A stretch of 64,000 bases of DNA from the NCBI GenBank assembly GCA_965227295.1, contig OZ245742.1, positions 3,328,001-3,392,000 of the forward strand, written 5' to 3'. The translations under genes and the position numbers were made by a program. The notes under the pieces were generated by a model. It did not search any database and was not told where the DNA came from. It saw nothing but the letters and a program-made list of their open reading frames with translations. Source of the DNA: Leptonemataceae bacterium (lineage in GTDB: Bacteria; Spirochaetota; Leptospiria; Leptospirales; Leptonemataceae). Positions 1-64,000 of the stretch are shown here, piece after piece (positions within the stretch are counted from its first letter, which is position 1; the number at the start of each line of letters is the position of its first letter).

Positions 1-1867
1 CGCTGACCTTCAGGTTCTCCGGAGCGAAGCGCCGGCGATCGTAGGTGATGGCCGGGATCAGGCTGCCGGCTTCCAGGCGCGGAAGATAGGGCAGGCCCTC
101 GTCCATCCGGGCGTTCACGGCCTGCACGTGTCCGTGTTCGTTCAGGAGGATTTCGACGAATTCGTTTCTTAAGTGATCTTTTGCGGCGGTTACGGCAACA
201 CTGCTCTCCCGCGGCGCGAGATAGAGCGAGTAACGTCCGTCGCGCAGTACGTTGTCGTCGCTGGCGGGGGCGATGTACAGTTTCGCCCGGTCGTCCGTCG
301 TGAGCAGGGTGTACGTGCGCAGGGCGTTCCCCTGTTCGTCGGTGACCAGGTAGTCCCGTTCGTCGTCGGGAAATTTCGTGACCGATAGGGTGATCACCGC
401 GCCGCCGGTTTGCCCGGAGAAGCCGTTGTCCGGATTGTCACGGTTGAATCGCGGCTCGGCCCGGGTAAACGAAAAGCTGTCGATGCGCTCGGCGTCCCCG
501 GGCAGGTCGCGTCCCGGGACGGCCCCGGCGCTGCGCCCCCGGGCCGCGGTTTCCAGTTGCGCCCTGGCCCGGGCGGTGAGGGCGTCCATGTTGTCGACGA
601 GTTTGCGGACGACCTGTTCCCGGGCCCGGGCCAGATACGGGGTGGCCATGCCGAAGTTCGTAGTGGAAAGCAAACGCAAACGTACTTCGAATAACTGTTT
701 GAGGGTTTGTGCTAAGCCGCCGGGCACGTTGCCGCCGTATAGGTTCTCGGCCAGTTCCTCCACGCGCCGGGAGGCGGTGAGGCGGGTCCAGTAGTCCTGG
801 GTGGTGGCCTTCTCCGCCCAGGAGGAGTAGCCGTTAAAGGAACCGTCCGCCGGGTCCTGTCCGAACGTGATCTCACCGGCCGGATCATGTTGGTTCAGGT
901 ACTCCGTGACCGTCGTGAACTCCACGTAATCGAGGCCCGCGAGTTCCTGCAGCAGTTGTTCCAGGCCGCCGGTATTCGGCAGCCACTTGAGATGCGAGGG
1001 TAGTTTATAACCGTACCAGTACTCGTCGTCGGCGTCGAAGTTCAGCGTAATCAACACATCGCGATCGATCTCGCCGGACAACTGCGCGCGACGCAGCGTG
1101 CGGACCCAACGTTTGAGGCTTACGTTTTCGATGAGGTCGCCGACGTTATAGGCCGGCATCACGATGATCTCTTCGCCGGTGTCCGGATGTTTGTAGAGCA
1201 GCGGGTTGTGCGCTTCTTCCAGGGTGAGTTCCCGTTCGAAGACACGAAACGTATCGAAGGTGATGGCGCTATAGTAGAAGATGAGCGCGTTCACGCCCAG
1301 TTGTTTGTAGAGATCGTACGTGCCCGGTGTGGCCATCATCTCCTGGGGCCGGGCGATGGGCGACCACTCACCGAAGACGTCCTGGTTCCCGCTCCGTGCC
1401 GGATTCGTAATGGCGCGTTCCATGGCGGCACGAAACTCCTCCTCGTTCATGGCGGACATGAGGCCGTTGTTGTACGACATGAGCACGATGTCGTCGCCGT
1501 TCTCTTTGACCCGCCGCCGGATGTCTTCGATGATGTCCGGCGCGTACTCCGGCAACGTCTCCTGTAACGAAAACAGATTCTCAATGTCCCAGTGCGCTTT
1601 GACCGGGGTGCCCTTTTCGTTGTGTTCGTCGAGCACCTCGATGATGCGCCGGATGATGCGAATGTCTTTGCCGAAGCCGGCCTCGTCGTTCGTATCGATG
1701 CGGTAGGAGTGATAGAGGTTCGTATGAAAACCGAAGGTAACGTAGACTTTGTGCGGGCTTTCCCCGCCGAGAGTTTTGATGCGCGGCACGAGTATGACCA
1801 GCAGCCAGTAGGCGATGAAGATGACGAACAGCGCTACGATCAACGCGCGCCAGAGCAGTGCTTTCAT
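1..1867 (-). CDS. Membrane-anchored GH57/GH38-N/polysaccharide-deacetylase-like barrel protein (3' end runs off the window; absent from the ORF track)
   Basis: Manual translation from ATG at 1867 gives MKALLWRALIVALFVIFIAYWLLVILVPRIK (TM anchor), then VYVTFGFHTNLYHSYR, AHWDIENLFS, MSYNN, RPQEM and ITLNFDADDEYW. The spacing resembles the HxHxP...E...D motifs of GH57/NodB-like barrels. No stop codon was found in the long stretch translated. Confidence 0.6.
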   Translation of the reverse strand, partial: MKALLWRALIVALFVIFIAYWLLVILVPRIKTLGGESPHKVYVTFGFHTNLYHSYRIDTNDEAGFGKDIRIIRRIIEVLDEHNEKGTPVKAHWDIENLFSLQETLPEYAPDIIEDIRRRVKENGDDIVLMSYNNGLMSAMNEEEFRAAMERAITNPARSGNQDVFGEWSPIARPQEMMATPGTYDLYKQLGVNALIFYYSAITFDTFRVFERELTLEEAHNPLLYKHPDTGEEIIVMPAYNVGDLIENVSLKRWVRTLRRAQLSGEIDRDVLITLNFDADDEYWYGYKLPSHLKWLPNTGGLEQLLQELAGLDYVEFTTVTEYLNQHDPAGEITFGQDPADGSFNGYSSWAEKATTQDYWTRLTASRRVEELAENLYGGNVPGGLAQTLKQLFEVRLRLLSTTNFGMATPYLARAREQVVRKLVDNMDALTARARAQLETAARGRSAGAVPGRDLPGDAERIDSFSFTRAEPRFNRDNPDNGFSGQTGGAVITLSVTKFPDDERDYLVTDEQGNALRTYTLLTTDDRAKLYIAPASDDNVLRDGRYSLYLAPRESSVAVTAAKDHLRNEFVEILLNEHGHVQAVNARMDEGLPYLPRLEAGSLIPAITYDRRRFAPENLKVS

Positions 1868-2008
1868 AAGTCCCCCTGAAAACGAAGGCAGAAATGGAAT
1901 GACGTGACTTTCTTTGCAAGAAGAAGATGAAGAACGAAGAAGTATTTATCCTCCTTGTCCGTCCCGAGTATTTCGTGACGTACGCCGTAATCCCTGCAAA
2001 ATGACCGC

Positions 2009-2425
2009 ATGCCCCACATCACGAAACTCGAAGTCAAACAGGCCTTCGCCGAATTTCCGGCCGAACTGCGCGAACGTCTTCTGGCCGTCCGTGATCTCAT
2101 CTACGAAATCGCCGCCGGGGACGAGGAGATCGGCAACGTCGAAGAAAGCCTCAAGTGGGGTCAGCCCAGTTATTCCGTAAAAACCGGTACCCCCGTGCGC
2201 CTGGGCGTGCACTCCGCCGAGCGCGGCGAATGCGCCCTGTATGTGCATTGCCAGACGAATCTCATTGCCGGCTTTCGCCGCAAATACGCATCGCGCAGCG
2301 GCGGTCGCACGCCCGTGGACTTCGACGGCAATCGGGCTGTAGTACTCCGTGGTAAGAAGTTACCCGTGCGAATCTTGCGAGAGTGCATCCGCGCGGCGCT
2401 GACCTACCGGCTTCAGTCCAGGTAA
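2009..2425 (+). CDS. DUF1801 (YdhG-like) domain protein
   Basis: RERLLAVRDLIYE...VEESLKWGQPSY...ALYVHCQTNLI...FDGNRAV, the typical DUF1801 pattern. Confidence 0.8.
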   Translation: MPHITKLEVKQAFAEFPAELRERLLAVRDLIYEIAAGDEEIGNVEESLKWGQPSYSVKTGTPVRLGVHSAERGECALYVHCQTNLIAGFRRKYASRSGGRTPVDFDGNRAVVLRGKKLPVRILRECIRAALTYRLQSR

Positions 2426-3726
2426 CCGAACCAGCGCGGAAGCAGCAGCGAAAGTTCCGGCACCAGCGCCGTAATGCCCAGGACCACGAGCATGGCGGCG
2501 AAGAGCGGCAACATGGGCCGCACCACACGTTCCAGCGGCACCCCGGCCGTGCTGCAACCGACGAAGAGGACGCTGCCCACCGGCGGCGTGCAGATGCCGA
2601 TCGATAGATTCAAAATCATCATAATCCCGAAGTGCACCGGGTCCACGCCCAGCTCCCGGACCACCGGTAAAAAGACCGGCGTAAAAATCAGCACGGCCGG
2701 CGTAATGTCCAAAAAAGCGCCGACGATGAGCAGGATCAGGTTCATCATCAGCAGGATGATGATCGGGTTGTCGCTCCAGGCCAGCAGGGCCGTGCTTAAG
2801 TTCTCGGGCAGGCGTTCGTAGGCCAGGGTCCACGCCAGCGCCGAGGAACAGGCGATTAACAACAACACAACAGAAGTTACGGCGGCGCTTTCGCGCAGCA
2901 ACTCCGGCAGTTCGCGCCAGGAAATTTCGCGATAGATCAGCACCGACAACACGAATGTATACACGACGGCGGCGGCGCTGGCCTCGGTGGCGGTGAACCA
3001 ACCGGCCACGATACCGCCGATGACCACCACGATCAAAAACATCGACGGGGCCGCGTTGGCGAAGGCGCGGAGGGCCTCACGCAGTTCCAGGTTTGCCGCG
3101 CGGCCGTAGCCCCGGCGTTTGGCCATCACGGCGGCGGTAAGAATCAAGGCCAGGGCGATGAGCAGACCCGGCAGGTAGCCGGCCAGAAACAGCGCCGCAA
3201 TGGAAACGCCGCCGCTGGCCAGGGAGTAGATGATCAGAATGTTCGAAGGCGGCACGATCAGTCCGGTGGTGCTTGAGGTAATGTTCACCGCGGCGGCGAA
3301 GGCCGGGTCGTAGCCCTCGCGTTTCATCATGGGCGTAAGCGCGCCGCCGATGGCGGCGGCCGCGGCAACGGCGGAGCCGGAGACCGCGCCAAAGAGCAGA
3401 CATGCCGTCACGTTCACCGCGGCGAGGCCGCCGGGCAGGCCGCCCACTAACACGCGGGCAAACGCGATTAAGCGCCGGGCAATGCCGCCGCGGTTCATCA
3501 ACTGGCCGGCCAGAATAAAAAACGGAATCGCGAGTAAAGCGAACGAGTCCAGGCCGGCGGCCATGCGCTGGGCCGTGCTCGTGAAGGCGATGTCCGCGGG
3601 CAAACTGAGCAGGAGCGCAGCCGTTGCGGCAATGCCGATGCTGTACGAGATCGGCGTACCGAGGATGAGCGGAACCCCGAAACACGCGAGAAAGACGAGC
3701 ATATGCAGTACGTTAAGTTCGATCAT
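2413..3726 (-). CDS. dctM: TRAP transporter large permease (DctM family)
   Basis: SFALLAIPFFILAGQLMNRGG, FGAVSGSA, IVPPS and CTPPVG motifs; many TM segments; start placed at MIELNVL. Confidence 0.93.
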   Translation of the reverse strand: MIELNVLHMLVFLACFGVPLILGTPISYSIGIAATAALLLSLPADIAFTSTAQRMAAGLDSFALLAIPFFILAGQLMNRGGIARRLIAFARVLVGGLPGGLAAVNVTACLLFGAVSGSAVAAAAAIGGALTPMMKREGYDPAFAAAVNITSSTTGLIVPPSNILIIYSLASGGVSIAALFLAGYLPGLLIALALILTAAVMAKRRGYGRAANLELREALRAFANAAPSMFLIVVVIGGIVAGWFTATEASAAAVVYTFVLSVLIYREISWRELPELLRESAAVTSVVLLLIACSSALAWTLAYERLPENLSTALLAWSDNPIIILLMMNLILLIVGAFLDITPAVLIFTPVFLPVVRELGVDPVHFGIMMILNLSIGICTPPVGSVLFVGCSTAGVPLERVVRPMLPLFAAMLVVLGITALVPELSLLLPRWFGYLD

Positions 3727-4189
3727 GGCTCTCGAAAAACAGGAAATACACGGCGTACACGAATACAAAACAACCGCTCACCGGCACCGCCAGGTAAACG
3801 TATCCCAACGGTAAGTTTAACGCGGCAGAGGTTTGCCGGAGTTCGAAGGCCGTGTAGCTTAAATAGCCGCCCCCGCCGATCAGCACGGACAGCGCGAAGG
3901 CGGCCGTCAGGACTTCCACGATCACTCGCAGTACGGCCCGGCCACGGGGGCCGAGACGATTCGGCAGCAGTCCCACCGCCAGATGGCGCCGGCGACCGCC
4001 GGCATAAGCGCCGCCGAGAAAACCGAGCCAGACGAGCAGATAACGCGCGAGTTCCTCGGTAAAAGACGAGGGGTCGCCGAGCACGAAGCGCGTAAAGACC
4101 TGCCACACAACATTCAGCACGCTCACCGCCATCAACAGGGCCGTGGCGCCGCCGAGAAAACCGTCGATGATGTTAAACAATCGCTGCAT
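3713..4189 (-). CDS. dctQ: TRAP transporter small permease (DctQ family)
   Basis: WQVFTRFVLGDPSSFTEELARYLLVWLGFLG...HLAV; four TM segments; lies between dctP and dctM. Confidence 0.92.
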   Translation of the reverse strand: MQRLFNIIDGFLGGATALLMAVSVLNVVWQVFTRFVLGDPSSFTEELARYLLVWLGFLGGAYAGGRRRHLAVGLLPNRLGPRGRAVLRVIVEVLTAAFALSVLIGGGGYLSYTAFELRQTSAALNLPLGYVYLAVPVSGCFVFVYAVYFLFFESHDRT

Positions 4190-4194
4190 GAAAG

Positions 4195-5175
4195 TTAGTG
4201 GGACTGCTGAATGCGCCGAAACCACGGCCCCAGCTCCGGATCCCGGGCGAACTCTTCGTGCATGGCGGACGTGCGTTTGCGAAAGGGAGCCGGGTCCGGC
4301 TCGTAGATGCGCACGCCGGCCCGGCGGACTTCCCGCAGGGCGTGTTGCGTCGCTTCCCGCCACAGTCGCTTTTGCAACTGCGCGGATTCGTCGGCGGCCT
4401 GCTGAAGCCAGACGCGTTCTTGTTCGTTCAAACGATGCCAGGTCGGCGTGCCGATCAGCAAAACGTCGGGTACCGCGCTGTGACGATTGAGGGCGTAGTG
4501 TTTGCAGACCTCGTAGTGCCCGGAAAGATAAAAGCTCGGCGGATTGTTTTCCGCCCCGTCCACGATGCCCTGCTGCAGCGCCGTATACAACTCGCCCCAG
4601 GCGATGGGAGTGGCCGATCCGCCCAGGCTGCGCACCAGTTGTAAAGCCACGGGGCTTTCCTGGACGCGAATCTTCAGGCCGCGCAGATCATCGGGGTGCA
4701 GGATCGGCGGCTTAGCTTTTTTTGTGTAAAAGCTACGCCAGCCGGAGTCGTAATAGCACAGACCGCGCAGACGATAACGTTCGCCGCGTCGCAGCAGTTC
4801 CCGGCCGATTTCGCCTTCCAATACGCCGAAACGATGGGCGTCATCGCGAAAGAGATACGGGAGCCCGAGGACCCGGTACTCCGGCACGAAACCCTCGAGG
4901 GCCGAGGAGGAGACCTTGGTCATGGCCAGGCTGCCCAACTGCAACAGCTCGAGGCTCTCACGTTGTGTGCCCAGTTGATTGCCCGGGTGCACGTCCACGC
5001 GCACGGTGCCGCCGGACAACTCAGCCAGGCGTTCCCCGAGATGCAACATGGCCCGGTGCACCGGGTGCGAAACATCCAGGCCGTGGCCGAGCTTGAGGAC
5101 TTTAACCTCGCGGACCTCTCCGCACGCGGTGAGCCAGAGAAGCGTGAGCAACACGAGGGCGCCGGCTTTCCGCAT
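4195..5175 (-). CDS. dctP: TRAP transporter substrate-binding lipoprotein (DctP family)
   Basis: Lipobox LTAC; LKLGH; DLRGLKIRVQES with the conserved carboxylate-binding Arg; GELYTALQQGIVDGAENN. Confidence 0.93.
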   Translation of the reverse strand: MRKAGALVLLTLLWLTACGEVREVKVLKLGHGLDVSHPVHRAMLHLGERLAELSGGTVRVDVHPGNQLGTQRESLELLQLGSLAMTKVSSSALEGFVPEYRVLGLPYLFRDDAHRFGVLEGEIGRELLRRGERYRLRGLCYYDSGWRSFYTKKAKPPILHPDDLRGLKIRVQESPVALQLVRSLGGSATPIAWGELYTALQQGIVDGAENNPPSFYLSGHYEVCKHYALNRHSAVPDVLLIGTPTWHRLNEQERVWLQQAADESAQLQKRLWREATQHALREVRRAGVRIYEPDPAPFRKRTSAMHEEFARDPELGPWFRRIQQSH

Positions 5176-5178
5176 GAT

Positions 5179-6948
5179 CTATGCTAACTCCATGCCGGCG
5201 TCGGTTAAGACGACTTCAATCATGCCGCCGCCGCCCGCGCCGGCGTAACAACCGCCGTAAATCAATCCGGCCTCTTCGAGTTCTTGAAAGAGTAGTTCGA
5301 CCTTCGGATTCGTCGTGCCCGGATCGATGCGTGTGCGCAGCCAGCGGTACTCGCTCAGGAGCGTTCCCAGTTGTTTCCAGTTACGCTCTTGCAGGGCCGT
5401 GACGATGTCGTCGTGCATGCGAATCGATGCGAGCATGGCCGCGCAGGGTTTCGCCTCGCCCAGGAAGAAGGCCGCGGCACGAACGTTCAGTCGGCTGAAC
5501 GCCCCGGTATCTTTCGGACGCGGCATGGTGTAAACATAAGCGAGGCGACGGCTCAGCTCAAGGGCGTCGACGCCGGTGAGCGCGCCGAGATCGCGGATAC
5601 GCAGTTCCGGGAGTTGCCGTCGGTTCGGCGGCAGGAGGCGGACCTCGTTCAGTCCACCCTTGAGCCCGAAGGCGTCCTGAAATCCGGAGCGACGGCCGAC
5701 CCAGTTTTCGAACAGACAGGCGATCCAGAATATATCCGGCTGATGTAAAAATTGATTCTGTCCGGAAATTGCATACAGGCAGTGCAGGCCGAGCAGGGCG
5801 ACGGCGCTGCTGGAAGAAAAACCGGCGCCCGTGGGGCCGGTGTTGAATGATTCAAAGGCCAGGCCCCGGAAGCCGCGGCTTCCCGCGAAGTCTCGCAGGT
5901 CCTGGAGCACGGGATGGTCTCCGTGTTGCGGCGGCCGCAGGCAGGTGTCGTCCGCCCGGTACGGATCACAGCGCACGATGCCGCTGAAACAGAGCAGGGC
6001 TTTGAGAAAATAGACCGGGTCCTCGTTGCCCTCCGTATCACGGTACTGCGGCGCAAAGACCTGGGCGGCGGTGATGTCTTTCCCGGGCACACAAAAGAAC
6101 GTGCGAACGAAGTCCGGGCCGGCGCTGCCCGGGTCCAGAGGAATCTCCCGTCGGTGTTCCCGGCCGTCAAAGACGGCGTGCATACGCAGCAGGGGTTCGT
6201 CGATGCCGCGGATGCGCAGGCGCACGTTGGGCGGGAACTGCTGCGTGTTAACATCATTGGATGTGGAGTTAAGATCGTAAAAATAATCCGGCGGTTCGTC
6301 CGGGCCGCCGCTCACGCCGCCGTCGTTGGGTCGGACCTCGTAGATGGTGAGGCGATCCAGGCCGATGCGCGCTTTCAGTTCGTTCAGGAGAAATTGATCG
6401 AATCTTCGCACTTGCGATGGTTGTTCGGACAGACTGCGTACGTTTGCGTTGAAATTCACGGCCACCCCGCCCGGTGCCTCCGCATCGCGGTTGATTGTCG
6501 CCGCCGCAAGGTTGTCCGAGGCGTTGCCGCTGTGCAGCGGGGCCCGCAACCCGGCCACCGCATAGAAGGAGTCGGCCTGCATGGCGGGCCGTGTTTGCCT
6601 GGAAGGCCGCATGATTTCGCGCATGACCTCGAAGAAGTACGCCGTCTCCCATTGCGCGGCCTGTTCTTCCAGTTCCCGTGAACGTTCCGGTGCATCTTCC
6701 GCACGATGCAGGGCCGCGAGAAGATAACACAGGCGTTCGCGCCACAGCGGCAGGAATTCGCGGCCGATCCGGGAAAGGAGCGGCTCTAACTCTGAATCAG
6801 TGCGTGTTAGTAGCTGTTCCAGTTCCCCAATGCATACCTGGCGATCAACCCTGGAATCATGTTCCAGGAACGGGGCGAGACTCCGCGAAAAACACTGCTC
6901 TCCGAGGAGCAACGCCGTGAGTTCCGCCGTCTCAGAACGATCGGGCAT
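5179..6948 (-). CDS. GHMP-family sugar kinase (HddA/fucokinase/glucuronokinase-like) with a long unassigned N-terminal region
   Basis: GHMP ATP loop GPTGAGFSSSSA, then ENWVGRRSGFQD and C-terminal GGCYAGAGGGG. Confidence 0.75.
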   Translation of the reverse strand: MPDRSETAELTALLLGEQCFSRSLAPFLEHDSRVDRQVCIGELEQLLTRTDSELEPLLSRIGREFLPLWRERLCYLLAALHRAEDAPERSRELEEQAAQWETAYFFEVMREIMRPSRQTRPAMQADSFYAVAGLRAPLHSGNASDNLAAATINRDAEAPGGVAVNFNANVRSLSEQPSQVRRFDQFLLNELKARIGLDRLTIYEVRPNDGGVSGGPDEPPDYFYDLNSTSNDVNTQQFPPNVRLRIRGIDEPLLRMHAVFDGREHRREIPLDPGSAGPDFVRTFFCVPGKDITAAQVFAPQYRDTEGNEDPVYFLKALLCFSGIVRCDPYRADDTCLRPPQHGDHPVLQDLRDFAGSRGFRGLAFESFNTGPTGAGFSSSSAVALLGLHCLYAISGQNQFLHQPDIFWIACLFENWVGRRSGFQDAFGLKGGLNEVRLLPPNRRQLPELRIRDLGALTGVDALELSRRLAYVYTMPRPKDTGAFSRLNVRAAAFFLGEAKPCAAMLASIRMHDDIVTALQERNWKQLGTLLSEYRWLRTRIDPGTTNPKVELLFQELEEAGLIYGGCYAGAGGGGMIEVVLTDAGMELA

Positions 6949-8251
6949 GTCTCCATCCCGTGGGGCGAGGGTTGACTTCCAGAATCACGAAGTCGATCCC
7001 GTGGTTGCCCTGGACCGGCTCGAGGTCTACGCCGGCCACCGCCAACTGTCCGGCCTGGCTTTCCGGGGCCGTGTTGATCGCCTGAAGCGCGGCCCTGGCG
7101 AGGTCCCGGCCGCGTTGCCTGGCGTCGTCGTTGAGCAGATGGCGAACGTCGTCTGCGTCCAGCCGGCGGATGCTCCCGCCGTTGGACGTAATCGAGCCCG
7201 GTGTGCCGATCATCCAGAAGCCGCTGCACTGGCCGTGCGGATCCACGTTCAACCGCAGCGTCAGGCGCCGACCGTCCGGGCGGATGCCGTCGCCGATCTC
7301 AGGGCGCACGATCCAGTCGCCGGCGGGGAGGCTCACTTCGCTTAAGTTATCTTTTTCGAGATCTAAGAGTCGGTGGTTCCGACCCTCCGTGCCGTACCGC
7401 GGTTGCAGCCGGAAAAGAGAGGACTCTCCGGCTTGCCGTAGTTGCTGTGGGGACGCGGGCCAGAGCCATGCCGGAGGCGCCGGGAGGCCGGCCCGGGCTA
7501 AGGTTTCGCCGGTACGTAGTTTGTCCTCGGCCAGGGCGGCGGCGGAGGCGGGCGCGCCGCTACGAAGTTCATACCCGTTCTCCTGACGAACGCCGGCCGC
7601 ACGCAGGACGGCGCTCCAGCGTGCGTGTTCTCTCGACTCGTTGCGACTCAGTGCCAGGAAACGTGCGCTCTGCGGCAGGAGCGGCGTTTGCAGGGGGATT
7701 TCGATCAGTTCTTCGAAGGACGGTCCGTAGAAGATGCCGCGTTCCAGGCGACCGTCGGCGCGGATCCATGATGTGAGCGCGGCTACGATACCGCAGTTCG
7801 AACGGCGGCGATGTTCAAGCTGCATGATCGGAAAGATTTCGTCGAGGAGGCCGGCGGTGTCGTCGGCGATGAGGACTAATATTTGGGACGTAGAACTCAG
7901 TCCGTCGATGCGGGCCGGCGGATCGGCCGGGGCCGGGACGATTTGCAGTTCCGGCGTGCCGGGCTCCGGTGCGGACCAGAGTTCGGACAGGGTCGTCTCC
8001 ACAATGCGCCGGCGGTACAGCGGATCGGCGTTTTCGCATTGCCGTTGCAGGGCGTCCGTGAGAAATGCTTCGGCGTATCCGAGATCGTCGCGGATGTCCT
8101 GCAACGGCAATGCGGCCGCCAGGTCCATGAGCTGAAGTTTGAGAACGACCGCCTGGTGTTCCTCGCGAAGATCCTCCACGGACGTGAGGCCCAGACGTTC
8201 GGCGGCCGCATCCGCGAAACTGAGGGCGTCCTGGGACGGAGGCGAGTTCAC
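6932..8251 (-). CDS. ATP-grasp domain protein
   Basis: EDKLRTGETLARAGLPAP, QPRYGTEGR, GVDL...FVILEVNPRP; overlaps the kinase start by 17 bp. Confidence 0.7.
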   Translation of the reverse strand: MNSPPSQDALSFADAAAERLGLTSVEDLREEHQAVVLKLQLMDLAAALPLQDIRDDLGYAEAFLTDALQRQCENADPLYRRRIVETTLSELWSAPEPGTPELQIVPAPADPPARIDGLSSTSQILVLIADDTAGLLDEIFPIMQLEHRRRSNCGIVAALTSWIRADGRLERGIFYGPSFEELIEIPLQTPLLPQSARFLALSRNESREHARWSAVLRAAGVRQENGYELRSGAPASAAALAEDKLRTGETLARAGLPAPPAWLWPASPQQLRQAGESSLFRLQPRYGTEGRNHRLLDLEKDNLSEVSLPAGDWIVRPEIGDGIRPDGRRLTLRLNVDPHGQCSGFWMIGTPGSITSNGGSIRRLDADDVRHLLNDDARQRGRDLARAALQAINTAPESQAGQLAVAGVDLEPVQGNHGIDFVILEVNPRPTGWRHARSF

Positions 8252-8362
8252 GAGGCGAAGCTGCTTTCGGGGAGCGCCGGTGTCAAGCAGGTGCGCCGGG
8301 GCGCAAAACTTTCTTGCGCGCTCTCACCGAACTGATACTTAGTTTTTCGTGAGGAATACTTA

Positions 8363-9520
8363 ATGAGCAATGTGACGAAAAAGTTTCTGGAATCGATGCA
8401 GTATGAGACCGATCCGCCCGCGGACGAAGCCGTCCGCGCGATCATGGCCGGCGGTGAAGGCGAAAAAATTCGCATCAACGAACTCTTCGATAAGCTCATT
8501 ACGACCCGCGATCCCCTGCCGGCCGGCCTGCCGCCCGCCGCGGAAAAGTTCTTCGAGGAATCCGTGCAGTTGCCGGATTGGGCCGATCCCGCGCTCATCA
8601 AACGCGGCGAAGAACTCTTCGGAACTTACGGACCACCCATTGTGCTCATGCTCTTCTGCCGTGCGCTGCCCTTCGGCTACGCCGCGCCGCGGGCCGCGGA
8701 GGTCATGGTAACGACCGGTCGCCTGGTAGAACACCAGCGCGGTAAGAATCGCCTGGATGCGCTGAACCGGCGCATCCTGGAAACGGCGCAATTCATTCTG
8801 AACGTTATGGCCCGGGGCGGTCTCGGCCCGGACGGCAGCGGCATTCGCACCACGCAAAAGGTGCGGCTCATCCACGCGTCCATTCGCTATTACATCAAAC
8901 AAAAGGGCGACTGGGACACCGAAGAGTACGGCGAGCCGGTAAATCAATTGCTGCTCGCGGCGACGTCGTTGTGTTTCTCCATCGTGAGCATCGACGGCCT
9001 GGCGAAGGTCGGTATCAAATTGGACGAGGACGAACAGCGGGCTTACCTGCACTGCTGGAACGTCGTCGGTCATGTCCTGGGAATCCGCGACGAGCTCGTG
9101 GCCCACGAACCCGCCGAAGCCCGGGAGCTTTTTGATCGCATCTTCGCCATTCAGCGCGGCGCTTCTCCGGCGGGGCGTGAACTTACGTCCTCGCTGGTGG
9201 ATTACATGAACTCGAAGTTCCCTTTCGATTTTATGAACACAATCCCGCCGTTTTTCATCAATAAACTGTGCGGCCACGACGTGGCGGAACTGCTCGGCGT
9301 GAAGTATCCCGACGACTGGGCCCTGAAACTGGTGCTCGCGGCCATGCGGGCGATCGATCCGGTGATCGATACCCTGGATCAGAACTCGGCTTTCTTTCGG
9401 AACCTTACGAACTTCATCAGCTTCCGCCTGTTGCAGGGTTTGATTCATTACTATAACGAGGAGAAGGAGATCGAGTTTGACATCCCGCCGTCTCTCAGGA
9501 AAGATTGGAACCTCGCGTGA
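8363..9520 (+). CDS. Oxygenase MpaB / DUF2236 (Lcp-like heme) family protein
   Basis: LPDWADPALIKRGEELF, RRILETAQF, KVRLIHASIR, YGEPVNQ, AYLHCWNVVGHVLGI. Confidence 0.85.
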   Translation: MSNVTKKFLESMQYETDPPADEAVRAIMAGGEGEKIRINELFDKLITTRDPLPAGLPPAAEKFFEESVQLPDWADPALIKRGEELFGTYGPPIVLMLFCRALPFGYAAPRAAEVMVTTGRLVEHQRGKNRLDALNRRILETAQFILNVMARGGLGPDGSGIRTTQKVRLIHASIRYYIKQKGDWDTEEYGEPVNQLLLAATSLCFSIVSIDGLAKVGIKLDEDEQRAYLHCWNVVGHVLGIRDELVAHEPAEARELFDRIFAIQRGASPAGRELTSSLVDYMNSKFPFDFMNTIPPFFINKLCGHDVAELLGVKYPDDWALKLVLAAMRAIDPVIDTLDQNSAFFRNLTNFISFRLLQGLIHYYNEEKEIEFDIPPSLRKDWNLA

Positions 9521-10680
9521 ACAGAGCGAATCATAAAAATCATTTAGCTTTCACCTGGCGTCGGCACGGGAGCCTGCTCGTTTTCCCGGCGCTGCTTGCG
9601 TTCGCCCCCGTTTGCCTGAGTGCCCAATCGGACGGCCTGGTGGAACTGCGGGAGCCGGACGTCGAGTTTTCCGATGAACGCGAGGAACGCATTCGCACGG
9701 GCCTCGCCGAAATCGAAGCTTACATCGAACGACGTCTGGCGGCCGGGGTGGCTCCCGGCGCCGGGGTTTCCATCGTCTACGGCGACGAGGTGATCTACAA
9801 AAAAGCCTTCGCGCAGCCGATCCAGCGCGAGTACTCGGTGCTCTCGTTTACGAAGACGTTCACGGCCCTGGGCATCCTGCAGCTCTACGAAGAAGGCCGC
9901 ATCAATCTCGACGAACCCGTCTCGACGTACCTGGGCGTCAACCTGGAGGACGGGCCGTTTCGCGAACGTCCCATTACCGTGCGGCACCTGCTCACGCATA
10001 CCTCCGGGATTCCCGACTCCGGCTCCCCGACGGCGGTGGCCCTGGCCTCGGGCACGCTCTACGTGCCGAAGCAAAAGTACGCGGCGGGCGAAAAGTTTCA
10101 GTACAGCAATCCCGGCTATCGGCTGCTCGGCGAGGTGCTCACCCGGGTGGCCGGTGAGTCGCTGCAGGCGTACTTGAATCGCGAAGTGCTCGCTCCGTTG
10201 GACATGCAGGCCACGCACTGGTCGGCGAAGGCCAACGGCGCGAGCGGCATGATCTCTTCCGTTGACGATCTTACCAACTACGTGCAGTTCCTGCTCGCCC
10301 GGGGCCGCTACAACGATCGGCGCCTGATCCGCGACGAAACCTATCGTTTGTTGTTCACCACGCCCACGGCCACGGCGCAGTGTCGTTACTCGGAGTATCG
10401 CGGCATTGCCTGGCGCATCCAAACATACGATCAGCGCATCTTACTGATGAACCACGCCGCCCTCGGCTGGGGCGTCGGCGGATTCATCCAGGCCTTTCCG
10501 GAGCACGGGATCGGCTTTGTGTTCCTGAGCAATCCGCGGACCTATAACACGGACGCGTTCATGGGCTTTTACAAGGACCTGCGCAATCGACTGAACGCCT
10601 TCGCCGCCGACGTCACGGACATGCCCATCGCGCCGGGCAGCGGGGAACTGCCGTGCGCCCTGGACACCGTTCCCTGGTGA
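9517..10680 (+). CDS. Secreted serine hydrolase, beta-lactamase (class C/esterase) family
   Basis: SxxK motif (SFTK), ITVRHLLTHTSG, YxN motif (FQYSNPGY); signal peptide; GTGA overlap with the upstream stop. Confidence 0.88.
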   Translation: MNRANHKNHLAFTWRRHGSLLVFPALLAFAPVCLSAQSDGLVELREPDVEFSDEREERIRTGLAEIEAYIERRLAAGVAPGAGVSIVYGDEVIYKKAFAQPIQREYSVLSFTKTFTALGILQLYEEGRINLDEPVSTYLGVNLEDGPFRERPITVRHLLTHTSGIPDSGSPTAVALASGTLYVPKQKYAAGEKFQYSNPGYRLLGEVLTRVAGESLQAYLNREVLAPLDMQATHWSAKANGASGMISSVDDLTNYVQFLLARGRYNDRRLIRDETYRLLFTTPTATAQCRYSEYRGIAWRIQTYDQRILLMNHAALGWGVGGFIQAFPEHGIGFVFLSNPRTYNTDAFMGFYKDLRNRLNAFAADVTDMPIAPGSGELPCALDTVPW

Positions 10681-10716
10681 GAGGTTTGCGAATCCAACAC
10701 AGTACGGCTTGCGGGC

Positions 10717-11370
10717 TTACGAAAACCCGCCTGTGAACATGAACAGCACACCGCAGCACGCGGCGAACGTAATGAACGGCGGGGTCAGCCAGGTCATTAC
10801 CGCGCGGCCGCCGTTTTGTGAAAGGGTTGCGCGAAAGGCGGCGATGCACACGAAGCCCTCCCAGGCAAAGGCCAGCAGCACGATGAATCCCTGGATACCG
10901 GCGCGCACGGAAAGCACGGCGCTCATCTGTCCCTGCACGATCGCGGAGGGATCCATGGGTATGGCCGCGTTGATGGCGCCGAAAAGCGCCGAGACGAACA
11001 TCAACGGCAGCGCGGCCAGGGTGCCGATCCACAGCAACAGTGCGAAGGAACTCGCGTCACCGAGCAGTACGGTGAAGATGTAGCGCAGGGCGGCGCCCAC
11101 GAGCAACAGAATGATCCAGACGAACGGCAGATACAGCGCGGAGTAGGGCGATACCGGGACACTGCCGCCGGTGGCCAGCAGGGCGTTCACGGCATCGAAG
11201 TGAGCCTGGTTGATGAGCCCAAAGATCAACTGAAGTATAGTTAGCGGCAGCACCAGCAACGCTGCGGCGAGCGCGGCCTGTTTCAGGTCGACCGGCCGGT
11301 CCGGGCCGAAGTAGGTTGCCGGTTGCGTGAGGGCCTGTTTGGCGGATGTGATGGTTTCAGATAGGTTCAT
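10717..11370 (-). CDS. Multi-pass membrane protein (Yip1-like topology)
   Basis: N-terminal ALTQPATYF followed by about five hydrophobic segments. Confidence 0.55.
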   Translation of the reverse strand: MNLSETITSAKQALTQPATYFGPDRPVDLKQAALAAALLVLPLTILQLIFGLINQAHFDAVNALLATGGSVPVSPYSALYLPFVWIILLLVGAALRYIFTVLLGDASSFALLLWIGTLAALPLMFVSALFGAINAAIPMDPSAIVQGQMSAVLSVRAGIQGFIVLLAFAWEGFVCIAAFRATLSQNGGRAVMTWLTPPFITFAACCGVLFMFTGGFS

Positions 11371-12085
11371 AGTATACAGTGCTTCCGTAAGATGTTTCGA
11401 TCATGAGGCGGCGGCGAGGATTGCCGTCGCCGTTCGAATGAAGGTCGATGAACGTCAGCGTCGCCCAGGAGCCGTCGCTCCGGGAGACGACGATGCGATT
11501 CTGAGTCCGGGCCGCGCGGGCGACGACATCCCGGCCCAGGCGGTGGACGCGGACGACCTCGATGACCGCGGGCCATTCCCGGGCCGGCATGCGTACCTCC
11601 ATGGAGCCCGCGACGATGAGCGTGTCGGATTTCAACACGGCCCGCGTTAAGCGCGGAGTTTCCGCGGTCGGGGCGATCTCCAGGACACGATCGGTTCCCT
11701 GGCTTTCGCGACGCAGGCGCAGTACGCCGGTGTCGGTTTTTGTTCCAGTTGCGAGCAGCGCCGGAATGTCGAAGGCGACGTTGCCGTTCGCGTCGAGGAA
11801 CAACCCGTTACCGATGTGCACCCCGGCTGCGGCGTACGGTAGGGGCACCGCGCGCGGATAACGAAAGCTGCGGCCGCTGGTGTCCACGTGGACGCTTTCT
11901 TCCTGCCGCACGTTGCGCAGCACTTCCACGCGCAACGTGCCGGCGTGAACCGGACGAGACAGCGACAGCGACAGCGGCTGCCACGCCTCGCGCTCGGCCG
12001 GCGCGGGTAGTTCCATGGGGGCCGTTCCGGCGCAGGCCGCGACGAGCAGGTGAAGGAGTAGGATGTTCCAGCGTCCGCGCATCAT
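11357..12085 (-). CDS. Hypothetical lipoprotein
   Basis: MMRGRWNILLLHLLVAAC lipobox; the upstream part of the listed 500-aa ORF is an antisense shadow of lon. Confidence 0.6.
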   Translation of the reverse strand: MMRGRWNILLLHLLVAACAGTAPMELPAPAEREAWQPLSLSLSRPVHAGTLRVEVLRNVRQEESVHVDTSGRSFRYPRAVPLPYAAAGVHIGNGLFLDANGNVAFDIPALLATGTKTDTGVLRLRRESQGTDRVLEIAPTAETPRLTRAVLKSDTLIVAGSMEVRMPAREWPAVIEVVRVHRLGRDVVARAARTQNRIVVSRSDGSWATLTFIDLHSNGDGNPRRRLMIETSYGSTVYYEPI

Positions 12086-12172
12086 GCTTGCGGAGTCAGA
12101 TGTACACGGAAAGGCGGCGGCCGTCAACCTTAGTACTTGCGTTATTGCCGCGGAATTGTTTGCATTGAAATC

Positions 12173-14710
12173 ATGCAAGATGGTGATGTAAACGAAACCC
12201 AGGGCGACGAGTCGCTGCACGCCGAGTTCGTGGGCGGAGGACCCGGCGGTCTCGTTCTTTCTGACGATGTTCTGCCCGAGCGCATTCCCATCATTCCGCT
12301 CCAGCAGCGGCCGGTGTTTCCCGGAACCACCATGCCCCTGGAAATCTCCGACGTGCGCTTGCAGTCGGCCGTGGAGTTCTTGAAGAAGAGCGCTTCGAAG
12401 TACGTGGGCGTGGTCCTGGCGAAAGAGTACAACCAGGAGGCTCCCCTGGAATCCGAACTGCACGACATGGGTACGGTGCTGCGGATTTTGAAAATGGGCG
12501 GCGGTTCGGCGGAGGGCCAGGAGGACGGGCCGGTGCACTTGCTCTTTCATGGTGTGCGCCGCTTCCGGCTCCAGGAAAAGGTCCCCCACGATTCCGCGCT
12601 CATCTGGAAAGTTGAGTACTTTTACGATCCCGAGGGCCCGGAGATCAAGAAAGACGAGGAGCTGCAGGCCTACGTCATGGCCGTCATTAACTCCGTGAAG
12701 GAACTGCTCACGCTCAACCCGCTGTTCATGGAGCAACTCAAAATGCTCGTGGCCAATCTCTCCCACGACAAACCCGGGCTCATCTTCGATCTCATTGCTT
12801 CGATGACCACCTCCTCCGGCGAAAAACTCCAGGAGGTCCTCGCCACGATTCCCCTGCAACCGCGGGCGGAGCGGCTGTTAAGCATACTGCAAGAAGAGTT
12901 AAGCATCTTTCAGTTGCAACAGAAGATCAAGAAGTCCATCGAAGAGCGCATCTCCAAACAGCAGCACGAGTACTTTCTGCGCGAGCAGTTGAAGGAGATC
13001 AAAAAGGAACTCGGTCTGGAAAAGGACGAGAAGAGCCAGGAGATCGAGCGTTTCAAGGAACGCATTGAGAACGAGGAACTCACCGTACCGGAGGAAGCGC
13101 GCAAGCGCATCGAAGAAGAACTGAACAAACTCTCGGTGCTGGAACCGGCCTCGCCGGAGTACGGGGTCACCCGCAACTACCTGGACTGGCTGACGGTACT
13201 GCCCTGGGGGAAATTCACGAAAGATCATTACGACATCGCCGCGGCGCGTGAGGTTCTGGACCGGGACCACTTCGGCCTGGACGACGTGAAGGATCGCATT
13301 CTGGAATTCATCTCCGTGGGCAAAAAGACCGGCTCGCTGTCGGGTTCCATTCTATTGTTGGTGGGTCCGCCCGGCGTCGGCAAGACGTCCATCGGTCGTT
13401 CGGTGGCGGAGGCGTTGGGCCGGAAGTTCTATCGCTTTTCGTTGGGCGGCATGCGCGACGAGGCCGAGATCAAGGGCCACCGCCGGACGTACATCGGCGC
13501 CATGCCGGGCAAGTTCGTGCAGGCATTGAAGACCGTGGAATCGGCGAACCCGGTGATCATGCTGGACGAGGTCGACAAGATCGGTGCCTCGTTCCGCGGC
13601 GATCCGGCGTCGGCGTTGCTGGAGGTCCTGGACCCCGAGCAGAACAACAGCTTTCTCGATCATTACCTGGACGTGCCCTTCGATCTTTCGCGGGTCATGT
13701 TCATTGCCACCGCGAACCAGCTCGACACGATCCCCGGTCCGCTGCTCGACCGCATGGAGCTCTTAAAGTTGAGCGGGTACATCTTAAGAGAGAAGCGCGA
13801 GATTGCGAAGCGGTATCTGATCCCGCGGGCCCTGGAAGAACACGGCTTGAGCGAGAATGACGTAACAATTTCCGACGAAACATTAAACGCCGTCGTCGAA
13901 AATTACGCGCGCGAGGCCGGCGTGCGTAACCTGGAAAATAAGATCAAGAAAATCATGCGCAAACTCACGCTCCAGCACGCCGAGGGCGAAAGTGCTCCGC
14001 GGACGATCACGCCGGAGAACCTCGACGATTACCTGGGGCAACCGCCCATCAAAAACGAGGTCCGCTACGACCGCGACGTGCCCGGCGTCGTGAGCGGTCT
14101 CGCCTGGACGTCCATGGGCGGGGCGACGTTGTACATCGAGGCCCAGGGCGTGAAGACCGGCAAGGGCGGTTTCAAACAAACCGGTCAACTCGGCGACGTC
14201 ATGAAGGAATCCTCCGAGATCGCCTTCAGTTACGCGCGATCATTCCTGCGCAAACAGGGCGGCCACGGCGATTACTTCGACGATCACTTCGTGCACCTGC
14301 ACGTCCCGGCCGGTGCCACGCCGAAGGACGGACCGTCCGCCGGCATCACCATGGCGCTCGCGCTCTACAGCCTGGCCACGAACCGCCCGGTTCCGCGCAA
14401 CCTGGCCATGACCGGAGAGATCTCGTTGATCGGCAAGGTCATGCCCATCGGCGGCGTAAAAGAAAAGATCATCGCCGCGCGACGGGTGGGGATCGATCGC
14501 GTCATTTTGCCGGAGGACAATCGCAACGACTACGAGGACCTGCCGGATCATCTGCGCGAGGGCATGCACGTGGAGTATGCTTCGTACTTCGACGACGTCC
14601 TTAAGATTGCGTACAGTGAAGTTAAGAACGAAGCGGAGCCGCCGGCGGTCGAACGCGCCGGAGTGGCCCAGCCTTTACGAGATCAGGAGCGTAAGCGGGA
14701 TGATTGGTGA
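12173..14710 (+). CDS. lon: ATP-dependent endopeptidase La
   Basis: Lon N-domain PVFPG, Walker A GPPGVGKTS, Walker B LDEVDK, catalytic PKDGPSAG and GGVKEK. Confidence 0.97.
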   Translation: MQDGDVNETQGDESLHAEFVGGGPGGLVLSDDVLPERIPIIPLQQRPVFPGTTMPLEISDVRLQSAVEFLKKSASKYVGVVLAKEYNQEAPLESELHDMGTVLRILKMGGGSAEGQEDGPVHLLFHGVRRFRLQEKVPHDSALIWKVEYFYDPEGPEIKKDEELQAYVMAVINSVKELLTLNPLFMEQLKMLVANLSHDKPGLIFDLIASMTTSSGEKLQEVLATIPLQPRAERLLSILQEELSIFQLQQKIKKSIEERISKQQHEYFLREQLKEIKKELGLEKDEKSQEIERFKERIENEELTVPEEARKRIEEELNKLSVLEPASPEYGVTRNYLDWLTVLPWGKFTKDHYDIAAAREVLDRDHFGLDDVKDRILEFISVGKKTGSLSGSILLLVGPPGVGKTSIGRSVAEALGRKFYRFSLGGMRDEAEIKGHRRTYIGAMPGKFVQALKTVESANPVIMLDEVDKIGASFRGDPASALLEVLDPEQNNSFLDHYLDVPFDLSRVMFIATANQLDTIPGPLLDRMELLKLSGYILREKREIAKRYLIPRALEEHGLSENDVTISDETLNAVVENYAREAGVRNLENKIKKIMRKLTLQHAEGESAPRTITPENLDDYLGQPPIKNEVRYDRDVPGVVSGLAWTSMGGATLYIEAQGVKTGKGGFKQTGQLGDVMKESSEIAFSYARSFLRKQGGHGDYFDDHFVHLHVPAGATPKDGPSAGITMALALYSLATNRPVPRNLAMTGEISLIGKVMPIGGVKEKIIAARRVGIDRVILPEDNRNDYEDLPDHLREGMHVEYASYFDDVLKIAYSEVKNEAEPPAVERAGVAQPLRDQERKRDDW

Positions 14711-14735
14711 GATCCGGCGCGTTGTCCTGATGGAC

Positions 14736-14875
14736 GTTGAGGGGGTAGCGGAGGACCGAAAGCCCACCGGCAGGGCTGCCCGGAGGGTGGCCCGGTCGCC
14801 GCAGGCGAGCCGGTGGGCGGTCGCGCGTAGCGCGATTCGGGCCGGAGCGAGGGGGAGCGAAGCTCCCCCCTTAAC
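14736..14875. repeat. GC-rich multi-hairpin intergenic element (REP/BIME-like)
   Basis: Terminal inverted repeats GTTGAGGGGGTAGC / GCTCCCCCCTTAAC; internal stems CCCACCGG..CCGGTGGG, TCGCC-GCA-GGCGA, CGCGC-GTA-GCGCG and GGAGC-GAA-GCTCC. Confidence 0.6.
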
Positions 14876-14885
14876 ATATTCTTTC

Positions 14886-16277
14886 GTGATTTTAGTTCTT
14901 CTCTTTGGTTTGCTTTCTTCACCGGCCTTCGCCGATACACTGCTCCTGAAATCCGGCGAACGCATCAACGGTACCATCACGAACCAGAGCCGGGAGAGCG
15001 TGATCATCCGCCGCGCGGACGGCAGTACGCGCACCATTCTCAAGGCCGACATCGAGCGTACGTTCTTCGGTGATGCCGAAGAACAGCGCTACCGCAAAGA
15101 ACAAGAAGCCATCCGCGAGCGCCAGGCGGCCGAGCGCCGTAAACGTGAGGAAGCCGCCCGCCGGAAACGCGAAGAGGACGCGCGCCGGAAACGCGAAAAG
15201 GCGGAGCGCCGGCGTGCCCTGGAAGAACGCGAAGAACAACTCGATCGGCGGGAGGCCGATCTAAAGCAACGCGAAACAAGGGTTACGGAGCGGGAGCACC
15301 GGCTGGAGCAAGAAGGTGATCGCGAACCAGCCGGGCCGGCCCCCGACTACACGTTGCGTTTGCGGGCCGGCATTGCCGGGGGCTCGTTTATCAGCGATCT
15401 CGAAGAACGACTCGGGCAGGACCTGGAGTACGCCGCGCTGACATTCGGCGGCATCGGCGGTGCGACACCCTGGGAAAGTGACGGCTATGCCGGTTTTCCC
15501 CTCGCGGTCGGTCTGGACTACGAGTCATGGTCCTTCGATATCGCGTACGAACGCACGGAGGGCGAAGGCGTGTTTCAGGGCCTGATCTATCTGCCGTCCA
15601 TTGCGTTCGGGGGGCTCAGCGCAAGCGCCTCTCAACTGAGTCTGTATACGGCGCGACTCATTCGCCACCGCGTCGATGTGCAGGCCGCGTATCGTTTGTA
15701 CGGTGGAGAACAGGCCGGCCCCAAACTTCATTTGACCGGAGGTTTACGCCGTCAGGAGGGCGATGGGCGCCTGAGCACTACTTCCATCGTGAGCATCGAC
15801 ATCTCCGGAGTTTCGTTTGCGCAACTGAGTCAATCGTTACGCAGCGACTATGTGTACGAGGACACCGGCCCCCTGTTCGGGCTGGGTTTTCGCTACGATT
15901 TCGCGGGCGGCTGGGACGTGCACACGACACTACGCATCTTTCGTTTGCGCGGCGGCGAACAGCTCAGCGAGTTCAGCGTCGCCCTGAACAGCGATCTGAG
16001 CGCGGAAACCGAAGCGATCAGCGAGACCGGCGATCATCTCATCCGCGGCTACGAATGGACTCTCGGTTTCGGTTACAGCATCGGGCGGGCGCGCTTGTTT
16101 TTCGATTTTACCGGCGAGCGAAGCCGCGTGCGGGACTGGAATGTGCAGCGCTTTACGGCGTCGTCGAGCGCGTTCACGCAGTCCGGCGCCCTGGCGGCGT
16201 ATTTGCTTTCCCGGGACGGTTCCGAGCATGCGGATCTTCGCCGGGGCATTCATTTCGGGGTGGAGTTTTCGCTGTAG
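14886..16277 (+). CDS. Putative outer-membrane beta-barrel protein with a Leptospira-type small N-terminal domain and charged coiled-coil linker
   Basis: Signal peptide ...SSPAFA/DTLLLKSGERINGTI; E/R-rich coiled coil; amphipathic beta strands ending in GIHFGVEFSL; start codon uncertain. Confidence 0.65.
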   Translation: MILVLLFGLLSSPAFADTLLLKSGERINGTITNQSRESVIIRRADGSTRTILKADIERTFFGDAEEQRYRKEQEAIRERQAAERRKREEAARRKREEDARRKREKAERRRALEEREEQLDRREADLKQRETRVTEREHRLEQEGDREPAGPAPDYTLRLRAGIAGGSFISDLEERLGQDLEYAALTFGGIGGATPWESDGYAGFPLAVGLDYESWSFDIAYERTEGEGVFQGLIYLPSIAFGGLSASASQLSLYTARLIRHRVDVQAAYRLYGGEQAGPKLHLTGGLRRQEGDGRLSTTSIVSIDISGVSFAQLSQSLRSDYVYEDTGPLFGLGFRYDFAGGWDVHTTLRIFRLRGGEQLSEFSVALNSDLSAETEAISETGDHLIRGYEWTLGFGYSIGRARLFFDFTGERSRVRDWNVQRFTASSSAFTQSGALAAYLLSRDGSEHADLRRGIHFGVEFSL

Positions 16278-16360
16278 AAAAATTTTGCGCTCAAGTGAAC
16301 TCGCCGCAGGCAAATCGCACTCGAACGCAATAGTTTCTCTTAGAGTTAGAATAGAAGAAG

Positions 16361-16942
16361 TTAGTGCAGTTCCCAGGAGCGCACGATGTTGCGATGCAGG
16401 GCGCCGCGCGAGCGGATGATCAGATCGACGTCCAGGGGTTTCGCTTCGCCGGCCAGGGCCGCCGCCGCGCGCAGGCCGTCGCAGGACTGCTTCGCCATGG
16501 TGCCGTCGAAACGATACCAGCCGGCATACTCCCACTCGTCGTCCTTCGTGTAACGGTACAGTTCCACGCGAAAGAGGGCGGCGTAGGCTTCGACTTCGTC
16601 GTCCTCGGCCGGATCGAAGACGGTGATCGCATCGTTCACGCCGCAGGTAACTTTGAGCATGACCATGCCGGTTTTGTAGCCCGGGTTGGTGCCCCAGAGC
16701 ACGCCCGGTACCGGCACTTTTTTCGGATACAGCATCGTCTCCGAGCCGTTCAGAATCCGCGGGTCCGTGAAGCGGTAGGTGCTTTCGACGTCGTCCGCGG
16801 CGAAGAGCCGGGGCGTCTGCGAGACGGCCGCGAAAATCATCAGGGCCACGATCATGCGGCGTTTATGCCGCCGCCGCTTTTGCCGATCCCCGCCGCCGAT
16901 GCGCGGGCGGTCGAAATAGGACTGCACGTTTCCGTCGATCAT
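16361..16942 (-). CDS. Hypothetical exported protein
   Basis: Basic n-region RRRHKRR, hydrophobic MIVALMIFAAV, then a soluble domain with two Cys; start uncertain; the first part of the listed ORF runs through the repeat. Confidence 0.55.
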   Translation of the reverse strand: MIDGNVQSYFDRPRIGGGDRQKRRRHKRRMIVALMIFAAVSQTPRLFAADDVESTYRFTDPRILNGSETMLYPKKVPVPGVLWGTNPGYKTGMVMLKVTCGVNDAITVFDPAEDDEVEAYAALFRVELYRYTKDDEWEYAGWYRFDGTMAKQSCDGLRAAAALAGEAKPLDVDLIIRSRGALHRNIVRSWELH

Positions 16943-17015
16943 GTTGAAATAGACTACCGGAATCCGGGCGCGGTTCGCGGAAAAATTGTAAAAAATGTCG
17001 CGAATCCGCACCGAT

Positions 17016-17392
17016 GCTGGTTCTTTACGGCGAAGACGCCGTTCCGGTGCGCCGTACCACATTGCCCGGCATAACCTCCGTTCATCTGCTGGAACCAGCC
17101 GTGACCATAAAAGTGTAAATCCAGACTGGCCGCGACGTACACCACGATTCGGGGCGTGCTCGAATGCATGAAAAATTTCCGGTAGATCAAGAGCCTTGTT
17201 TCGTGGCGTTTGCCGTGAGACACATGAAGTAAGTTGCGGAATTGAGAAGTGGTTTTTTATGCTACGGCTCGCAGGAGTTGTGGAATTTCGTTTTGTTAAG
17301 AGGGTCCGCCTCGACCCGGACGTCGGTTTGCGACTCAGCTACCGTAGCGATTCTTACGGCGAAGACGGGCGAACGTGAGTTCGTGCTCGAAC
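17016..17392. repeat. Long degenerate repeat, array 1 (one full 329-bp unit plus start of the next)
   Basis: GAAGACG anchors at 17032 and 17361; colinear with 18550-18881. Confidence 0.9.
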
Positions 17393-17407
17393 TCATCGGA
17401 CGCATCG

Positions 17408-18340
17408 TCAAAGTAACGGTGTGCTTTCGGTTTCACCCGGCGGGCGTGTGTGCCAGCGTCGGTGCAGCCAGAAGTAATCCTGCGGGTGCTGCTTAACTTT
17501 TTCTTCGAGCATGTTAACCCAGGTCTTTGTAAAGACCGCGTCCCAGGCCTCCGGATCGGGGCGATGATCGAAGTCCGGGCGGGGAAACTCCTGGATCTCG
17601 TAGACCAGGCGGTCCTGCTCGTCGTGGTAGGACCAGAGAAAGTACAGCGGGGCGTCGGACAAACGCGCGAAGGCGGCCGGTCCCTGGAACGTGGACGCCG
17701 GGCGGCCGAAGAAGTCGATGAACTTGCCGTTCTTACCGGCGTCCTGATCGGCGATGAATCCGATGACGGCCTTTTGTTTAAGAAGTTTTAAGATTCGCCG
17801 CGGGCTTTCGTCCGTGTAGATGAGCCGGATGTCCTGGGAGCCGCGCATGCGTTCGATCCAGGCGTTGGACCAGGGGTTCGATTGACGTTTCGCAAGCACG
17901 AATAAATCGCCGCCGTTGCGCGTGATGGCCACACCCTTCCACTCCCAGTTCCCCAGGTGACCGAGAATCAAAATGCCGCCGTCGGCATAGATGCGCCGGT
18001 GAGTCTCCGCGTCCGGTTTGAGGACGAACCACTTTTCGAGAAAGTCGTCGTCGACGAACGGGTTCTGCAAGAACTCGGCGCCCATGCGCCCCAGAATGCG
18101 AAAGTGTTTGGTTGCGATGTCTCGCCGCCAGGCCTCGCTCTCGTTCGGGAAGGCCAGTTGCAAATGATTGCCCACGCGCTGCCGCGCTTCTCCGGCCAGG
18201 CGGCCGAAGATCAGTGACAGGTTCTGGAGCAAACGTGCCCGCCAGGGGAACGGCAAACGCATGAGCAAGAACGTGAGCGTCCGGGATACCGAGTACTCCA
18301 GGAATTTTATGAATGTCTTTTGGTATCGCTTCCGCGCCAT
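17408..18340 (-). CDS. Lipid A biosynthesis lauroyl/acyltransferase (HtrB/LpxL family)
   Basis: GHLGNWE catalytic HxxxxE motif, FIADQD, FIDFFGRPAST, PQDYFWLHRRW. Confidence 0.9.
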   Translation of the reverse strand: MARKRYQKTFIKFLEYSVSRTLTFLLMRLPFPWRARLLQNLSLIFGRLAGEARQRVGNHLQLAFPNESEAWRRDIATKHFRILGRMGAEFLQNPFVDDDFLEKWFVLKPDAETHRRIYADGGILILGHLGNWEWKGVAITRNGGDLFVLAKRQSNPWSNAWIERMRGSQDIRLIYTDESPRRILKLLKQKAVIGFIADQDAGKNGKFIDFFGRPASTFQGPAAFARLSDAPLYFLWSYHDEQDRLVYEIQEFPRPDFDHRPDPEAWDAVFTKTWVNMLEEKVKQHPQDYFWLHRRWHTRPPGETESTPLL

Positions 18341-18390
18341 GATCGCGAGCGAATGTATATTCCGCGGGAGACACGTCAAGCAATCTGTTG

Positions 18391-19053
18391 GCTGGATCTT
18401 TACGAAGAAGACGCCGTTCCGGTGCGCCGTACCACAAGCCCCGGCACGACCTCCGTGGGTGGGGAACAACTGCCGCGGCCCCAACAAGTGGGGCCTTGCC
18501 GACACCGGACGTCGGTTTGCGACTCAACTACCGTAGCGTTTCTTCCGACGAAGACGCCGTTCCGGTGCGCGCCCCACATTTCCCCGGCATGACCTCCGTG
18601 GTCGCCTGGAACCAGCTGTACCCATACAAGGCTTAATGTACACTGGCCGCTACTTACATCACGATTCGGGGTGTGCTCGAACGAATGAAACGTTTCCGGT
18701 AGTTCAAGAGCTGCGGTTTGGTGCGTTTGCCGTGATAAACAGAAAGTAAGTCGGCAAACGTTAAAGGAAATCTTTTTATGCTACGGCGAAGCGGGAGTTG
18801 TGGATTTTCGTTTTGTTAAGAATGCTGCGTTCGACCCGGACGCTGATTGTGCGACTCAGCTACCGAGGCGATTCTTGCGACGAAGACGCCGTTCCGGTGC
18901 GCCTTACCATGCTCCCCGGCATGACCTCCGTGGGTGGGGAACAACTGCCGCGGCCACGACAAGCGTGGCCTTGCCCCTGGAACCAGCCGTACCCATAAAA
19001 GCCTTAATCCAAACTGGCCTCAACTTACACCACGATTCGGGGCGTGCGCGAAC
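18391..19053. repeat. Long degenerate repeat, array 2 (143-bp short unit, 332-bp unit, partial unit)
   Basis: GAAGACGCCGTTCCGGTGCGC anchors at 18407, 18550 and 18882. Confidence 0.9.
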
Positions 19054-19065
19054 CACAGCCAGGCC

Positions 19066-21105
19066 TCACGAGACGCCCACGGTCTGCCCGGTCACGGCGT
19101 CGGCGGTCCAGCCGAGTTCGCGGGCTTTCTCGCGAGCCTGCTTCGGAATGTCCGCGGCAATCAGGTTGCGGTGCAGAATCTGAACGCCCAGCAGGTGATT
19201 GATGACCGCGTCCAGTTGCACCAGGGTCGCCGCGGGGGTGTCCGGAGAATCGTGGAGCGCAAAGAGCGAACGCACGCCGTCCAGGTCCAGGATGCCGGCG
19301 TCTTTGATCGCAGCGTCGCTAAGGTAATCTTGTGCTAAGTTACGCATGGCCTGCATCTTCGTTTCGTCCGTGTGGGCCGGCGGGGCCATGAAGGCGAACT
19401 TCTCGCGTTCGTAGAGCACGCGCGGCAGCACGCCCTTCATGGCTTCGCGCAGGACGTACTTTTCAATGCGGTTTTTGATGCGATACTCCGGCGGGATCGT
19501 CGCGGCGGCCTCGGCCAGGTGATGATCCAGAAACGCCGGCCGGGCTTCCATGGAGTTCGCCATGTCCACACGGTCGCCGCCCCAGGTCAGGATCTGACCC
19601 TCGAGCATGGTCTTGATCCAGACGTACTGCGCCGCGTCCAGCGGATGGCGATTGCGTAACTGTTCTCCGTCCAGGGCCGCGGCGATGGCCTCGCCGGGTT
19701 TGTAGCCGTTCAGTTCGCCGCGCATGTCGCCGTGCATGAGGGCCGGCACGCGGGAGGACGCGGCGAGCCAGGGTTGCAGACACGACGGCGTGAATCCCAC
19801 GAGAGAACTGAGGGCGGGATCGTCGATCTCGTCTTCGGCGAGCATGGCGCCGCTGAAGAGTTTGTTGGATTCGTCGAGCATGCGTTGCCATTCCGCGCGA
19901 TCGCCCTCGGGCAGTTCGTGCAGGCCGTGCATGAACATGTCCCGGCGAAAGCTAGGATAACCGGCGAAGAGTTCGTCGGAACCCTCACCGGTGACCACGA
20001 CCTTGTAGCCGGTGTTGTGGACGTGACGCGACATGAGCAGTTTTGCCACGCCCAGGGTGTTGTAGATCGTACGTTCGGTGTGCCAGTGGGTTTCCACGAA
20101 GTTGTCGTAGAGATGGTCGGCGTCGAGCATCATGATGTCGTGGTCCGCATCCACCGCGGCGGCCATCTGCTTCGCAATGCCGCTTTCATCGTAGGCGTCG
20201 TTATCGAAGCCGATGGTGAAAGCCTTCACCGGATCCTGGCGGTGCGCCGCGGCCAGGCCCAGAATCGAGCAGGAGTCGATGCCGCCGGACAGATAACAAC
20301 CCACCGGGACGTCGGCCACTAATCGTAACTGAATGGCTTCTAAGAGCTTCTCGCGAACGAGGTCGACGTAGTATTCCTCGGATTTCATTTCCCGGCCGCC
20401 GCGCTCCGGGAAGGGCATGTCCCAGTAGGGGCGTTCGCTGATTTCGAATTGGCCGTTGCGGCGTTTGACGGTGACCAGGGTGGCCGGTTTCACCTGCTCC
20501 ACCCCGGCGTAGGGGGTCGAGCCCGGTACGATGGTCTGCATGAGCTGGTGGTACACGCCCCGGGCGTGGAAACGCCGCGGCGCCTCGGGATGAGCGAAGA
20601 TGGACTTGATTTCGGAGCCGAAGATTAAGGTCTTTTTGTCGTCACTTAAGGCGTAGTACATCGGCTTAATGCCGAAGCGGTCCCGGACCATGTAGAGGGT
20701 GTCGTTCTCGCGATCGAAGAGGGAGAACGAGAACTCGCCGCGCAGGTACGGCAGCATGCCGTCGATGCCGTAGCGCGGATACAGGTGCAGCAGAATCTCG
20801 GAGTCGCTCTTGGTGCGAAAGCGTGCGCCGCGAGCGGTGAGATCGGCGCGGATGCGCTGGAAGTCGTAGAACTCACCGTTGTGGGCGATCAGCAGCTTGT
20901 TGTCCTCCGAGACGAAGGGCTGCTGGGCCGTGTGCGCGAGGTCGATGATCGAGAGGCGCGCGTGAGAGAAACCCACGCCGTCCATGATCTGATAACCGTA
21001 GCCGTCCGGTCCGCGGTGCCACTGGATGGCGGCCTGAGCGACCAGGGTCTCCGGATCGACCGGTTTGTTTTTATCGGCGTGAATGAAACCTGAAATTCCG
21101 CACAT
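19066..21105 (-). CDS. asnB: Asparagine synthase (glutamine-hydrolysing)-family amidotransferase
   Basis: N-terminal nucleophile MCGISG, HRGPD, HNGEFY, PP-loop LSGGIDS, TGEGSDELFAGY. Confidence 0.92.
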   Translation of the reverse strand: MCGISGFIHADKNKPVDPETLVAQAAIQWHRGPDGYGYQIMDGVGFSHARLSIIDLAHTAQQPFVSEDNKLLIAHNGEFYDFQRIRADLTARGARFRTKSDSEILLHLYPRYGIDGMLPYLRGEFSFSLFDRENDTLYMVRDRFGIKPMYYALSDDKKTLIFGSEIKSIFAHPEAPRRFHARGVYHQLMQTIVPGSTPYAGVEQVKPATLVTVKRRNGQFEISERPYWDMPFPERGGREMKSEEYYVDLVREKLLEAIQLRLVADVPVGCYLSGGIDSCSILGLAAAHRQDPVKAFTIGFDNDAYDESGIAKQMAAAVDADHDIMMLDADHLYDNFVETHWHTERTIYNTLGVAKLLMSRHVHNTGYKVVVTGEGSDELFAGYPSFRRDMFMHGLHELPEGDRAEWQRMLDESNKLFSGAMLAEDEIDDPALSSLVGFTPSCLQPWLAASSRVPALMHGDMRGELNGYKPGEAIAAALDGEQLRNRHPLDAAQYVWIKTMLEGQILTWGGDRVDMANSMEARPAFLDHHLAEAAATIPPEYRIKNRIEKYVLREAMKGVLPRVLYEREKFAFMAPPAHTDETKMQAMRNLAQDYLSDAAIKDAGILDLDGVRSLFALHDSPDTPAATLVQLDAVINHLLGVQILHRNLIAADIPKQAREKARELGWTADAVTGQTVGVS

Positions 21106-21188
21106 AGTATTGAGTATCCTTTCGTTGATTCTTTGCTTGCTGCGCTTTTCGTTAAACTACTTACGAAAACACGCCGCGACCAGTGCGC

Positions 21189-21962
21189 TCAATTTGCGCC
21201 CTGGTGTTGCATGCGCGGCGGCATGCCCTTCGGCGGGCCGAGCTGGGACTCCACTTCCCGGATGCCCTCGGCCGTGCTGAGAATGCGCGCGTACCGATCC
21301 CGCAGGCCGGCGATGGTAAACTCCTGCAATTGTGAAGTTACCGTGGTGCACGCATCGTCGATGACCGTCACGAGATAACCTATGTCACAGGCGTCCCGAA
21401 CGGTGGTGGAGACGCATTCGTTGGTGTAGACGCCGGTGACGAAGAGGGCGTCGATCTCCATGTTTTTTAAGATGTAGTTCAGATTCGTCGAAGAAAAAAC
21501 ACCGCTGGCGGTCTTGTTGATGATGAGTTCATCGCCTTCCGGTTCGACCGCTTCCAGGAATTCCGCTTCTTTGCTGCCCGGGGCCGCGTGCAGACCCAGG
21601 CGTTTGTGGCCGGCGCTGCGATCCCGACCGTCCATGGTCAGCGACTGAATGCGCGTGTGGATCACTTCCAGGCCGTGGGTGCGGAAACAATCCTGGAGGC
21701 GCCGTACGTTCGGCAGTACCGTGTGTTTCAACGAGTCGAAGTAGTAGCGTTGTGCTTCCGGCGGTACGCCCGAGGCCGCCGCGTCCTTAAAGACGCCGTA
21801 GCCCTCGGCGGCGTCCAGGTACTGCAGGTCGATGCACAGCAGCGCCGTATGATAGCGACGAATGGCGGCACGACGCTCCGGAACGTTCGCGATGGTTTCG
21901 CGATAGCTCTTCTTGAGCGGATCGAGGTTTTCGTTTTCGGGGTTATCGACGACTGTGCTCAT
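21189..21962 (-). CDS. Isochorismatase-family cysteine hydrolase (amidase)
   Basis: Asp-Lys-Cys triad in ALLCIDLQ, INKTASGVF and GVYTNECV; AAGGATAGGGA ribosome-binding site upstream of ATG 21962. Confidence 0.9.
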   Translation of the reverse strand: MSTVVDNPENENLDPLKKSYRETIANVPERRAAIRRYHTALLCIDLQYLDAAEGYGVFKDAAASGVPPEAQRYYFDSLKHTVLPNVRRLQDCFRTHGLEVIHTRIQSLTMDGRDRSAGHKRLGLHAAPGSKEAEFLEAVEPEGDELIINKTASGVFSSTNLNYILKNMEIDALFVTGVYTNECVSTTVRDACDIGYLVTVIDDACTTVTSQLQEFTIAGLRDRYARILSTAEGIREVESQLGPPKGMPPRMQHQGAN

Positions 21963-21976
21963 ATCCCTATCCTTTT

Positions 21977-22086
21977 GCCACAGAGGCACAGAGAACACAG
22001 AGAAGAAAGTTTTGGGGAGCAGGCGGCGTATGATCGGAGGGCCCACCATCCCTTAAAAAACTCTGTGTCCTCTGTGCCTCTGTGGC
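21977..22086. repeat. Short element with 26-bp terminal inverted repeats (CACAGAG-type)
   Basis: GCCACAGAGGCACAGAGAACACAGAG ... CTCTGTGTCCTCTGTGCCTCTGTGGC (25 of 26 positions complementary). Confidence 0.85.
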
Positions 22087-22093
22087 CAATGGT

Positions 22094-23350
22094 TTACCCG
22101 GCCTCCGCCAGTTTCAAGAGTGTGTTCAACGCCACGTTCGCTCCCGCTTCGATGTCCTCCCAGTGCGTCCACTCGCGCGAGCTGTGCGAGCGCCCGTCTT
22201 TACTGGGCACGAAGATCATACCCATGGGCGTGATGCGCGCCATGATCTGGGCGTCGTGCACGGCGCCGCTCGGCATGTTGTGTGTTTTTAAATTCAGTTC
22301 GCCGGCGGTTTGCTGGATGGCCTGGACGATGGACGGTTCGCAGGGCACGGGCTTGACCTCGCTCAGTACGTCGAATTCGAACATGAGGTCCCGGCGCCGG
22401 GCGATGGCCGAGAGCGCGCGGCGGTACGCGTCGGATAAATCACGGAGGACATCTTCGCTGGTATCCCGAACATCCAGGGAAAACTCCACGTTGCCGGGGA
22501 CGGTGTTCGCCGTGCCCGGGAAGAGATGCACCCGGCCGATCGTCGAGACCGAGTTCTCCGCGCCGTGCTCTTCTAAAATGCGCGGGATCTCCGTAGAAAA
22601 TTCCGCGAGACCACCCAGGGCGTCGCGGCGCATGCGCATGGGCGTGGTGCCGGCATGATCCGCCGCCCCGATCAATCGTACGTTCCACTTAAAGAGACCG
22701 GTGATGTTCTCAACGACGCCGATGGGGATGCTCGTACTGTCCAGGACCGGCCCCTGTTCGATGTGCAGTTCCAGGTAACAACGTAACGTATCCGGATGTC
22801 GCCGGGCGCGCAGGGCGTCCATAACGTCCAGGCCCTGTTGTTTCATGGCTTCTTCCAGGCGCAGGCCGTCGAGATCGGCGGCGGTCTTCAGCCGTTTCGG
22901 GTTTACGTCGCCGACCAGGGACTGCGAACCGAGCAGACCGCCGAAGCGACCTTCTTCGTCGCTGAAGGCCACCATCTCCAGGCCGTACTTCGTTTGAATG
23001 TTTTGCTCGCGGATGCACCGCAGGCATTCCAGCGCGGTGAGTACGCCGAGGGCGCCGTCCAGGTGACCGGCCGCGGGGACCGTATCGATGTGCGAGCCCA
23101 TGAGAACCGAGGGCCGGCCTTCGGCGCAGTTGACCTTGCCGAAGAGATTCGCCGCTCCGTCCTGTTCGAAGTCCAGGCCGCCGTCTTCGATGCGGGCCTT
23201 GAGCCAGGCGCGGGCTTCCATGTCCCCGGGCGTAAAGGCCATGCGATAGATGCCGTGGTCGTCCTCGGACGCTCCGATCTTCGCGAGCTCGTTGATGTCG
23301 CGTTTGAGGCGATCGAAGTTGATTTTCAGTTGGCTGAGGGTCGCGGTCAT
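22094..23350 (-). CDS. Zn-dependent M20 amidohydrolase, N-carbamoyl-L-amino-acid hydrolase/allantoate amidohydrolase family
   Basis: GSHIDTV, HLDGALG, DEEG, ELHIEQGP, DHAGTTPM, SGAVHDA and SHS motifs; start at MTATLSQL. Confidence 0.93.
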   Translation of the reverse strand: MTATLSQLKINFDRLKRDINELAKIGASEDDHGIYRMAFTPGDMEARAWLKARIEDGGLDFEQDGAANLFGKVNCAEGRPSVLMGSHIDTVPAAGHLDGALGVLTALECLRCIREQNIQTKYGLEMVAFSDEEGRFGGLLGSQSLVGDVNPKRLKTAADLDGLRLEEAMKQQGLDVMDALRARRHPDTLRCYLELHIEQGPVLDSTSIPIGVVENITGLFKWNVRLIGAADHAGTTPMRMRRDALGGLAEFSTEIPRILEEHGAENSVSTIGRVHLFPGTANTVPGNVEFSLDVRDTSEDVLRDLSDAYRRALSAIARRRDLMFEFDVLSEVKPVPCEPSIVQAIQQTAGELNLKTHNMPSGAVHDAQIMARITPMGMIFVPSKDGRSHSSREWTHWEDIEAGANVALNTLLKLAEAG

Positions 23351-23391
23351 GGCTGGCTCCGGTGGTGTTATTAAGATATGTGCATCTGATG

Positions 23392-24498
23392 TTAGTTGCC
23401 GTTCTCTTCCGTATGCGGCTGCGGTGCCACGTCGATTACCTGGTTGATGCGCTGAGTAAGGCAGGTGAGCAGCGCCATGCGGGCGAAGACGGCTCCCCGG
23501 GCCTGGGCGAAGTACCAGTTGTGTTCCGTGTCGTCCAGGCTGACGTCCAGTTCCTCGCCCCGGGCCAGGGGGTGCAGAACTACGGCGCCGTCTTTCAACG
23601 GCGAACTCCCGGAGAGTTTGATGTCGCCGGTCAGAGTCTCGTAGGTTTCCCCGACCCAGGCGATGGAGTTGATGTAAACCACGTCCAGTTCCGGCAGGAC
23701 CTCTTTCAGGCGCTTTTCCACGCGCACGTTCAGCCCCTCGGCCTCGAGTTCCTCTTTCTGACCCTCGTCGAAGATGTTTTCCCGCGGGTTGATGACCACC
23801 ACCTCGTGGACGGCGTCCTTGATGAGCGTGAACATCAGCAACAGGCTGCGCACCGTACGCATGCGGCCGGGAGTGCCGATCACGCCGATGCGAATCTTTC
23901 GATCTTCCGGGAGCTTGCCGTCGCAGAGGTCCGGCCGCCACTTGAAGAGCGTGTACATATCCGCCAGGGCCTGGGTGGGATGTTCGTCGATGCCGTTCCC
24001 CGCGTTGATGATGGGAATGCGCAGCGCGGACAGCATGGTGTACACGGAGTCGTCGCGGTTGTCGCGCAGGACCATGACGTCGCCGTAGTTGCTGAACATT
24101 TCGGCGACGTCGTGCAGGGATTCGCCCTTGGCCATGCCGGTGGTGGCCGGGTCCGTGATGGACATGATGTCCCCGCCCAGTCGATGCCAGGCGCTTTCGA
24201 AGGAGATGCGCGTGCGCGTGCTGGGTTCGTAGAATGCGCTGATCATCAGTTTGCCGGCGAGGGGTTTGTACATCAGCCGGGGCCGGCATTCGTAGCTCGC
24301 GGCCAGGCGACAGATTTGCACCAGGGCGGACAGATCGAACTGGCGCGCCGAGACGATGTGATGGTTCGCCAGTTTCTGCAAATGCTCCGGCTTTTCGCTG
24401 ACGTGTTCGACGAGCGCCGCCGGACGTTCGATGCCGTTGACGCCGTCGCGGACTTCCACGGGTTGCGTTAGAAGGGGGTGTAGTTTATCTCGCAGCAT
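23392..24498 (-). CDS. Aspartate-carbamoyltransferase-like carbamoyltransferase (PyrB paralog with altered acceptor site)
   Basis: FYEPSTRT, KGESL, INAGNG..EHPTQ and LHPLAR present; YINSIAWVG replaces the canonical YxTRxQxER. Confidence 0.88.
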   Translation of the reverse strand: MLRDKLHPLLTQPVEVRDGVNGIERPAALVEHVSEKPEHLQKLANHHIVSARQFDLSALVQICRLAASYECRPRLMYKPLAGKLMISAFYEPSTRTRISFESAWHRLGGDIMSITDPATTGMAKGESLHDVAEMFSNYGDVMVLRDNRDDSVYTMLSALRIPIINAGNGIDEHPTQALADMYTLFKWRPDLCDGKLPEDRKIRIGVIGTPGRMRTVRSLLLMFTLIKDAVHEVVVINPRENIFDEGQKEELEAEGLNVRVEKRLKEVLPELDVVYINSIAWVGETYETLTGDIKLSGSSPLKDGAVVLHPLARGEELDVSLDDTEHNWYFAQARGAVFARMALLTCLTQRINQVIDVAPQPHTEENGN

Positions 24499-24517
24499 AG
24501 AGTTTGTTAGATTACGT

Positions 24518-24640
24518 TTACCAGATCTTACCGGAGCGCCAGTCCCGAATGAAGATCACCAGCAGCGAAATCGGTGCCGTCGCGGCGACCAGCAGGGCCG
24601 CGGTTACCAGTATGGAAAGAAACGTTACGGATACGATCAT
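24518..24640 (-). CDS. 40-aa single-pass membrane peptide
   Basis: MIVSVTFLSILVTAALLVAATAPISLLVIFIRDWRSGKIW; its ATG overlaps the symporter stop (ATGA). Confidence 0.7.
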   Translation of the reverse strand: MIVSVTFLSILVTAALLVAATAPISLLVIFIRDWRSGKIW

Positions 24641-26094
24641 AACGTGGTACCTCCGGCCTGGACCTCGGCGTCGTGGCTTTCCTGTAAGTCTTTCCAGTCG
24701 AACTCCCGCGGCGCGATGAGCGTAAAACCGACGGTGCACACCATGGAAACAACGGCACCGACGAGGGCCGCGGTGTACCAGCCGATCATGTCGTACGAAA
24801 CCAGGCCCAGCACACTGCCCAGCACCATGCCGAGCAAGGCGCCGGTGGGATTCGTCTTGCGCCAGTAGAGTCCCGCCGCCACCGGCCAGATGGTGGAGGC
24901 CACGAAAGAGCCGGTGAAGTGCAGGATCTTTCCGAGGGTGTCGATGTTCGGCAACGAAACGAGCCAGGTGAGCAGACCCAGGCCGACGATGACGAACGAA
25001 CCCGCGCGGCGCAGGTGTTGTTGCGAAGCGCCGGGGTTGAGATGTTTGCGATAGATGTCTTCGAGGATGAGATCCGACGTCGCGGCGAGCAGCGAGTCCA
25101 GCGACGAGGCCAGGGCCGAGAAGACGATGATGAACACGATGACCGCGCCGGCGGTGCCGAGAAGATTCGCCGCGATCATGGGGCCGACCATGTCCGAGCG
25201 CGGTACGTTCAGCCCGATGACCGGCGCGGCCAGCGCCACGAAACCCGCGGCGATGGGGATCGGCGTCCAGAAGATGCCGGCTAACAGATACGCCTTGAAG
25301 CCGACGCCTTCACCGAAAGCGAAGGCCCGGGACCACCAGACGTTCGAATGAAAGATTTCCCCCATACCGAAGAGCAGGTTGTTGAACAGAAACATCATCG
25401 CCGCCGGCATGAGCAGGTTCAGCAGTTCGGGCCGCTCCGAGGAGAGTTGCATGTGCATGTCTTCGAAGCCGACACGACTGATCGTCAAAAAGCCGAGGAT
25501 CACAATGCCCGTGATGATGATGACCGTTTGAATGAAGTCCGTGCCGATGACCGCGCGCAAACCGCCGAGCAGGGTATACACGACGCAGATACCCAGGATC
25601 ACCGACATGCCGAGGTGGTAGGGTAATCCGGAGAGGGCGTGGATGAGAACACCGCCGGCCATGGCCAGGCTCACGAGCCAGCCCATGCTGTAGACGAGAC
25701 TAATTAGAAGAAAAACGCGCCAGGCCCAGACCCCGTAGCGCAGGCGAATGAAATCGCCGCTGGTGTAGCCGGCCGGCATGAGCCGACGGATGCGTGCGGC
25801 CATGGGGGCGAAGAGGATCAAGCCCACACTGCCCAGGCTGTAGCCGATCATGCCCCAGATGCCGAGCTCGTACGCGAACTGCGGGGCGACCATGGTCGTG
25901 GATGCGGTGACCCAGGTGGCCATGGCCGTGGCCGTGCCGAGGGCCAGGCCCACCCGGCGACCGGCGAGCATGAAATCGTCGAGGGCGTCCTGGCCGCGCC
26001 CCCACCACCAGCCCAGGAAAATCCAGAGCACGCTGAAGGCGGCGAGCAAAGCGCCGGCCACATAAGGATCTAAGATAGCATCGTTAACATTCAT
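24637..26094 (-). CDS. Sodium:solute symporter family transporter (Dur3/urea-transporter-like)
   Basis: FMLAGRRVG, WVTASTT, YTLLGGLRAVIGTDFIQ, FSALASSLDSLL; about 13 TM segments. Confidence 0.9.
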   Translation of the reverse strand: MNVNDAILDPYVAGALLAAFSVLWIFLGWWWGRGQDALDDFMLAGRRVGLALGTATAMATWVTASTTMVAPQFAYELGIWGMIGYSLGSVGLILFAPMAARIRRLMPAGYTSGDFIRLRYGVWAWRVFLLISLVYSMGWLVSLAMAGGVLIHALSGLPYHLGMSVILGICVVYTLLGGLRAVIGTDFIQTVIIITGIVILGFLTISRVGFEDMHMQLSSERPELLNLLMPAAMMFLFNNLLFGMGEIFHSNVWWSRAFAFGEGVGFKAYLLAGIFWTPIPIAAGFVALAAPVIGLNVPRSDMVGPMIAANLLGTAGAVIVFIIVFSALASSLDSLLAATSDLILEDIYRKHLNPGASQQHLRRAGSFVIVGLGLLTWLVSLPNIDTLGKILHFTGSFVASTIWPVAAGLYWRKTNPTGALLGMVLGSVLGLVSYDMIGWYTAALVGAVVSMVCTVGFTLIAPREFDWKDLQESHDAEVQAGGTTL

Positions 26095-26112
26095 GAAAAT
26101 AAAACTTGCGGA

Positions 26113-26580
26113 TTAACTTTTGCGTCGCTCGCGCATCCAGCCGCTGAGAATCATGGCGGCGGTGGCCAGAAAGACCAGGGCCCCGGTGATGAGAAACGAG
26201 AAGGCGCGCTCGAGGGAATGGTGTTCCACGGTGACGCTCAGAGTTTCGCTCCAGGGCGTTCGGGTTCCGTCGCCGCGCTCCACGTGCACGCGATAATAGT
26301 ACGTGCCGTCGGCTTTGCCGCTGATGGTCGTGCCGCTGTCTTTGCCGTCGTAGACCTGACGGCGTTCGCCCTGGACGAAGTCCGGGGTGGGGGCTTCTTC
26401 GACGTAGAAAGATGCGAAGTCGCCGGAAGGCGCGGCCCAGTTCAGTGAATAGTAACCGCCGGTGGATTTCTGTTCCAGATCGCCGTCCCAGACCGGGGCC
26501 GATCCGTCCTGCGCGCCCAAGGGCAGCGTGAAGAGCAGGGCCGCGGCCGTGACTGCGAAACAGCGGATGCTTGCTAACAT
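26113..26580 (-). CDS. Exported fibronectin-type-III-like domain protein with C-terminal TM anchor
   Basis: Signal peptide; YSLNW...YVEE...GTYYYRV...PWSE Fn3 pattern; hydrophobic C-terminus followed by RERRKS. Confidence 0.7.
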   Translation of the reverse strand: MLASIRCFAVTAAALLFTLPLGAQDGSAPVWDGDLEQKSTGGYYSLNWAAPSGDFASFYVEEAPTPDFVQGERRQVYDGKDSGTTISGKADGTYYYRVHVERGDGTRTPWSETLSVTVEHHSLERAFSFLITGALVFLATAAMILSGWMRERRKS

Positions 26581-26605
26581 TGTGTGAGTATAAGTTACGA
26601 TGCCG

Positions 26606-26938
26606 CTACTCCGTTTTTTTTACAGGCTCCCTGCCGATTTCGATCATCTGCTCGACCGGGATGACCAGGATTTTGCCGTCGGCTTCGTTGTCCGTGCGGG
26701 CGATGTCCTGGATGAGCCGGGTGATGTTTTCCACCTGGTCGTCGTTGATCATCATCATGACCATGGTGCGCGCGTCGGAGTCCACGGCGTACTCGGTGCC
26801 GCGATAGAATTCCTGAAAGTTCGAACCGGCGGACTCGTGAATGGGTACGAAGCGAAGGTCGGAAACGCCGGCTTCGAGCAGGGCGTCTTTGAGTGCGTCG
26901 AGTTTGAACGGCTTAACGTAGGCTTCGATTTTTTTCAT
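26606..26938 (-). CDS. Divergent P-II family nitrogen regulatory protein
   Basis: MKKIEAYVKPFKLD..KDAL, T-loop YRGTEY, DGKILVIPVE. Confidence 0.85.
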   Translation of the reverse strand: MKKIEAYVKPFKLDALKDALLEAGVSDLRFVPIHESAGSNFQEFYRGTEYAVDSDARTMVMMMINDDQVENITRLIQDIARTDNEADGKILVIPVEQMIEIGREPVKKTE

Positions 26939-27072
26939 GAGGTTGGCGCCGCCAGCATACACGCCGTTTGAAACAGGCGCAGATTGCCGCGAATATAGGC
27001 ATATTCAGGCTGCCCGGCAAGAGGAAGCGCATGACAGAATGTCGCACGCGCCAATACTGTCAAGGAGTGTTC

Positions 27073-30000
27073 TCAGCCGATTAACTTGCGCAATTTCTCA
27101 AGATCGCGATCCTCGGGATCAATCTTTGCTGCGGCCTCGGCGGTGGAGCGCGCGAGATCGGTGTCGCCCTGTAGTCGATGCAAATCGGCGAGATTGATCA
27201 GGTTCTTTACGTTCTCGGGTTCCATGGAACGCAGGCGTTCGGCGGCGCGCAGGGCCTCGGAATAGTTGCCGCGTTTTTTTTCGGCGAGGGATAGATAGAT
27301 CCAGAACTCGGAGAGGCGCGGGTCTTCGGTGAGATACTTGCTCAGCAGCTCCACGGCCTTTTCGTAGTCCTGTCCCTTGAAGCTTAACAGTCCCAATAGT
27401 TTGTTCAATCGCGAATGGGCCTGATCAATTTGATAGGCCTCGTTCAGAACGTTGATGGCCTGGCGCAGGTTGCCTTCCAGGTAGAGTTGTTTGCCGCGTT
27501 CCAGGAGTTCGTCGAAGGCCAGGTCGCCGCGGTGCCGACTGCTATCGTAGTCGCCGGCGTTTTCGTCCAGATCAACGTCATCGCCGTTCAAACGCGGGCG
27601 AACGCTGGCCGCCAGGTTTTCTTCGAAGCGTTCTTCGAGGGCCGACGCTTCCACGCCGCTTTCCTGAAAGCCGATGCGCAACAACGAAAGGTCGTCGGTT
27701 AGTTCGCCGTGATCACGCAACGCGCGTTCGATGTGATGCAGTTCCGTACCGACTTCCTGAACGACGCGCAGGAACAGAAACTCATCTTCGTTGATGTCGC
27801 GCTTTTCGGCGTTCGGAGTAAGGTTGATGTCGTCGCGGCCGTCGGATCCCATGAGCACGACGTCGCCGGGCTGCAGTTGAAAGCGAAAGACCTGAAACTG
27901 GAACTCGGAGTCCAGGCCGAGCTTGCGCAAATTGAGACCTTCTTCAATGAAACTGGTCTGCCCGTTGCGCCACAACAGCGTTTGCGGATGTTCGGCGTTG
28001 AAGTACAACGATTCGCCGGTTTGATCGTTCACCAGCCACACCACGCACGAAATCACCATGGAACCGTCGAAGGTCTTAAACACGCCGTGGATTTCATCGT
28101 AGAGATCCTTGAGCCATTGCTCCGGGCTGACCTCCAGCACGCGTCCGCCGGAAGCCGAGCGGGCCATGATCGAATTCATGACGACGCCCATTACCAGCGA
28201 ACCGCCCGCGCCCTGCATGGACTTGCCCATGGCGTCGCCGTTCATGCCCATGGTCCAGCGCTCGAAGGGGCCGCGGGGATCGTTCGGCGCGGCGTCGTTG
28301 CGATTGCTGTCCGGGCCCGGGCGGAACTTCAGGTTGCCGGTCACGCAAATGTCGCCGCCCAGGTCGCCCTCGCGCTCGCGAAACTCGAAGCGTTTCTTCT
28401 GGCGGATGATAAAATCCGTTGAGATGAACTTAGACTTGTTGGCATTGAAGAAGAGCGGTTTCGCGAGCAGCGAGGTGAGGAAGTAGTCGCCGTCCTGCTG
28501 GACCTTAAGCCGCTGCACCTCTTCCATCTTTTCCCGGACTTCGCGAGTGCGTTCTTCGACTTTCTCTTCGAGGTTTTCGGCGTAGTCCTGGAGTTTGATC
28601 CGGGCGTCGCGAATGGAGCGGACCATGGAATTGAACGAGCCCGCCAGGTAACCGATCTCGTCCTGAACCTTGATGGGCACCTGTACGTCGAAGTCGCCGT
28701 TGTTTACTTCTTTTACGCCGCCGAGTAAATCGTTGAGCGGCTTGACCAGAGACGAACGGAAGAACAGCGGAAAGATGAACAGAATGGCGAACGAAGACAC
28801 GAGGATCGTGTATACGAGGCGTTTGCCGGTGGTGTGAATGTAGGCGCGATAATCTTTGTACGAAAAGCCGACCTCGTAGCGTCTGCCGCCCGCCTCGAAG
28901 TCGAAGTGCGTGTAGTACAGCGCCGCGTCGCGATAGAGGCGGGTGAGCAGGGGCTGCGTTTCGGTCTGGATGTTCACCGTGGCCCGGGCCGCGGCTTCCT
29001 CGGGACCGAGATCGACGAACTCCTTCTGAAGTTTCGCCGCCTCCACCGGTACGCGGCGGGCGAGCATGCGCTCTTCGCCGGCCTTCACGCGTTGCAGAGA
29101 GAACACGGCGTCGCGTTCGTAGTGCAACTCGTAGGCGGCGCCGACGGCAGGGGCCGCCGCCGAGCGGGAGATGACGTAGGCGACGGACTCCGGTAGATCA
29201 TTGAACTCACCGCGCAGGATGGAGCTGCGAGAGTTTTTGACTTCGGCCAGGCGTTCGCGGTCGTAAGACGCCTCGTTCAACGTAAGTGTGATGTTGCTTA
29301 CGATGCCGAGGACGAGCAGCAACGTTACCAGGGAAATGCCCACGAGCTTTACCATGAAGGTCGTCGGCTCCGGGGAGTTGTTCATGTAGGCCATGAACAT
29401 ACCGAAGAGCGCCAGGATCGAACCGATGGAGTAGAGGTACGCGTAGACCTCGTTCGAAACGAGGCCGGCCTTGTTCAGCGCGTTCGCGATGCCCACGCCG
29501 ATCAGCAACAGAATCGCCACCGCGAAGCTGCGGGTGGCCACGGCGTCGCGTCCCTTCGGAAACAAAAGGATCACCGGACCCACGAGCAGGCGCGCCCCGA
29601 TAAACGAAAACAAGCGCGGCGAGAACAAAGACGGCGGACGTTTCACCGCATCACTCAGAAAACCTTCGTAGTGCGAGTGGCGAATGGTCTTGCGCAGAAA
29701 GATGAAGAGCGACCAGGTGAACAACGAGAGGATCGTGACGGCGACGATTTGACCGGGAACGGCGGCGTCCAGGTTGTAGTAGTGCGCGGGAAAGACGTAG
29801 AACGTGTCGCCGCCGAAGGTGGCCTGCACGAAGTATGCGTAGACGGAGACGGCGGCCACGGCACCGAGGCTGACCATGACCACGCTCTCTTTCGGATGAT
29901 CGTTGCGCGGGTAATTGTACGCGAACAGCATCAACGAAACCTGGCTGAAGAGCACGCTCACCGTGAGATAGCGATGGTAGGCGGCGAACTCGTCGAAGAC

Positions 30001-30183
30001 CGTATACGAGATGAGATAGCCGTAGAACATGGTGCTGTTGAAAAGGAACGCACCGAAGAGGGCCCAGGTGGGCAGAGACTTCCGCGGTTTCAATAGAAGA
30101 TAGAGCGTGATGATGGTGCAGGTGAGGGCCGGCGTAAAGACGTCGGTGGAATGATACGAAAGCAGGAAGTTCTCTTGCCACAT
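27073..30183 (-). CDS. Membrane-bound SpoIIE (PP2C) family phosphatase with HAMP domain and C-terminal TPRs
   Basis: Multiple TM segments; HAMP DEIGYLAGSFNSM; QQDGDYFLTS, GGD, NGDAMGKS, NAEHP, GSDGRDD, TDDLS; TPR helices. Confidence 0.9.
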   Translation of the reverse strand: MWQENFLLSYHSTDVFTPALTCTIITLYLLLKPRKSLPTWALFGAFLFNSTMFYGYLISYTVFDEFAAYHRYLTVSVLFSQVSLMLFAYNYPRNDHPKESVVMVSLGAVAAVSVYAYFVQATFGGDTFYVFPAHYYNLDAAVPGQIVAVTILSLFTWSLFIFLRKTIRHSHYEGFLSDAVKRPPSLFSPRLFSFIGARLLVGPVILLFPKGRDAVATRSFAVAILLLIGVGIANALNKAGLVSNEVYAYLYSIGSILALFGMFMAYMNNSPEPTTFMVKLVGISLVTLLLVLGIVSNITLTLNEASYDRERLAEVKNSRSSILRGEFNDLPESVAYVISRSAAAPAVGAAYELHYERDAVFSLQRVKAGEERMLARRVPVEAAKLQKEFVDLGPEEAAARATVNIQTETQPLLTRLYRDAALYYTHFDFEAGGRRYEVGFSYKDYRAYIHTTGKRLVYTILVSSFAILFIFPLFFRSSLVKPLNDLLGGVKEVNNGDFDVQVPIKVQDEIGYLAGSFNSMVRSIRDARIKLQDYAENLEEKVEERTREVREKMEEVQRLKVQQDGDYFLTSLLAKPLFFNANKSKFISTDFIIRQKKRFEFREREGDLGGDICVTGNLKFRPGPDSNRNDAAPNDPRGPFERWTMGMNGDAMGKSMQGAGGSLVMGVVMNSIMARSASGGRVLEVSPEQWLKDLYDEIHGVFKTFDGSMVISCVVWLVNDQTGESLYFNAEHPQTLLWRNGQTSFIEEGLNLRKLGLDSEFQFQVFRFQLQPGDVVLMGSDGRDDINLTPNAEKRDINEDEFLFLRVVQEVGTELHHIERALRDHGELTDDLSLLRIGFQESGVEASALEERFEENLAASVRPRLNGDDVDLDENAGDYDSSRHRGDLAFDELLERGKQLYLEGNLRQAINVLNEAYQIDQAHSRLNKLLGLLSFKGQDYEKAVELLSKYLTEDPRLSEFWIYLSLAEKKRGNYSEALRAAERLRSMEPENVKNLINLADLHRLQGDTDLARSTAEAAAKIDPEDRDLEKLRKLIG

Positions 30184-30264
30184 AAGTGATGAATCATCAT
30201 CCGGCAGGGCCGCAGAGCAACCACAAAACACTTGAGGTGCTCCGCACAATCATCAGTATGCCGC

Positions 30265-31164
30265 GTGGACTTCGGACGCGTACTGCCGGATGAACTCGAC
30301 CGCATAGATTTTGCGCTGCCTCGTGAACCGGAGCGCAACGCACAAATCCTGCAAACGCCGCCGCGCGCGGAGGCGCCATCGGTGTATGTGGCCTGTCCGG
30401 TGTGGAATCACCCCGGCTTCGTGGGATTGATCTATCCCGAAAACGCGAAGCCCGCCGACGCGCTCCGTCATTACGCCCGCTCGTTCCCGGCCATCGAGCT
30501 GAACACGACGTACTATGGTGTGAACGTGGAGAATCTGCGACGCTGGCGGGAGGCGGTGCCGGCGGGATTCAAGTTCGCGCCCAAGCTTACGAAAGAGATC
30601 AGCCACGAGCGCTGTCTGGTGAACTGCGAGGAACTCACGCTGCAATTCTGCAACGCCGTCCAGGAGTTGGGCGATCATCTGGGCCCGCTGTTTCTGCTGC
30701 TCGGCCCGAACTTCGGTCCCGATCGTTTCGGCGTGCTCGCGCACTATCTCGAACGATTTCCGCGCGGCGTTGCGTTGTCGATCGAGTTGCGCCATCCGGC
30801 CTGGTTTCAGCGCGGTGGCCCGGACGTTTTCGATTTGTTCGCGGAGCATAACGTCATCGCGGTGATTACGGATGTGGCCGGCCGTCGCGACGTGGCGCAC
30901 ATGCGGTTGACTGCGAAGACCGCGGTCGTGCGCTTCGTCGGCAATCGTTTGCATGCCACGGATTTCGCGCGCGTCGACGCCTGGGTCGAACGCCTGGCGT
31001 CGTGGATCGATGCGGGTCTCGAGTGCGTGTATTTTTTTCTGCACCAGCCCTCGGAAGATTTGAACGTGCCGGTGGCGGAGCATTTGATTCGCGCGCTCAA
31101 CGATCGGTTGGGACTCGACCTGGCACTGCCGCGACGCGTGGCGAAGCAACAGGAACTTTTTTGA
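30265..31164 (+). CDS. DUF72 (YecE-like) domain protein
   Basis: YARSFPAIELNTTYY, FKFAPKL, SIELRHPAWF, VYFFLHQP. Confidence 0.9.
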   Translation: MDFGRVLPDELDRIDFALPREPERNAQILQTPPRAEAPSVYVACPVWNHPGFVGLIYPENAKPADALRHYARSFPAIELNTTYYGVNVENLRRWREAVPAGFKFAPKLTKEISHERCLVNCEELTLQFCNAVQELGDHLGPLFLLLGPNFGPDRFGVLAHYLERFPRGVALSIELRHPAWFQRGGPDVFDLFAEHNVIAVITDVAGRRDVAHMRLTAKTAVVRFVGNRLHATDFARVDAWVERLASWIDAGLECVYFFLHQPSEDLNVPVAEHLIRALNDRLGLDLALPRRVAKQQELF

Positions 31165-31227
31165 TTATTACAGGAAGATGTGAGGGAGGCAGGAAGGAAC
31201 AGCTGGATTGATCTGAGAGTCACATTT

Positions 31228-31347
31228 TTTGGGCGTCTCCCTCGCTGCGCGAGGGACCGCGCTACTCCGGGCTCCGCTATCGCTTCGGTCTTTGCTTCGC
31301 AAAGACTCGCTTCGCGACCCTCCGTATCGCTGACGCGAAGAGTCGAA
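31228..31347 (+). repeat. Structured REP-like element, GGGCG...ATCGCTGACGCG family, copy 1
   Basis: Shares ends and hairpin order with 47133-47246 and 54845-54973. Confidence 0.85.
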
Positions 31348-31353
31348 TACCTC

Positions 31354-31707
31354 TCAACCTCCCTGTGGATTCTTCCCATTCCACCCGTACGTGCGCAGAT
31401 CAATCCGCCCGCCGTCGCTAAACATCACGCCTTCTTGCTTTAACAAGCGCATCTGCCGATCCCCGCCGCTCTCCTTCGGCAACGAGATCTTCGCAAGGCC
31501 CTTGCCGGCGCTACCGACGACCCGCTGCCAGGGTAACTTCAGTTTCTTTGATGACGAATGCAACACGTACGAAACCGTGCGTGCCGCGCGTGGATGGCCG
31601 GCGAGTTTCGCGACGGTGCCGTAGGTCGCTACACGGCCGGGGGGGATCGCCAGGATTACGGCGACGATGCGATCATACAGAGACAGGGACGAATCTTTCT
31701 GCGCCAT
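31354..31707 (-). CDS. Alkyltransferase-like protein (Atl/YbaZ, MGMT family)
   Basis: IPPGRVATYGTVAKLAG.PRAARTV; PWQRVV with Trp in place of the catalytic Cys. Confidence 0.88.
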   Translation of the reverse strand: MAQKDSSLSLYDRIVAVILAIPPGRVATYGTVAKLAGHPRAARTVSYVLHSSSKKLKLPWQRVVGSAGKGLAKISLPKESGGDRQMRLLKQEGVMFSDGGRIDLRTYGWNGKNPQGG

Positions 31708-31837
31708 TCGGAAACATACTGAAAAGAGCGGCGCAATCGGCGCAAGTGATTCAATAAACCGCACAAAAGCCGGTGTCCACGTTAGCGCTCTGTTAAACCC
31801 TGTTGTAGGCATTGCGTGGCCGGTGCACACTCAGTGC

Positions 31838-34273
31838 ATGGCTGAAGAAACGCTGACCCCGATTGAATTCGATACGACCGGCATCGACCCGGCCCGCAAC
31901 GGCGATGAACTCGGCCGATCCATTGCGGTATCCGGTGACGTGCTGGCGATCGGTGTACCGAACGATAACACCGTCGAGTCGGACGACGGCACCGTGGTGA
32001 TCTTTCGTGAGATCGGCGGCGTTTGGACGTACGACGCGAAAATCACGGCGAGCAATCCGGGCAAGAACGACCACTTCGGATACGCGGTGGCGCTGGATCA
32101 TACCGGCACGCGCCTGGTCGTCGGGGCCCCGGACAACGATGAAAACGGGATAAGCAATGCCGGCGCCGCCTACGCGTTTCACTACGACGAGGGCACGTCG
32201 GCCTGGGTGGAGATCGCTCGATTTGTCGGTGAGGATTTCGGCATCGCTGAAGAAGAGGCGTCTGCGCGCATCGGTTCCGCCGTATCGATCTCCGGCGACT
32301 ACATTGCGGTTGGATCGTACCAGCAGGATCACGGCGGCTTCAGCAACGCGGGCTCGGTCTATGTTTATAAGTACGATTCCGTTACCGAAGATTACTTTCC
32401 GGACGGCGCTATCCTCAATGAACCCACGCCCGGCGACGGCCATTACTTCGGCAAGTCCGTGGCTCTCGAAACCCGCAGCGGCGATCCGATTCTGGTCGTC
32501 GGTGCCGAAGAAAGTTACGTCTACGATTCCAAAGGCGGCGCCGTGTACGTTTACCGTCGCGACGCCGGCACGGAGACCTGGGAGCTTGAGCAAAGCCTCT
32601 CCGTTCCGGGCATCAACAACGCCGACCGCTTCGGCGCGGCGGTGGCCATCCACTACGATCGCATTGCCGTGGGCATGAGCTACGGCGACGGTCCGCCGAC
32701 GAACTGCGGTCTGGCCCACATCTTTGAGTACCAGGGAGCCGGCGGCTGGGTGCATAGCGCGACGCTGAAGGCCTCGAACGCCGCCGCCGCGGATCGCTTC
32801 GGCAACGCCATCGACGTGGACGGGGATACGGTCGTCGTCGGTGCGACCCACCGCGACGGGGAAAACGGCGATACCGGGGCCATCTACGTGTATCGTTACC
32901 TGCCCGGTGACGATGTCTGGAATGAAGTCGCTTTCCTTGAGCCGTTGAGTCCGGCCGAGGAAAACAGCGCCTACGGCACTGCCGTATCCGTGGAGGGCCG
33001 CTGGGTGGTCGCCGGGGCACCGAAACAAACTCGCGGCGATTACAACTCCGGTGCGGCCTACGGCTATCGCTTCTCCCACGGCGGTCCCGTACGTGCGGGG
33101 GAACGGTTCGCGGCCCCGGGATCGAATCCGCCGGGGGACCGTTTTGGTCAGGCGGTCTACCTCGACGGCACCGGTACCGGCGCCGTCGTCGGAGCACCGA
33201 ACGAGGACGGCAGCGGCGGCGGCTCCGCCTACTCCCTAACTTATGATGCCGTTAACTTAGAATGGGAGCTGGACGGCGCCATCGATCCCGGCGAACCCAC
33301 CGCCACCTTCGGCAGTGCCGTCGTCATCGACCCCGTGGACCCCGACCGTTGTTTCATTGCCGACGCCGACGGGACGGCCGCGAACGGCGCGCCGCAATCC
33401 GGGGCGGTCTACTTCTTCGAACGCCAGGCCGGGACCTGGACCATGCAGACGAAGCTGGCCCCGGAATCCGGGCGCCTCGGTCGCCGCTTCGGTTGGTCTC
33501 TGGCCTTAGATGAAAACGGTGCGCGGTTAGTCGTCGGCGCGCCCGGCGACGACGAACGCGGCCCGTCTGCCGGGGCGGTCTACGTCTACGACTACGACGG
33601 CAGCACCTGGAATTTTACGACGAAGCTAAGCGTCGAAAACTCGGGGCTGTCGTTCTTCGGATACTCCGTGGCCGTGCGGGGCAATCGCATCGCCGTGGGC
33701 ATGCCCGGTTTCGGTCCTCGCGGCAGCAATCGCGGTCGGGCCCTTGTCTTCGAGGTGGACGCCTCCGGAACGGTACTGAAGCGCCACGAGGTGCCGCATC
33801 GCCCGGTGGATCACGAGCTCTTCGGCTGGACCGTGGCGCTGGATGTCGGCGATGCGCTCTACGTCGGCGCGGTGCGCGGCCGGCGTCTGGGCGTCGGCGC
33901 GGGGGCGGTCTACGTCTACGACTATGTTTCGGGCAGCGAAAGTTACGCGCTGCGTGAGCGCGTTCTGCCGGAAGCCGGGCAGATCGGCGACAACTTCGGT
34001 CGTGCAGTGGCGGTGGATTCCGGGACCGCCTCGCTCATTGTCGGCGCCGCCTCGGACATTCGCGGCGGTTACGCCACGGTCTTTCAGCCGGACAGCGGTG
34101 TTCTGACGAGTACGCAGCAGTTCGACGTCGGTTCGTCCACGGAGCAGGCCGGCGATCACTTCAGCCGGGCATTGTCCGCGGCAAGCGGCAAGCTCATCGT
34201 CGGCATCCCCCGGGACGACGAACTCGGCGGGGAGAGCGGCTCGGTGGCGTTCTACGAACTGGGAGCGCCTTGA
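31838..34273 (+). CDS. FG-GAP (integrin-alpha-like) repeat protein, 14 repeats forming two 7-bladed propellers
   Basis: Fourteen FG.sVA...VVGAP...GAVYVY units counted by eye. Confidence 0.9.
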   Translation: MAEETLTPIEFDTTGIDPARNGDELGRSIAVSGDVLAIGVPNDNTVESDDGTVVIFREIGGVWTYDAKITASNPGKNDHFGYAVALDHTGTRLVVGAPDNDENGISNAGAAYAFHYDEGTSAWVEIARFVGEDFGIAEEEASARIGSAVSISGDYIAVGSYQQDHGGFSNAGSVYVYKYDSVTEDYFPDGAILNEPTPGDGHYFGKSVALETRSGDPILVVGAEESYVYDSKGGAVYVYRRDAGTETWELEQSLSVPGINNADRFGAAVAIHYDRIAVGMSYGDGPPTNCGLAHIFEYQGAGGWVHSATLKASNAAAADRFGNAIDVDGDTVVVGATHRDGENGDTGAIYVYRYLPGDDVWNEVAFLEPLSPAEENSAYGTAVSVEGRWVVAGAPKQTRGDYNSGAAYGYRFSHGGPVRAGERFAAPGSNPPGDRFGQAVYLDGTGTGAVVGAPNEDGSGGGSAYSLTYDAVNLEWELDGAIDPGEPTATFGSAVVIDPVDPDRCFIADADGTAANGAPQSGAVYFFERQAGTWTMQTKLAPESGRLGRRFGWSLALDENGARLVVGAPGDDERGPSAGAVYVYDYDGSTWNFTTKLSVENSGLSFFGYSVAVRGNRIAVGMPGFGPRGSNRGRALVFEVDASGTVLKRHEVPHRPVDHELFGWTVALDVGDALYVGAVRGRRLGVGAGAVYVYDYVSGSESYALRERVLPEAGQIGDNFGRAVAVDSGTASLIVGAASDIRGGYATVFQPDSGVLTSTQQFDVGSSTEQAGDHFSRALSAASGKLIVGIPRDDELGGESGSVAFYELGAP

Positions 34274-34437
34274 GGGAAGAAGAATTTACACCGAGGCGCC
34301 GAGACACCGAGGGAAGAGGTGGAGGCTAACGTAATCTGGTTGCTGGTTAGCAATTAGGGTGTTGGTGTTTGTTTTTTTGGGTAAAGATTTTTCAGCCCCG
34401 TCGCGGAGCCGGCATCACTCTCCGGTAGAGAAAAGCA

Positions 34438-34540
34438 TTCGCCGTGATCCATACGTTGTAAGGCGACCACGGATGGTCGCCCCCGGGCCGCTAAGCGCAG
34501 GATGCGCGCTGCGGCCCGGCAACGTATGGATTACGCCGAA
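34438..34540. repeat. Branched palindromic element immediately downstream of rnpB
   Basis: CGTGATCCATACGTTG / CAACGTATGGATTACG outer stem enclosing GGCGACCA-CGGA-TGGTCGCC and CCGGGCCGC..GCGGCCCGG. Confidence 0.65.
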
Positions 34541-34544
34541 GCGT

Positions 34545-34893
<349 letters not shown>

Positions 34894-35003
34894 ACAATAG
34901 AAAGAGACGGCGCGTTTCACGAATTTGCAACAGTTTTTCGTAAAGGATTCTTCGCGCCAGGGCACCGCGCTGAAGCGAAGAACAAAACGCGTTGTACCAA
35001 AAC

Positions 35004-35360
35004 TTACCGCGCGAATACTTCATCCTCGTGTTCGATGATGCGTTCTTCGGGAATCATGCGCGACAACAGCAGCATCTCGCGCAGATAACCAGGCGGGCGG
35101 CAGGCAAATACCGCCGTGTGCAGGACGTTCGCGCGGTGCATGAGAAAGACCAACTCGGCCGCGCCGCGGGAGTCCGTGGCCTCGATGCCGCCCAGGTCGA
35201 TGACGACCGTGCGGGCGCCACGGTTGACGAGATCGCGGACGGCGTAGCTCAGTCTGCCCGCCGAACTGCGGTTCAAGACGCCGGCCACGGTGAGGACCCC
35301 GGCGCGACCGTTCGATTCAAAGGCCGACTCGATCTTCAGCGGTACCGGCGCGGTGAGCAT
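35004..35360 (-). CDS. STAS domain protein (anti-sigma factor antagonist)
   Basis: VLTVAGVL, VVIDLGGIEATDSRG with the phosphorylatable Ser. Confidence 0.8.
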   Translation of the reverse strand: MLTAPVPLKIESAFESNGRAGVLTVAGVLNRSSAGRLSYAVRDLVNRGARTVVIDLGGIEATDSRGAAELVFLMHRANVLHTAVFACRPPGYLREMLLLSRMIPEERIIEHEDEVFAR

Positions 35361-35432
35361 GCCCCGTAACTAACGTACGCCCGGCGACGATTTCGTGACC
35401 GGCGTATTGCAGATGCGCGAATTCGTGCGACG

Positions 35433-36614
35433 TTAGAGTTTCACCCGCACGCTCTGGGCGCTCTTCGCGGCTTTGGCGCGGGCCTCTTCCAGGGTGGCTC
35501 CCCGGGCCAGGGCCACCCCCATGCGGCGTTTGCCGTGCACCTCGGGTTTGCCGAAGAGCCTTAAGTGCGTGTCAACATCAGCTAAGGCCTGCTCCAGGTT
35601 TTCGAAGACGACGTTGTCCGAATCTCCCTCGACGAGCAGGGCATGAGAGGCCGCCGGACCGTTCTGGTGAATGTGCGGGATGGGCAGGCCCAGCAGCGCC
35701 CGGGCGTGCAGGGCGAACTCGGAGAGATCCTGGGAAATGAGCGTGACCAGGCCGGTGTCGTGGGGCCGCGGGCTGACCTCACTAAAGTACACTGAATCGC
35801 CCTTAACGAAGAGTTCCACGCCGAAGACGCCGCGGCCGCCCAGGTTTTCGGTGACGGTCCTGGCCATGCGGCGGGCCTCGCCCAGGGCCGGTCCGGACAT
35901 GGGATGCGGCTGCCAGGACTCGCGGTAGTCGCCGTCCACCTGCACGTGACCGATGGGGTCGCAGAAGTCCGTGCCCCCGACATGGCGGACGGTGAGCAGG
36001 GTGATCTCGTAATCGAAGTCGATGAAACCTTCCACGATGACCCGGCCTTCGCCGGCCCGCCCGCCCGCCTGGGAGTACCGCCACGCGCGATCGATGTCGC
36101 GTTTTTCGCGGACCACGCTCTGGCCTTTTCCGGAGCTGGACATGACCGGCTTCACGACGCAGGGCAGGCCGAGTTGTTCCACGGCCGCGTGGTACTCCGC
36201 TTCCGTCGACGCAAAGGCGTACGGCGACGTCGGTAACTTCAGTTCTTCCGCGGCCAGGCGACGAATGCCCTCGCGGTCCATGGTCAATCGTGCCGCGCGG
36301 GCCGTGGGGATGACGGTAAAACCTTCGCTTTCCAGTTCGGTCAGCGTGTCAGTGGCGATGGCTTCGATTTCCGGAACGATGTAGTCGGGCTTTTCCCGTT
36401 CGATGATCTTCCGCAACTGCGCGCCGTCGAGCATCGGCAGGACGTGCGCACGATGGGCGACCTGCATGGCCGGCGCATTTGCGTAACGATCCAGGGCGAT
36501 GACTTCGATGCCGAAGCGCTGGAGTTCGAGGACGACTTCTTTGCCGAGCTCTCCGCTCCCGCACAGGAGTACCTTCGTCGCGTGTTTCGAAAGGGGCGTG
36601 CCGATGCTGACCAT
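35433..36614 (-). CDS. purT: Formate-dependent phosphoribosylglycinamide formyltransferase
   Basis: [49 protein letters not shown]. Confidence 0.97.
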
Positions 36615-36762
36615 GCAACAAGCACGATTTGCACGGAGGGGTTTCGTGCAAGTGTTTTATTGTGAACGGTTTCTGTTCTACGTAGTACGTAACAGAATTC
36701 TGACAATCGTCGCGAGTATTTTGATTGAGTTTGCTCGGATCGTCGCGCTTAAAAAAGATAAC

Positions 36763-39276
36763 ATGCAAAAGTTCCTGAAGGCAGGTTGTGTGGCCTGCGG
36801 ATTGTTGTTGCACCTTTCCTGCGGAGCATCCGAATCGCAATGCCTCTCTCTGGCCGGAGACTGGGAGTACCTGGTCCGCGCTGCGGACGAAAGTCTGGAG
36901 CCGGCCCCGGAAGCCTGGGATGCGGCGCCGACGGTCGTGGTTCCGTTCGATTGGACCGGGCATCCGGATTATCAGGACTTCGCCGGATGCCTGCTGTTGC
37001 GTCGCGCAGTAAGCAGCGGAGAAGTCCGCGTGCTGAGCGGATTGCGCAGTCCCGTCGCCTTCGATAGCGGTTACATCGGTGATACGGCGACCTTTTATTG
37101 GAAGGAACCGCGCACCGGTCTCATCGGTACCGTGGGGTCTCATGAACCCTATCGCACGGGTTATGACGGTCGTCTGGTGGCGACGTTGCCGGAGGGTGTG
37201 AGGATTCAGGCCGGGGACTATCTCTATGCCCGGGTGTGCAGTCTTCCGGGGCGCCGTCTCTTTTTACGCGGGCCGGAGATCGTTCTGGGACCGGCGGATA
37301 CGATTTTTCGCAACTACGGAAGTTCCGTCGCCATCGCCCTGGTGCTCGGGACTTTTTATCTGTGCATCGGCGGGTATCATTTGCTGCTGGCACTGCGACG
37401 CCCGCGGGATATCTATAATCTGTACTTCGGCATCTTCGCCTTTGCATTCACGGGTTTTCACATCACGAATTCCGCGGCCTCACCGTTCTTGTTTCATGAG
37501 CATCTGGAACTGCGTTCCGTGCTGGACCAGGTTTCCCTCATGGTCTTCGTGGCGGCGCTGTTGCTTTTCATAACCCGCTTCTTTCTCGGTCGGCACAGTC
37601 GCTTTGCCGTCGCGATGGCGATCCTCTACGGAATCTTTGCCGTGGCGGAATTCTTTTTGCCGCTGAACGGCCGCGACTTCCTGCTCCGCCTGCTGCAACT
37701 TACGATGCCGGCCGTGTTGCCCTACATCTTCTTCGTAACCGGACGGGCGGCCTGGCGCGGGAATACGGACGCCCGCCTGTTGCTGTTGGGTGTCGGAGTG
37801 ATCGTCGGAGCCACGATCCACGACATACTTGTCGATACCGGCGTGCTTGCTTCTACGCTGATCATGCCGTTTGCCTTTCTGGTTTTCGTGTTGGGCATTG
37901 CCGTGATTCTGGCCAATCGTTTCGTTCACGTGCACAACGAAGTCGAAGAGTTAAACCGCGATCTGGAAGCCAGGGTGCAACAGCGGACCGCCGAACTCGA
38001 AGACACACTGACGGAAGTGCGTACTCTGAAGGAACGCCAGGACGGTGATTATTTTCTTACATCGCAACTGCTGCAGCCCCTCGCCGGCAACTTCAGCCGG
38101 CAGTCCGGAGTCGTGCGCGCGGACATGCGCATCCGCCAGAAGAAACGTTTTCGCTTTCGGCATCGCGAGGGTGAGATCGGCGGAGACCTCTGCGCCGTAC
38201 ATTCGCTGCAATTGCGGAAGCGGAACGTGCTCGTTTTTTTCAACGGAGATGCCATGGGCAAATCCATTCAGGGCGCCGGCGGCGCTCTGATCATGGGAAC
38301 CGTTTTCAAGTCCGTGGTCGCCCGTACGGAAAAGAACTCGGGAATCCAGGAGTTGCATCCGGAACAATGGTTGCACCTGTGCTTTCAGGAACTCAGGGAT
38401 CTGATGCTTACGTTTGACGGTCGCATGATGGTCTCCGTCGTGGTGGGGATTGTAGACGAGGCCAGCGGCGTTCTGTACTTCGTGAACGCCGAACATCCCG
38501 GGGTCGTCCTCTTACGAGAGGGACGGGCCGCGTTTTTGCCGGAGCGTGGTATGCTGCGCAAGCTCGGCATGGAAGATCCAGCCCAGGTCTTTGCAATTCA
38601 GACGTTGCGCCTGCAGCGCGACGACGTGTTCGTGGTCGGCTCGGACGGCCGGGACGACATTCAAATCGGAACGGACGACGCCGGTCATCCGATCATCAAC
38701 GACGACGAAGAAGCGTTTTTGAAAGATGTGGCCGAGTCCCGGGGAGAACTCGAGGCCCTGGAACAACGCATCGTTTCGCGCGGCGGCCTGGTGGATGATC
38801 TCAGTTTGATCGCCGTATACTTTCGCGAAGACGGGGCGGAACTTGCTCCGACCGTTGCCCCGGAACTGCTGCAGGCCCTGGAGTCCGCCACGGAATCCCG
38901 GCGGAACGAGGACTTCGATGCGGTATATGAAATTCTGTCACCGCTCGTGGAACGGCAACCGCCGCAGTCCGTCCCGGAGGCGGCCGCCATGCGTTTGCTC
39001 TTGCGCGCCCTGGTGCGAACTCGACGCTACGAGGCCGCCGCCGGACTGTGTGTGCACTACCTGGAGGCGCGGCCCGAGGACGACGAGGTCCTCCTGTGGT
39101 CGGCGTACTCCCTGGCTCGTTCCTACAAACCGGCGGAGGCCATCGAGGCGGGGGAACGGTTGTACCTGCGCAACCCGGAGCACGAGCGCAATGTACGTCA
39201 TCTCGTCGACCTCCATGAACGCTACGGCGACGCCCGCCGGGCGGAAGAACTGCGCTCGGTTGCGGCCGCGCGTTAA
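36763..39276 (+). CDS. SpoIIE (PP2C) phosphatase with extracellular beta domain, 7TM-DISM-like membrane domain and TPRs
   Basis: Signal peptide; LAGDWEY; seven TM segments; RQDGDYFLTS, NGDAMGKSIQGAGG, NAEHP, GSDGRDD, VDDLS. Confidence 0.88.
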   Translation: MQKFLKAGCVACGLLLHLSCGASESQCLSLAGDWEYLVRAADESLEPAPEAWDAAPTVVVPFDWTGHPDYQDFAGCLLLRRAVSSGEVRVLSGLRSPVAFDSGYIGDTATFYWKEPRTGLIGTVGSHEPYRTGYDGRLVATLPEGVRIQAGDYLYARVCSLPGRRLFLRGPEIVLGPADTIFRNYGSSVAIALVLGTFYLCIGGYHLLLALRRPRDIYNLYFGIFAFAFTGFHITNSAASPFLFHEHLELRSVLDQVSLMVFVAALLLFITRFFLGRHSRFAVAMAILYGIFAVAEFFLPLNGRDFLLRLLQLTMPAVLPYIFFVTGRAAWRGNTDARLLLLGVGVIVGATIHDILVDTGVLASTLIMPFAFLVFVLGIAVILANRFVHVHNEVEELNRDLEARVQQRTAELEDTLTEVRTLKERQDGDYFLTSQLLQPLAGNFSRQSGVVRADMRIRQKKRFRFRHREGEIGGDLCAVHSLQLRKRNVLVFFNGDAMGKSIQGAGGALIMGTVFKSVVARTEKNSGIQELHPEQWLHLCFQELRDLMLTFDGRMMVSVVVGIVDEASGVLYFVNAEHPGVVLLREGRAAFLPERGMLRKLGMEDPAQVFAIQTLRLQRDDVFVVGSDGRDDIQIGTDDAGHPIINDDEEAFLKDVAESRGELEALEQRIVSRGGLVDDLSLIAVYFREDGAELAPTVAPELLQALESATESRRNEDFDAVYEILSPLVERQPPQSVPEAAAMRLLLRALVRTRRYEAAAGLCVHYLEARPEDDEVLLWSAYSLARSYKPAEAIEAGERLYLRNPEHERNVRHLVDLHERYGDARRAEELRSVAAAR

Positions 39277-39289
39277 AGAGTGCGGCGAT

Positions 39290-40012
39290 TCAGCGCCGGG
39301 CCGGTGAAAACTCGGCCAGGGCCTTTGCGGCGCTCTTCACCAGGCCGCGGGCGAAGGGCAGGCGCTGCAATCGCAGGACCTGCATTAAGATGCCGAGACT
39401 TAAATCTAAGAGGCGCCTGGAATTCTTACGCCCCTCGGATTCGTCGAACATCCAGTAGAGCAGCAGGGCCAACTGGAACAACCACAGAAGATGCGGGGCG
39501 TGGGGGCGCAGTTCATCGTTGAAGCGGATGTCGCTGCCGTCCACAACCTGATCGAACGTACGGACCACGCCCTCGCGGATTTCGGAGGTGGCCGCATGAA
39601 ACGGTGAGAGCGGCGAGTCCGGGTTCACCGAGTTCTGAAACAACACACTCACGAACTTGCGATGCGGTTCGAACTGCCGGAAACGAAACTCGACGACGGC
39701 CTGCATGCGTTTGCGAAAGGACTTCGACTCCGCAAGAATGCCGGGCAGGGCGTCACGCATCTCTTCTTCGCAACGCAGATAGTAAGCCAGAACGATGTCA
39801 TTCTTTGAGCGGAAGTAGTAGTAAGCGGCCCCCTGGGCGACGCCGGCCTTTTCGGCGACGGCACGCATGGTGGTCTCATCGAAGCCGCGGCGACGAAACA
39901 AATCCAGGGCCGCGTTCAAAATCTTTCGGCGCGTGCGATCGCTCTTCCCGCCCGCCGCGCCCACGGCAGGTACGGCCGTTTTTTTCACGCTCTTTTTTTT
40001 TCTTTCCACCAT
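39290..40012 (-). CDS. TetR/AcrR family transcriptional regulator
   Basis: TRRKILNAALDLFRRRGFDETTMRAVAEKAGVAQGAAYYYFRSK helix-turn-helix. Confidence 0.92.
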   Translation of the reverse strand: MVERKKKSVKKTAVPAVGAAGGKSDRTRRKILNAALDLFRRRGFDETTMRAVAEKAGVAQGAAYYYFRSKNDIVLAYYLRCEEEMRDALPGILAESKSFRKRMQAVVEFRFRQFEPHRKFVSVLFQNSVNPDSPLSPFHAATSEIREGVVRTFDQVVDGSDIRFNDELRPHAPHLLWLFQLALLLYWMFDESEGRKNSRRLLDLSLGILMQVLRLQRLPFARGLVKSAAKALAEFSPARR

Positions 40013-40226
40013 GGCAGAGGTTACGTTTGCGCAAGCTGTCAGTAGTGACTGAAGAGTCATCGTCAACCCTCGGGGAGATCGGAGCAAGCGATTTCAGCAA
40101 ACATGCCCTCCATTACGAAGAAAGCGGAGTTGCGGAGAATTTTGAACAAATTCAAAAAAATATCGGCGCCGGAGAATTCCCGGTGGTCATCGACACAAAG
40201 ACTGCCTAATCTACAGAGGCCTCTAC

Positions 40227-41471
40227 ATGAAGCTGAGCCTCCGACCAAAGATTTTCTTCGCCTTCGTTCCCATTACCGCGAGCGCCATGGCTTTGTTCTG
40301 GTGGGACCCGGTTTCGGACATCCAGAGGCTGGCGGGCTCCGGGGGCTGCCTGTTCGTCGGCGCATTGAGCGCCGGAGTGCTTTCGCGGCACATCCTCTCG
40401 CGCCTGGAAACGGCCCGCACGGCGGTAACGCATCTGGCCCGCGGCGACATGACGCACAGCATCGAAGATCGTTCCGCGGACGAAATCGGACGCATTCTGG
40501 ACGGCATCAATACGGTCAGTTCTCGCATGCAGCGCATCCTCGGCCGGCTGCAGGAGATTACAAGCGAGGTGGACGACACCTCCGCTCTGACCGCGAGTCT
40601 TACCGAAGAACTCAAGCAGGGTACCGCACAGCACGCTCGGTCCTCGGAAGGGATCGCTGCCACCATCGAGGAAATCCAGGCGAACGTCAGCGGCGTGGCG
40701 GAGTCCGTGGATTTTCAGTCGAACAGTGTGCAATCAGTAAGTCAAAGTCTGCAAAAGTTAAACGAGATGACCCGCTCCATCGACGAGACCATGGACTATC
40801 TCGGAAAGCAGACCAATGTTACCAGTGAACAGGCCGACTCGGGCAGCCGCCTGGTGGGGCACAGCCGGGACGCCATGGAACTCGTGGAGGACTCCGCGGG
40901 AAAGATTCGCGAGGTGCTGGAAATCATCGATAACATCTCCGAGCGGACGCAGTTGCTCTCGTTGAACTCCGCCATCGAGGCGGCGCGAGCCGGTGAAGCC
41001 GGGCGGGGCTTTTCCGTGGTGTCCGATGAAATCTCCCGCCTCGCCGAAAACACGGTCACCTCGGTGAAGAACATCGACGATCTCGTACGCGAAACCAACA
41101 GCGCCGTACAACGCGGCGCCGAGTCGGTCAAGGAAGTCTCCGGCAGCTTCAACGCCATCCATACATCCATCGAGAACACGCGCAAACAAATGGAGCAGAC
41201 CAATCACGCCGTGGACATACAGCGAGCCACCACGGAAACCATCGTGAACAAAATCGACGAGGTCCGCAGTCAGACGGACGATATTCAACGCGCGGCTCAG
41301 GAGCAAAAGGCGGCGCTGGAGCAGATCGGTAACGGGGTGAACGGCATGGCCTCCGCATCCCAGACGATCGCCGAAAACTCGGACCGGCTCAATCGCCTCA
41401 CGGTTTCTCTGGAAGAACTCTCGGACAAACTGAATCGCGTCGCCGGTCTCTTTAAGCTCGCCGAAGATTAG
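40227..41471 (+). CDS. Methyl-accepting chemotaxis protein
   Basis: Two TM segments, HAMP DEIG, signalling hairpin ISERTQLLSLNSAIEAARAGEAGRGFSVV. Confidence 0.93.
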   Translation: MKLSLRPKIFFAFVPITASAMALFWWDPVSDIQRLAGSGGCLFVGALSAGVLSRHILSRLETARTAVTHLARGDMTHSIEDRSADEIGRILDGINTVSSRMQRILGRLQEITSEVDDTSALTASLTEELKQGTAQHARSSEGIAATIEEIQANVSGVAESVDFQSNSVQSVSQSLQKLNEMTRSIDETMDYLGKQTNVTSEQADSGSRLVGHSRDAMELVEDSAGKIREVLEIIDNISERTQLLSLNSAIEAARAGEAGRGFSVVSDEISRLAENTVTSVKNIDDLVRETNSAVQRGAESVKEVSGSFNAIHTSIENTRKQMEQTNHAVDIQRATTETIVNKIDEVRSQTDDIQRAAQEQKAALEQIGNGVNGMASASQTIAENSDRLNRLTVSLEELSDKLNRVAGLFKLAED

Positions 41472-41581
41472 TCGATCGTGATCGCCTGCCTGCTTGCCGT
41501 GACGATGAAGTAACCGAAACGCCGCACGGCGGCGCGGGCGCCATACGAGTGCTTCTGGAGATTCATATTTTCTCCCGCGCC

Positions 41582-44014
41582 TTACGTGCCGTGCATCCCG
41601 TAGCTTTCAATAATCTCCCGGGCCTGTTTGCGGATGTTCTGAAACACGTGGCGGTCGCTCTTCGTAAGAACCGGCAGGGCCAGGTAATTCATGAACCAGA
41701 TCTCCGTCGGCGTGTGGCGAAAGTGTGATTGTGACGAACCCGTCAGCGCTTCCATAATCAACCGCGCATAGTGGACCGCGAACATGAAACGCACGCCGGC
41801 CCGGGAGTTATCGAGGCGACGCCGGCCGAAGCGTTCGCCGCGGTTCTTGCGGATCCTGTCTTCCTCGCGATAGTACTCTTCAACACACTCGCGAAAGGTC
41901 TTTTCGGTCGTACGATAATAGATCAACGGATCTTCCAGGCAGTCGTGCACGAACTGGCCGAGGGCGAACAAGAACGCCGGCGGCCCCGGAGATCGGCCGG
42001 AGTTCCAGATGAGCCGCACCAGGCGGCCGTGATCTCCGCCGACGGGATAGTACAACGTATGATTGAACTTCTGGTACCAACCGCCGGTCAGCACCGCATC
42101 CTCGCGGGGATCGACGCCCAGTTCCAACGGCGAACGGCTTTCGCCGATGACCCGCCCGCGAAACTCCGGAAAGTCCTCGCGGGCAATCTCGCGCAGGGGA
42201 TAACACGAGCCCGGCAGCAAGAACATGGTAAGATTCGCCAGGTTCTCGATGCCGCGCATCTCGCGAACGATGCGTTCCCGTCGCAACGGCCGGTTCGCTA
42301 ACTCTGGATCAGCGAGACTTACCAGGCGCAACAGGCATTCCACGGTTTCTTTGGTGTTCATCTCCAGGCCGGTGAGGCGCGGTGCGTCCTTGACGACCTC
42401 CGGCCGGTCTTTCCAGAGTTTCATGATGGGATTCAGCGTAATGGCGCCGTGGCGATGGCCGGGGTTCAGCGAATAAAAGTTCGCCGTGCGGCGCACCGGT
42501 CGCAGGCGACGCAGGATCAGATCCCTGGCGCGCGCCACGAGAACCGGTTCGTCGTACGGATTACCGGGAACATGGCCGGTTGTGTCGAGGACGTCCAGGC
42601 CGCCGGGATATCGTTCCGGCCCGTCCCAGAGTTGCGGCTCTTCCGGAAGCTGCGGCACCGGCAGTTCCGGTTCTTCCGGTTCCGCACTCTCCGTCGGCGC
42701 GGGCTTTGCTTTCGGGGCCTCGCGTCGCGCGTAGTCCTCGTGGAAGCGAACGAGTTCCCGGTCCAGCGCGCGAATCTCCTGAAGTAAGCGCGGATAACGT
42801 GCCAGTTGCCGCGCGTCTGCCGAGGCCGCGTTTTGCTCGGCCGCGTCGAGGGGCGGCGGCACCGTAAAAATGGCGAGCGGATCGTGGTCCGAGTGCTCCG
42901 CGCAGTAATGCAACAGGGCCCGCAGGACGGTTAATTTCTGACTATCACCGGTTAGTTCCGCGCATTGTTTGTAGCGCACATCAAAGAGATCCAGGAAACG
43001 TTTGCGTCGTTCGGCCAGGCTCGCGTTGCGGTCGACGCTGCGTTCATCCGGCTCGTCCTGGCCGCGTTGTAAGTAGACAAGCCGGGCCATGCGCAGTTCC
43101 AGGCGATACACATTCGAAGCGAGGCTCGCCGCCGACCGGGCCGTGCGTTGCGCCGTACGCGACAGACTCAGCGCGCGATGCAGGTTCAAGGCCGGAGTGC
43201 TGAGGCCGATCTCCGCACCGCGCCGGAGTACCTCATCGCGTTCCTGCCGCGTGAGCCGGTTGAGATCTCCCTGGCGTTTGCGATGCACGAGCTGGCGAAT
43301 CGAGGCGTGTTCGATGTGTCGTTCACCGCGTTCTCGCGCAATGGTTTCCAGACGCTCCAGAATTACCGCGTCGATGCGTTCCCGGGCCGCGCGTTCAAAG
43401 TCTTTCGGAAACACGGCGTCCAGGTTACGCTGGATTGCATCCAGCTCATCGAACAGTGCCAGTCGACGTTCTTTCAATCGCCACAGATCGCGAAAGGGAC
43501 GCAGGATCTCGCTGACGTCGTCCGTAATGCCGCGCAGGTAGTTGCTCAGATAAAAGATGCGATAGCGTACCGGTGCATCCCGCGCCTCCGTGTACTCGGC
43601 GAGAATCTTCGCATGCAGGAGCGGCGGCACCGAGCTCAGTTCCTGTTCGTCGGGGATGCCGATGTCGAAAAGCGTATTTGGGATCAAGAACGGCTGCTGA
43701 AAGATTTCAATGCCCCGGCCGGCGAGGGAGCGCGCGGCGGCCACATCGAAAACCCGGTACCAGAACGCGTGAAATCGCTTCGATGCTTCGTGGGCAAAAT
43801 CGCGGATTTCCCGATGCGAAGGATTGCCGTGCCAGGCCGGCGGCACGAGGTCCGTTTCGAAGCCCAGCCAGCCGCCGGTGAACAGGTCCCGTGCGTGCAC
43901 GTCGATGGTCTCAAAACGCACCCGCCGCGAGCGAAAGTAACGCCGGCCGTCGGCATCGGTCTGCAAACCGGAGCGGCGATCATCGAGCAGACGTTCGGCG
44001 AGGTTGTCGTTCAT
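41582..44014 (-). CDS. Large hypothetical cytoplasmic protein
   Basis: About 810 aa with protein-like composition, helical N-half and a Pro/Glu linker; no recognised family motif. Confidence 0.7.
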   Translation of the reverse strand: MNDNLAERLLDDRRSGLQTDADGRRYFRSRRVRFETIDVHARDLFTGGWLGFETDLVPPAWHGNPSHREIRDFAHEASKRFHAFWYRVFDVAAARSLAGRGIEIFQQPFLIPNTLFDIGIPDEQELSSVPPLLHAKILAEYTEARDAPVRYRIFYLSNYLRGITDDVSEILRPFRDLWRLKERRLALFDELDAIQRNLDAVFPKDFERAARERIDAVILERLETIARERGERHIEHASIRQLVHRKRQGDLNRLTRQERDEVLRRGAEIGLSTPALNLHRALSLSRTAQRTARSAASLASNVYRLELRMARLVYLQRGQDEPDERSVDRNASLAERRKRFLDLFDVRYKQCAELTGDSQKLTVLRALLHYCAEHSDHDPLAIFTVPPPLDAAEQNAASADARQLARYPRLLQEIRALDRELVRFHEDYARREAPKAKPAPTESAEPEEPELPVPQLPEEPQLWDGPERYPGGLDVLDTTGHVPGNPYDEPVLVARARDLILRRLRPVRRTANFYSLNPGHRHGAITLNPIMKLWKDRPEVVKDAPRLTGLEMNTKETVECLLRLVSLADPELANRPLRRERIVREMRGIENLANLTMFLLPGSCYPLREIAREDFPEFRGRVIGESRSPLELGVDPREDAVLTGGWYQKFNHTLYYPVGGDHGRLVRLIWNSGRSPGPPAFLFALGQFVHDCLEDPLIYYRTTEKTFRECVEEYYREEDRIRKNRGERFGRRRLDNSRAGVRFMFAVHYARLIMEALTGSSQSHFRHTPTEIWFMNYLALPVLTKSDRHVFQNIRKQAREIIESYGMHGT

Positions 44015-44021
44015 GGAAAGT

Positions 44022-44135
44022 TTAACCACCGAGACACCGAAGCCGGGTCCGCGTTAGTTATTCCCGTCTGCGGTAAGAACGCCTGGAAGCAGCCGGCTCA
44101 GTGCGACCTCGGTGTCTCGGAGCCTCGGTGGTTAA
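44022..44135. repeat. Short inverted-repeat element (CCGAG/CACAGAG-type)
   Basis: TTAACCACCGAG ... CTCGGTGGTTAA perfect 12-bp terminal inverted repeat; GAGACACCGA/TCGGTGTCTC also complementary. Confidence 0.75.
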
Positions 44136-44158
44136 TCCAGGAAACCAGGGCGCCCACG

Positions 44159-45634
44159 TCACTCCGTGTTACTTTTTTCGCGTTCCTTCGGCGGAACGTA
44201 GCGCTTGCGACCGGCGGTGAGTTCGGTGAGGCGCTCAAAGAACTTCGGATCGAACTCGGGGTCCACCGCGTAGACAATGTGGCGCGAGTCGTCCTTGGAA
44301 AGTTCGAAGTGCGCGTAGCGGGGGTCCGGACGGAGTTTCTCCAGGTTGAACGATCCAAACTTCATTTTAGGAGAAGTTACGATGTCCGGGTAGATCGTGG
44401 CGAAACGATCCACTCCCGGCTTCGATTGGTAGCGATTCGCGTCGGTGATCTGGCAGACCTCGAAGAACGGCCGACCCTTGGAGTCGCGCGACGCCGCAAT
44501 GATGAAGTCGCCTTCGGCGAGGACCTTCTGGTTGTCGTTCAACGACATGGCCACGTGATCGAGGAACTCGCGCACGATGCGGTCGGTGTAAGTAAAGAAC
44601 GAGTTGTTGATGATCAAACGAATGGCGCGGTCCGCGGGGTAGGCCTTGCGCCATGGAACGTCCGAGGTGAGCGAGGCGAACTCCGAGGCCACCGCCAGGA
44701 TGTTCGCGTCTTCATCGTAGGGGATGTCCGCCTTGAGCAGGGCGATTTGCTGGCGGGCGTCCGTGGCGATGGAACTGCGCTTCGGATCGTCGCGGTACTT
44801 TTCTTCGAGCACGGCGAGTTTGTGTAACGTGGACTTGAGGTCCGGGTAGTTGTTGCCCTTCGTGCCCGGACGCAGCGGGCGGTGGTGCACGAGGATGTTG
44901 CGTTTCACGCGGACATCAATGGTGGTTTCGTGAGCCAGCATCATGTAGGACATGAGCGGATGCTGGCGCATGTAGTCCATTTCCTGCTGGGACAGTCCCT
45001 CGTGCTCGGGGATCTTCATCTTGGTGTAGCCGACGTCGCAGAGCAGGGCGGACATCATCAACACGTTGACCATATCCTGCATCTTTACTTTGTCCCGATG
45101 CGACGTGGCCTTCATGCCGCGGGTCTTCATGGCCATGGCCGTGACCGTGCGTTTGACCGCGCGCTCGACGTCGGCGCTGGCATCGGTGCCGGCCATGAGC
45201 TCGATGATGTTCACGAGGCCGTTCATGGCGTCCGGCTGTTCTTCGAAATCGGTAAAGAGCTGATTGAGCTGATCGCTGGAACGTTTCGCGTGCAGCGAGG
45301 TGATGGTGGACTTCTTGAGATCGTCGAAGAGGTCCTTCGTACCCTCGGCGAGTTCCTGGGCGTGGTTCTCGCTGAGCAGTTTTACATCGGAGAGGCCGTC
45401 CGGGGGCGGTTCCTTGTCCCCGCCGAGACCGAGTTTGTCCTCGTCGTCGGTGTTGTAGTAGATGCCGTGCTCTACAAAGCGCAGGACCCGGTTGATTTCG
45501 GCCTCGGTGGCGTCCTCTTTCTTGTAGATGAGGATCTGGCCGTCCTTATTATAGAAGTTAACCGGAATTTCATTGTTTTCCCGAAAGGATTCCATGATCT
45601 CCGGGGTGAATTCGAATGGAAGATACTCGCCCAT
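44159..45634 (-). CDS. HD-GYP-like domain protein (degenerate HD motif)
   Basis: SALLCDVGYTKM (canonical ALLHDIGK), MRQHPLMSY, VHHR, NNYP, ILAVASEFASLTSDVPWRKA. Confidence 0.7.
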   Translation of the reverse strand: MGEYLPFEFTPEIMESFRENNEIPVNFYNKDGQILIYKKEDATEAEINRVLRFVEHGIYYNTDDEDKLGLGGDKEPPPDGLSDVKLLSENHAQELAEGTKDLFDDLKKSTITSLHAKRSSDQLNQLFTDFEEQPDAMNGLVNIIELMAGTDASADVERAVKRTVTAMAMKTRGMKATSHRDKVKMQDMVNVLMMSALLCDVGYTKMKIPEHEGLSQQEMDYMRQHPLMSYMMLAHETTIDVRVKRNILVHHRPLRPGTKGNNYPDLKSTLHKLAVLEEKYRDDPKRSSIATDARQQIALLKADIPYDEDANILAVASEFASLTSDVPWRKAYPADRAIRLIINNSFFTYTDRIVREFLDHVAMSLNDNQKVLAEGDFIIAASRDSKGRPFFEVCQITDANRYQSKPGVDRFATIYPDIVTSPKMKFGSFNLEKLRPDPRYAHFELSKDDSRHIVYAVDPEFDPKFFERLTELTAGRKRYVPPKEREKSNTE

Positions 45635-45786
45635 AGTTCCAGTTGCCGCAACGGCGGTCTTTCAGGGTTATGATCGGGGCCCAGGGCCCGATCGTAAATA
45701 GTTTTTGCGTTTTTCGGTCGGCTCTCCGGCCTAATGCGGCAAAAATCCTGCTGACCGGGAAGGTCCAGCCTGAATTTGTGGCCGTC

Positions 45787-47031
45787 ATGTCTGTAGAATC
45801 TGTACCCGTGGGGCAACTTCCGCCCGTCGGCGAAGTGCCGAAGAAAATGTATGCACAACTGATCCGCCCGGAACGCTACGGCGAGCCGACCCAGGCGTTT
45901 CAGGAAGAACTCATTGATATTCCCGAACTGGCCCCGGACGAGGTCCTCGTGGCTGTGATGGCCGCGGGAGTGAACTACAACAACGTCTGGGCCGCCCTGG
46001 GCTACCCCGTGGACGTCATTAAGGCCCGCCAGAAGAAGGGCGAGCAGGAAAATTTCCACATCGGCGGTTCCGATGCCTCGGGCATTGTCTACGCGGTGGG
46101 CTCCGAGGTCACGACCCACAAGGTCGGTGACGAAGTCGTCATCCACTGCGGCATCTGGGATCGCAACGATCCCTGGGTCAAAGCCGGCAAAGATCCCATG
46201 TTCGCCCCGTCGCAGCTCATCTGGGGCTACGAAACAAACTGGGGTTCGTTCGCGCAATTTACGAAGGTCCAGGCGCATCAGTGTCTGCCCAAGCCGCCGC
46301 ATCTCTCCTGGGAAGAAGCCGCGGCCTACATGCTCGTCGGCGCCACGGCCTACCGCATGCTCTGTCACTGGGAGCCCAACACCGTCCAGAAAGATGACGT
46401 CGTCCTCATCTGGGGCGGGGCGGGCGGTCTTGGTGCCATGGCCATTCAAATTGCAAAGGCGCGCGGCGGAGTGCCCATCGCCATCGTCAGCTCGGACGAC
46501 AAGATCGAATACTGCAAGAACCTGGGCGCGGCGGGCGTACTGAACCGCAAAAACTTCGATCATTGGGGGCCGCTCACGAGTGAGATCAACAAGGGCGAGG
46601 AGTTCGGCCGCTGGACTAAAGCGGCGCGGGAATTCGGCAAGGCCATCTGGGAAATCGCCGGCAAGGGCAACAATCCGCGCATCGTCTTCGAACACCCGGG
46701 CGAGTCCACGCTGCCGACCTCGGTCTTCGTGTGTGAGACCGGCGGCATGGTCGTCATCTGCGCCGGCACCACCGGCTTCAACGCGACGGCGGACTTGCGT
46801 TACCTGTGGATGCGCCAGAAGCGACTGCAGGGTTCGCACTTCGCCAACGACGAAAACTGCAAGGGCATCAACGACCTCGTCATCGAAAAGAAGGTGGACC
46901 CGTGTCTGTCCCGCACGTTCAAGTGGGAAGAAACCGGCGCGTGTCACCAGCTTATGAAAGATAACAAGCATCCACCGGGGAACATGTCGATTCTGGTCGG
47001 CGCCTCCGCCGAAGGGCAGGGACGGAAGTAA
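45787..47031 (+). CDS. ccr: Crotonyl-CoA carboxylase/reductase
   Basis: [57 protein letters not shown]. Confidence 0.95.
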
Positions 47032-47047
47032 GCGAATCCAGGCTCTT

Positions 47048-47094
47048 CTCTTGCGTTAGCGATTCGACCCGGAGCGAAGCGGAGGGGAACGCCC
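47048..47094 (-). repeat. Internally deleted inverted copy of the GGGCG...ACGC element
   Basis: Reverse complement reads GGGCGTTCCCCTCCGCTTCGCTCCGGGTCGAATCGCTAACGCAAGAG. Confidence 0.7.
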
Positions 47095-47132
47095 AGAAAA
47101 CGGATCCAATCCAGGCAAACACGGTAGATTTT

Positions 47133-47246
47133 TTTGGGCGCCCCCGCCACCTTCGGTGGCGGTCGGGCTTTCCAGGGCTCCGGCTTCGCCTTCGGTCTCG
47201 CTGCGCGAGACTCGCTTCGCGACCCTTCCAATCCCTGGCGCGAAGA
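47133..47246 (+). repeat. Structured REP-like element, GGGCG...ATCCCTGGCGCG family, copy 2
   Basis: TTTGGGCG start, CGCCAC-CTTCG-GTGGCG and GTCTCG-CTGCG-CGAGAC hairpins, CCAATCCCTGGCGCGAAGA end. Confidence 0.85.
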
Positions 47247-47298
47247 TCGTTTCTACTACTGAGGGCCATAGATTTCTCCAGGCAGCGTTACCGTACCA

Positions 47299-49332
47299 GT
47301 GAAAGTCTTCCTGCGATTATTCCGATACAGCCTGCGCTACCGCGGGCGCTTCTTTGCGGGCGTGGTGTTTTCGTTCTTCGTGGCCGTATTAAACGGCGTT
47401 TCCCTCACGGGCCTGATCCCCATCGTCGAAGCGCTGCGGGAAAAACGCGAAAGCTTCGTGGTGCAGTTCAGCGAATCCGAGCGGGATCTGCTGCGCAAGT
47501 CCATGGAACGCAACGCCTACTTCTGGGTGGAGACACTCATCGTTGAAAAGCGCCCGTTCATCGAAGCCCGGGACAAGGCCATGGAACTGGTGCCGGATGT
47601 TCCCGAGCCCATCGGCGGGGAGAAGGCCCGGCGATTGCTCACGTACATCGATCACCCGTACTACATCAACTTTTCCCGCTCCGATCGCAGCCGATTGGAG
47701 ACCATCGTCTACTGGCAACTGCTGGTCAACGCCGGCGAGTACCATCCGTTCTGGGTCGTGGTGCTCGTCTGTTCGGTCATGGTGCCGCTCTACTTTCTTA
47801 AGTTGATTTTTCTTCTAATTTGCGTGCGACTGATCGCCGGCACCGGCTACGAGGCGGTGCGGGACATTCGTGACGAACTCTACCGGCGCGTGCAGAGGTT
47901 GCCGCTCACGCACTTTTATCGGGAGCGTTCCGGCGAACTGGTCTCCCGCATGGTGAACGACGTCGAGATCTGCGCGGCGGTGATCTCGTCCAACATGCGC
48001 GACGCAATTACGAACGTCTTTTACATCATCACGCACCTGGCGCTGCTCGCCGTGCTGAACCTGAACCTGCTGTTGCTGTCGTTGGTGATGGTGCCGCTGA
48101 TCATTTCGCCGGTGGGCCTGGTAACGCGCAAGATCCGCAAGTCCGTAACAAAATCTCAGGAACTCTTAGCGGGCCTGCACGGACACCTGCAGGAGACCGT
48201 CTCGGGCATTCGCATCATTCGCTCGGCGGCGCGGGAGAACCACGAGGCCGAGCGCTTTCGTCAGGTGAACGATCGTTTTTCCTGGCGCGCGTTCAAGCAG
48301 ATCTTCTACTTAAAGCTCAGCCCGAACATGGTGGAGCTCACCGGCGTCATCGTCTCGTTGTTCATCATTGCCCTCGGCGCGTCGTACATGAAGCCGGGCG
48401 AGTTCAGCGACGGCCAGTTCATCGCCTTCATTGCGACGCTGATGTTCATCATCCGTCCCATCATTCAGCTTTCGAGCATGTACGCAAAGATCCAGGCGGC
48501 CAGCGCGGCGGGGGACCGCATCTTCTCGCTCATGGATCGCGAGCCCGAGGTCGTCGATCCGCCGCGGGCACGGCCGCTGCAAAAACTGCAAACGGACATC
48601 GTCTTTGATCGCGTGCACTTTACGTATCCGGAGACGGACAAGGAAGTCCTGCACGGCATAAATCTTACCGTGCCGGTCGGCAGCACCGTGGCGCTGGTGG
48701 GTGAGAGCGGCGGCGGCAAGTCCACCATGATGGACCTGCTCGCCCGCTTTTTTGATCCGACGGACGGCTCCATTCGCGTCGACGGCCACGACATCCGGGA
48801 GTACCGCGTCGCCGATCATCGCTCGCGCATCGGCATTGTGACCCAGGACATCTTTCTGTTTTACGGTACCATCTTTCAGAACATCGCCTACGGTTCGCCG
48901 ACCCACGATCGTCGCGAAGTCGAAAAGGCGGCGCGCCTGGCCTACGCCCACGATTTTATCAAAGACTTCTACGAGGGCTACAATACCCTCGTCGGAAATC
49001 GAGGGATGACGCTCTCCGGCGGCCAGCGCCAGCGCATTGCCATTGCCCGGGCGCTGCTCCACGATCCGGAGATCCTCATCCTGGATGAGGCGACCTCGGC
49101 CCTGGACACCGAGAGCGAACGTCTGGTGCAGCAGGCTCTGGAACGACTCTTCCAGGGCCGCACCACGTTCGTCATCGCTCACCGGCTGTCGACGATCGAG
49201 AAGGCCGACATCATCGTCGTTGTCTCCGACGGCGAGATCGTGGACCAGGGTACCCATGCGGAACTCATGCAGCGCGGCGGCCTGTACGCTCGGCTGCAGG
49301 ACATCAGCCGGGGCATTGAACAAAACGTTTGA
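47299..49332 (+). CDS. ABC exporter, fused permease/ATPase (MsbA-like)
   Basis: Six-TM domain; Walker A GESGGGKST; LSGGQRQR; ILILDEATSALD. Confidence 0.93.
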   Translation: MKVFLRLFRYSLRYRGRFFAGVVFSFFVAVLNGVSLTGLIPIVEALREKRESFVVQFSESERDLLRKSMERNAYFWVETLIVEKRPFIEARDKAMELVPDVPEPIGGEKARRLLTYIDHPYYINFSRSDRSRLETIVYWQLLVNAGEYHPFWVVVLVCSVMVPLYFLKLIFLLICVRLIAGTGYEAVRDIRDELYRRVQRLPLTHFYRERSGELVSRMVNDVEICAAVISSNMRDAITNVFYIITHLALLAVLNLNLLLLSLVMVPLIISPVGLVTRKIRKSVTKSQELLAGLHGHLQETVSGIRIIRSAARENHEAERFRQVNDRFSWRAFKQIFYLKLSPNMVELTGVIVSLFIIALGASYMKPGEFSDGQFIAFIATLMFIIRPIIQLSSMYAKIQAASAAGDRIFSLMDREPEVVDPPRARPLQKLQTDIVFDRVHFTYPETDKEVLHGINLTVPVGSTVALVGESGGGKSTMMDLLARFFDPTDGSIRVDGHDIREYRVADHRSRIGIVTQDIFLFYGTIFQNIAYGSPTHDRREVEKAARLAYAHDFIKDFYEGYNTLVGNRGMTLSGGQRQRIAIARALLHDPEILILDEATSALDTESERLVQQALERLFQGRTTFVIAHRLSTIEKADIIVVVSDGEIVDQGTHAELMQRGGLYARLQDISRGIEQNV

Positions 49333-49362
49333 GTAATTAGTCAGTACGCAAAGAGTAAATGA

Positions 49363-49785
49363 ATGAAGCACCTCCTGCTTGTAGACGACAACGACAAATA
49401 CGCCCGCCTGTTGACGGAGCACTTCGAGCCCCTGGGTTATACGATCGAGCGGGCCATCGACGCCGCCGAGGGTACCGCGAAGCTCCGGGACAACAAGGGC
49501 CGTTACAGTGTGATCGTTACGGACATCACCATGGAATCCCAGATGGCCGGTGTGTGGATGCTCGGCCGCATTCGCCCCGACGAGTTTACCGGAACCATCG
49601 TCGTGGCGAGCACCGGTTTCGACGTGCCCGGGGTCATGACGCTGTCCCGCCTCTTTTTTCGCGCATACGGCGTGCACTACCTGGTGCCGAAGACCACTGT
49701 TATTAAAGAAGAACCCCTGTTTTATCCGATGGGTTTTTTTTCGGAACCCGTCCGAAATTTTGTGGAAATGACGACCGAATCTTGA
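49363..49785 (+). CDS. Single-domain response regulator
   Basis: LLLVDDN, IVTDITME (phospho-Asp), VAST, LVPK. Confidence 0.85.
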   Translation: MKHLLLVDDNDKYARLLTEHFEPLGYTIERAIDAAEGTAKLRDNKGRYSVIVTDITMESQMAGVWMLGRIRPDEFTGTIVVASTGFDVPGVMTLSRLFFRAYGVHYLVPKTTVIKEEPLFYPMGFFSEPVRNFVEMTTES

Positions 49786-49890
49786 ACAAATGAATTGTCA
49801 CAGGTAAACGCGTGCGGGGGCAGCCGGTTTAAATCGCTCCCGGAGCGGGCGACCTTCGTCCAACACTCGCACGGAGGCGTATACAGATCG

Positions 49891-50967
49891 ATGGACCAAA
49901 AACCTCTGATTCGCATCACCAGCATGGGTATCCTGGCGGCATTGCTGGCCTGCGGGCCCACCATTCCCGTTCGTTTTCCCCAGTATCCCCGCGCCACGGG
50001 CGGCCAGCTCAAGGCCGTGCTCGAAGGCGGGCGGAACGTGGGCATCGTTGCGGCGAAGCCCAACCCGGCGATCATGCGGGCCGTGGGCTACGAAAACGAC
50101 TGGTCGGACACCATTGAAGCCGCGGTTACCACCGAACTCACGAAGAAGGAATTTTACAGCATCGTAGATCTTTCCGGTCGGAAGGATCGCCTCCGCGAAC
50201 TGGCCTATACGCAGAGCGGTATGACCGCCGAGTCCCTGGAAATCGGTCGGGAACTGGCCATCAACTCCATGTTCATTGTGCAGATGACTCAGGCTCCGCG
50301 CCAGGAGTGCAAGCAGGAGATGGTCGCCGACTATTCCGGTTACGCCATGGAGTTGGCCCTGGCAAAGGCTCAGGGCGATGGCGGTGGATCCGAACCGCAG
50401 CTCGAAAAACGCACCGGTGTTCTGTACCTCACCCTGTTCGTGCGCGGTCGCCTCACGAGCGTGGAGACCGGTAAGTCCGTGTCGCATCTGCACAAAAAGC
50501 CCTACCGTCACGTTGGCAAGGTTGGCGATACGGAATGCCCGTCCTCGCTGACGGCCTTTGAAAAGGCCCTGGACCAGGCCGCCAAAGACCTGGCCGACAA
50601 TCTCTCTCCACAGGTCGTTGAGCTTCCGGTCCCGTTGCTGGAGGATGCCGACGACGTCCCGGACGAAGAGACGCGCGGCATGGTTTCGGCGCGGCTGAAT
50701 TCGGGGAACCAGTGGGCGGAGGCGGCGAACTTCGAACGGGCCGCAAAGGACTGGCGCCGGGCACTCAGCGAGTCCAACGGCGAGTCCGTGTCGGCGCTCT
50801 GGAACCTGGCGGTCTATAGCTGGTACGTCGGTGACTACGACGAGGCGGAGCGTTACTTCGACATGGCCCTGGACGGCGGCGGCCCGGCCTGGTTGGACGG
50901 TGCCAAGCGCGAGCTGGTCTCCCGCTTCGCCGAACAAAAGCGCCTTGCCGAAGGCGCGAAGCGATAG
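49891..50967 (+). CDS. lipL41: LipL41-like lipoprotein with C-terminal TPR
   Basis: Lipobox LLAC; RNVGI, YSIVDLSGR, KRTGV, VETG, VGDTECPS and NLSP blocks recalled from Leptospira LipL41. Confidence 0.72.
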   Translation: MDQKPLIRITSMGILAALLACGPTIPVRFPQYPRATGGQLKAVLEGGRNVGIVAAKPNPAIMRAVGYENDWSDTIEAAVTTELTKKEFYSIVDLSGRKDRLRELAYTQSGMTAESLEIGRELAINSMFIVQMTQAPRQECKQEMVADYSGYAMELALAKAQGDGGGSEPQLEKRTGVLYLTLFVRGRLTSVETGKSVSHLHKKPYRHVGKVGDTECPSSLTAFEKALDQAAKDLADNLSPQVVELPVPLLEDADDVPDEETRGMVSARLNSGNQWAEAANFERAAKDWRRALSESNGESVSALWNLAVYSWYVGDYDEAERYFDMALDGGGPAWLDGAKRELVSRFAEQKRLAEGAKR

Positions 50968-51058
50968 TTTCCTGGCAAAGGCGTGCGCTGTCGCTTTCGA
51001 AACCGTTGTTTCGAGGCCGATTCTTAGATTATAGTGAGCACGCCTTAAGAGGTCTGTC

Positions 51059-51859
51059 ATGAGTAGCGTAGTACACACGTCCGCGATCCGGTCGTTTTCC
51101 ATTGTCCTCCTGTTGGTTGTCATAACCTGTTCCACGTCTCCCACCGGCCGCAGCCAGGTCACCTTCATGAGCGATGAAGAGATGAACCAGATGGGAGCGG
51201 AGGCTTTCGAGGACATCAAGACGAAGACCCCCATTGAATCGGCGCCCGGGCCGAATACATACGTGCGTTGCATTACTTCCGCGTTGCTGGAAGTTACCCA
51301 GGACGATACCGGCGTGGCCGCCTGGGAAGTCGTTGTCTTCCGCGACAATACGGCGAACGCCTTTGCTTTGCCGGGCGGTAAGATCGGCGTGCACACCGGT
51401 ATCCTGCCCATCGCGCGCTCGGCGGACCAACTGGCCGCGGTGCTCGGCCATGAGATCGGTCACGTGATTGCCCGCCACGGCAACGAGCGTGTAAGCCAGG
51501 CCGCCGGACTCAACGCCGCCATGGGGGTCCTCGGGGCCGTCGTGGAAAATGAAACGGTGCTCGGTGCCATGGGAGCCGGCGCGCAGTACGGCGTGCTGTT
51601 GCCGTTCGGTCGTGAACACGAGACCGAGGCGGACATCATCGGTCAGCAAATCATGGCGAAGGCCGGTTTTAATCCGGAAGCCGCCATGAAACTGTGGGAA
51701 AACATGGCCGCGGCGGGCGGGGAATCGCCGCCGGAAATCATGTCCACGCACCCGGCCCACGATACGCGCATCAAGGGCTTGCGCGATAATTTGCCGAACG
51801 TCCTGCCGCTATATGCGCAGGCCCGGGCCGCCGGCAAGAATCCGAACTGCCGTCTCTAA
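51059..51859 (+). CDS. M48 family metallopeptidase (lipoprotein)
   Basis: ANAFALPGGKIGV, HEIGH zinc motif, ETEAD, MSTHP. Confidence 0.93.
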   Translation: MSSVVHTSAIRSFSIVLLLVVITCSTSPTGRSQVTFMSDEEMNQMGAEAFEDIKTKTPIESAPGPNTYVRCITSALLEVTQDDTGVAAWEVVVFRDNTANAFALPGGKIGVHTGILPIARSADQLAAVLGHEIGHVIARHGNERVSQAAGLNAAMGVLGAVVENETVLGAMGAGAQYGVLLPFGREHETEADIIGQQIMAKAGFNPEAAMKLWENMAAAGGESPPEIMSTHPAHDTRIKGLRDNLPNVLPLYAQARAAGKNPNCRL

Positions 51860-52152
51860 TGCGGCTAATCTTAGTTTGTACGATGTTACGGCGTTCCCTG
51901 GTTGCCGTGCTGCTGCTCGCCGTGACGGCGTGCACGGCGCGGCCGAGCGAAGAGGAGTGTCTGCGCAGTCTGGAGAATTTTTTCCGAATCAGCACGGGCG
52001 GCATTCTGAGCGAGGCCGAAGTGCAGCGCATGGTTCAAGAACAGGACCGTGATCTCACGGCGGTCTGCCGCGAAAAGAAAAGCCGCGAGCAGGTATTGTG
52101 TGAAATCGAAGCGACGAACCTGGCGGAGCTGAAGGCGTGCGGGGCTCAGTGA
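51859..52152 (+). CDS. Small four-Cys lipoprotein (possibly Lep-like)
   Basis: Lipobox VTAC, RPSEEEC...VC...LC..ATNLAELKAC; start overlaps the upstream stop. Confidence 0.6.
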   Translation: MRLILVCTMLRRSLVAVLLLAVTACTARPSEEECLRSLENFFRISTGGILSEAEVQRMVQEQDRDLTAVCREKKSREQVLCEIEATNLAELKACGAQ

Positions 52153-52217
52153 TCTTTTCGCCACAGAGAACACAGAGTCGCTTAAGCGGAAATCAACACC
52201 CCTGGCCCCTGCGACGG

Positions 52218-52631
52218 CTAACATTCCTTGATCGGAAAGCACACTTCCTGGCTGACGTTATTCCGGTCGCCGACCTTTGAATCCGAGAACGTCGCGAACC
52301 GGCCGTCCGGCAGGGCCATACAGTAGAAGTTCGCGTCTTCGTTTTGATGGTACAACGTGCCGTAGAGTCGCGGCGAGACGCCGTCCTGGAATTGCACGAG
52401 AAAGGTGAGGCCGTAGTGCCGCCGCAGTTCCTCCTCGGACGTGACGCGTTTCACCACCTTTTGCTTGAGGCCGCGGGTGGTGTCGCAGTTGTCCGGAATG
52501 CCGCGATGAAAGGTGACTGCCCCCTTTTCACTGCGGCCCGTAAAGAGGGCGCAACTTCCGGCCAGCAGGGCGAGCAGGCAGACGGCAGCCGTGTTTGCGA
52601 ATAACGTGGGACGGGAAGAATGATTCATCAT
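52218..52631 (-). CDS. Hypothetical lipoprotein
   Basis: LLALLAGSC lipobox; Cys-containing soluble domain. Confidence 0.6.
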   Translation of the reverse strand: MMNHSSRPTLFANTAAVCLLALLAGSCALFTGRSEKGAVTFHRGIPDNCDTTRGLKQKVVKRVTSEEELRRHYGLTFLVQFQDGVSPRLYGTLYHQNEDANFYCMALPDGRFATFSDSKVGDRNNVSQEVCFPIKEC

Positions 52632-52687
52632 AAGGTTTACAGAAAAAGTACGGCGCGAAAAATCTGACAAGACCTTTCCCGTCTGCC

Positions 52688-53875
52688 ATGAACACCGTCA
52701 GCCCCGCAGAACTCTCCGATCTCGAACGTTATGAGGATGAACTTCTCGCCCCGTACGCCATGCTGCACCGGCATCACGGCGGGCGCATTCACGGTTCCGA
52801 GCCCCATGCCTATCGCACGGCGTATCAGCGAGACCGGGACCGCGTCATTCATTCGAAGGCGTTTCGCCGCCTCGGCTACAAAACTCAGGTCTTCGTCAAT
52901 CATGAGGGGGACAACTATCGCACGCGCTTGACGCACTCTCTCGAAGTGGCGCAGGTTTCGCGTAGCATTTGCGGGGCGCTGCGTTTGAACCGGGACTTCG
53001 CCGAAACCCTGGCGCTGGCCCACGACCTCGGGCACACGCCCTTCGGTCACGCGGGCCAGGACGCCCTGGACGATTGCATGCGCGAGCACGGCGGCTTCGA
53101 GCATAACTGCCAGTCCCTGCGCCTGGTCAGCGGCCTGGAAGCCCGCTATCCGGGCTACGCCGGCCTTAACTTAACACGGTCATCACTTAAGGGCATGATG
53201 AAACACGCCCGCATCTACGATGTGGACGACAGCCTGCGCGAAATTTGCAATGAACGCGGCCGGGAAGTCATGAGCCTCGAAGCCTCGCTGGTGGATCACT
53301 GCGATCGCATCGCTTACATTCATCACGACCTGGAAGACGGACTGGACTCGCGCATCCTGGAACTCGCCGAACTGCACGAGATCGCGGTGTGGCGGGACAT
53401 GTATCGCGAGACCGAGGCCGCCGGCGGGGAGACGTTTCGCACGGCCCGGGAGCCGCTGCGTCTGCGCGCCGTGATCCGCCGCATGATGGACGCGTCCATC
53501 GCGGATCTGTTCGCAACGACGAAGGCCAATCTCGAACGCCTGGAGCCGCAAGATCTTACGGAAGTCCTGAACATGCCGGCCCACGATCATCCCGTGCGGT
53601 ACGGCAGCGAGATGCGCGAGCGTCTGGCCGAACTTCAGCGTTTGCTGTTCAAGCGGTTGTATCGTTTCCCGCGGGTGGAGCAGATGTCTCGCCGGGGCCA
53701 GCGCATCATTTCGTTTCTCTTTCGCGAGTACGTCGAACATCCCGGCATGATGCCCGCGCACTACCAGGAACGCATTGCGGAAATCGGCGTGCATCGCACG
53801 GTGTGCGATTACGTTTCCGGTATGACCGATCGTTTCGCGGCGGAGCAGTATCGTTATCTCACCGGCGAAGAGTAA
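52688..53875 (+). CDS. dgt: Deoxyguanosinetriphosphate triphosphohydrolase (HD family)
   Basis: RTAYQRDRDR, RRLGYKTQV, RTRLTHSLEV, LAHDLGHTPFGHAG, DYVSGMTD. Confidence 0.95.
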   Translation: MNTVSPAELSDLERYEDELLAPYAMLHRHHGGRIHGSEPHAYRTAYQRDRDRVIHSKAFRRLGYKTQVFVNHEGDNYRTRLTHSLEVAQVSRSICGALRLNRDFAETLALAHDLGHTPFGHAGQDALDDCMREHGGFEHNCQSLRLVSGLEARYPGYAGLNLTRSSLKGMMKHARIYDVDDSLREICNERGREVMSLEASLVDHCDRIAYIHHDLEDGLDSRILELAELHEIAVWRDMYRETEAAGGETFRTAREPLRLRAVIRRMMDASIADLFATTKANLERLEPQDLTEVLNMPAHDHPVRYGSEMRERLAELQRLLFKRLYRFPRVEQMSRRGQRIISFLFREYVEHPGMMPAHYQERIAEIGVHRTVCDYVSGMTDRFAAEQYRYLTGEE

Positions 53876-53877
53876 GA

Positions 53878-54258
53878 TCAACCGGTGCGCCACCAATGAC
53901 CCAGGGCATAACCCGCGAACGCCAGCAGCACGCCGCCGATAACGGACACGCCGGCGTAAACGAACGCTAACATCATCTGGCCGCGCTGTAAGAAAAAGAC
54001 GATGTCCAGGCTGAACGTGGAAAACGTCGTAAACGAACCCAGCAGCCCCACCATAAAAAACAAACGCCACGCCGGATGCGCGGCGAAGGCGTCCGCGGCA
54101 CCGGCGGCGAGCAGGGCGATGACGAAGGAACCGAGCCAGTTCGCGACTACGATGCCGTAGGGAAAATCGGAACCGCTTGCGCGAAGAAAACCCAGCACCG
54201 TCCAGTAACGCAGGAAGGTGCCGAGGATGCCGCCGGCGGCCAGAGCGAGATACTGCAT
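53878..54258 (-). CDS. crcB: Fluoride efflux channel CrcB/Fluc
   Basis: GGILGTFLRY, PYGIVVANWLGSF, GLLGSFTTFSTF. Confidence 0.93.
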   Translation of the reverse strand: MQYLALAAGGILGTFLRYWTVLGFLRASGSDFPYGIVVANWLGSFVIALLAAGAADAFAAHPAWRLFFMVGLLGSFTTFSTFSLDIVFFLQRGQMMLAFVYAGVSVIGGVLLAFAGYALGHWWRTG

Positions 54259-54360
54259 GGCCCAGCACAGCTCTCCGGCCCTCGAAGACCAGCGGAATTT
54301 CCGTTATCGCTTTTCGCGAATGCGCCGATACAAATACACAGGGACACCGAGGAGAGAGTC

Positions 54361-54795
54361 ATGTCGAGAAGCACCATCTACGCCGGCCGTGATACCGACG
54401 TTCATATCGAGGACATCCGTTACGAAATTACCATCAAGGCCTCGCCGGCCGCGGTGTTCGACGCTCTCGTGGATGCCCGCGTCATCGACGAATGGGGCGG
54501 CGGCCCGGCTCGCATCCAGGCCCGGCCTAACGGCCGCTATTCCCTCTGGGACGGCGAGATGTTCGGTACGGTGAAAGAGATCGAATACCCGCGCCGCCTG
54601 GTGCACACGCTCCGCGAAGCGCACTGGGACGAATCCTGCTTCGACTCCCTCGTGACCTGGACGCTCGAAGAGAACGAACGCGGCACGCTGCTCACGCTCA
54701 ATCACTCCGGCCTGCCCACGCGCAAGATTCGCGAGATCCACAACGACGGCTGGGGAGAATACTTCCTGGGGCCGCTTAAAGTACATTTAGAATAA
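54361..54795 (+). CDS. SRPBCC/AHSA1 domain protein
   Basis: IKASPAAVFDAL, PRRLVHT, GTLLTLNHSG, GWGEYFLGPLK; GAGGAG ribosome-binding site upstream. Confidence 0.85.
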   Translation: MSRSTIYAGRDTDVHIEDIRYEITIKASPAAVFDALVDARVIDEWGGGPARIQARPNGRYSLWDGEMFGTVKEIEYPRRLVHTLREAHWDESCFDSLVTWTLEENERGTLLTLNHSGLPTRKIREIHNDGWGEYFLGPLKVHLE

Positions 54796-54844
54796 CTTAG
54801 CCGCCCTGAAGAAAGTGATGGGGTAAAAGATTGCTCAAGCCTTG

Positions 54845-56207
<1,363 letters not shown>

Positions 56208-56233
56208 GTTAAAGTCATTCAAGCAATCACCGC

Positions 56234-56656
56234 ATGACAGCCGGAAAACACATGGGCCCGGGCGGCCGTCCTTATCAGGCGCTCATCTGCGAAGACAAAA
56301 AGCAGGAAGCCCAGCGCCTGCGCCAGATCCTGGAAAGCCGCGGCTATCACGTGGTGGACGTCGCCGAAAACGGCCGCGATCTACTGCGCATGCTCGAAGA
56401 ACATCGCGGGAAGATCGACTTCGTCATGCTCGACATCATCATGCCGGTCCTCGACGGCTACGCGGCGTTCCATGAAATGATCGAACAAAAGCACAGCGTG
56501 CGTACGATCTTCCTGTCCGTAGAAAATTCGAAGGCCGTCATCGAAAGCCTGCTACGTCTGGGAGCGGCGGAGTACATTACGAAACCCTTTGATCGCGACA
56601 GCGTGTTGCAAAAGGTCGAAAAGGCCCTGACGAAGAAAGCACCGGTTTATGAGTAA
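56234..56656 (+). CDS. Single-domain response regulator (CheY-like)
   Basis: LICED, VMLDIIMPVLDG, YITKPF. Confidence 0.9.
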   Translation: MTAGKHMGPGGRPYQALICEDKKQEAQRLRQILESRGYHVVDVAENGRDLLRMLEEHRGKIDFVMLDIIMPVLDGYAAFHEMIEQKHSVRTIFLSVENSKAVIESLLRLGAAEYITKPFDRDSVLQKVEKALTKKAPVYE

Positions 56657-56660
56657 GAAG

Positions 56661-56842
56661 TTTCACTCCGAGGACCGAGGGGCCGGTTTTTTTGGGGAGA
56701 GTGATCGTACTGCGAACGTGTTCGGGCTATGAAGGCTTTTGATTTCTGAATCAGGACAGTCGAAGCGTGCATAGCCAGTACGCGTTCAGACTCAGACCAC
56801 CCTCACAATCTTCGCCTCGGTACCTCGGTCCTCGGCGTAAAA
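56661..56842. repeat. Inverted-repeat-bounded intergenic element (CCGAG-type)
   Basis: TTTCACTCCGAGGACCGAGG ... CCTCGGTCCTCGGCGTAAAA. Confidence 0.7.
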
Positions 56843-56848
56843 CCAATC

Positions 56849-57385
56849 TCAGTCCTTCCGGCGTTTGCGGAAATCCACTTCGATCACCCGCGACTCGTCG
56901 CCGGGCTTGCCCTTGTCTTTCGAAGCCGTGCGCTTGCCGCCGCTTTTCGCCGCTTTGTCCGTGGGGAAGGACTGCACGTCACCGTCTTCTTTCTTCGAAG
57001 CGGAGTTCGATTCCCCGGCTTTCGTTTCGTCGCCGGCGCTCTCTTCTTCCGGGGACGGCGTCGCCCATTGCATAATCACCTGACCGCCCTTATCGAAGAC
57101 GCGGCCGATGCACTCGTACGGGATCTGCACGCCTTCCCAACGATTGAACTGCAGCTCGCAGTACAGAAAGTCCTCGTCCCAGGAAAGATGGCGCGTGCTG
57201 TAGGGACCAAAGACCAGGACGATGCCTTCTTCTTTTTCCCGTTCCTGCAAACCGCGCGTGCCGATGACCAGGCGATCGTGGGGCATGCAGTGAATATAGA
57301 ACGTGTCGCAGTGCTGAAACATCACGTCGAGCACGGCCTTTTTCAGCACGCGGTTCTGAGTTAGGATTCCTTCGTCGTCAGCCAT
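56849..57385 (-). CDS. SspB-like (stringent starvation protein B / ClpXP adaptor) protein
   Basis: IVLVF, LSWDEDFLYCELQF, VQIPYECI, disordered linker, C-terminal VIEVDFRK. Confidence 0.7.
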   Translation of the reverse strand: MADDEGILTQNRVLKKAVLDVMFQHCDTFYIHCMPHDRLVIGTRGLQEREKEEGIVLVFGPYSTRHLSWDEDFLYCELQFNRWEGVQIPYECIGRVFDKGGQVIMQWATPSPEEESAGDETKAGESNSASKKEDGDVQSFPTDKAAKSGGKRTASKDKGKPGDESRVIEVDFRKRRKD

Positions 57386-57415
57386 GGTTTTGTTCCCGGA
57401 AGTACCGGAGATGTG

Positions 57416-58240
57416 TTACACGATGCGGATCGCGTTCAGGTTGCGTCCGCGGTCGCCGCGCCGGTGGGAAAAGAAACTGGAGTTGGCCTCGTAGGTGCAA
57501 CCATCCGACAGCGGTTCCAGCCATTCCACTGCAACGCCGTCGTCTTTCAAGTGTTCCCGGCCCCCGGCACGTAAAAAGTCCTGTCGATGCATCCGGAATT
57601 TGCGCAGGGCTTCCTCGACCTGTAGCCGTGCCTCCGCGGCCAGATCCAGGCGAAACTTTTCCGGACTGCGCTGTGGGTCCAGTCCGCCCGGACGTACCTG
57701 GGTAAAATGCCGGGCGACATCCTCGCCGACCTCGTAGAAATCCCTGCTGATGCACGGCCCGACCCAGACGCTGCCGCTGATCCTGGTCCCATTCGGGAAC
57801 ATACGGAGCACCCGCCCCAGGGTTTTGCCGATGATGTGCGCGTGCATGCCGCGCCAGCCGGCATGAATCACACCAACGAAGGTTCCTGCGCCCTCATCCG
57901 GAGCGCGGAGCGCAAAGAACAGCGGCAGGCAGTCGGCAGTGCGCACGACGAGCAAGATCCCGGCGTCATTCGTGAAGAGGGCGTCCGCTTCGGCAAAATG
58001 GGCCTGATGAAAGGCCTTATGCAACTCCTCCGCATTATCGAAAACGCGCACACTGGTTTCGCCATGGACCTGTTTTAGAAATACGATGCGTTCTTCCGGA
58101 ACGCCGGTATGCTCCGCGAGCCAGCGGCGTTCCCGGCGGCGCTGCTCGTCGGCATCGGCCTCCGGCGGCTCCCCGAGTTCCGGCTTTGCCGCGGTAAAGG
58201 CATCCACTCCGGGTTCACCGGGTAGATCATACGAAATCAT
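57416..58240 (-). CDS. YfiH/PgeF family (laccase-domain / purine nucleoside phosphorylase) protein
   Basis: LKQVHG, EADALFT, VRTADCLP, IHAGWRG, GPCI, CT...FFSHRRG. Confidence 0.92.
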   Translation of the reverse strand: MISYDLPGEPGVDAFTAAKPELGEPPEADADEQRRRERRWLAEHTGVPEERIVFLKQVHGETSVRVFDNAEELHKAFHQAHFAEADALFTNDAGILLVVRTADCLPLFFALRAPDEGAGTFVGVIHAGWRGMHAHIIGKTLGRVLRMFPNGTRISGSVWVGPCISRDFYEVGEDVARHFTQVRPGGLDPQRSPEKFRLDLAAEARLQVEEALRKFRMHRQDFLRAGGREHLKDDGVAVEWLEPLSDGCTYEANSSFFSHRRGDRGRNLNAIRIV

Positions 58241-58887
58241 AGCGAATTGCCGGAGTAAAGATCGTGAGTGCGCTGGAGTTCGGCTTCCTCTTCCAGAGAA
58301 AGCACGTCCTGAGGCACCAGGTACTTATGCAGCGCGGCGCCATTGTCTTGATCGGCGGAACCGTTCAGCGCAGCCACGGATTCGATGACCCGTCCCAGGA
58401 GCCCCAGGAACGGGACCGTGGGCGCGGTGTTTAAGTCGAGGCGACGACCGGACGGAGCGGAAGTCCCGTCCGGCACCTGCGTGTTCTGGAGATCGAAGCG
58501 GCGCGGGTAAAGATAGAACGCCAACAGCTTGCGGCCTGGCGAGTAGATGTGCGTGAGCAGGTAGCGATCGCTCCGGGCGAGTTCGGGGATGAGGATGATT
58601 TCCTGGACCCCGCGAAAAAAGTCGGGCGGGATCTCTCCGTCCGGCGCGGTCGACGCTCCGGAGGACATGGCCATGCTCAGACGATGGGCGAGCTGGTCCG
58701 GCGTGTAGGTGCAGTTCTGTCGACGTCGCGTGAGGCGTTCCCGGGACCGCACGCGCAGTCGATACCGTCCGGCGCGCAGAATGCGTGAGTGCAGGCCCTG
58801 AGAATGGTCCTGGAAGTCTTCCAGCTTTTCGCGGATGCGATCTTCGAGTTCGTGCTGATCGAACGGGTTGTCGCCGGTCTCGCTCAT
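58237..58887 (-). CDS. Hypothetical protein
   Basis: Start at MSETGDN; ATGA overlap with the yfiH-like start suggests translational coupling. Confidence 0.6.
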   Translation of the reverse strand: MSETGDNPFDQHELEDRIREKLEDFQDHSQGLHSRILRAGRYRLRVRSRERLTRRRQNCTYTPDQLAHRLSMAMSSGASTAPDGEIPPDFFRGVQEIILIPELARSDRYLLTHIYSPGRKLLAFYLYPRRFDLQNTQVPDGTSAPSGRRLDLNTAPTVPFLGLLGRVIESVAALNGSADQDNGAALHKYLVPQDVLSLEEEAELQRTHDLYSGNSL

Positions 58888-58969
58888 GCTCTTGCGATAA
58901 TAGCGAGATGGGGGCGCTCGTAAATCGATTTTTTGTAGGCCCGGCGCACCCCGTGGCGACGCTGGTACC

Positions 58970-59671
58970 GTGAAGTTTGCGGCACACCTGCCATATCCCG
59001 GCCGACCGGCCAATCGCCGATTGCTCAAGATCTGCGGCAACCGTTTTGCGGAGGACGCCTTTTTGGTGGCCGCCGCCGGCCCGGACCTCATGGGCTGGAT
59101 CTTTTCGCCAAAGAGCCCGCGGCGCATTCCCGTGAACCTGGCCGCGCGCCTGATCCAGACGCTGCGCCGGGAGCATCCGTACATTCGTCACGTCGGGGTC
59201 TTTGCGCGGAACAGCGTGCCGGAGGTCCTGGGCATCGATGCGGCCCTGAGTGAACCCGACGGCCGGCCGCTGCTGGACTTTTTGCAGATTGTGGAGGGAC
59301 CTGGTTTTCTCTCAGTCATCGCGCAGCATGGGCGATTCTTTGATCGCATTCTGCCGGTACTGCGCGTGTCCCGTCCGTTGACGGACCTGGACTTCGCCGC
59401 CCTCGGGCATCATGCCCTGTACTTGATGGATGCGTACGTCCCGGGCCGGCCCGGGGGAACGGGGCGGAGACTCGCGCCGGAGTTCGTCGCGCATGTCCGC
59501 CGGCCCTATCTCCTCGCGGGGGGATTGAAACCCGACAACGTTGCCGAAGCTCTGCGATTGTCCGGGGCCGCCGGCGCGGATGTGAGCTCCGGCCTGGAAA
59601 TTCCGGGACTACCCGGGCGCAAAGATCCGGCGTTGGTTCGCGGTTTCGTCGCGGCGGTGCGGGGGATATAA
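58970..59671 (+). CDS. trpF: Phosphoribosylanthranilate isomerase
   Basis: LKICG, GWIFSPKSPR, VGVF, DAYVPGRPGGTG, LAGGLKPDNV, DVSSGLE, KD. Confidence 0.92.
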   Translation: MKFAAHLPYPGRPANRRLLKICGNRFAEDAFLVAAAGPDLMGWIFSPKSPRRIPVNLAARLIQTLRREHPYIRHVGVFARNSVPEVLGIDAALSEPDGRPLLDFLQIVEGPGFLSVIAQHGRFFDRILPVLRVSRPLTDLDFAALGHHALYLMDAYVPGRPGGTGRRLAPEFVAHVRRPYLLAGGLKPDNVAEALRLSGAAGADVSSGLEIPGLPGRKDPALVRGFVAAVRGI

Positions 59672-59787
59672 ACTTCTTCTATCCACATCCTATCCACGCA
59701 CTTCAAAATGTTCACAGTGCCCGTTGAATACTTGCGCTCCCATCGTGCGGCGTTCATGCTGTCCGGATTACGTCGCATTCAAGAATT

Positions 59788-62409
59788 ATGGCAGCAGCAC
59801 AGAAATCAGCAACGCGCAAATCCGCATCGTCGAAGAGCAGCGATCCCCTCGATACGCCGTTCATGCGGCAGTATCTGGAACTCAAAGACCAACACCCGGA
59901 CGCGATTCTCTTTTTTCGTATGGGGGACTTCTACGAACTCTTCCTGGAAGATGCGGAAATTGCCGCGCCCATCATGGACGTCGCGCTTACGAAGCGCCAG
60001 AACGAAATCCCCATGTGCGGCGTGCCCCATCACAGCACCGAAACTTACATTGCCCGACTGTTAGGCCGCGGCAAACGCGTGGCCGTGGCCGAGCAGGAGG
60101 CCGACCCGGAAAACCCGAAGCTCATGCGGCGCGTGGTGCGGCGGGTGATCACCCAGGGCACCGTGGTCGAAGACTCGCTCCTGGACGGGGCGGGGCATAA
60201 CTTTCTCATGAGCGTGGTGCCGAACGAAGAGTGCGACGGCGCCGGCATCGCCGTGGCGGACGTATCCACCGGCGACTTCTTTTGTTTCGAAACGCAACCC
60301 TCGGGAACCGGCGAGCCCCGTGCCGACTTTACCCAGGCCCTGCGCGACGCGTTCTCGCACTACGTGCCCCGGGAAATTCTGGTGCCCACGGATTTTCTTA
60401 AGTTCGCGCAGAATGTCTTTAGCGAGAGCCCTGGAGCCTGCGTACCCGTCGAGGACTGGCGCGCGTCGCCCACCGAGGGCCGCCGGCAGATCGAACAGAA
60501 GTTCGCAACGAAGTTGAAGGGACTTGGATTCCCGGAGGACGCCGAGCGTTCCCCGTTACCGTCCCTCGGCGCCGTTGCCCTGGTCTTGCACTACGTCAAT
60601 CGTACGTTTCCCAACGACGACGTGCAACTGAGTCCGCCGGTCTTTCGCAGCGTACGGGATCGGTACATGGTCCTGGACGAACAGAGCATTCGTAATCTGG
60701 ACCTGGTTTCGAATGCCGTCGAGGGCGGCGCGTCCCGTTCGCTCTACGGCGTGCTGGACCAATGTCGTACGCCGGTGGGTAAACGTTATCTGAAGCAAAG
60801 TTTACTGGCGCCGTTGCTGGATGCCGAAGAAATCGCGCGGCGACAGGACATCGTCGAGGTCTTCGCCGAACGCCTGGGGCTGCGCGAGAATCTTACGGCC
60901 GGGCTCGGTCAGGTCTACGATCTGGAGCGCGTGCTTTCGCGCACGGCCGCCGGTCGTGGCGCCCCCCGGGACTTCGCGGCCCTCACGAATACGGTGCGGG
61001 CCGCGGAAAGTCTCGGCGGTCTGTTGAACGCCGCAGCCGGGGAAGATGCGGAACAACTGCGGGGTCTGATCAGCGTACCCGGAGAGCTCATGCAACTCGC
61101 GGTGCACTTCGAAGAGCACATTGTCGACGAACCGCCGGCCGTTCTGGGTAACGGCCCGCTGATCCGGGCCGGAGTGGACGAAGAACTGGACCGCGCCCGC
61201 GAGGCCCAGGAGCGCGGCTCGCGCTGGATCGCCGACTTCGAAAAAGAAGAACGCGACAAAACCGGCATTACGGCCCTGCGCGTGAAGTACAACAAAATCC
61301 ACGGCTACTTCATCGAGATCAGCAAGGGCCAGGCCGACCAGGCCCCCGGCGATTACGTGCGGCGGCAGACTTTGGTGGGCTACGAACGTTTCACCAGCGA
61401 TCGCTTAGAAGAACTTCAGCGTACCTTACTGGAAGCCGACGAGGTCATCACCCGCGTCGAGGGCCGCCTCTTCCGCGACCTGGGGCACCTGATGCTGCAA
61501 CACACCGACGCCCTGCGCCGGCTCATGCGATCCATCGCGCACCTGGACTTTCTGTTGAGCCTGGCCCGGTGCGCGGTGAGCGGCAACTGGGTGCGCCCGG
61601 AAATGTTCGCCCTGGACGAGGATGGTGCCGCCGGCGAGCTCGTAATCCGCGACGGCCGGCATCCGGTGGTCGAGAAGTTTCTGCCCACGGGCGACGCCTT
61701 TATCCCGAACGATTCCATTATGGATACGACGGAGCGGCGTTACGCGATCATCACCGGGCCGAACATGGCCGGTAAGTCGACGTACATCCGGCAACTCGGC
61801 CTCATTCAACTGCTCGCGCAGATCGGTTCGTTCGTGCCGGCGGCCGGAGCGCAGTTGCCCATCGTCGATCGCATCTTTACGCGGATCGGCGCCTCGGACA
61901 ATCTGACCCGCGGCGAGTCCACGTTCTTCGTGGAAATGCTGGAAACCGCGCGGATCCTGAATCAGTGCAGCCCCCGTTCGCTTGTGATCATGGACGAGGT
62001 CGGTCGCGGCACATCCACGTACGACGGCATCTCGTTGGCCTGGGCCATCACGGAATTCCTCAGCGACGACGCCGGTCCGCGGCCGCTCACGGTCTTCGCG
62101 ACGCACTATCACGAACTCACGGTCCTGGCCGAGCGCGAGGGTGTGTTCAATCTTACCATGGACGTTCAGGACACCGGCGACCGCGTGATCTTTCTGCACA
62201 AGGTCAAAGAGGGCGCCGCGGACCGCAGTTACGGCATCCACGTTGCGAAACTCGCCGGCCTGCCGGAGTCGGTGCTAACCCGCGCGAACGAAAAGTTAGC
62301 GGAGTTGGAGTCGGATCTGGATCGCAATCGTGAAGAAACGCGCAAAGCGGCCACGACGGCCCGGCGGCGGAAGATGGACGAGGACGCGCAGGGCGAGTTG
62401 TTCGGTTGA
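59788..62409 (+). CDS. mutS: DNA mismatch repair protein MutS
   Basis: FRMGDFYELF, ITGPNMAGKST, STFFVEM, MDEVGRGTST, FATHYHEL, RSYGIHVA. Confidence 0.98.
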   Translation: MAAAQKSATRKSASSKSSDPLDTPFMRQYLELKDQHPDAILFFRMGDFYELFLEDAEIAAPIMDVALTKRQNEIPMCGVPHHSTETYIARLLGRGKRVAVAEQEADPENPKLMRRVVRRVITQGTVVEDSLLDGAGHNFLMSVVPNEECDGAGIAVADVSTGDFFCFETQPSGTGEPRADFTQALRDAFSHYVPREILVPTDFLKFAQNVFSESPGACVPVEDWRASPTEGRRQIEQKFATKLKGLGFPEDAERSPLPSLGAVALVLHYVNRTFPNDDVQLSPPVFRSVRDRYMVLDEQSIRNLDLVSNAVEGGASRSLYGVLDQCRTPVGKRYLKQSLLAPLLDAEEIARRQDIVEVFAERLGLRENLTAGLGQVYDLERVLSRTAAGRGAPRDFAALTNTVRAAESLGGLLNAAAGEDAEQLRGLISVPGELMQLAVHFEEHIVDEPPAVLGNGPLIRAGVDEELDRAREAQERGSRWIADFEKEERDKTGITALRVKYNKIHGYFIEISKGQADQAPGDYVRRQTLVGYERFTSDRLEELQRTLLEADEVITRVEGRLFRDLGHLMLQHTDALRRLMRSIAHLDFLLSLARCAVSGNWVRPEMFALDEDGAAGELVIRDGRHPVVEKFLPTGDAFIPNDSIMDTTERRYAIITGPNMAGKSTYIRQLGLIQLLAQIGSFVPAAGAQLPIVDRIFTRIGASDNLTRGESTFFVEMLETARILNQCSPRSLVIMDEVGRGTSTYDGISLAWAITEFLSDDAGPRPLTVFATHYHELTVLAEREGVFNLTMDVQDTGDRVIFLHKVKEGAADRSYGIHVAKLAGLPESVLTRANEKLAELESDLDRNREETRKAATTARRRKMDEDAQGELFG

Positions 62410-62462
62410 GTCCGTCAGCTGAGGCAGGAGAGGGTGAGAGCGTCCTTGGTGGGATTCAATCT

Positions 62463-63245
62463 CTACGAGAAGGTGAACTCGAAAGAATCTCGATATTGAA
62501 TTCCCGGGCAGTATTTTCGGAAAAGCTTTGCCAGTTCTACTTCAATATCTCCGGATGGATTCCCAAGTCTATAGTATGAATGGAATGGTTGATAATGTGT
62601 TTCTAAAAGAGAGCGCTCCGAGTTGGTGATTTTTTCGTTACTCAGAATCTCCTTCATCATTTTGAGACTGATACGGACAGGAATTTCTCCTGGCCTCAGT
62701 TTCGCCTGCTTGACTGAAACTTGTGCTTGAGTCGTATACGTGCCTGAGCTATAGAGTTTGCGCCGGGCGTTGCTGACGATCTTTAACAATTCGAGACTGA
62801 GCGCTTCTGCAAGAAACGGCGAATACATGAACATCTTTGATTTGCCACTCGAAGAGTCTAAATATCGAATGTCGGCAAAATTGATGTGGCTTATCTGATC
62901 CAGCATGCTCTGACCATCCTGACTCAGACTGCCCCGAATGTTTAGCTGCAAATCATTGACTATGGCTTGAATATTGTGTCCATAGTTGCGAATCTCTCTG
63001 GGCGGTTTCTTCGGCTGCTCTATCGCGAGAAGCATTTTGAGCGATTTCTCAGTGAACGCCATAAGATGCTGTATTTGAGTGGTAATATCAGGCCATGGCA
63101 AGCTGTCCGTAATCCCGCTGCCATTCGCATTCGTTTCGATTGGCATACTCACATACATGGATAGATTTTTGCTATCAAGGATGTTCTTTTTTATGTAGTG
63201 ATAGTCGTAAAGGGCTGCCATGTAGAGTCGATCAATATGGTTCAT
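62463..63245 (-). CDS. HEPN-like domain protein, AT-rich
   Basis: FTEKSLKMLL...YGHNI...DIRY resembles the E.xLK / GH / RY pattern of HEPN domains; base composition is visibly lower in GC than the flanks. Confidence 0.55.
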   Translation of the reverse strand: MNHIDRLYMAALYDYHYIKKNILDSKNLSMYVSMPIETNANGSGITDSLPWPDITTQIQHLMAFTEKSLKMLLAIEQPKKPPREIRNYGHNIQAIVNDLQLNIRGSLSQDGQSMLDQISHINFADIRYLDSSSGKSKMFMYSPFLAEALSLELLKIVSNARRKLYSSGTYTTQAQVSVKQAKLRPGEIPVRISLKMMKEILSNEKITNSERSLLETHYQPFHSYYRLGNPSGDIEVELAKLFRKYCPGIQYRDSFEFTFS

Positions 63246-63730
63246 TAGAGCACCGTGGGGTTTTCAGAGGCATACCAGGCGTAAGTTATGCCAGCTTTAC
63301 AAGTCTTTTCTGATCCTCCGGCAGGCTGCTAAAGACGTCGAAGTATCCTGCGATTTCACGGTGCTGGTCCAGAGTTCGCCATGCGCGGCGAAGATTCGCA
63401 CCGATCAGTGATCCAATGTTTGACGCGTGGATGGCCAGGCATTCGCGTATGCTGGTAGCTTGCTGCTTCGGCTGCGGGTGATTGCAAACATCCACTCGCC
63501 TCCGATTAAGCCGCTCCCTCCGCAAAACGGCGGACAACTCCACGAATGTCCGCCGTTTCGCAGGACGTCGTCCATCAGTCAGAACCATCGTCGCGCACTC
63601 GCCGGACATTCTTTGCGCGGTCCCATCAAACGCCGACCAAATGCTAACTTTTTCTGAACTTTTCTTAGCGAGTTCGTGAATTTCGCGCGATGTTGCTTGA
63701 CGATCTCCCTCGCTGCGCTCTCACGAGTGT

Positions 63731-64000
63731 ATGAATTATATTAATGTTTATGCGAAAAGAATAATTATAATTCAAGTCGGGTTTTGTATGATCGGCATGG
63801 CCGGTTGCCTCGACTTGTTGAAGGGCGGCGGCGGTGACAGTGCAATCGATGCTACCGCGGCGCTGCCGCTTCTATTCCTGGGCGGCTCCGGAGCACAGCC
63901 CCTGGATGTCGACGGGGACGGCATCAGTGACGGCAACGCGTACGACAGCAACGGGGACGGTGTCCTCGACGCCGTCGCGTGGACGTTGACTCCGGGCAGT
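63731..64000 (+). CDS. Putative lipoprotein, 5' fragment, with DxDGDG calcium-binding-like motifs
   Basis: Manual translation MNYINVYAKRIIIIQVGFCMIGMAGC...DVDGDGISD...DSNGDGVLD; open to the window edge. Confidence 0.65.
   Translation, partial: MNYINVYAKRIIIIQVGFCMIGMAGCLDLLKGGGGDSAIDATAALPLLFLGGSGAQPLDVDGDGISDGNAYDSNGDGVLDAVAWTLTPGS

What the first reader, a model, noticed from the sequence alone, without database searches (positions are those of the whole stretch)
19066..26938. Candidate pathway for an N-carbamoyl amino-acid amide (e.g. the osmolyte N-alpha-carbamoyl-L-glutamine 1-amide): synthesis, uptake, breakdown and PII control in one cluster
Seen: eight co-oriented, closely spaced genes encoding a PII-like protein, an Fn3 membrane protein, a Dur3-like symporter, a 40-aa peptide, a carbamoyltransferase, an M20 carbamoylase, an isochorismatase-family amidase and an AsnB amidotransferase. 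No pyrC, pyrI or car genes are adjacent. Known: AsnB paralogs amidate carboxyl groups of non-aspartate substrates (AsnO in NAGGN osmolyte synthesis). M20 carbamoylases remove N-carbamoyl groups and isochorismatase-family enzymes cleave amides or ureides. N-alpha-carbamoyl-L-glutamine 1-amide is a reported compatible solute of Ectothiorhodospira marismortui; I know of no assigned genes for it. Inference: the two synthetic enzymes (add carbamoyl, add amide) are mirrored by two hydrolases (remove carbamoyl, remove amide) plus an importer, which fits a nitrogen-rich osmolyte or N-storage compound. The product identity is a hypothesis.
Basis: partly seen in the sequence, partly recalled or inferred. 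Interest (0 to 1): 0.88.

Follow-up and report, generated by a model that had tools for sequence, protein, structure and literature searches.

The report
Gene cluster for carbamoyl-amino-acid amide solute
Eight neighbouring genes, kept together in bacteria from several phyla, look like a kit to make, re-import and break down a small uncharged nitrogen-rich solute, possibly the salt-protecting compound carbamoyl-glutamine amide, whose genes have never been identified.

Summary
Eight co-oriented minus-strand genes (19066-26938) encode a PII-like protein, an Fn3 single-pass membrane protein, a DUR3-like symporter, a 40-aa membrane peptide, an ATCase-like carbamoyltransferase, an M20 L-carbamoylase, an isochorismatase-type cysteine amidase and an AsnB-type amidotransferase.

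- **Conservation:** the core (symporter, peptide, carbamoyltransferase, AsnB) recurs in 31 loci from Spirochaetota, Planctomycetota, Rhodothermaceae, Gamma- and Alphaproteobacteria. AsnB is present in 29 of 31; the other two end at a contig edge. The two hydrolases and PII are optional.
- **Not PyrB:** the transferase keeps the carbamoyl-phosphate site and the alpha-carboxylate ligands. It replaces the ATCase RxQxER motif, which holds aspartate's beta-carboxylate, with YIN[SA]IAW in 186 of 186 relatives.
- **Best reading (about 0.5):** cap the amino group, amidate the carboxyl, re-import, and optionally reverse both steps.
- **Product:** N-alpha-carbamoyl-glutamine 1-amide is plausible (about 0.3). 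Orthologues occur in Ectothiorhodospiraceae, but the known producer could not be checked.
- **Literature:** no paper in the searched library assigns genes to this compound.

No chemistry was tested.

The parts
26606..26938 (-). PII-like signal protein (110 aa), divergent from GlnB/GlnK
   Evidence: Pfam P-II scores 51.9 bits against a cut-off of 25. The GlnB equivalog NF008111 scores 60.7 against a cut-off of 202. The best PDB relative is a P-II protein at 76.5 bits. In that alignment the base of the T-loop, the position of the conserved Lys that follows it, and part of the B-loop differ. A PII-like gene adjoins the cluster in 10 of 31 loci.
26113..26580 (-). 155-aa membrane protein: N-terminal signal-like helix, Fn3-type sandwich, C-terminal transmembrane helix preceded by a conserved His-His
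   Evidence: No Pfam family was found. The AF2 model has pLDDT 90.3 and pTM 0.74. The top PDB fold matches are Fn3 domains, E about 1e-5. H119 and H120 are nearly invariant in 24 sequences. The family is present in 23 of 31 loci.
24637..26094 (-). Sodium/solute symporter family transporter, DUR3-like (485 aa)
   Evidence: Pfam SSF scores 106 bits. The best solved relatives are DUR3 urea-proton symporters at 125 bits; SGLT1 scores 55. It is present in 29 of 31 loci. Mean column identity is 70% over 27 sequences.
24518..24640 (-). 40-aa single-helix membrane peptide ending in a conserved RDW+xGxLW tail, translationally coupled to the symporter
   Evidence: Its start overlaps the symporter stop by 4 nt. 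tblastn finds it in 21 loci. A small-ORF scan adds six more, giving 27 of the 29 loci that have the symporter. No Pfam family was found.
23392..24498 (-). ATCase-branch carbamoyltransferase that is not an aspartate carbamoyltransferase (368 aa)
   Evidence: Pfam finds OTCace_N and OTCace. It scores below the cut-off of all 17 NCBIfam ATCase, OTCase, PTCase and YgeW models; the best is 186 bits against 237. Aligned to solved ATCases, TRIQKER becomes NSIAWV-G and HPLPR becomes HPLAR. The STRTR, KGES, HPTQ and MRTVRS residues and the motifs YIN[SA]IAW and HPLAR are invariant or nearly so in 186 family sequences.
22094..23350 (-). M20 N-carbamoyl-L-amino-acid amidohydrolase (418 aa)
   Evidence: TIGR01879 (hydantoinase/carbamoylase family) scores 382 bits, above its cut-off of 204. 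NF006771 scores 530, above 399. ErtE (N-carbamyl-L-glutamate amidohydrolase) scores 389, below 520. AllC scores 285, below 598. The best solved relative is N-carbamoyl-L-amino acid hydrolase 3N5F at 279 bits; allantoate amidohydrolase scores 205. It is present in 18 of 31 loci.
21971..22092 (-). Long hairpin in the 131-nt gap between the M20 and amidase genes (possible processing, attenuation or stability element; role unknown)
   Evidence: The inverted-repeat arms are 32 nt long and 91% complementary. The RNA fold has MFE -67.6 kcal/mol and z = -5.6, with 0 of 200 shuffles as stable. It gives only sub-threshold Rfam matches to miRNA-precursor hairpins. The arm sequence occurs nowhere else in the window.
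21189..21962 (-). Isochorismatase-family cysteine amidohydrolase (257 aa)
   Evidence: Pfam Isochorismatase scores 111 bits. The closest solved relatives are named cysteine hydrolase, biuret hydrolase, N-carbamoylsarcosine amidohydrolase and RutB. The D (IDxQ), K (NKT) and C (TNECV) positions are conserved in the window protein and 13 orthologues. It is present in 14 of 31 loci (one only as a fragment at a contig start), always together with the M20 gene wherever the contig reaches far enough.
19066..21105 (-). AsnB-type glutamine-dependent amidotransferase (679 aa)
   Evidence: TIGR01536 scores 410 bits, above its cut-off of 267. AsnO of NAGGN (TIGR03104) scores 302, below 570. E. coli-type AsnB (NF006949) scores 265, below 499. 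It has the N-terminal MCG and the LSGGIDS PP-loop. The best solved relative is a hydroxyamidotransferase (7YLZ) at 148 bits. It lies next to the transferase in 29 of 31 loci.

Best explanation
The cluster is a self-contained module for a small, uncharged, nitrogen-rich solute of the type N-carbamoyl-L-amino-acid 1-amide. [quoted passage not shown]

Inferred steps:
1. The ATCase-like enzyme transfers the carbamoyl group of carbamoyl phosphate to the alpha-amino group of a neutral L-amino acid that still has a free alpha-carboxylate (glutamine in the favoured case).
2. The AsnB-type enzyme adenylates that carboxylate and amidates it with ammonia taken from glutamine. Both charges are then masked.
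3. A three-part transporter takes the compound up or recaptures what leaks out. It consists of the DUR3-like symporter, the 40-aa peptide and the Fn3 single-pass protein.
4. Where present, the cysteine amidase re-opens the 1-amide. The M20 L-carbamoylase then removes the carbamoyl group and returns the amino acid plus ammonia and CO2.
5. Where present, the divergent PII-like protein couples uptake or synthesis to nitrogen or energy status.

Shown here: the gene content, its conservation, the family assignments, and the loss of the aspartate beta-carboxylate site in the transferase.

Inferred: the substrates, the order of steps, the osmolyte role, the assembly of the transporter and the target of PII.

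Confidence is about 0.5 for this class of product and about 0.3 for the glutamine compound specifically.
For: 1. Conserved core.
- 31 loci carry a transferase orthologue at 54-78% identity.
- AsnB lies beside it in 29 of 31. The two exceptions, L001 and L007, end 1024 and 27 nt after the transferase.
- The symporter is present in 29 of 31. It is missing at a contig edge in L019 and truly absent in L023, which keeps only the transferase and AsnB.
- Clustering all ORFs of the loci found no further conserved family. In particular there is no carbamate kinase, pyrI or pyrC.

2. The loci come from several phyla.
- Record titles name Leptospiraceae, Planctomycetota, Rhodothermaceae, many Gammaproteobacteria and Hyphomicrobiaceae.
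- Over 22 loci the three core proteins stay at least 50% identical, and their pairwise identities co-vary with rho 0.53-0.85.

3. The transferase is not PyrB.
- A review of the family states that RxQxER occurs in all known ATCases, that R229 and Q231 anchor aspartate's beta-carboxyl, and that R167 and K84 position the alpha-carboxyl (PMC4581275, passages read).
- In the window protein the CP site and the R167 and K84 equivalents are kept, but RxQxER is replaced by YIN[SA]IAW[VI]G in 186 of 186 family sequences.
- 81 of 117 library representatives carry RxQ plus HPLP. A FastTree places the window protein in a 24-row set with local support 100, apart from them.

4. The two synthetic steps match the chemistry that defines this solute class. 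[quoted passage not shown]

5. The hydrolases fit the reverse steps.
- The M20 enzyme is closest to a solved N-carbamoyl-L-amino acid hydrolase.
- Its best substrate-specific NCBIfam model is N-carbamyl-L-glutamate amidohydrolase.
- The nearest characterised relatives of the amidase act on ureido-amide compounds: biuret hydrolase, N-carbamoylsarcosine amidase and RutB.

6. Distribution.
- Orthologues are named in Ectothiorhodospira lacustris, E. magna, Thiorhodospira sibirica, Thioalkalivibrio, Thiohalobacter, Thiohalophilus and Nitrosococcus oceani.
- The whole cluster is present in an Ectothiorhodospiraceae MAG, L026.
- PMC7824335 (section 3.1.10 read) reports that E. magna lacks betaine and ectoine synthesis. 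[quoted passage not shown]

7. Precedent. The NAGGN operon combines an AsnB paralogue, an N-capping enzyme and a co-transcribed predicted peptidase (PMC8070244, passages read).
Against: - No metabolite or enzyme activity was tested. The amino-acid substrate is inferred only from the loss of the beta-carboxylate ligands.
- The known producer, E. marismortui, could not be examined. Its name and that of E. mobilis do not appear in any of the three hit lists: 120 of 3429, 120 of 1424 and 120 of 4450. This is uninformative, because only the best 120 rows are shown and most carry no name, but it gives no support.
- In the window and in the gammaproteobacterial arrangement the synthetic and hydrolytic genes are co-oriented with short gaps. 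Co-expression would give two futile cycles unless there is further control.
- An importer bound this tightly to the enzymes (29 of 30 loci with room for it) is more typical of uptake or catabolic operons than of biosynthetic ones.
- The M20 protein also passes an NCBIfam subfamily model named allantoate amidohydrolase (530 bits, cut-off 399).
- Several hosts are not evidently halophiles, for example Leptospiraceae and Acidobacteriota MAGs and a Leptospira isolate. The habitat of the window's organism is unknown.
- PII is absent from most loci, so 'PII control' is a lineage feature.
Confidence: 0.5

Rival explanations
1. Uptake and catabolism of an external ureido compound (allantoate, ureidoglycine or another N-carbamoyl compound) as a nitrogen or energy source. 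In this reading the transferase runs phosphorolytically, like ureidoglycine, putrescine or catabolic ornithine transcarbamylases. The two hydrolases release ammonia, and the DUR3-like protein is the importer.
For: - The importer is almost always present (29 of 31) and is DUR3-like.
- The M20 protein passes the 'allantoate amidohydrolase' subfamily model NF006771.
- Relatives of the amidase hydrolyse biuret, triuret-type substrates and ureidoacrylate.
- UGTCase lies in the ATCase branch and is listed with Ser at the position that corresponds to R229 (PMC4581275).
- Reviews expect further catabolic transcarbamylases (PMC6022934, passages read).
Against: - An ATP- and glutamine-consuming AsnB-type amidotransferase is the most constant partner (29 of 31), and it has no role in such a route.
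- The hydrolases are the optional parts (18 and 14 of 31).
- No carbamate kinase or other catabolic gene is conserved.
- The family carries HPLA, not the H(T/S)LP motif that characterises UGTCase.
- The M20 protein is closer to L-carbamoylase than to allantoate amidohydrolase (279 against 205 bits).
- Carriers include chemolithoautotrophs such as Nitrosococcus oceani and Thioalkalivibrio. Their lifestyle is recalled, not taken from a call.
Confidence: 0.13
2. The same enzymatic logic but a different product or role. The product could be an N-carbamoyl amide of another neutral amino acid (Asn, Ala, Ser, Gly), or the compound could serve mainly as a nitrogen store or carrier rather than an osmolyte.
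For: - The active-site evidence only excludes a beta-carboxylate side chain.
- PII-like genes in 10 loci point to nitrogen status.
- One planctomycete locus has a Peptidase_S51 protein (the family of cyanophycinase, recalled) next to the cluster.
- Some carriers are not obviously halophilic.
Against: - The only natural compound of this class found in the literature searches is the glutamine derivative.
- The best substrate-specific model for the M20 enzyme is the N-carbamyl-L-glutamate enzyme.
- Many named carriers are marine or haloalkaliphilic. Their habitat is recalled.
Confidence: 0.2
3. An ordinary pyrimidine or asparagine housekeeping neighbourhood: the transferase is PyrB and the amidotransferase is the cell's asparagine synthetase, with the other genes there by chance.
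For: Public sources name the orthologues 'aspartate carbamoyltransferase' and 'asparagine synthase'. TIGR01536 is passed.
Against: - The RxQxER motif is absent in 186 of 186 relatives.
- The protein scores below every PyrB equivalog cut-off.
- No pyrI or pyrC is nearby.
- The gene set is conserved as a unit across phyla.
- Some sources already name the orthologues only 'aspartate/ornithine carbamoyltransferase family protein'.
Confidence: 0.02
4. The carbamoyl group is a transient protecting group, as acetyl is in arginine synthesis. In this reading all four enzymes act in one line to make a free amino-acid amide or a related product.
For: In the window the four enzyme genes lie in one co-oriented string. 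That arrangement argues for joint expression.
Against: At least five loci with several kb on both sides have the transferase and AsnB but no hydrolase (L002, L008, L010, L017, L023). The pair is therefore sufficient on its own. L-carbamoylases are known to need a free alpha-carboxylate (recalled).
Confidence: 0.05

Closest known systems
NAGGN (N-acetylglutaminylglutamine amide) pathway: Ngg plus AsnO, with a co-transcribed peptidase (PA3459-PA3461)
   Same: The logic is the same: cap the alpha-amino group, then let an AsnB paralogue amidate the terminal alpha-carboxylate with glutamine nitrogen to give an uncharged solute. That operon also carries a hydrolase gene (PMC8070244, passages read).
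   Different: The amidotransferase scores below the AsnO equivalog cut-off (302 against 570). There is no ngg gene. A dedicated importer is part of the cluster.
Aspartate carbamoyltransferase (PyrB)
   Same: It has the same fold and the same carbamoyl-phosphate site (STRTR, KGES, HPTQ). The ligands of the alpha-carboxylate, equivalent to R167 and K84, are kept.
   Different: RxQxER is replaced by YIN[SA]IAW and HPLP by HPLA. The protein has about 45 extra N-terminal residues. It scores below all PyrB cut-offs, and there is no pyrI or pyrC nearby.
Ureidoglycine transcarbamylase (UGTCase) and other catabolic transcarbamylases
   Same: It is an ATCase-branch enzyme annotated as a 'pseudo ATCase', with Ser at the position of R229 (PMC4581275).
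   Different: The H(T/S)LP motif and the listed Lys are absent. There is no carbamate kinase or purine-catabolic context, and the gene is paired with an anabolic amidotransferase.
N-carbamoyl-L-amino-acid amidohydrolases (hydantoin utilisation; ErtE of ergothioneine breakdown)
   Same: The M20 protein passes the family model TIGR01879. It aligns end to end with the solved L-carbamoylase 3N5F and with the ErtE model.
   Different: It scores below the ErtE equivalog cut-off. No hydantoinase or racemase is nearby.
Isochorismatase-like cysteine hydrolases for ureido-amides (biuret hydrolase BiuH, N-carbamoylsarcosine amidase, RutB)
   Same: It has the same fold and the D-K-C positions. These relatives hydrolyse a terminal amide or ureido group next to a ureido nitrogen.
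   Different: It scores far below the BiuH and RutB cut-offs (69.5 against 370; 45 against 378). It has an N-terminal extension of about 75 residues that is conserved in the family.
DUR3 urea symporters, and PII-transporter pairs such as GlnK-AmtB and SbtB-SbtA (the pairs are recalled)
   Same: The symporter's closest solved relatives are DUR3 proteins. In 10 loci a PII-family gene sits directly upstream of the transporter genes.
   Different: There is no urease or urea amidolyase in the cluster. Two small accessory membrane proteins accompany the symporter. The PII protein scores below the GlnB/GlnK cut-offs and its T-loop base is altered.

Membership tests
Aspartate carbamoyltransferase (PyrB) | Carbamoyl-phosphate site (S-T-R-T-R, R105, H-P-x-Q) | tested here: met
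   EPSTRTR, VLR and EHPTQ are invariant in 186 of 186 family sequences.
Aspartate carbamoyltransferase (PyrB) | RxQxER motif of the 240s loop (R229 and Q231 hold aspartate's beta-carboxyl; PMC4581275) | tested here: not met
   The motif is replaced by N-[SA]-I-A-W-[VI]-G in 186 of 186.
Aspartate carbamoyltransferase (PyrB) | Score above a curated PyrB equivalog cut-off | tested here: not met
   TIGR00670 scores 186 against 237. NF002032 scores 179 against 263. All 17 transcarbamylase models are below cut-off.
Aspartate carbamoyltransferase (PyrB) | It is the genome's pyrimidine enzyme (no other pyrB in the host) | not testable with these tools
   Only 64 kb of the host is available. No second OTCace protein was found among the 53 window ORFs scanned.
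Ureidoglycine transcarbamylase (UGTCase) | H(T/S)LP motif (PMC4581275) | tested here: not met
   The family has HPLA in 186 of 186. The motif is as quoted.
Ureidoglycine transcarbamylase (UGTCase) | Purine-catabolic context with carbamate kinase | tested here: not met
   No such family is conserved in the 31 loci.
AsnB-type (class II) glutamine amidotransferase / asparagine synthase family | N-terminal catalytic Cys, SGGxDS PP-loop, family model passed | tested here: met
   The protein has an MCG start and LSGGIDS. TIGR01536 scores 410, above 267.
AsnO of the NAGGN pathway | Equivalog score and an adjacent ngg gene | tested here: not met
   TIGR03104 scores 302 against 570. No GNAT or ngg family is present in the loci.
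Asparagine synthetase B in the strict sense (makes asparagine) | Aspartate as the acyl substrate | not testable with these tools
   NF006949 scores 265 against 499. The substrate-binding residues could not be aligned reliably.
M20 hydantoinase/carbamoylase amidase family | Family model passed; end-to-end match to a solved L-carbamoylase | tested here: met
   TIGR01879 scores 382, above 204. 3N5F scores 279 bits over residues 12-416.
Allantoate amidohydrolase / deiminase (AllC) | Equivalog score | tested here: inconclusive
   The subfamily model NF006771 is passed (530, above 399), but the AllC equivalog TIGR03176 is not (285 against 598), nor are NF006768 and NF006775.
Isochorismatase-like cysteine hydrolase | Pfam model passed and Asp-Lys-Cys triad (triad recalled) | tested here: met
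   PF00857 scores 111, above 27. IDxQ, NKT and TNECV are conserved in the window protein and 13 orthologues.
Biuret hydrolase BiuH / RutB | Equivalog score | tested here: not met
   The scores are 69.5 against 370 and 44.8 against 378.
DUR3 urea symporter | Transports urea; linked to urea catabolism | tested here: inconclusive
   DUR3 proteins are the closest solved relatives (125 bits, two stretches). No urease or amidolyase is in the cluster. No curated DUR3 model was available.
PII (GlnB/GlnK) | PII fold model; curated GlnB/GlnK score; canonical T-loop and ligand residues | tested here: inconclusive
   Pfam is passed at 51.9, above 25. The equivalogs are not passed, at 60.7 against 202 and 53.4 against 181. 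The T-loop base and the Lys after it are changed, while YRGxEY and DGKI are kept.
Fibronectin type III domain | Seven-strand sandwich fold | tested here: met
   The model has pLDDT 90.3 with seven strands. The top PDB matches are Fn3 domains with target TM-scores of 0.54-0.78. No Pfam fn3 sequence match was found.

The most novel reading that the evidence does not exclude
[quoted passage not shown] In that case:
- Its transferase is the first glutamine (neutral amino acid) N-carbamoyltransferase.
- Its AsnB paralogue is an alpha-carboxyl amidase-in-reverse for a carbamoylated amino acid.
- The DUR3-like symporter with two small subunits is the dedicated importer.

The transferase family has more than 1400 close homologues (E <= 1e-100). 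Carriers include marine and soda-lake sulfur oxidisers, a marine nitrifier, planctomycetes, Rhodothermaceae and spirochaetes. If the reading holds, carbamoyl-amide solutes would be a widespread, overlooked, nitrogen-costly class of compatible solute rather than a curiosity of one phototroph.
Probability: 0.3. Interest if true: 0.85.

Novelty: new variant of a known kind. Interest (0 to 1): 0.7.

Why it matters
- **Orphan solute:** carbamoyl-glutamine amide is listed among bacterial osmolytes in a 2005 review (PMC1224877; its first description around 1991 is recalled). No genes are assigned to it in the library searched. A conserved, portable gene set makes the question directly testable by co-expressing two genes.
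- **Enzyme families:** it would add a new substrate class to the transcarbamylase family and a second osmolyte-amidating AsnB paralogue.
- **Transport:** it would give a function to bacterial 'DUR3-like' transporters that occur without urease.
- **Ecology:** it would allow the solute to be predicted from genomes and metagenomes of saline habitats. This bears on nitrogen budgets, because the compound carries four nitrogen atoms.
- **Annotation:** it would correct a systematic mis-annotation. Hundreds of these proteins are named aspartate carbamoyltransferase.

Tried and rejected
- **Cluster members:** I asked for the members of ten transferase clusters to see whether E. marismortui or E. mobilis were hidden in them. 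The question stays open.
- **Complex prediction:** the job paired the symporter (alignment A2) with the Fn3 protein (A1, residues 25-154). It was never accepted. That the three membrane proteins form one transporter therefore rests on synteny and translational coupling alone.
- **Riboswitch:** an Rfam scan of 17000-31000 found nothing above threshold, only hairpin-like sub-threshold matches. I therefore rejected a riboswitch as a clue to the ligand.
- **Promoters and terminators:** the scan gave no more sites than shuffled sequence.
- **Plasmid search:** a search with the transferase found only one distant canonical pyrB.
- **Salt-response data:** a literature search for salt-response data on these genes found nothing. 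One search was a term-syntax error.
- **Other literature searches:** two searches for the ATCase residue roles found nothing before one search found the review. One search gave no paper that assigns such a cluster.
- **Recent acquisition:** I rejected recent horizontal acquisition into this host. The GC content of the genes (0.56-0.63) matches the window (0.606), and close relatives L003 and L004 share the flanking genes.
- **Upstream phosphatase:** I rejected the SpoIIE/HAMP/TPR phosphatase as part of the system. It is conserved only in the two closest relatives.

Full report
**What is there**

The region 19066-26938 holds eight genes, all on the minus strand.

They are a PII-family protein, an SSS symporter, an OTCace-fold carbamoyltransferase, an M20 amidohydrolase, an isochorismatase-family hydrolase and an AsnB-type amidotransferase.
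- The M20 gene is 22094-23350 (418 aa). The 731-aa ORF in the list is an over-extension across the transferase gene.
- The isochorismatase gene most likely starts at 21962, because 13 orthologues begin there.
- The 155-aa protein has no Pfam family. It folds with high confidence (pLDDT 90.3) into an N-terminal helix, a seven-strand sandwich and a C-terminal helix. Its best PDB matches are Fn3 domains.
- The symporter's closest solved relatives are DUR3 urea symporters, at 125 bits against 55 for SGLT1.
- The 40-aa peptide starts 4 nt before the symporter's stop.
- Gaps between genes are 25, 18, -4, 19, 41, 131 and 83 nt.
- Among the 53 window ORFs scanned there is no pyrI, pyrC or carAB and no second transcarbamylase.

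**Conservation**

A scan of one genome per species with the transferase returned 31 loci at 54-78% identity. They were mapped with tblastn.

| Gene | Loci of 31 | Comment |
|---|---|---|
| AsnB-type | 29 | Next to the transferase. L001 and L007 end 1024 and 27 nt after it. |
| Symporter | 29 | L019 is a 1.4-kb contig. L023 truly lacks it and keeps only the transferase and AsnB. |
| Fn3 protein | 23 |. |
| 40-aa peptide | 27 of the 29 loci with the symporter |. |
| M20 | 18 | |
| Cysteine amidase | 14 | One (L022) only as a fragment at the contig start. Always with the M20 gene where the contig reaches far enough. |
| PII-like, adjacent | 10 | An eleventh PII hit, in L014, is a distant canonical gene. 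|

- All-against-all clustering of every ORF in the loci found no other recurrent family.
- There are three arrangements:
  - The window's order, with the hydrolases between the transferase and AsnB (Leptospirales).
  - Fn3, M20, amidase, symporter, peptide, transferase, AsnB (eight Gammaproteobacteria and one spirochaete MAG).
  - A form without hydrolases (Planctomycetota and others).
- The loci come from Leptospiraceae, other Spirochaetia, Planctomycetota, Rhodothermaceae and Hyphomicrobiaceae. They also come from many Gammaproteobacteria: Ectothiorhodospiraceae, Thioalkalivibrionaceae, Thiohalobacter, Thiogranum, Thiohalomonadales, Woeseiaceae, Glaciecola and Cellvibrionaceae.
- Across 22 loci the three core proteins never fall below about 50% identity, and their pairwise identities co-vary with rho 0.53-0.85. 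The pairs are not independent, so this is only supporting evidence.
- L003 and L004 (Leptospirales) share the flanking genes as well, which places the window in that order.

**The transferase is not PyrB**

- It scores below the cut-off of every NCBIfam transcarbamylase model; the best is 186 against 237.
- Aligned to solved ATCases it keeps the carbamoyl-phosphate site. The loop that reads TRIQKER in ATCases reads NSIAWV-G, and HPLPR reads HPLAR.
- In 186 family sequences, all stored hits, the following are invariant or nearly so: STRTR, A-K-G-E, H-P-T-Q, M-R-T-V-R-S, Y-I-N-[SA]-I-A-W and H-P-L-A-R.
- The family review PMC4581275 (passages read) states four relevant points:
[quoted passage not shown] - R167 and K84 position the alpha-carboxyl.
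  - UGTCase is marked by H(T/S)LP.
- The window enzyme therefore keeps what binds carbamoyl phosphate and an alpha-carboxylate. It lacks what binds a beta-carboxylate, and it lacks the UGTCase motif.
- In a search of 1.84 billion representatives the family collapses to one full-length representative (59% identity, 432 bits). A few sister groups at 42-46% also carry HPLA.
- Of the 151 rows (the window protein plus 150 listed hits), 117 of 290-480 aa were kept. Of these, 81 have RxQ plus HPLP and 8 have HPLA. A FastTree puts the window protein in a 24-row set (local support 100) apart from canonical ATCases. This was a quick tree with no bootstrap.

**The other enzymes**

- AsnB-type protein: it has the catalytic N-terminal Cys and the PP-loop. 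It passes the general asparagine-synthase model but not the AsnO or E. coli AsnB equivalogs. Its best solved relative is a hydroxyamidotransferase.
- M20 protein:
  - It passes the hydantoinase/carbamoylase family model.
  - It is closest to a solved N-carbamoyl-L-amino acid hydrolase, at 279 bits against 205 for allantoate amidohydrolase.
  - Its best substrate-specific model is N-carbamyl-L-glutamate amidohydrolase ErtE, though below cut-off.
  - It also passes a subfamily model named allantoate amidohydrolase.
- Isochorismatase-family protein: it keeps the Asp, Lys and Cys positions. Its nearest characterised relatives act on ureido-amides: biuret hydrolase, N-carbamoylsarcosine amidohydrolase and RutB.
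- PII-like protein: it has the full fold but altered ligand and T-loop-base residues, and it fails the GlnB/GlnK cut-offs.

**Interpretation**

Two constant enzymes remain: one that carbamoylates an alpha-amino group and one that amidates a carboxylate. A neutral amino acid has only one free carboxylate, so the product would be an N-carbamoyl amino-acid 1-amide.

[quoted passage not shown] NAGGN synthesis uses an AsnB paralogue for the final amidation, and its operon also carries a predicted peptidase (PMC8070244, passages read).

The optional hydrolases fit the reverse route, amide first and then carbamoyl group. A DUR3-like importer fits a urea-like substrate. These steps are inferred, and none was tested.

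**Link to Ectothiorhodospira**

- Transferase orthologues are named in E. lacustris, E. magna, an Ectothiorhodospira MAG and Thiorhodospira sibirica. Further named carriers are Thioalkalivibrio nitratireducens, Nitrosococcus oceani, Thiohalobacter, Thiohalophilus and others.
- AsnB-type orthologues are named in E. marina, unclassified Ectothiorhodospira and Thioalkalivibrio sulfidiphilus.
- Five transferase/AsnB hit pairs share the same longest-contig length. This is compatible with one contig each but is weak evidence.
- A genome survey of phototrophs (PMC7824335, section 3.1.10 read) makes three relevant statements:
  - E. magna lacks betaine and ectoine synthesis.
  - Carbamoyl-glutamine amide is a candidate solute.
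  Both organisms carry the transferase.
- The known producer, E. marismortui, could not be checked. The lists show only the best 120 rows, mostly unnamed.

**Points against**

- Synthetic and hydrolytic genes are co-oriented with short gaps, which would cause futile cycling without extra control.
- The importer is bound to the enzymes more tightly than is usual for biosynthetic operons.
- The M20 protein passes an allantoate-amidohydrolase subfamily model.
- Several carriers are not evidently halophiles.
- PII is a minority feature.

The main rival is catabolism of an imported ureido compound with a phosphorolytic transferase. It is weakened by four facts:
- AsnB is constant.
- The hydrolases are optional.
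- No carbamate kinase is conserved.
- The UGTCase motif is missing.

**Novelty**

- Four searches for the compound returned three papers in all, and none assigns genes.
- Passages of two reviews of the transcarbamylase family, retrieved with the terms (2015 and 2018), name no glutamine-type member.
- Supplements were not consulted. Papers outside the library may exist.
- I rate the finding as a new variant of a known kind: osmolyte-type charge masking built from known enzyme families.
- Confidence is 0.5 for the compound class and about 0.3 for the specific compound.

Noticed in passing
window 21971-22092: A 26-bp perfect stem (32-nt arms, CACAGAG-type repeats) sits in the gap between the M20 and amidase genes. 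MFE is -67.6 kcal/mol and z = -5.6. It is unique in the window and matches only miRNA-precursor hairpins below threshold in Rfam. It could be a processing, attenuation or stability site that uncouples the genes on either side.
   Followed up: partly
L023:10001-13087: A Chromatiales MAG carries only the transferase and AsnB pair, with no symporter, Fn3 protein or hydrolases within 10 kb on either side. This is the minimal form of the system.
   Followed up: partly
representative library hits P0315, P0319, P0320, P0323-P0330, P0334, P0335, P0338, P0362: These are proteins of about 355 aa, 30-42% identical to the window transferase, with the same N-terminal extension. They lack the STRTR, KGES and HPL motifs, so they may be non-catalytic or differently catalytic relatives. 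In a quick tree they group with the HPLA clade.
   Followed up: no
L015:7604-7948 versus window 26606-26938: The PII gene beside the cluster in L015 has a canonical T-loop (GFGRQKG...). The other nine adjacent PII-like genes share the divergent form seen in the window.
   Followed up: no
L008:5509-7191 (minus strand): A Peptidase_S51 protein with two domain matches lies just upstream of the planctomycete cluster on the opposite strand. S51 is the family of cyanophycinase (recalled). It may be another nitrogen-reserve link or a coincidence.
   Followed up: no
window 27073-30249 and 36499-39276: Two large SpoIIE/PP2C-type phosphatases are present. One has HAMP and TPR domains directly upstream of the cluster and is conserved there only in L003 and L004. 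The other has a 7TMR-DISM sensor domain.
   Followed up: partly
window 2413-5175 (minus strand): A complete TRAP transporter (DctP, DctQ, DctM) lies about 14 kb from the cluster. Its substrate is unknown.
   Followed up: no
window 14577-16277 (+): A 566-aa protein carries a Leptospira-type N-terminal domain (NF047433). This is consistent with a Leptospirales origin of the window despite its 60% GC.
   Followed up: no
PMC12625717 (passages read): That study reports DUR3 genes in nine MAGs of a lineage in which urease was absent from all 51 MAGs. This is another hint that some bacterial 'DUR3' transporters carry something other than urea. Whether those genes sit in this cluster was not checked.
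   Followed up: no
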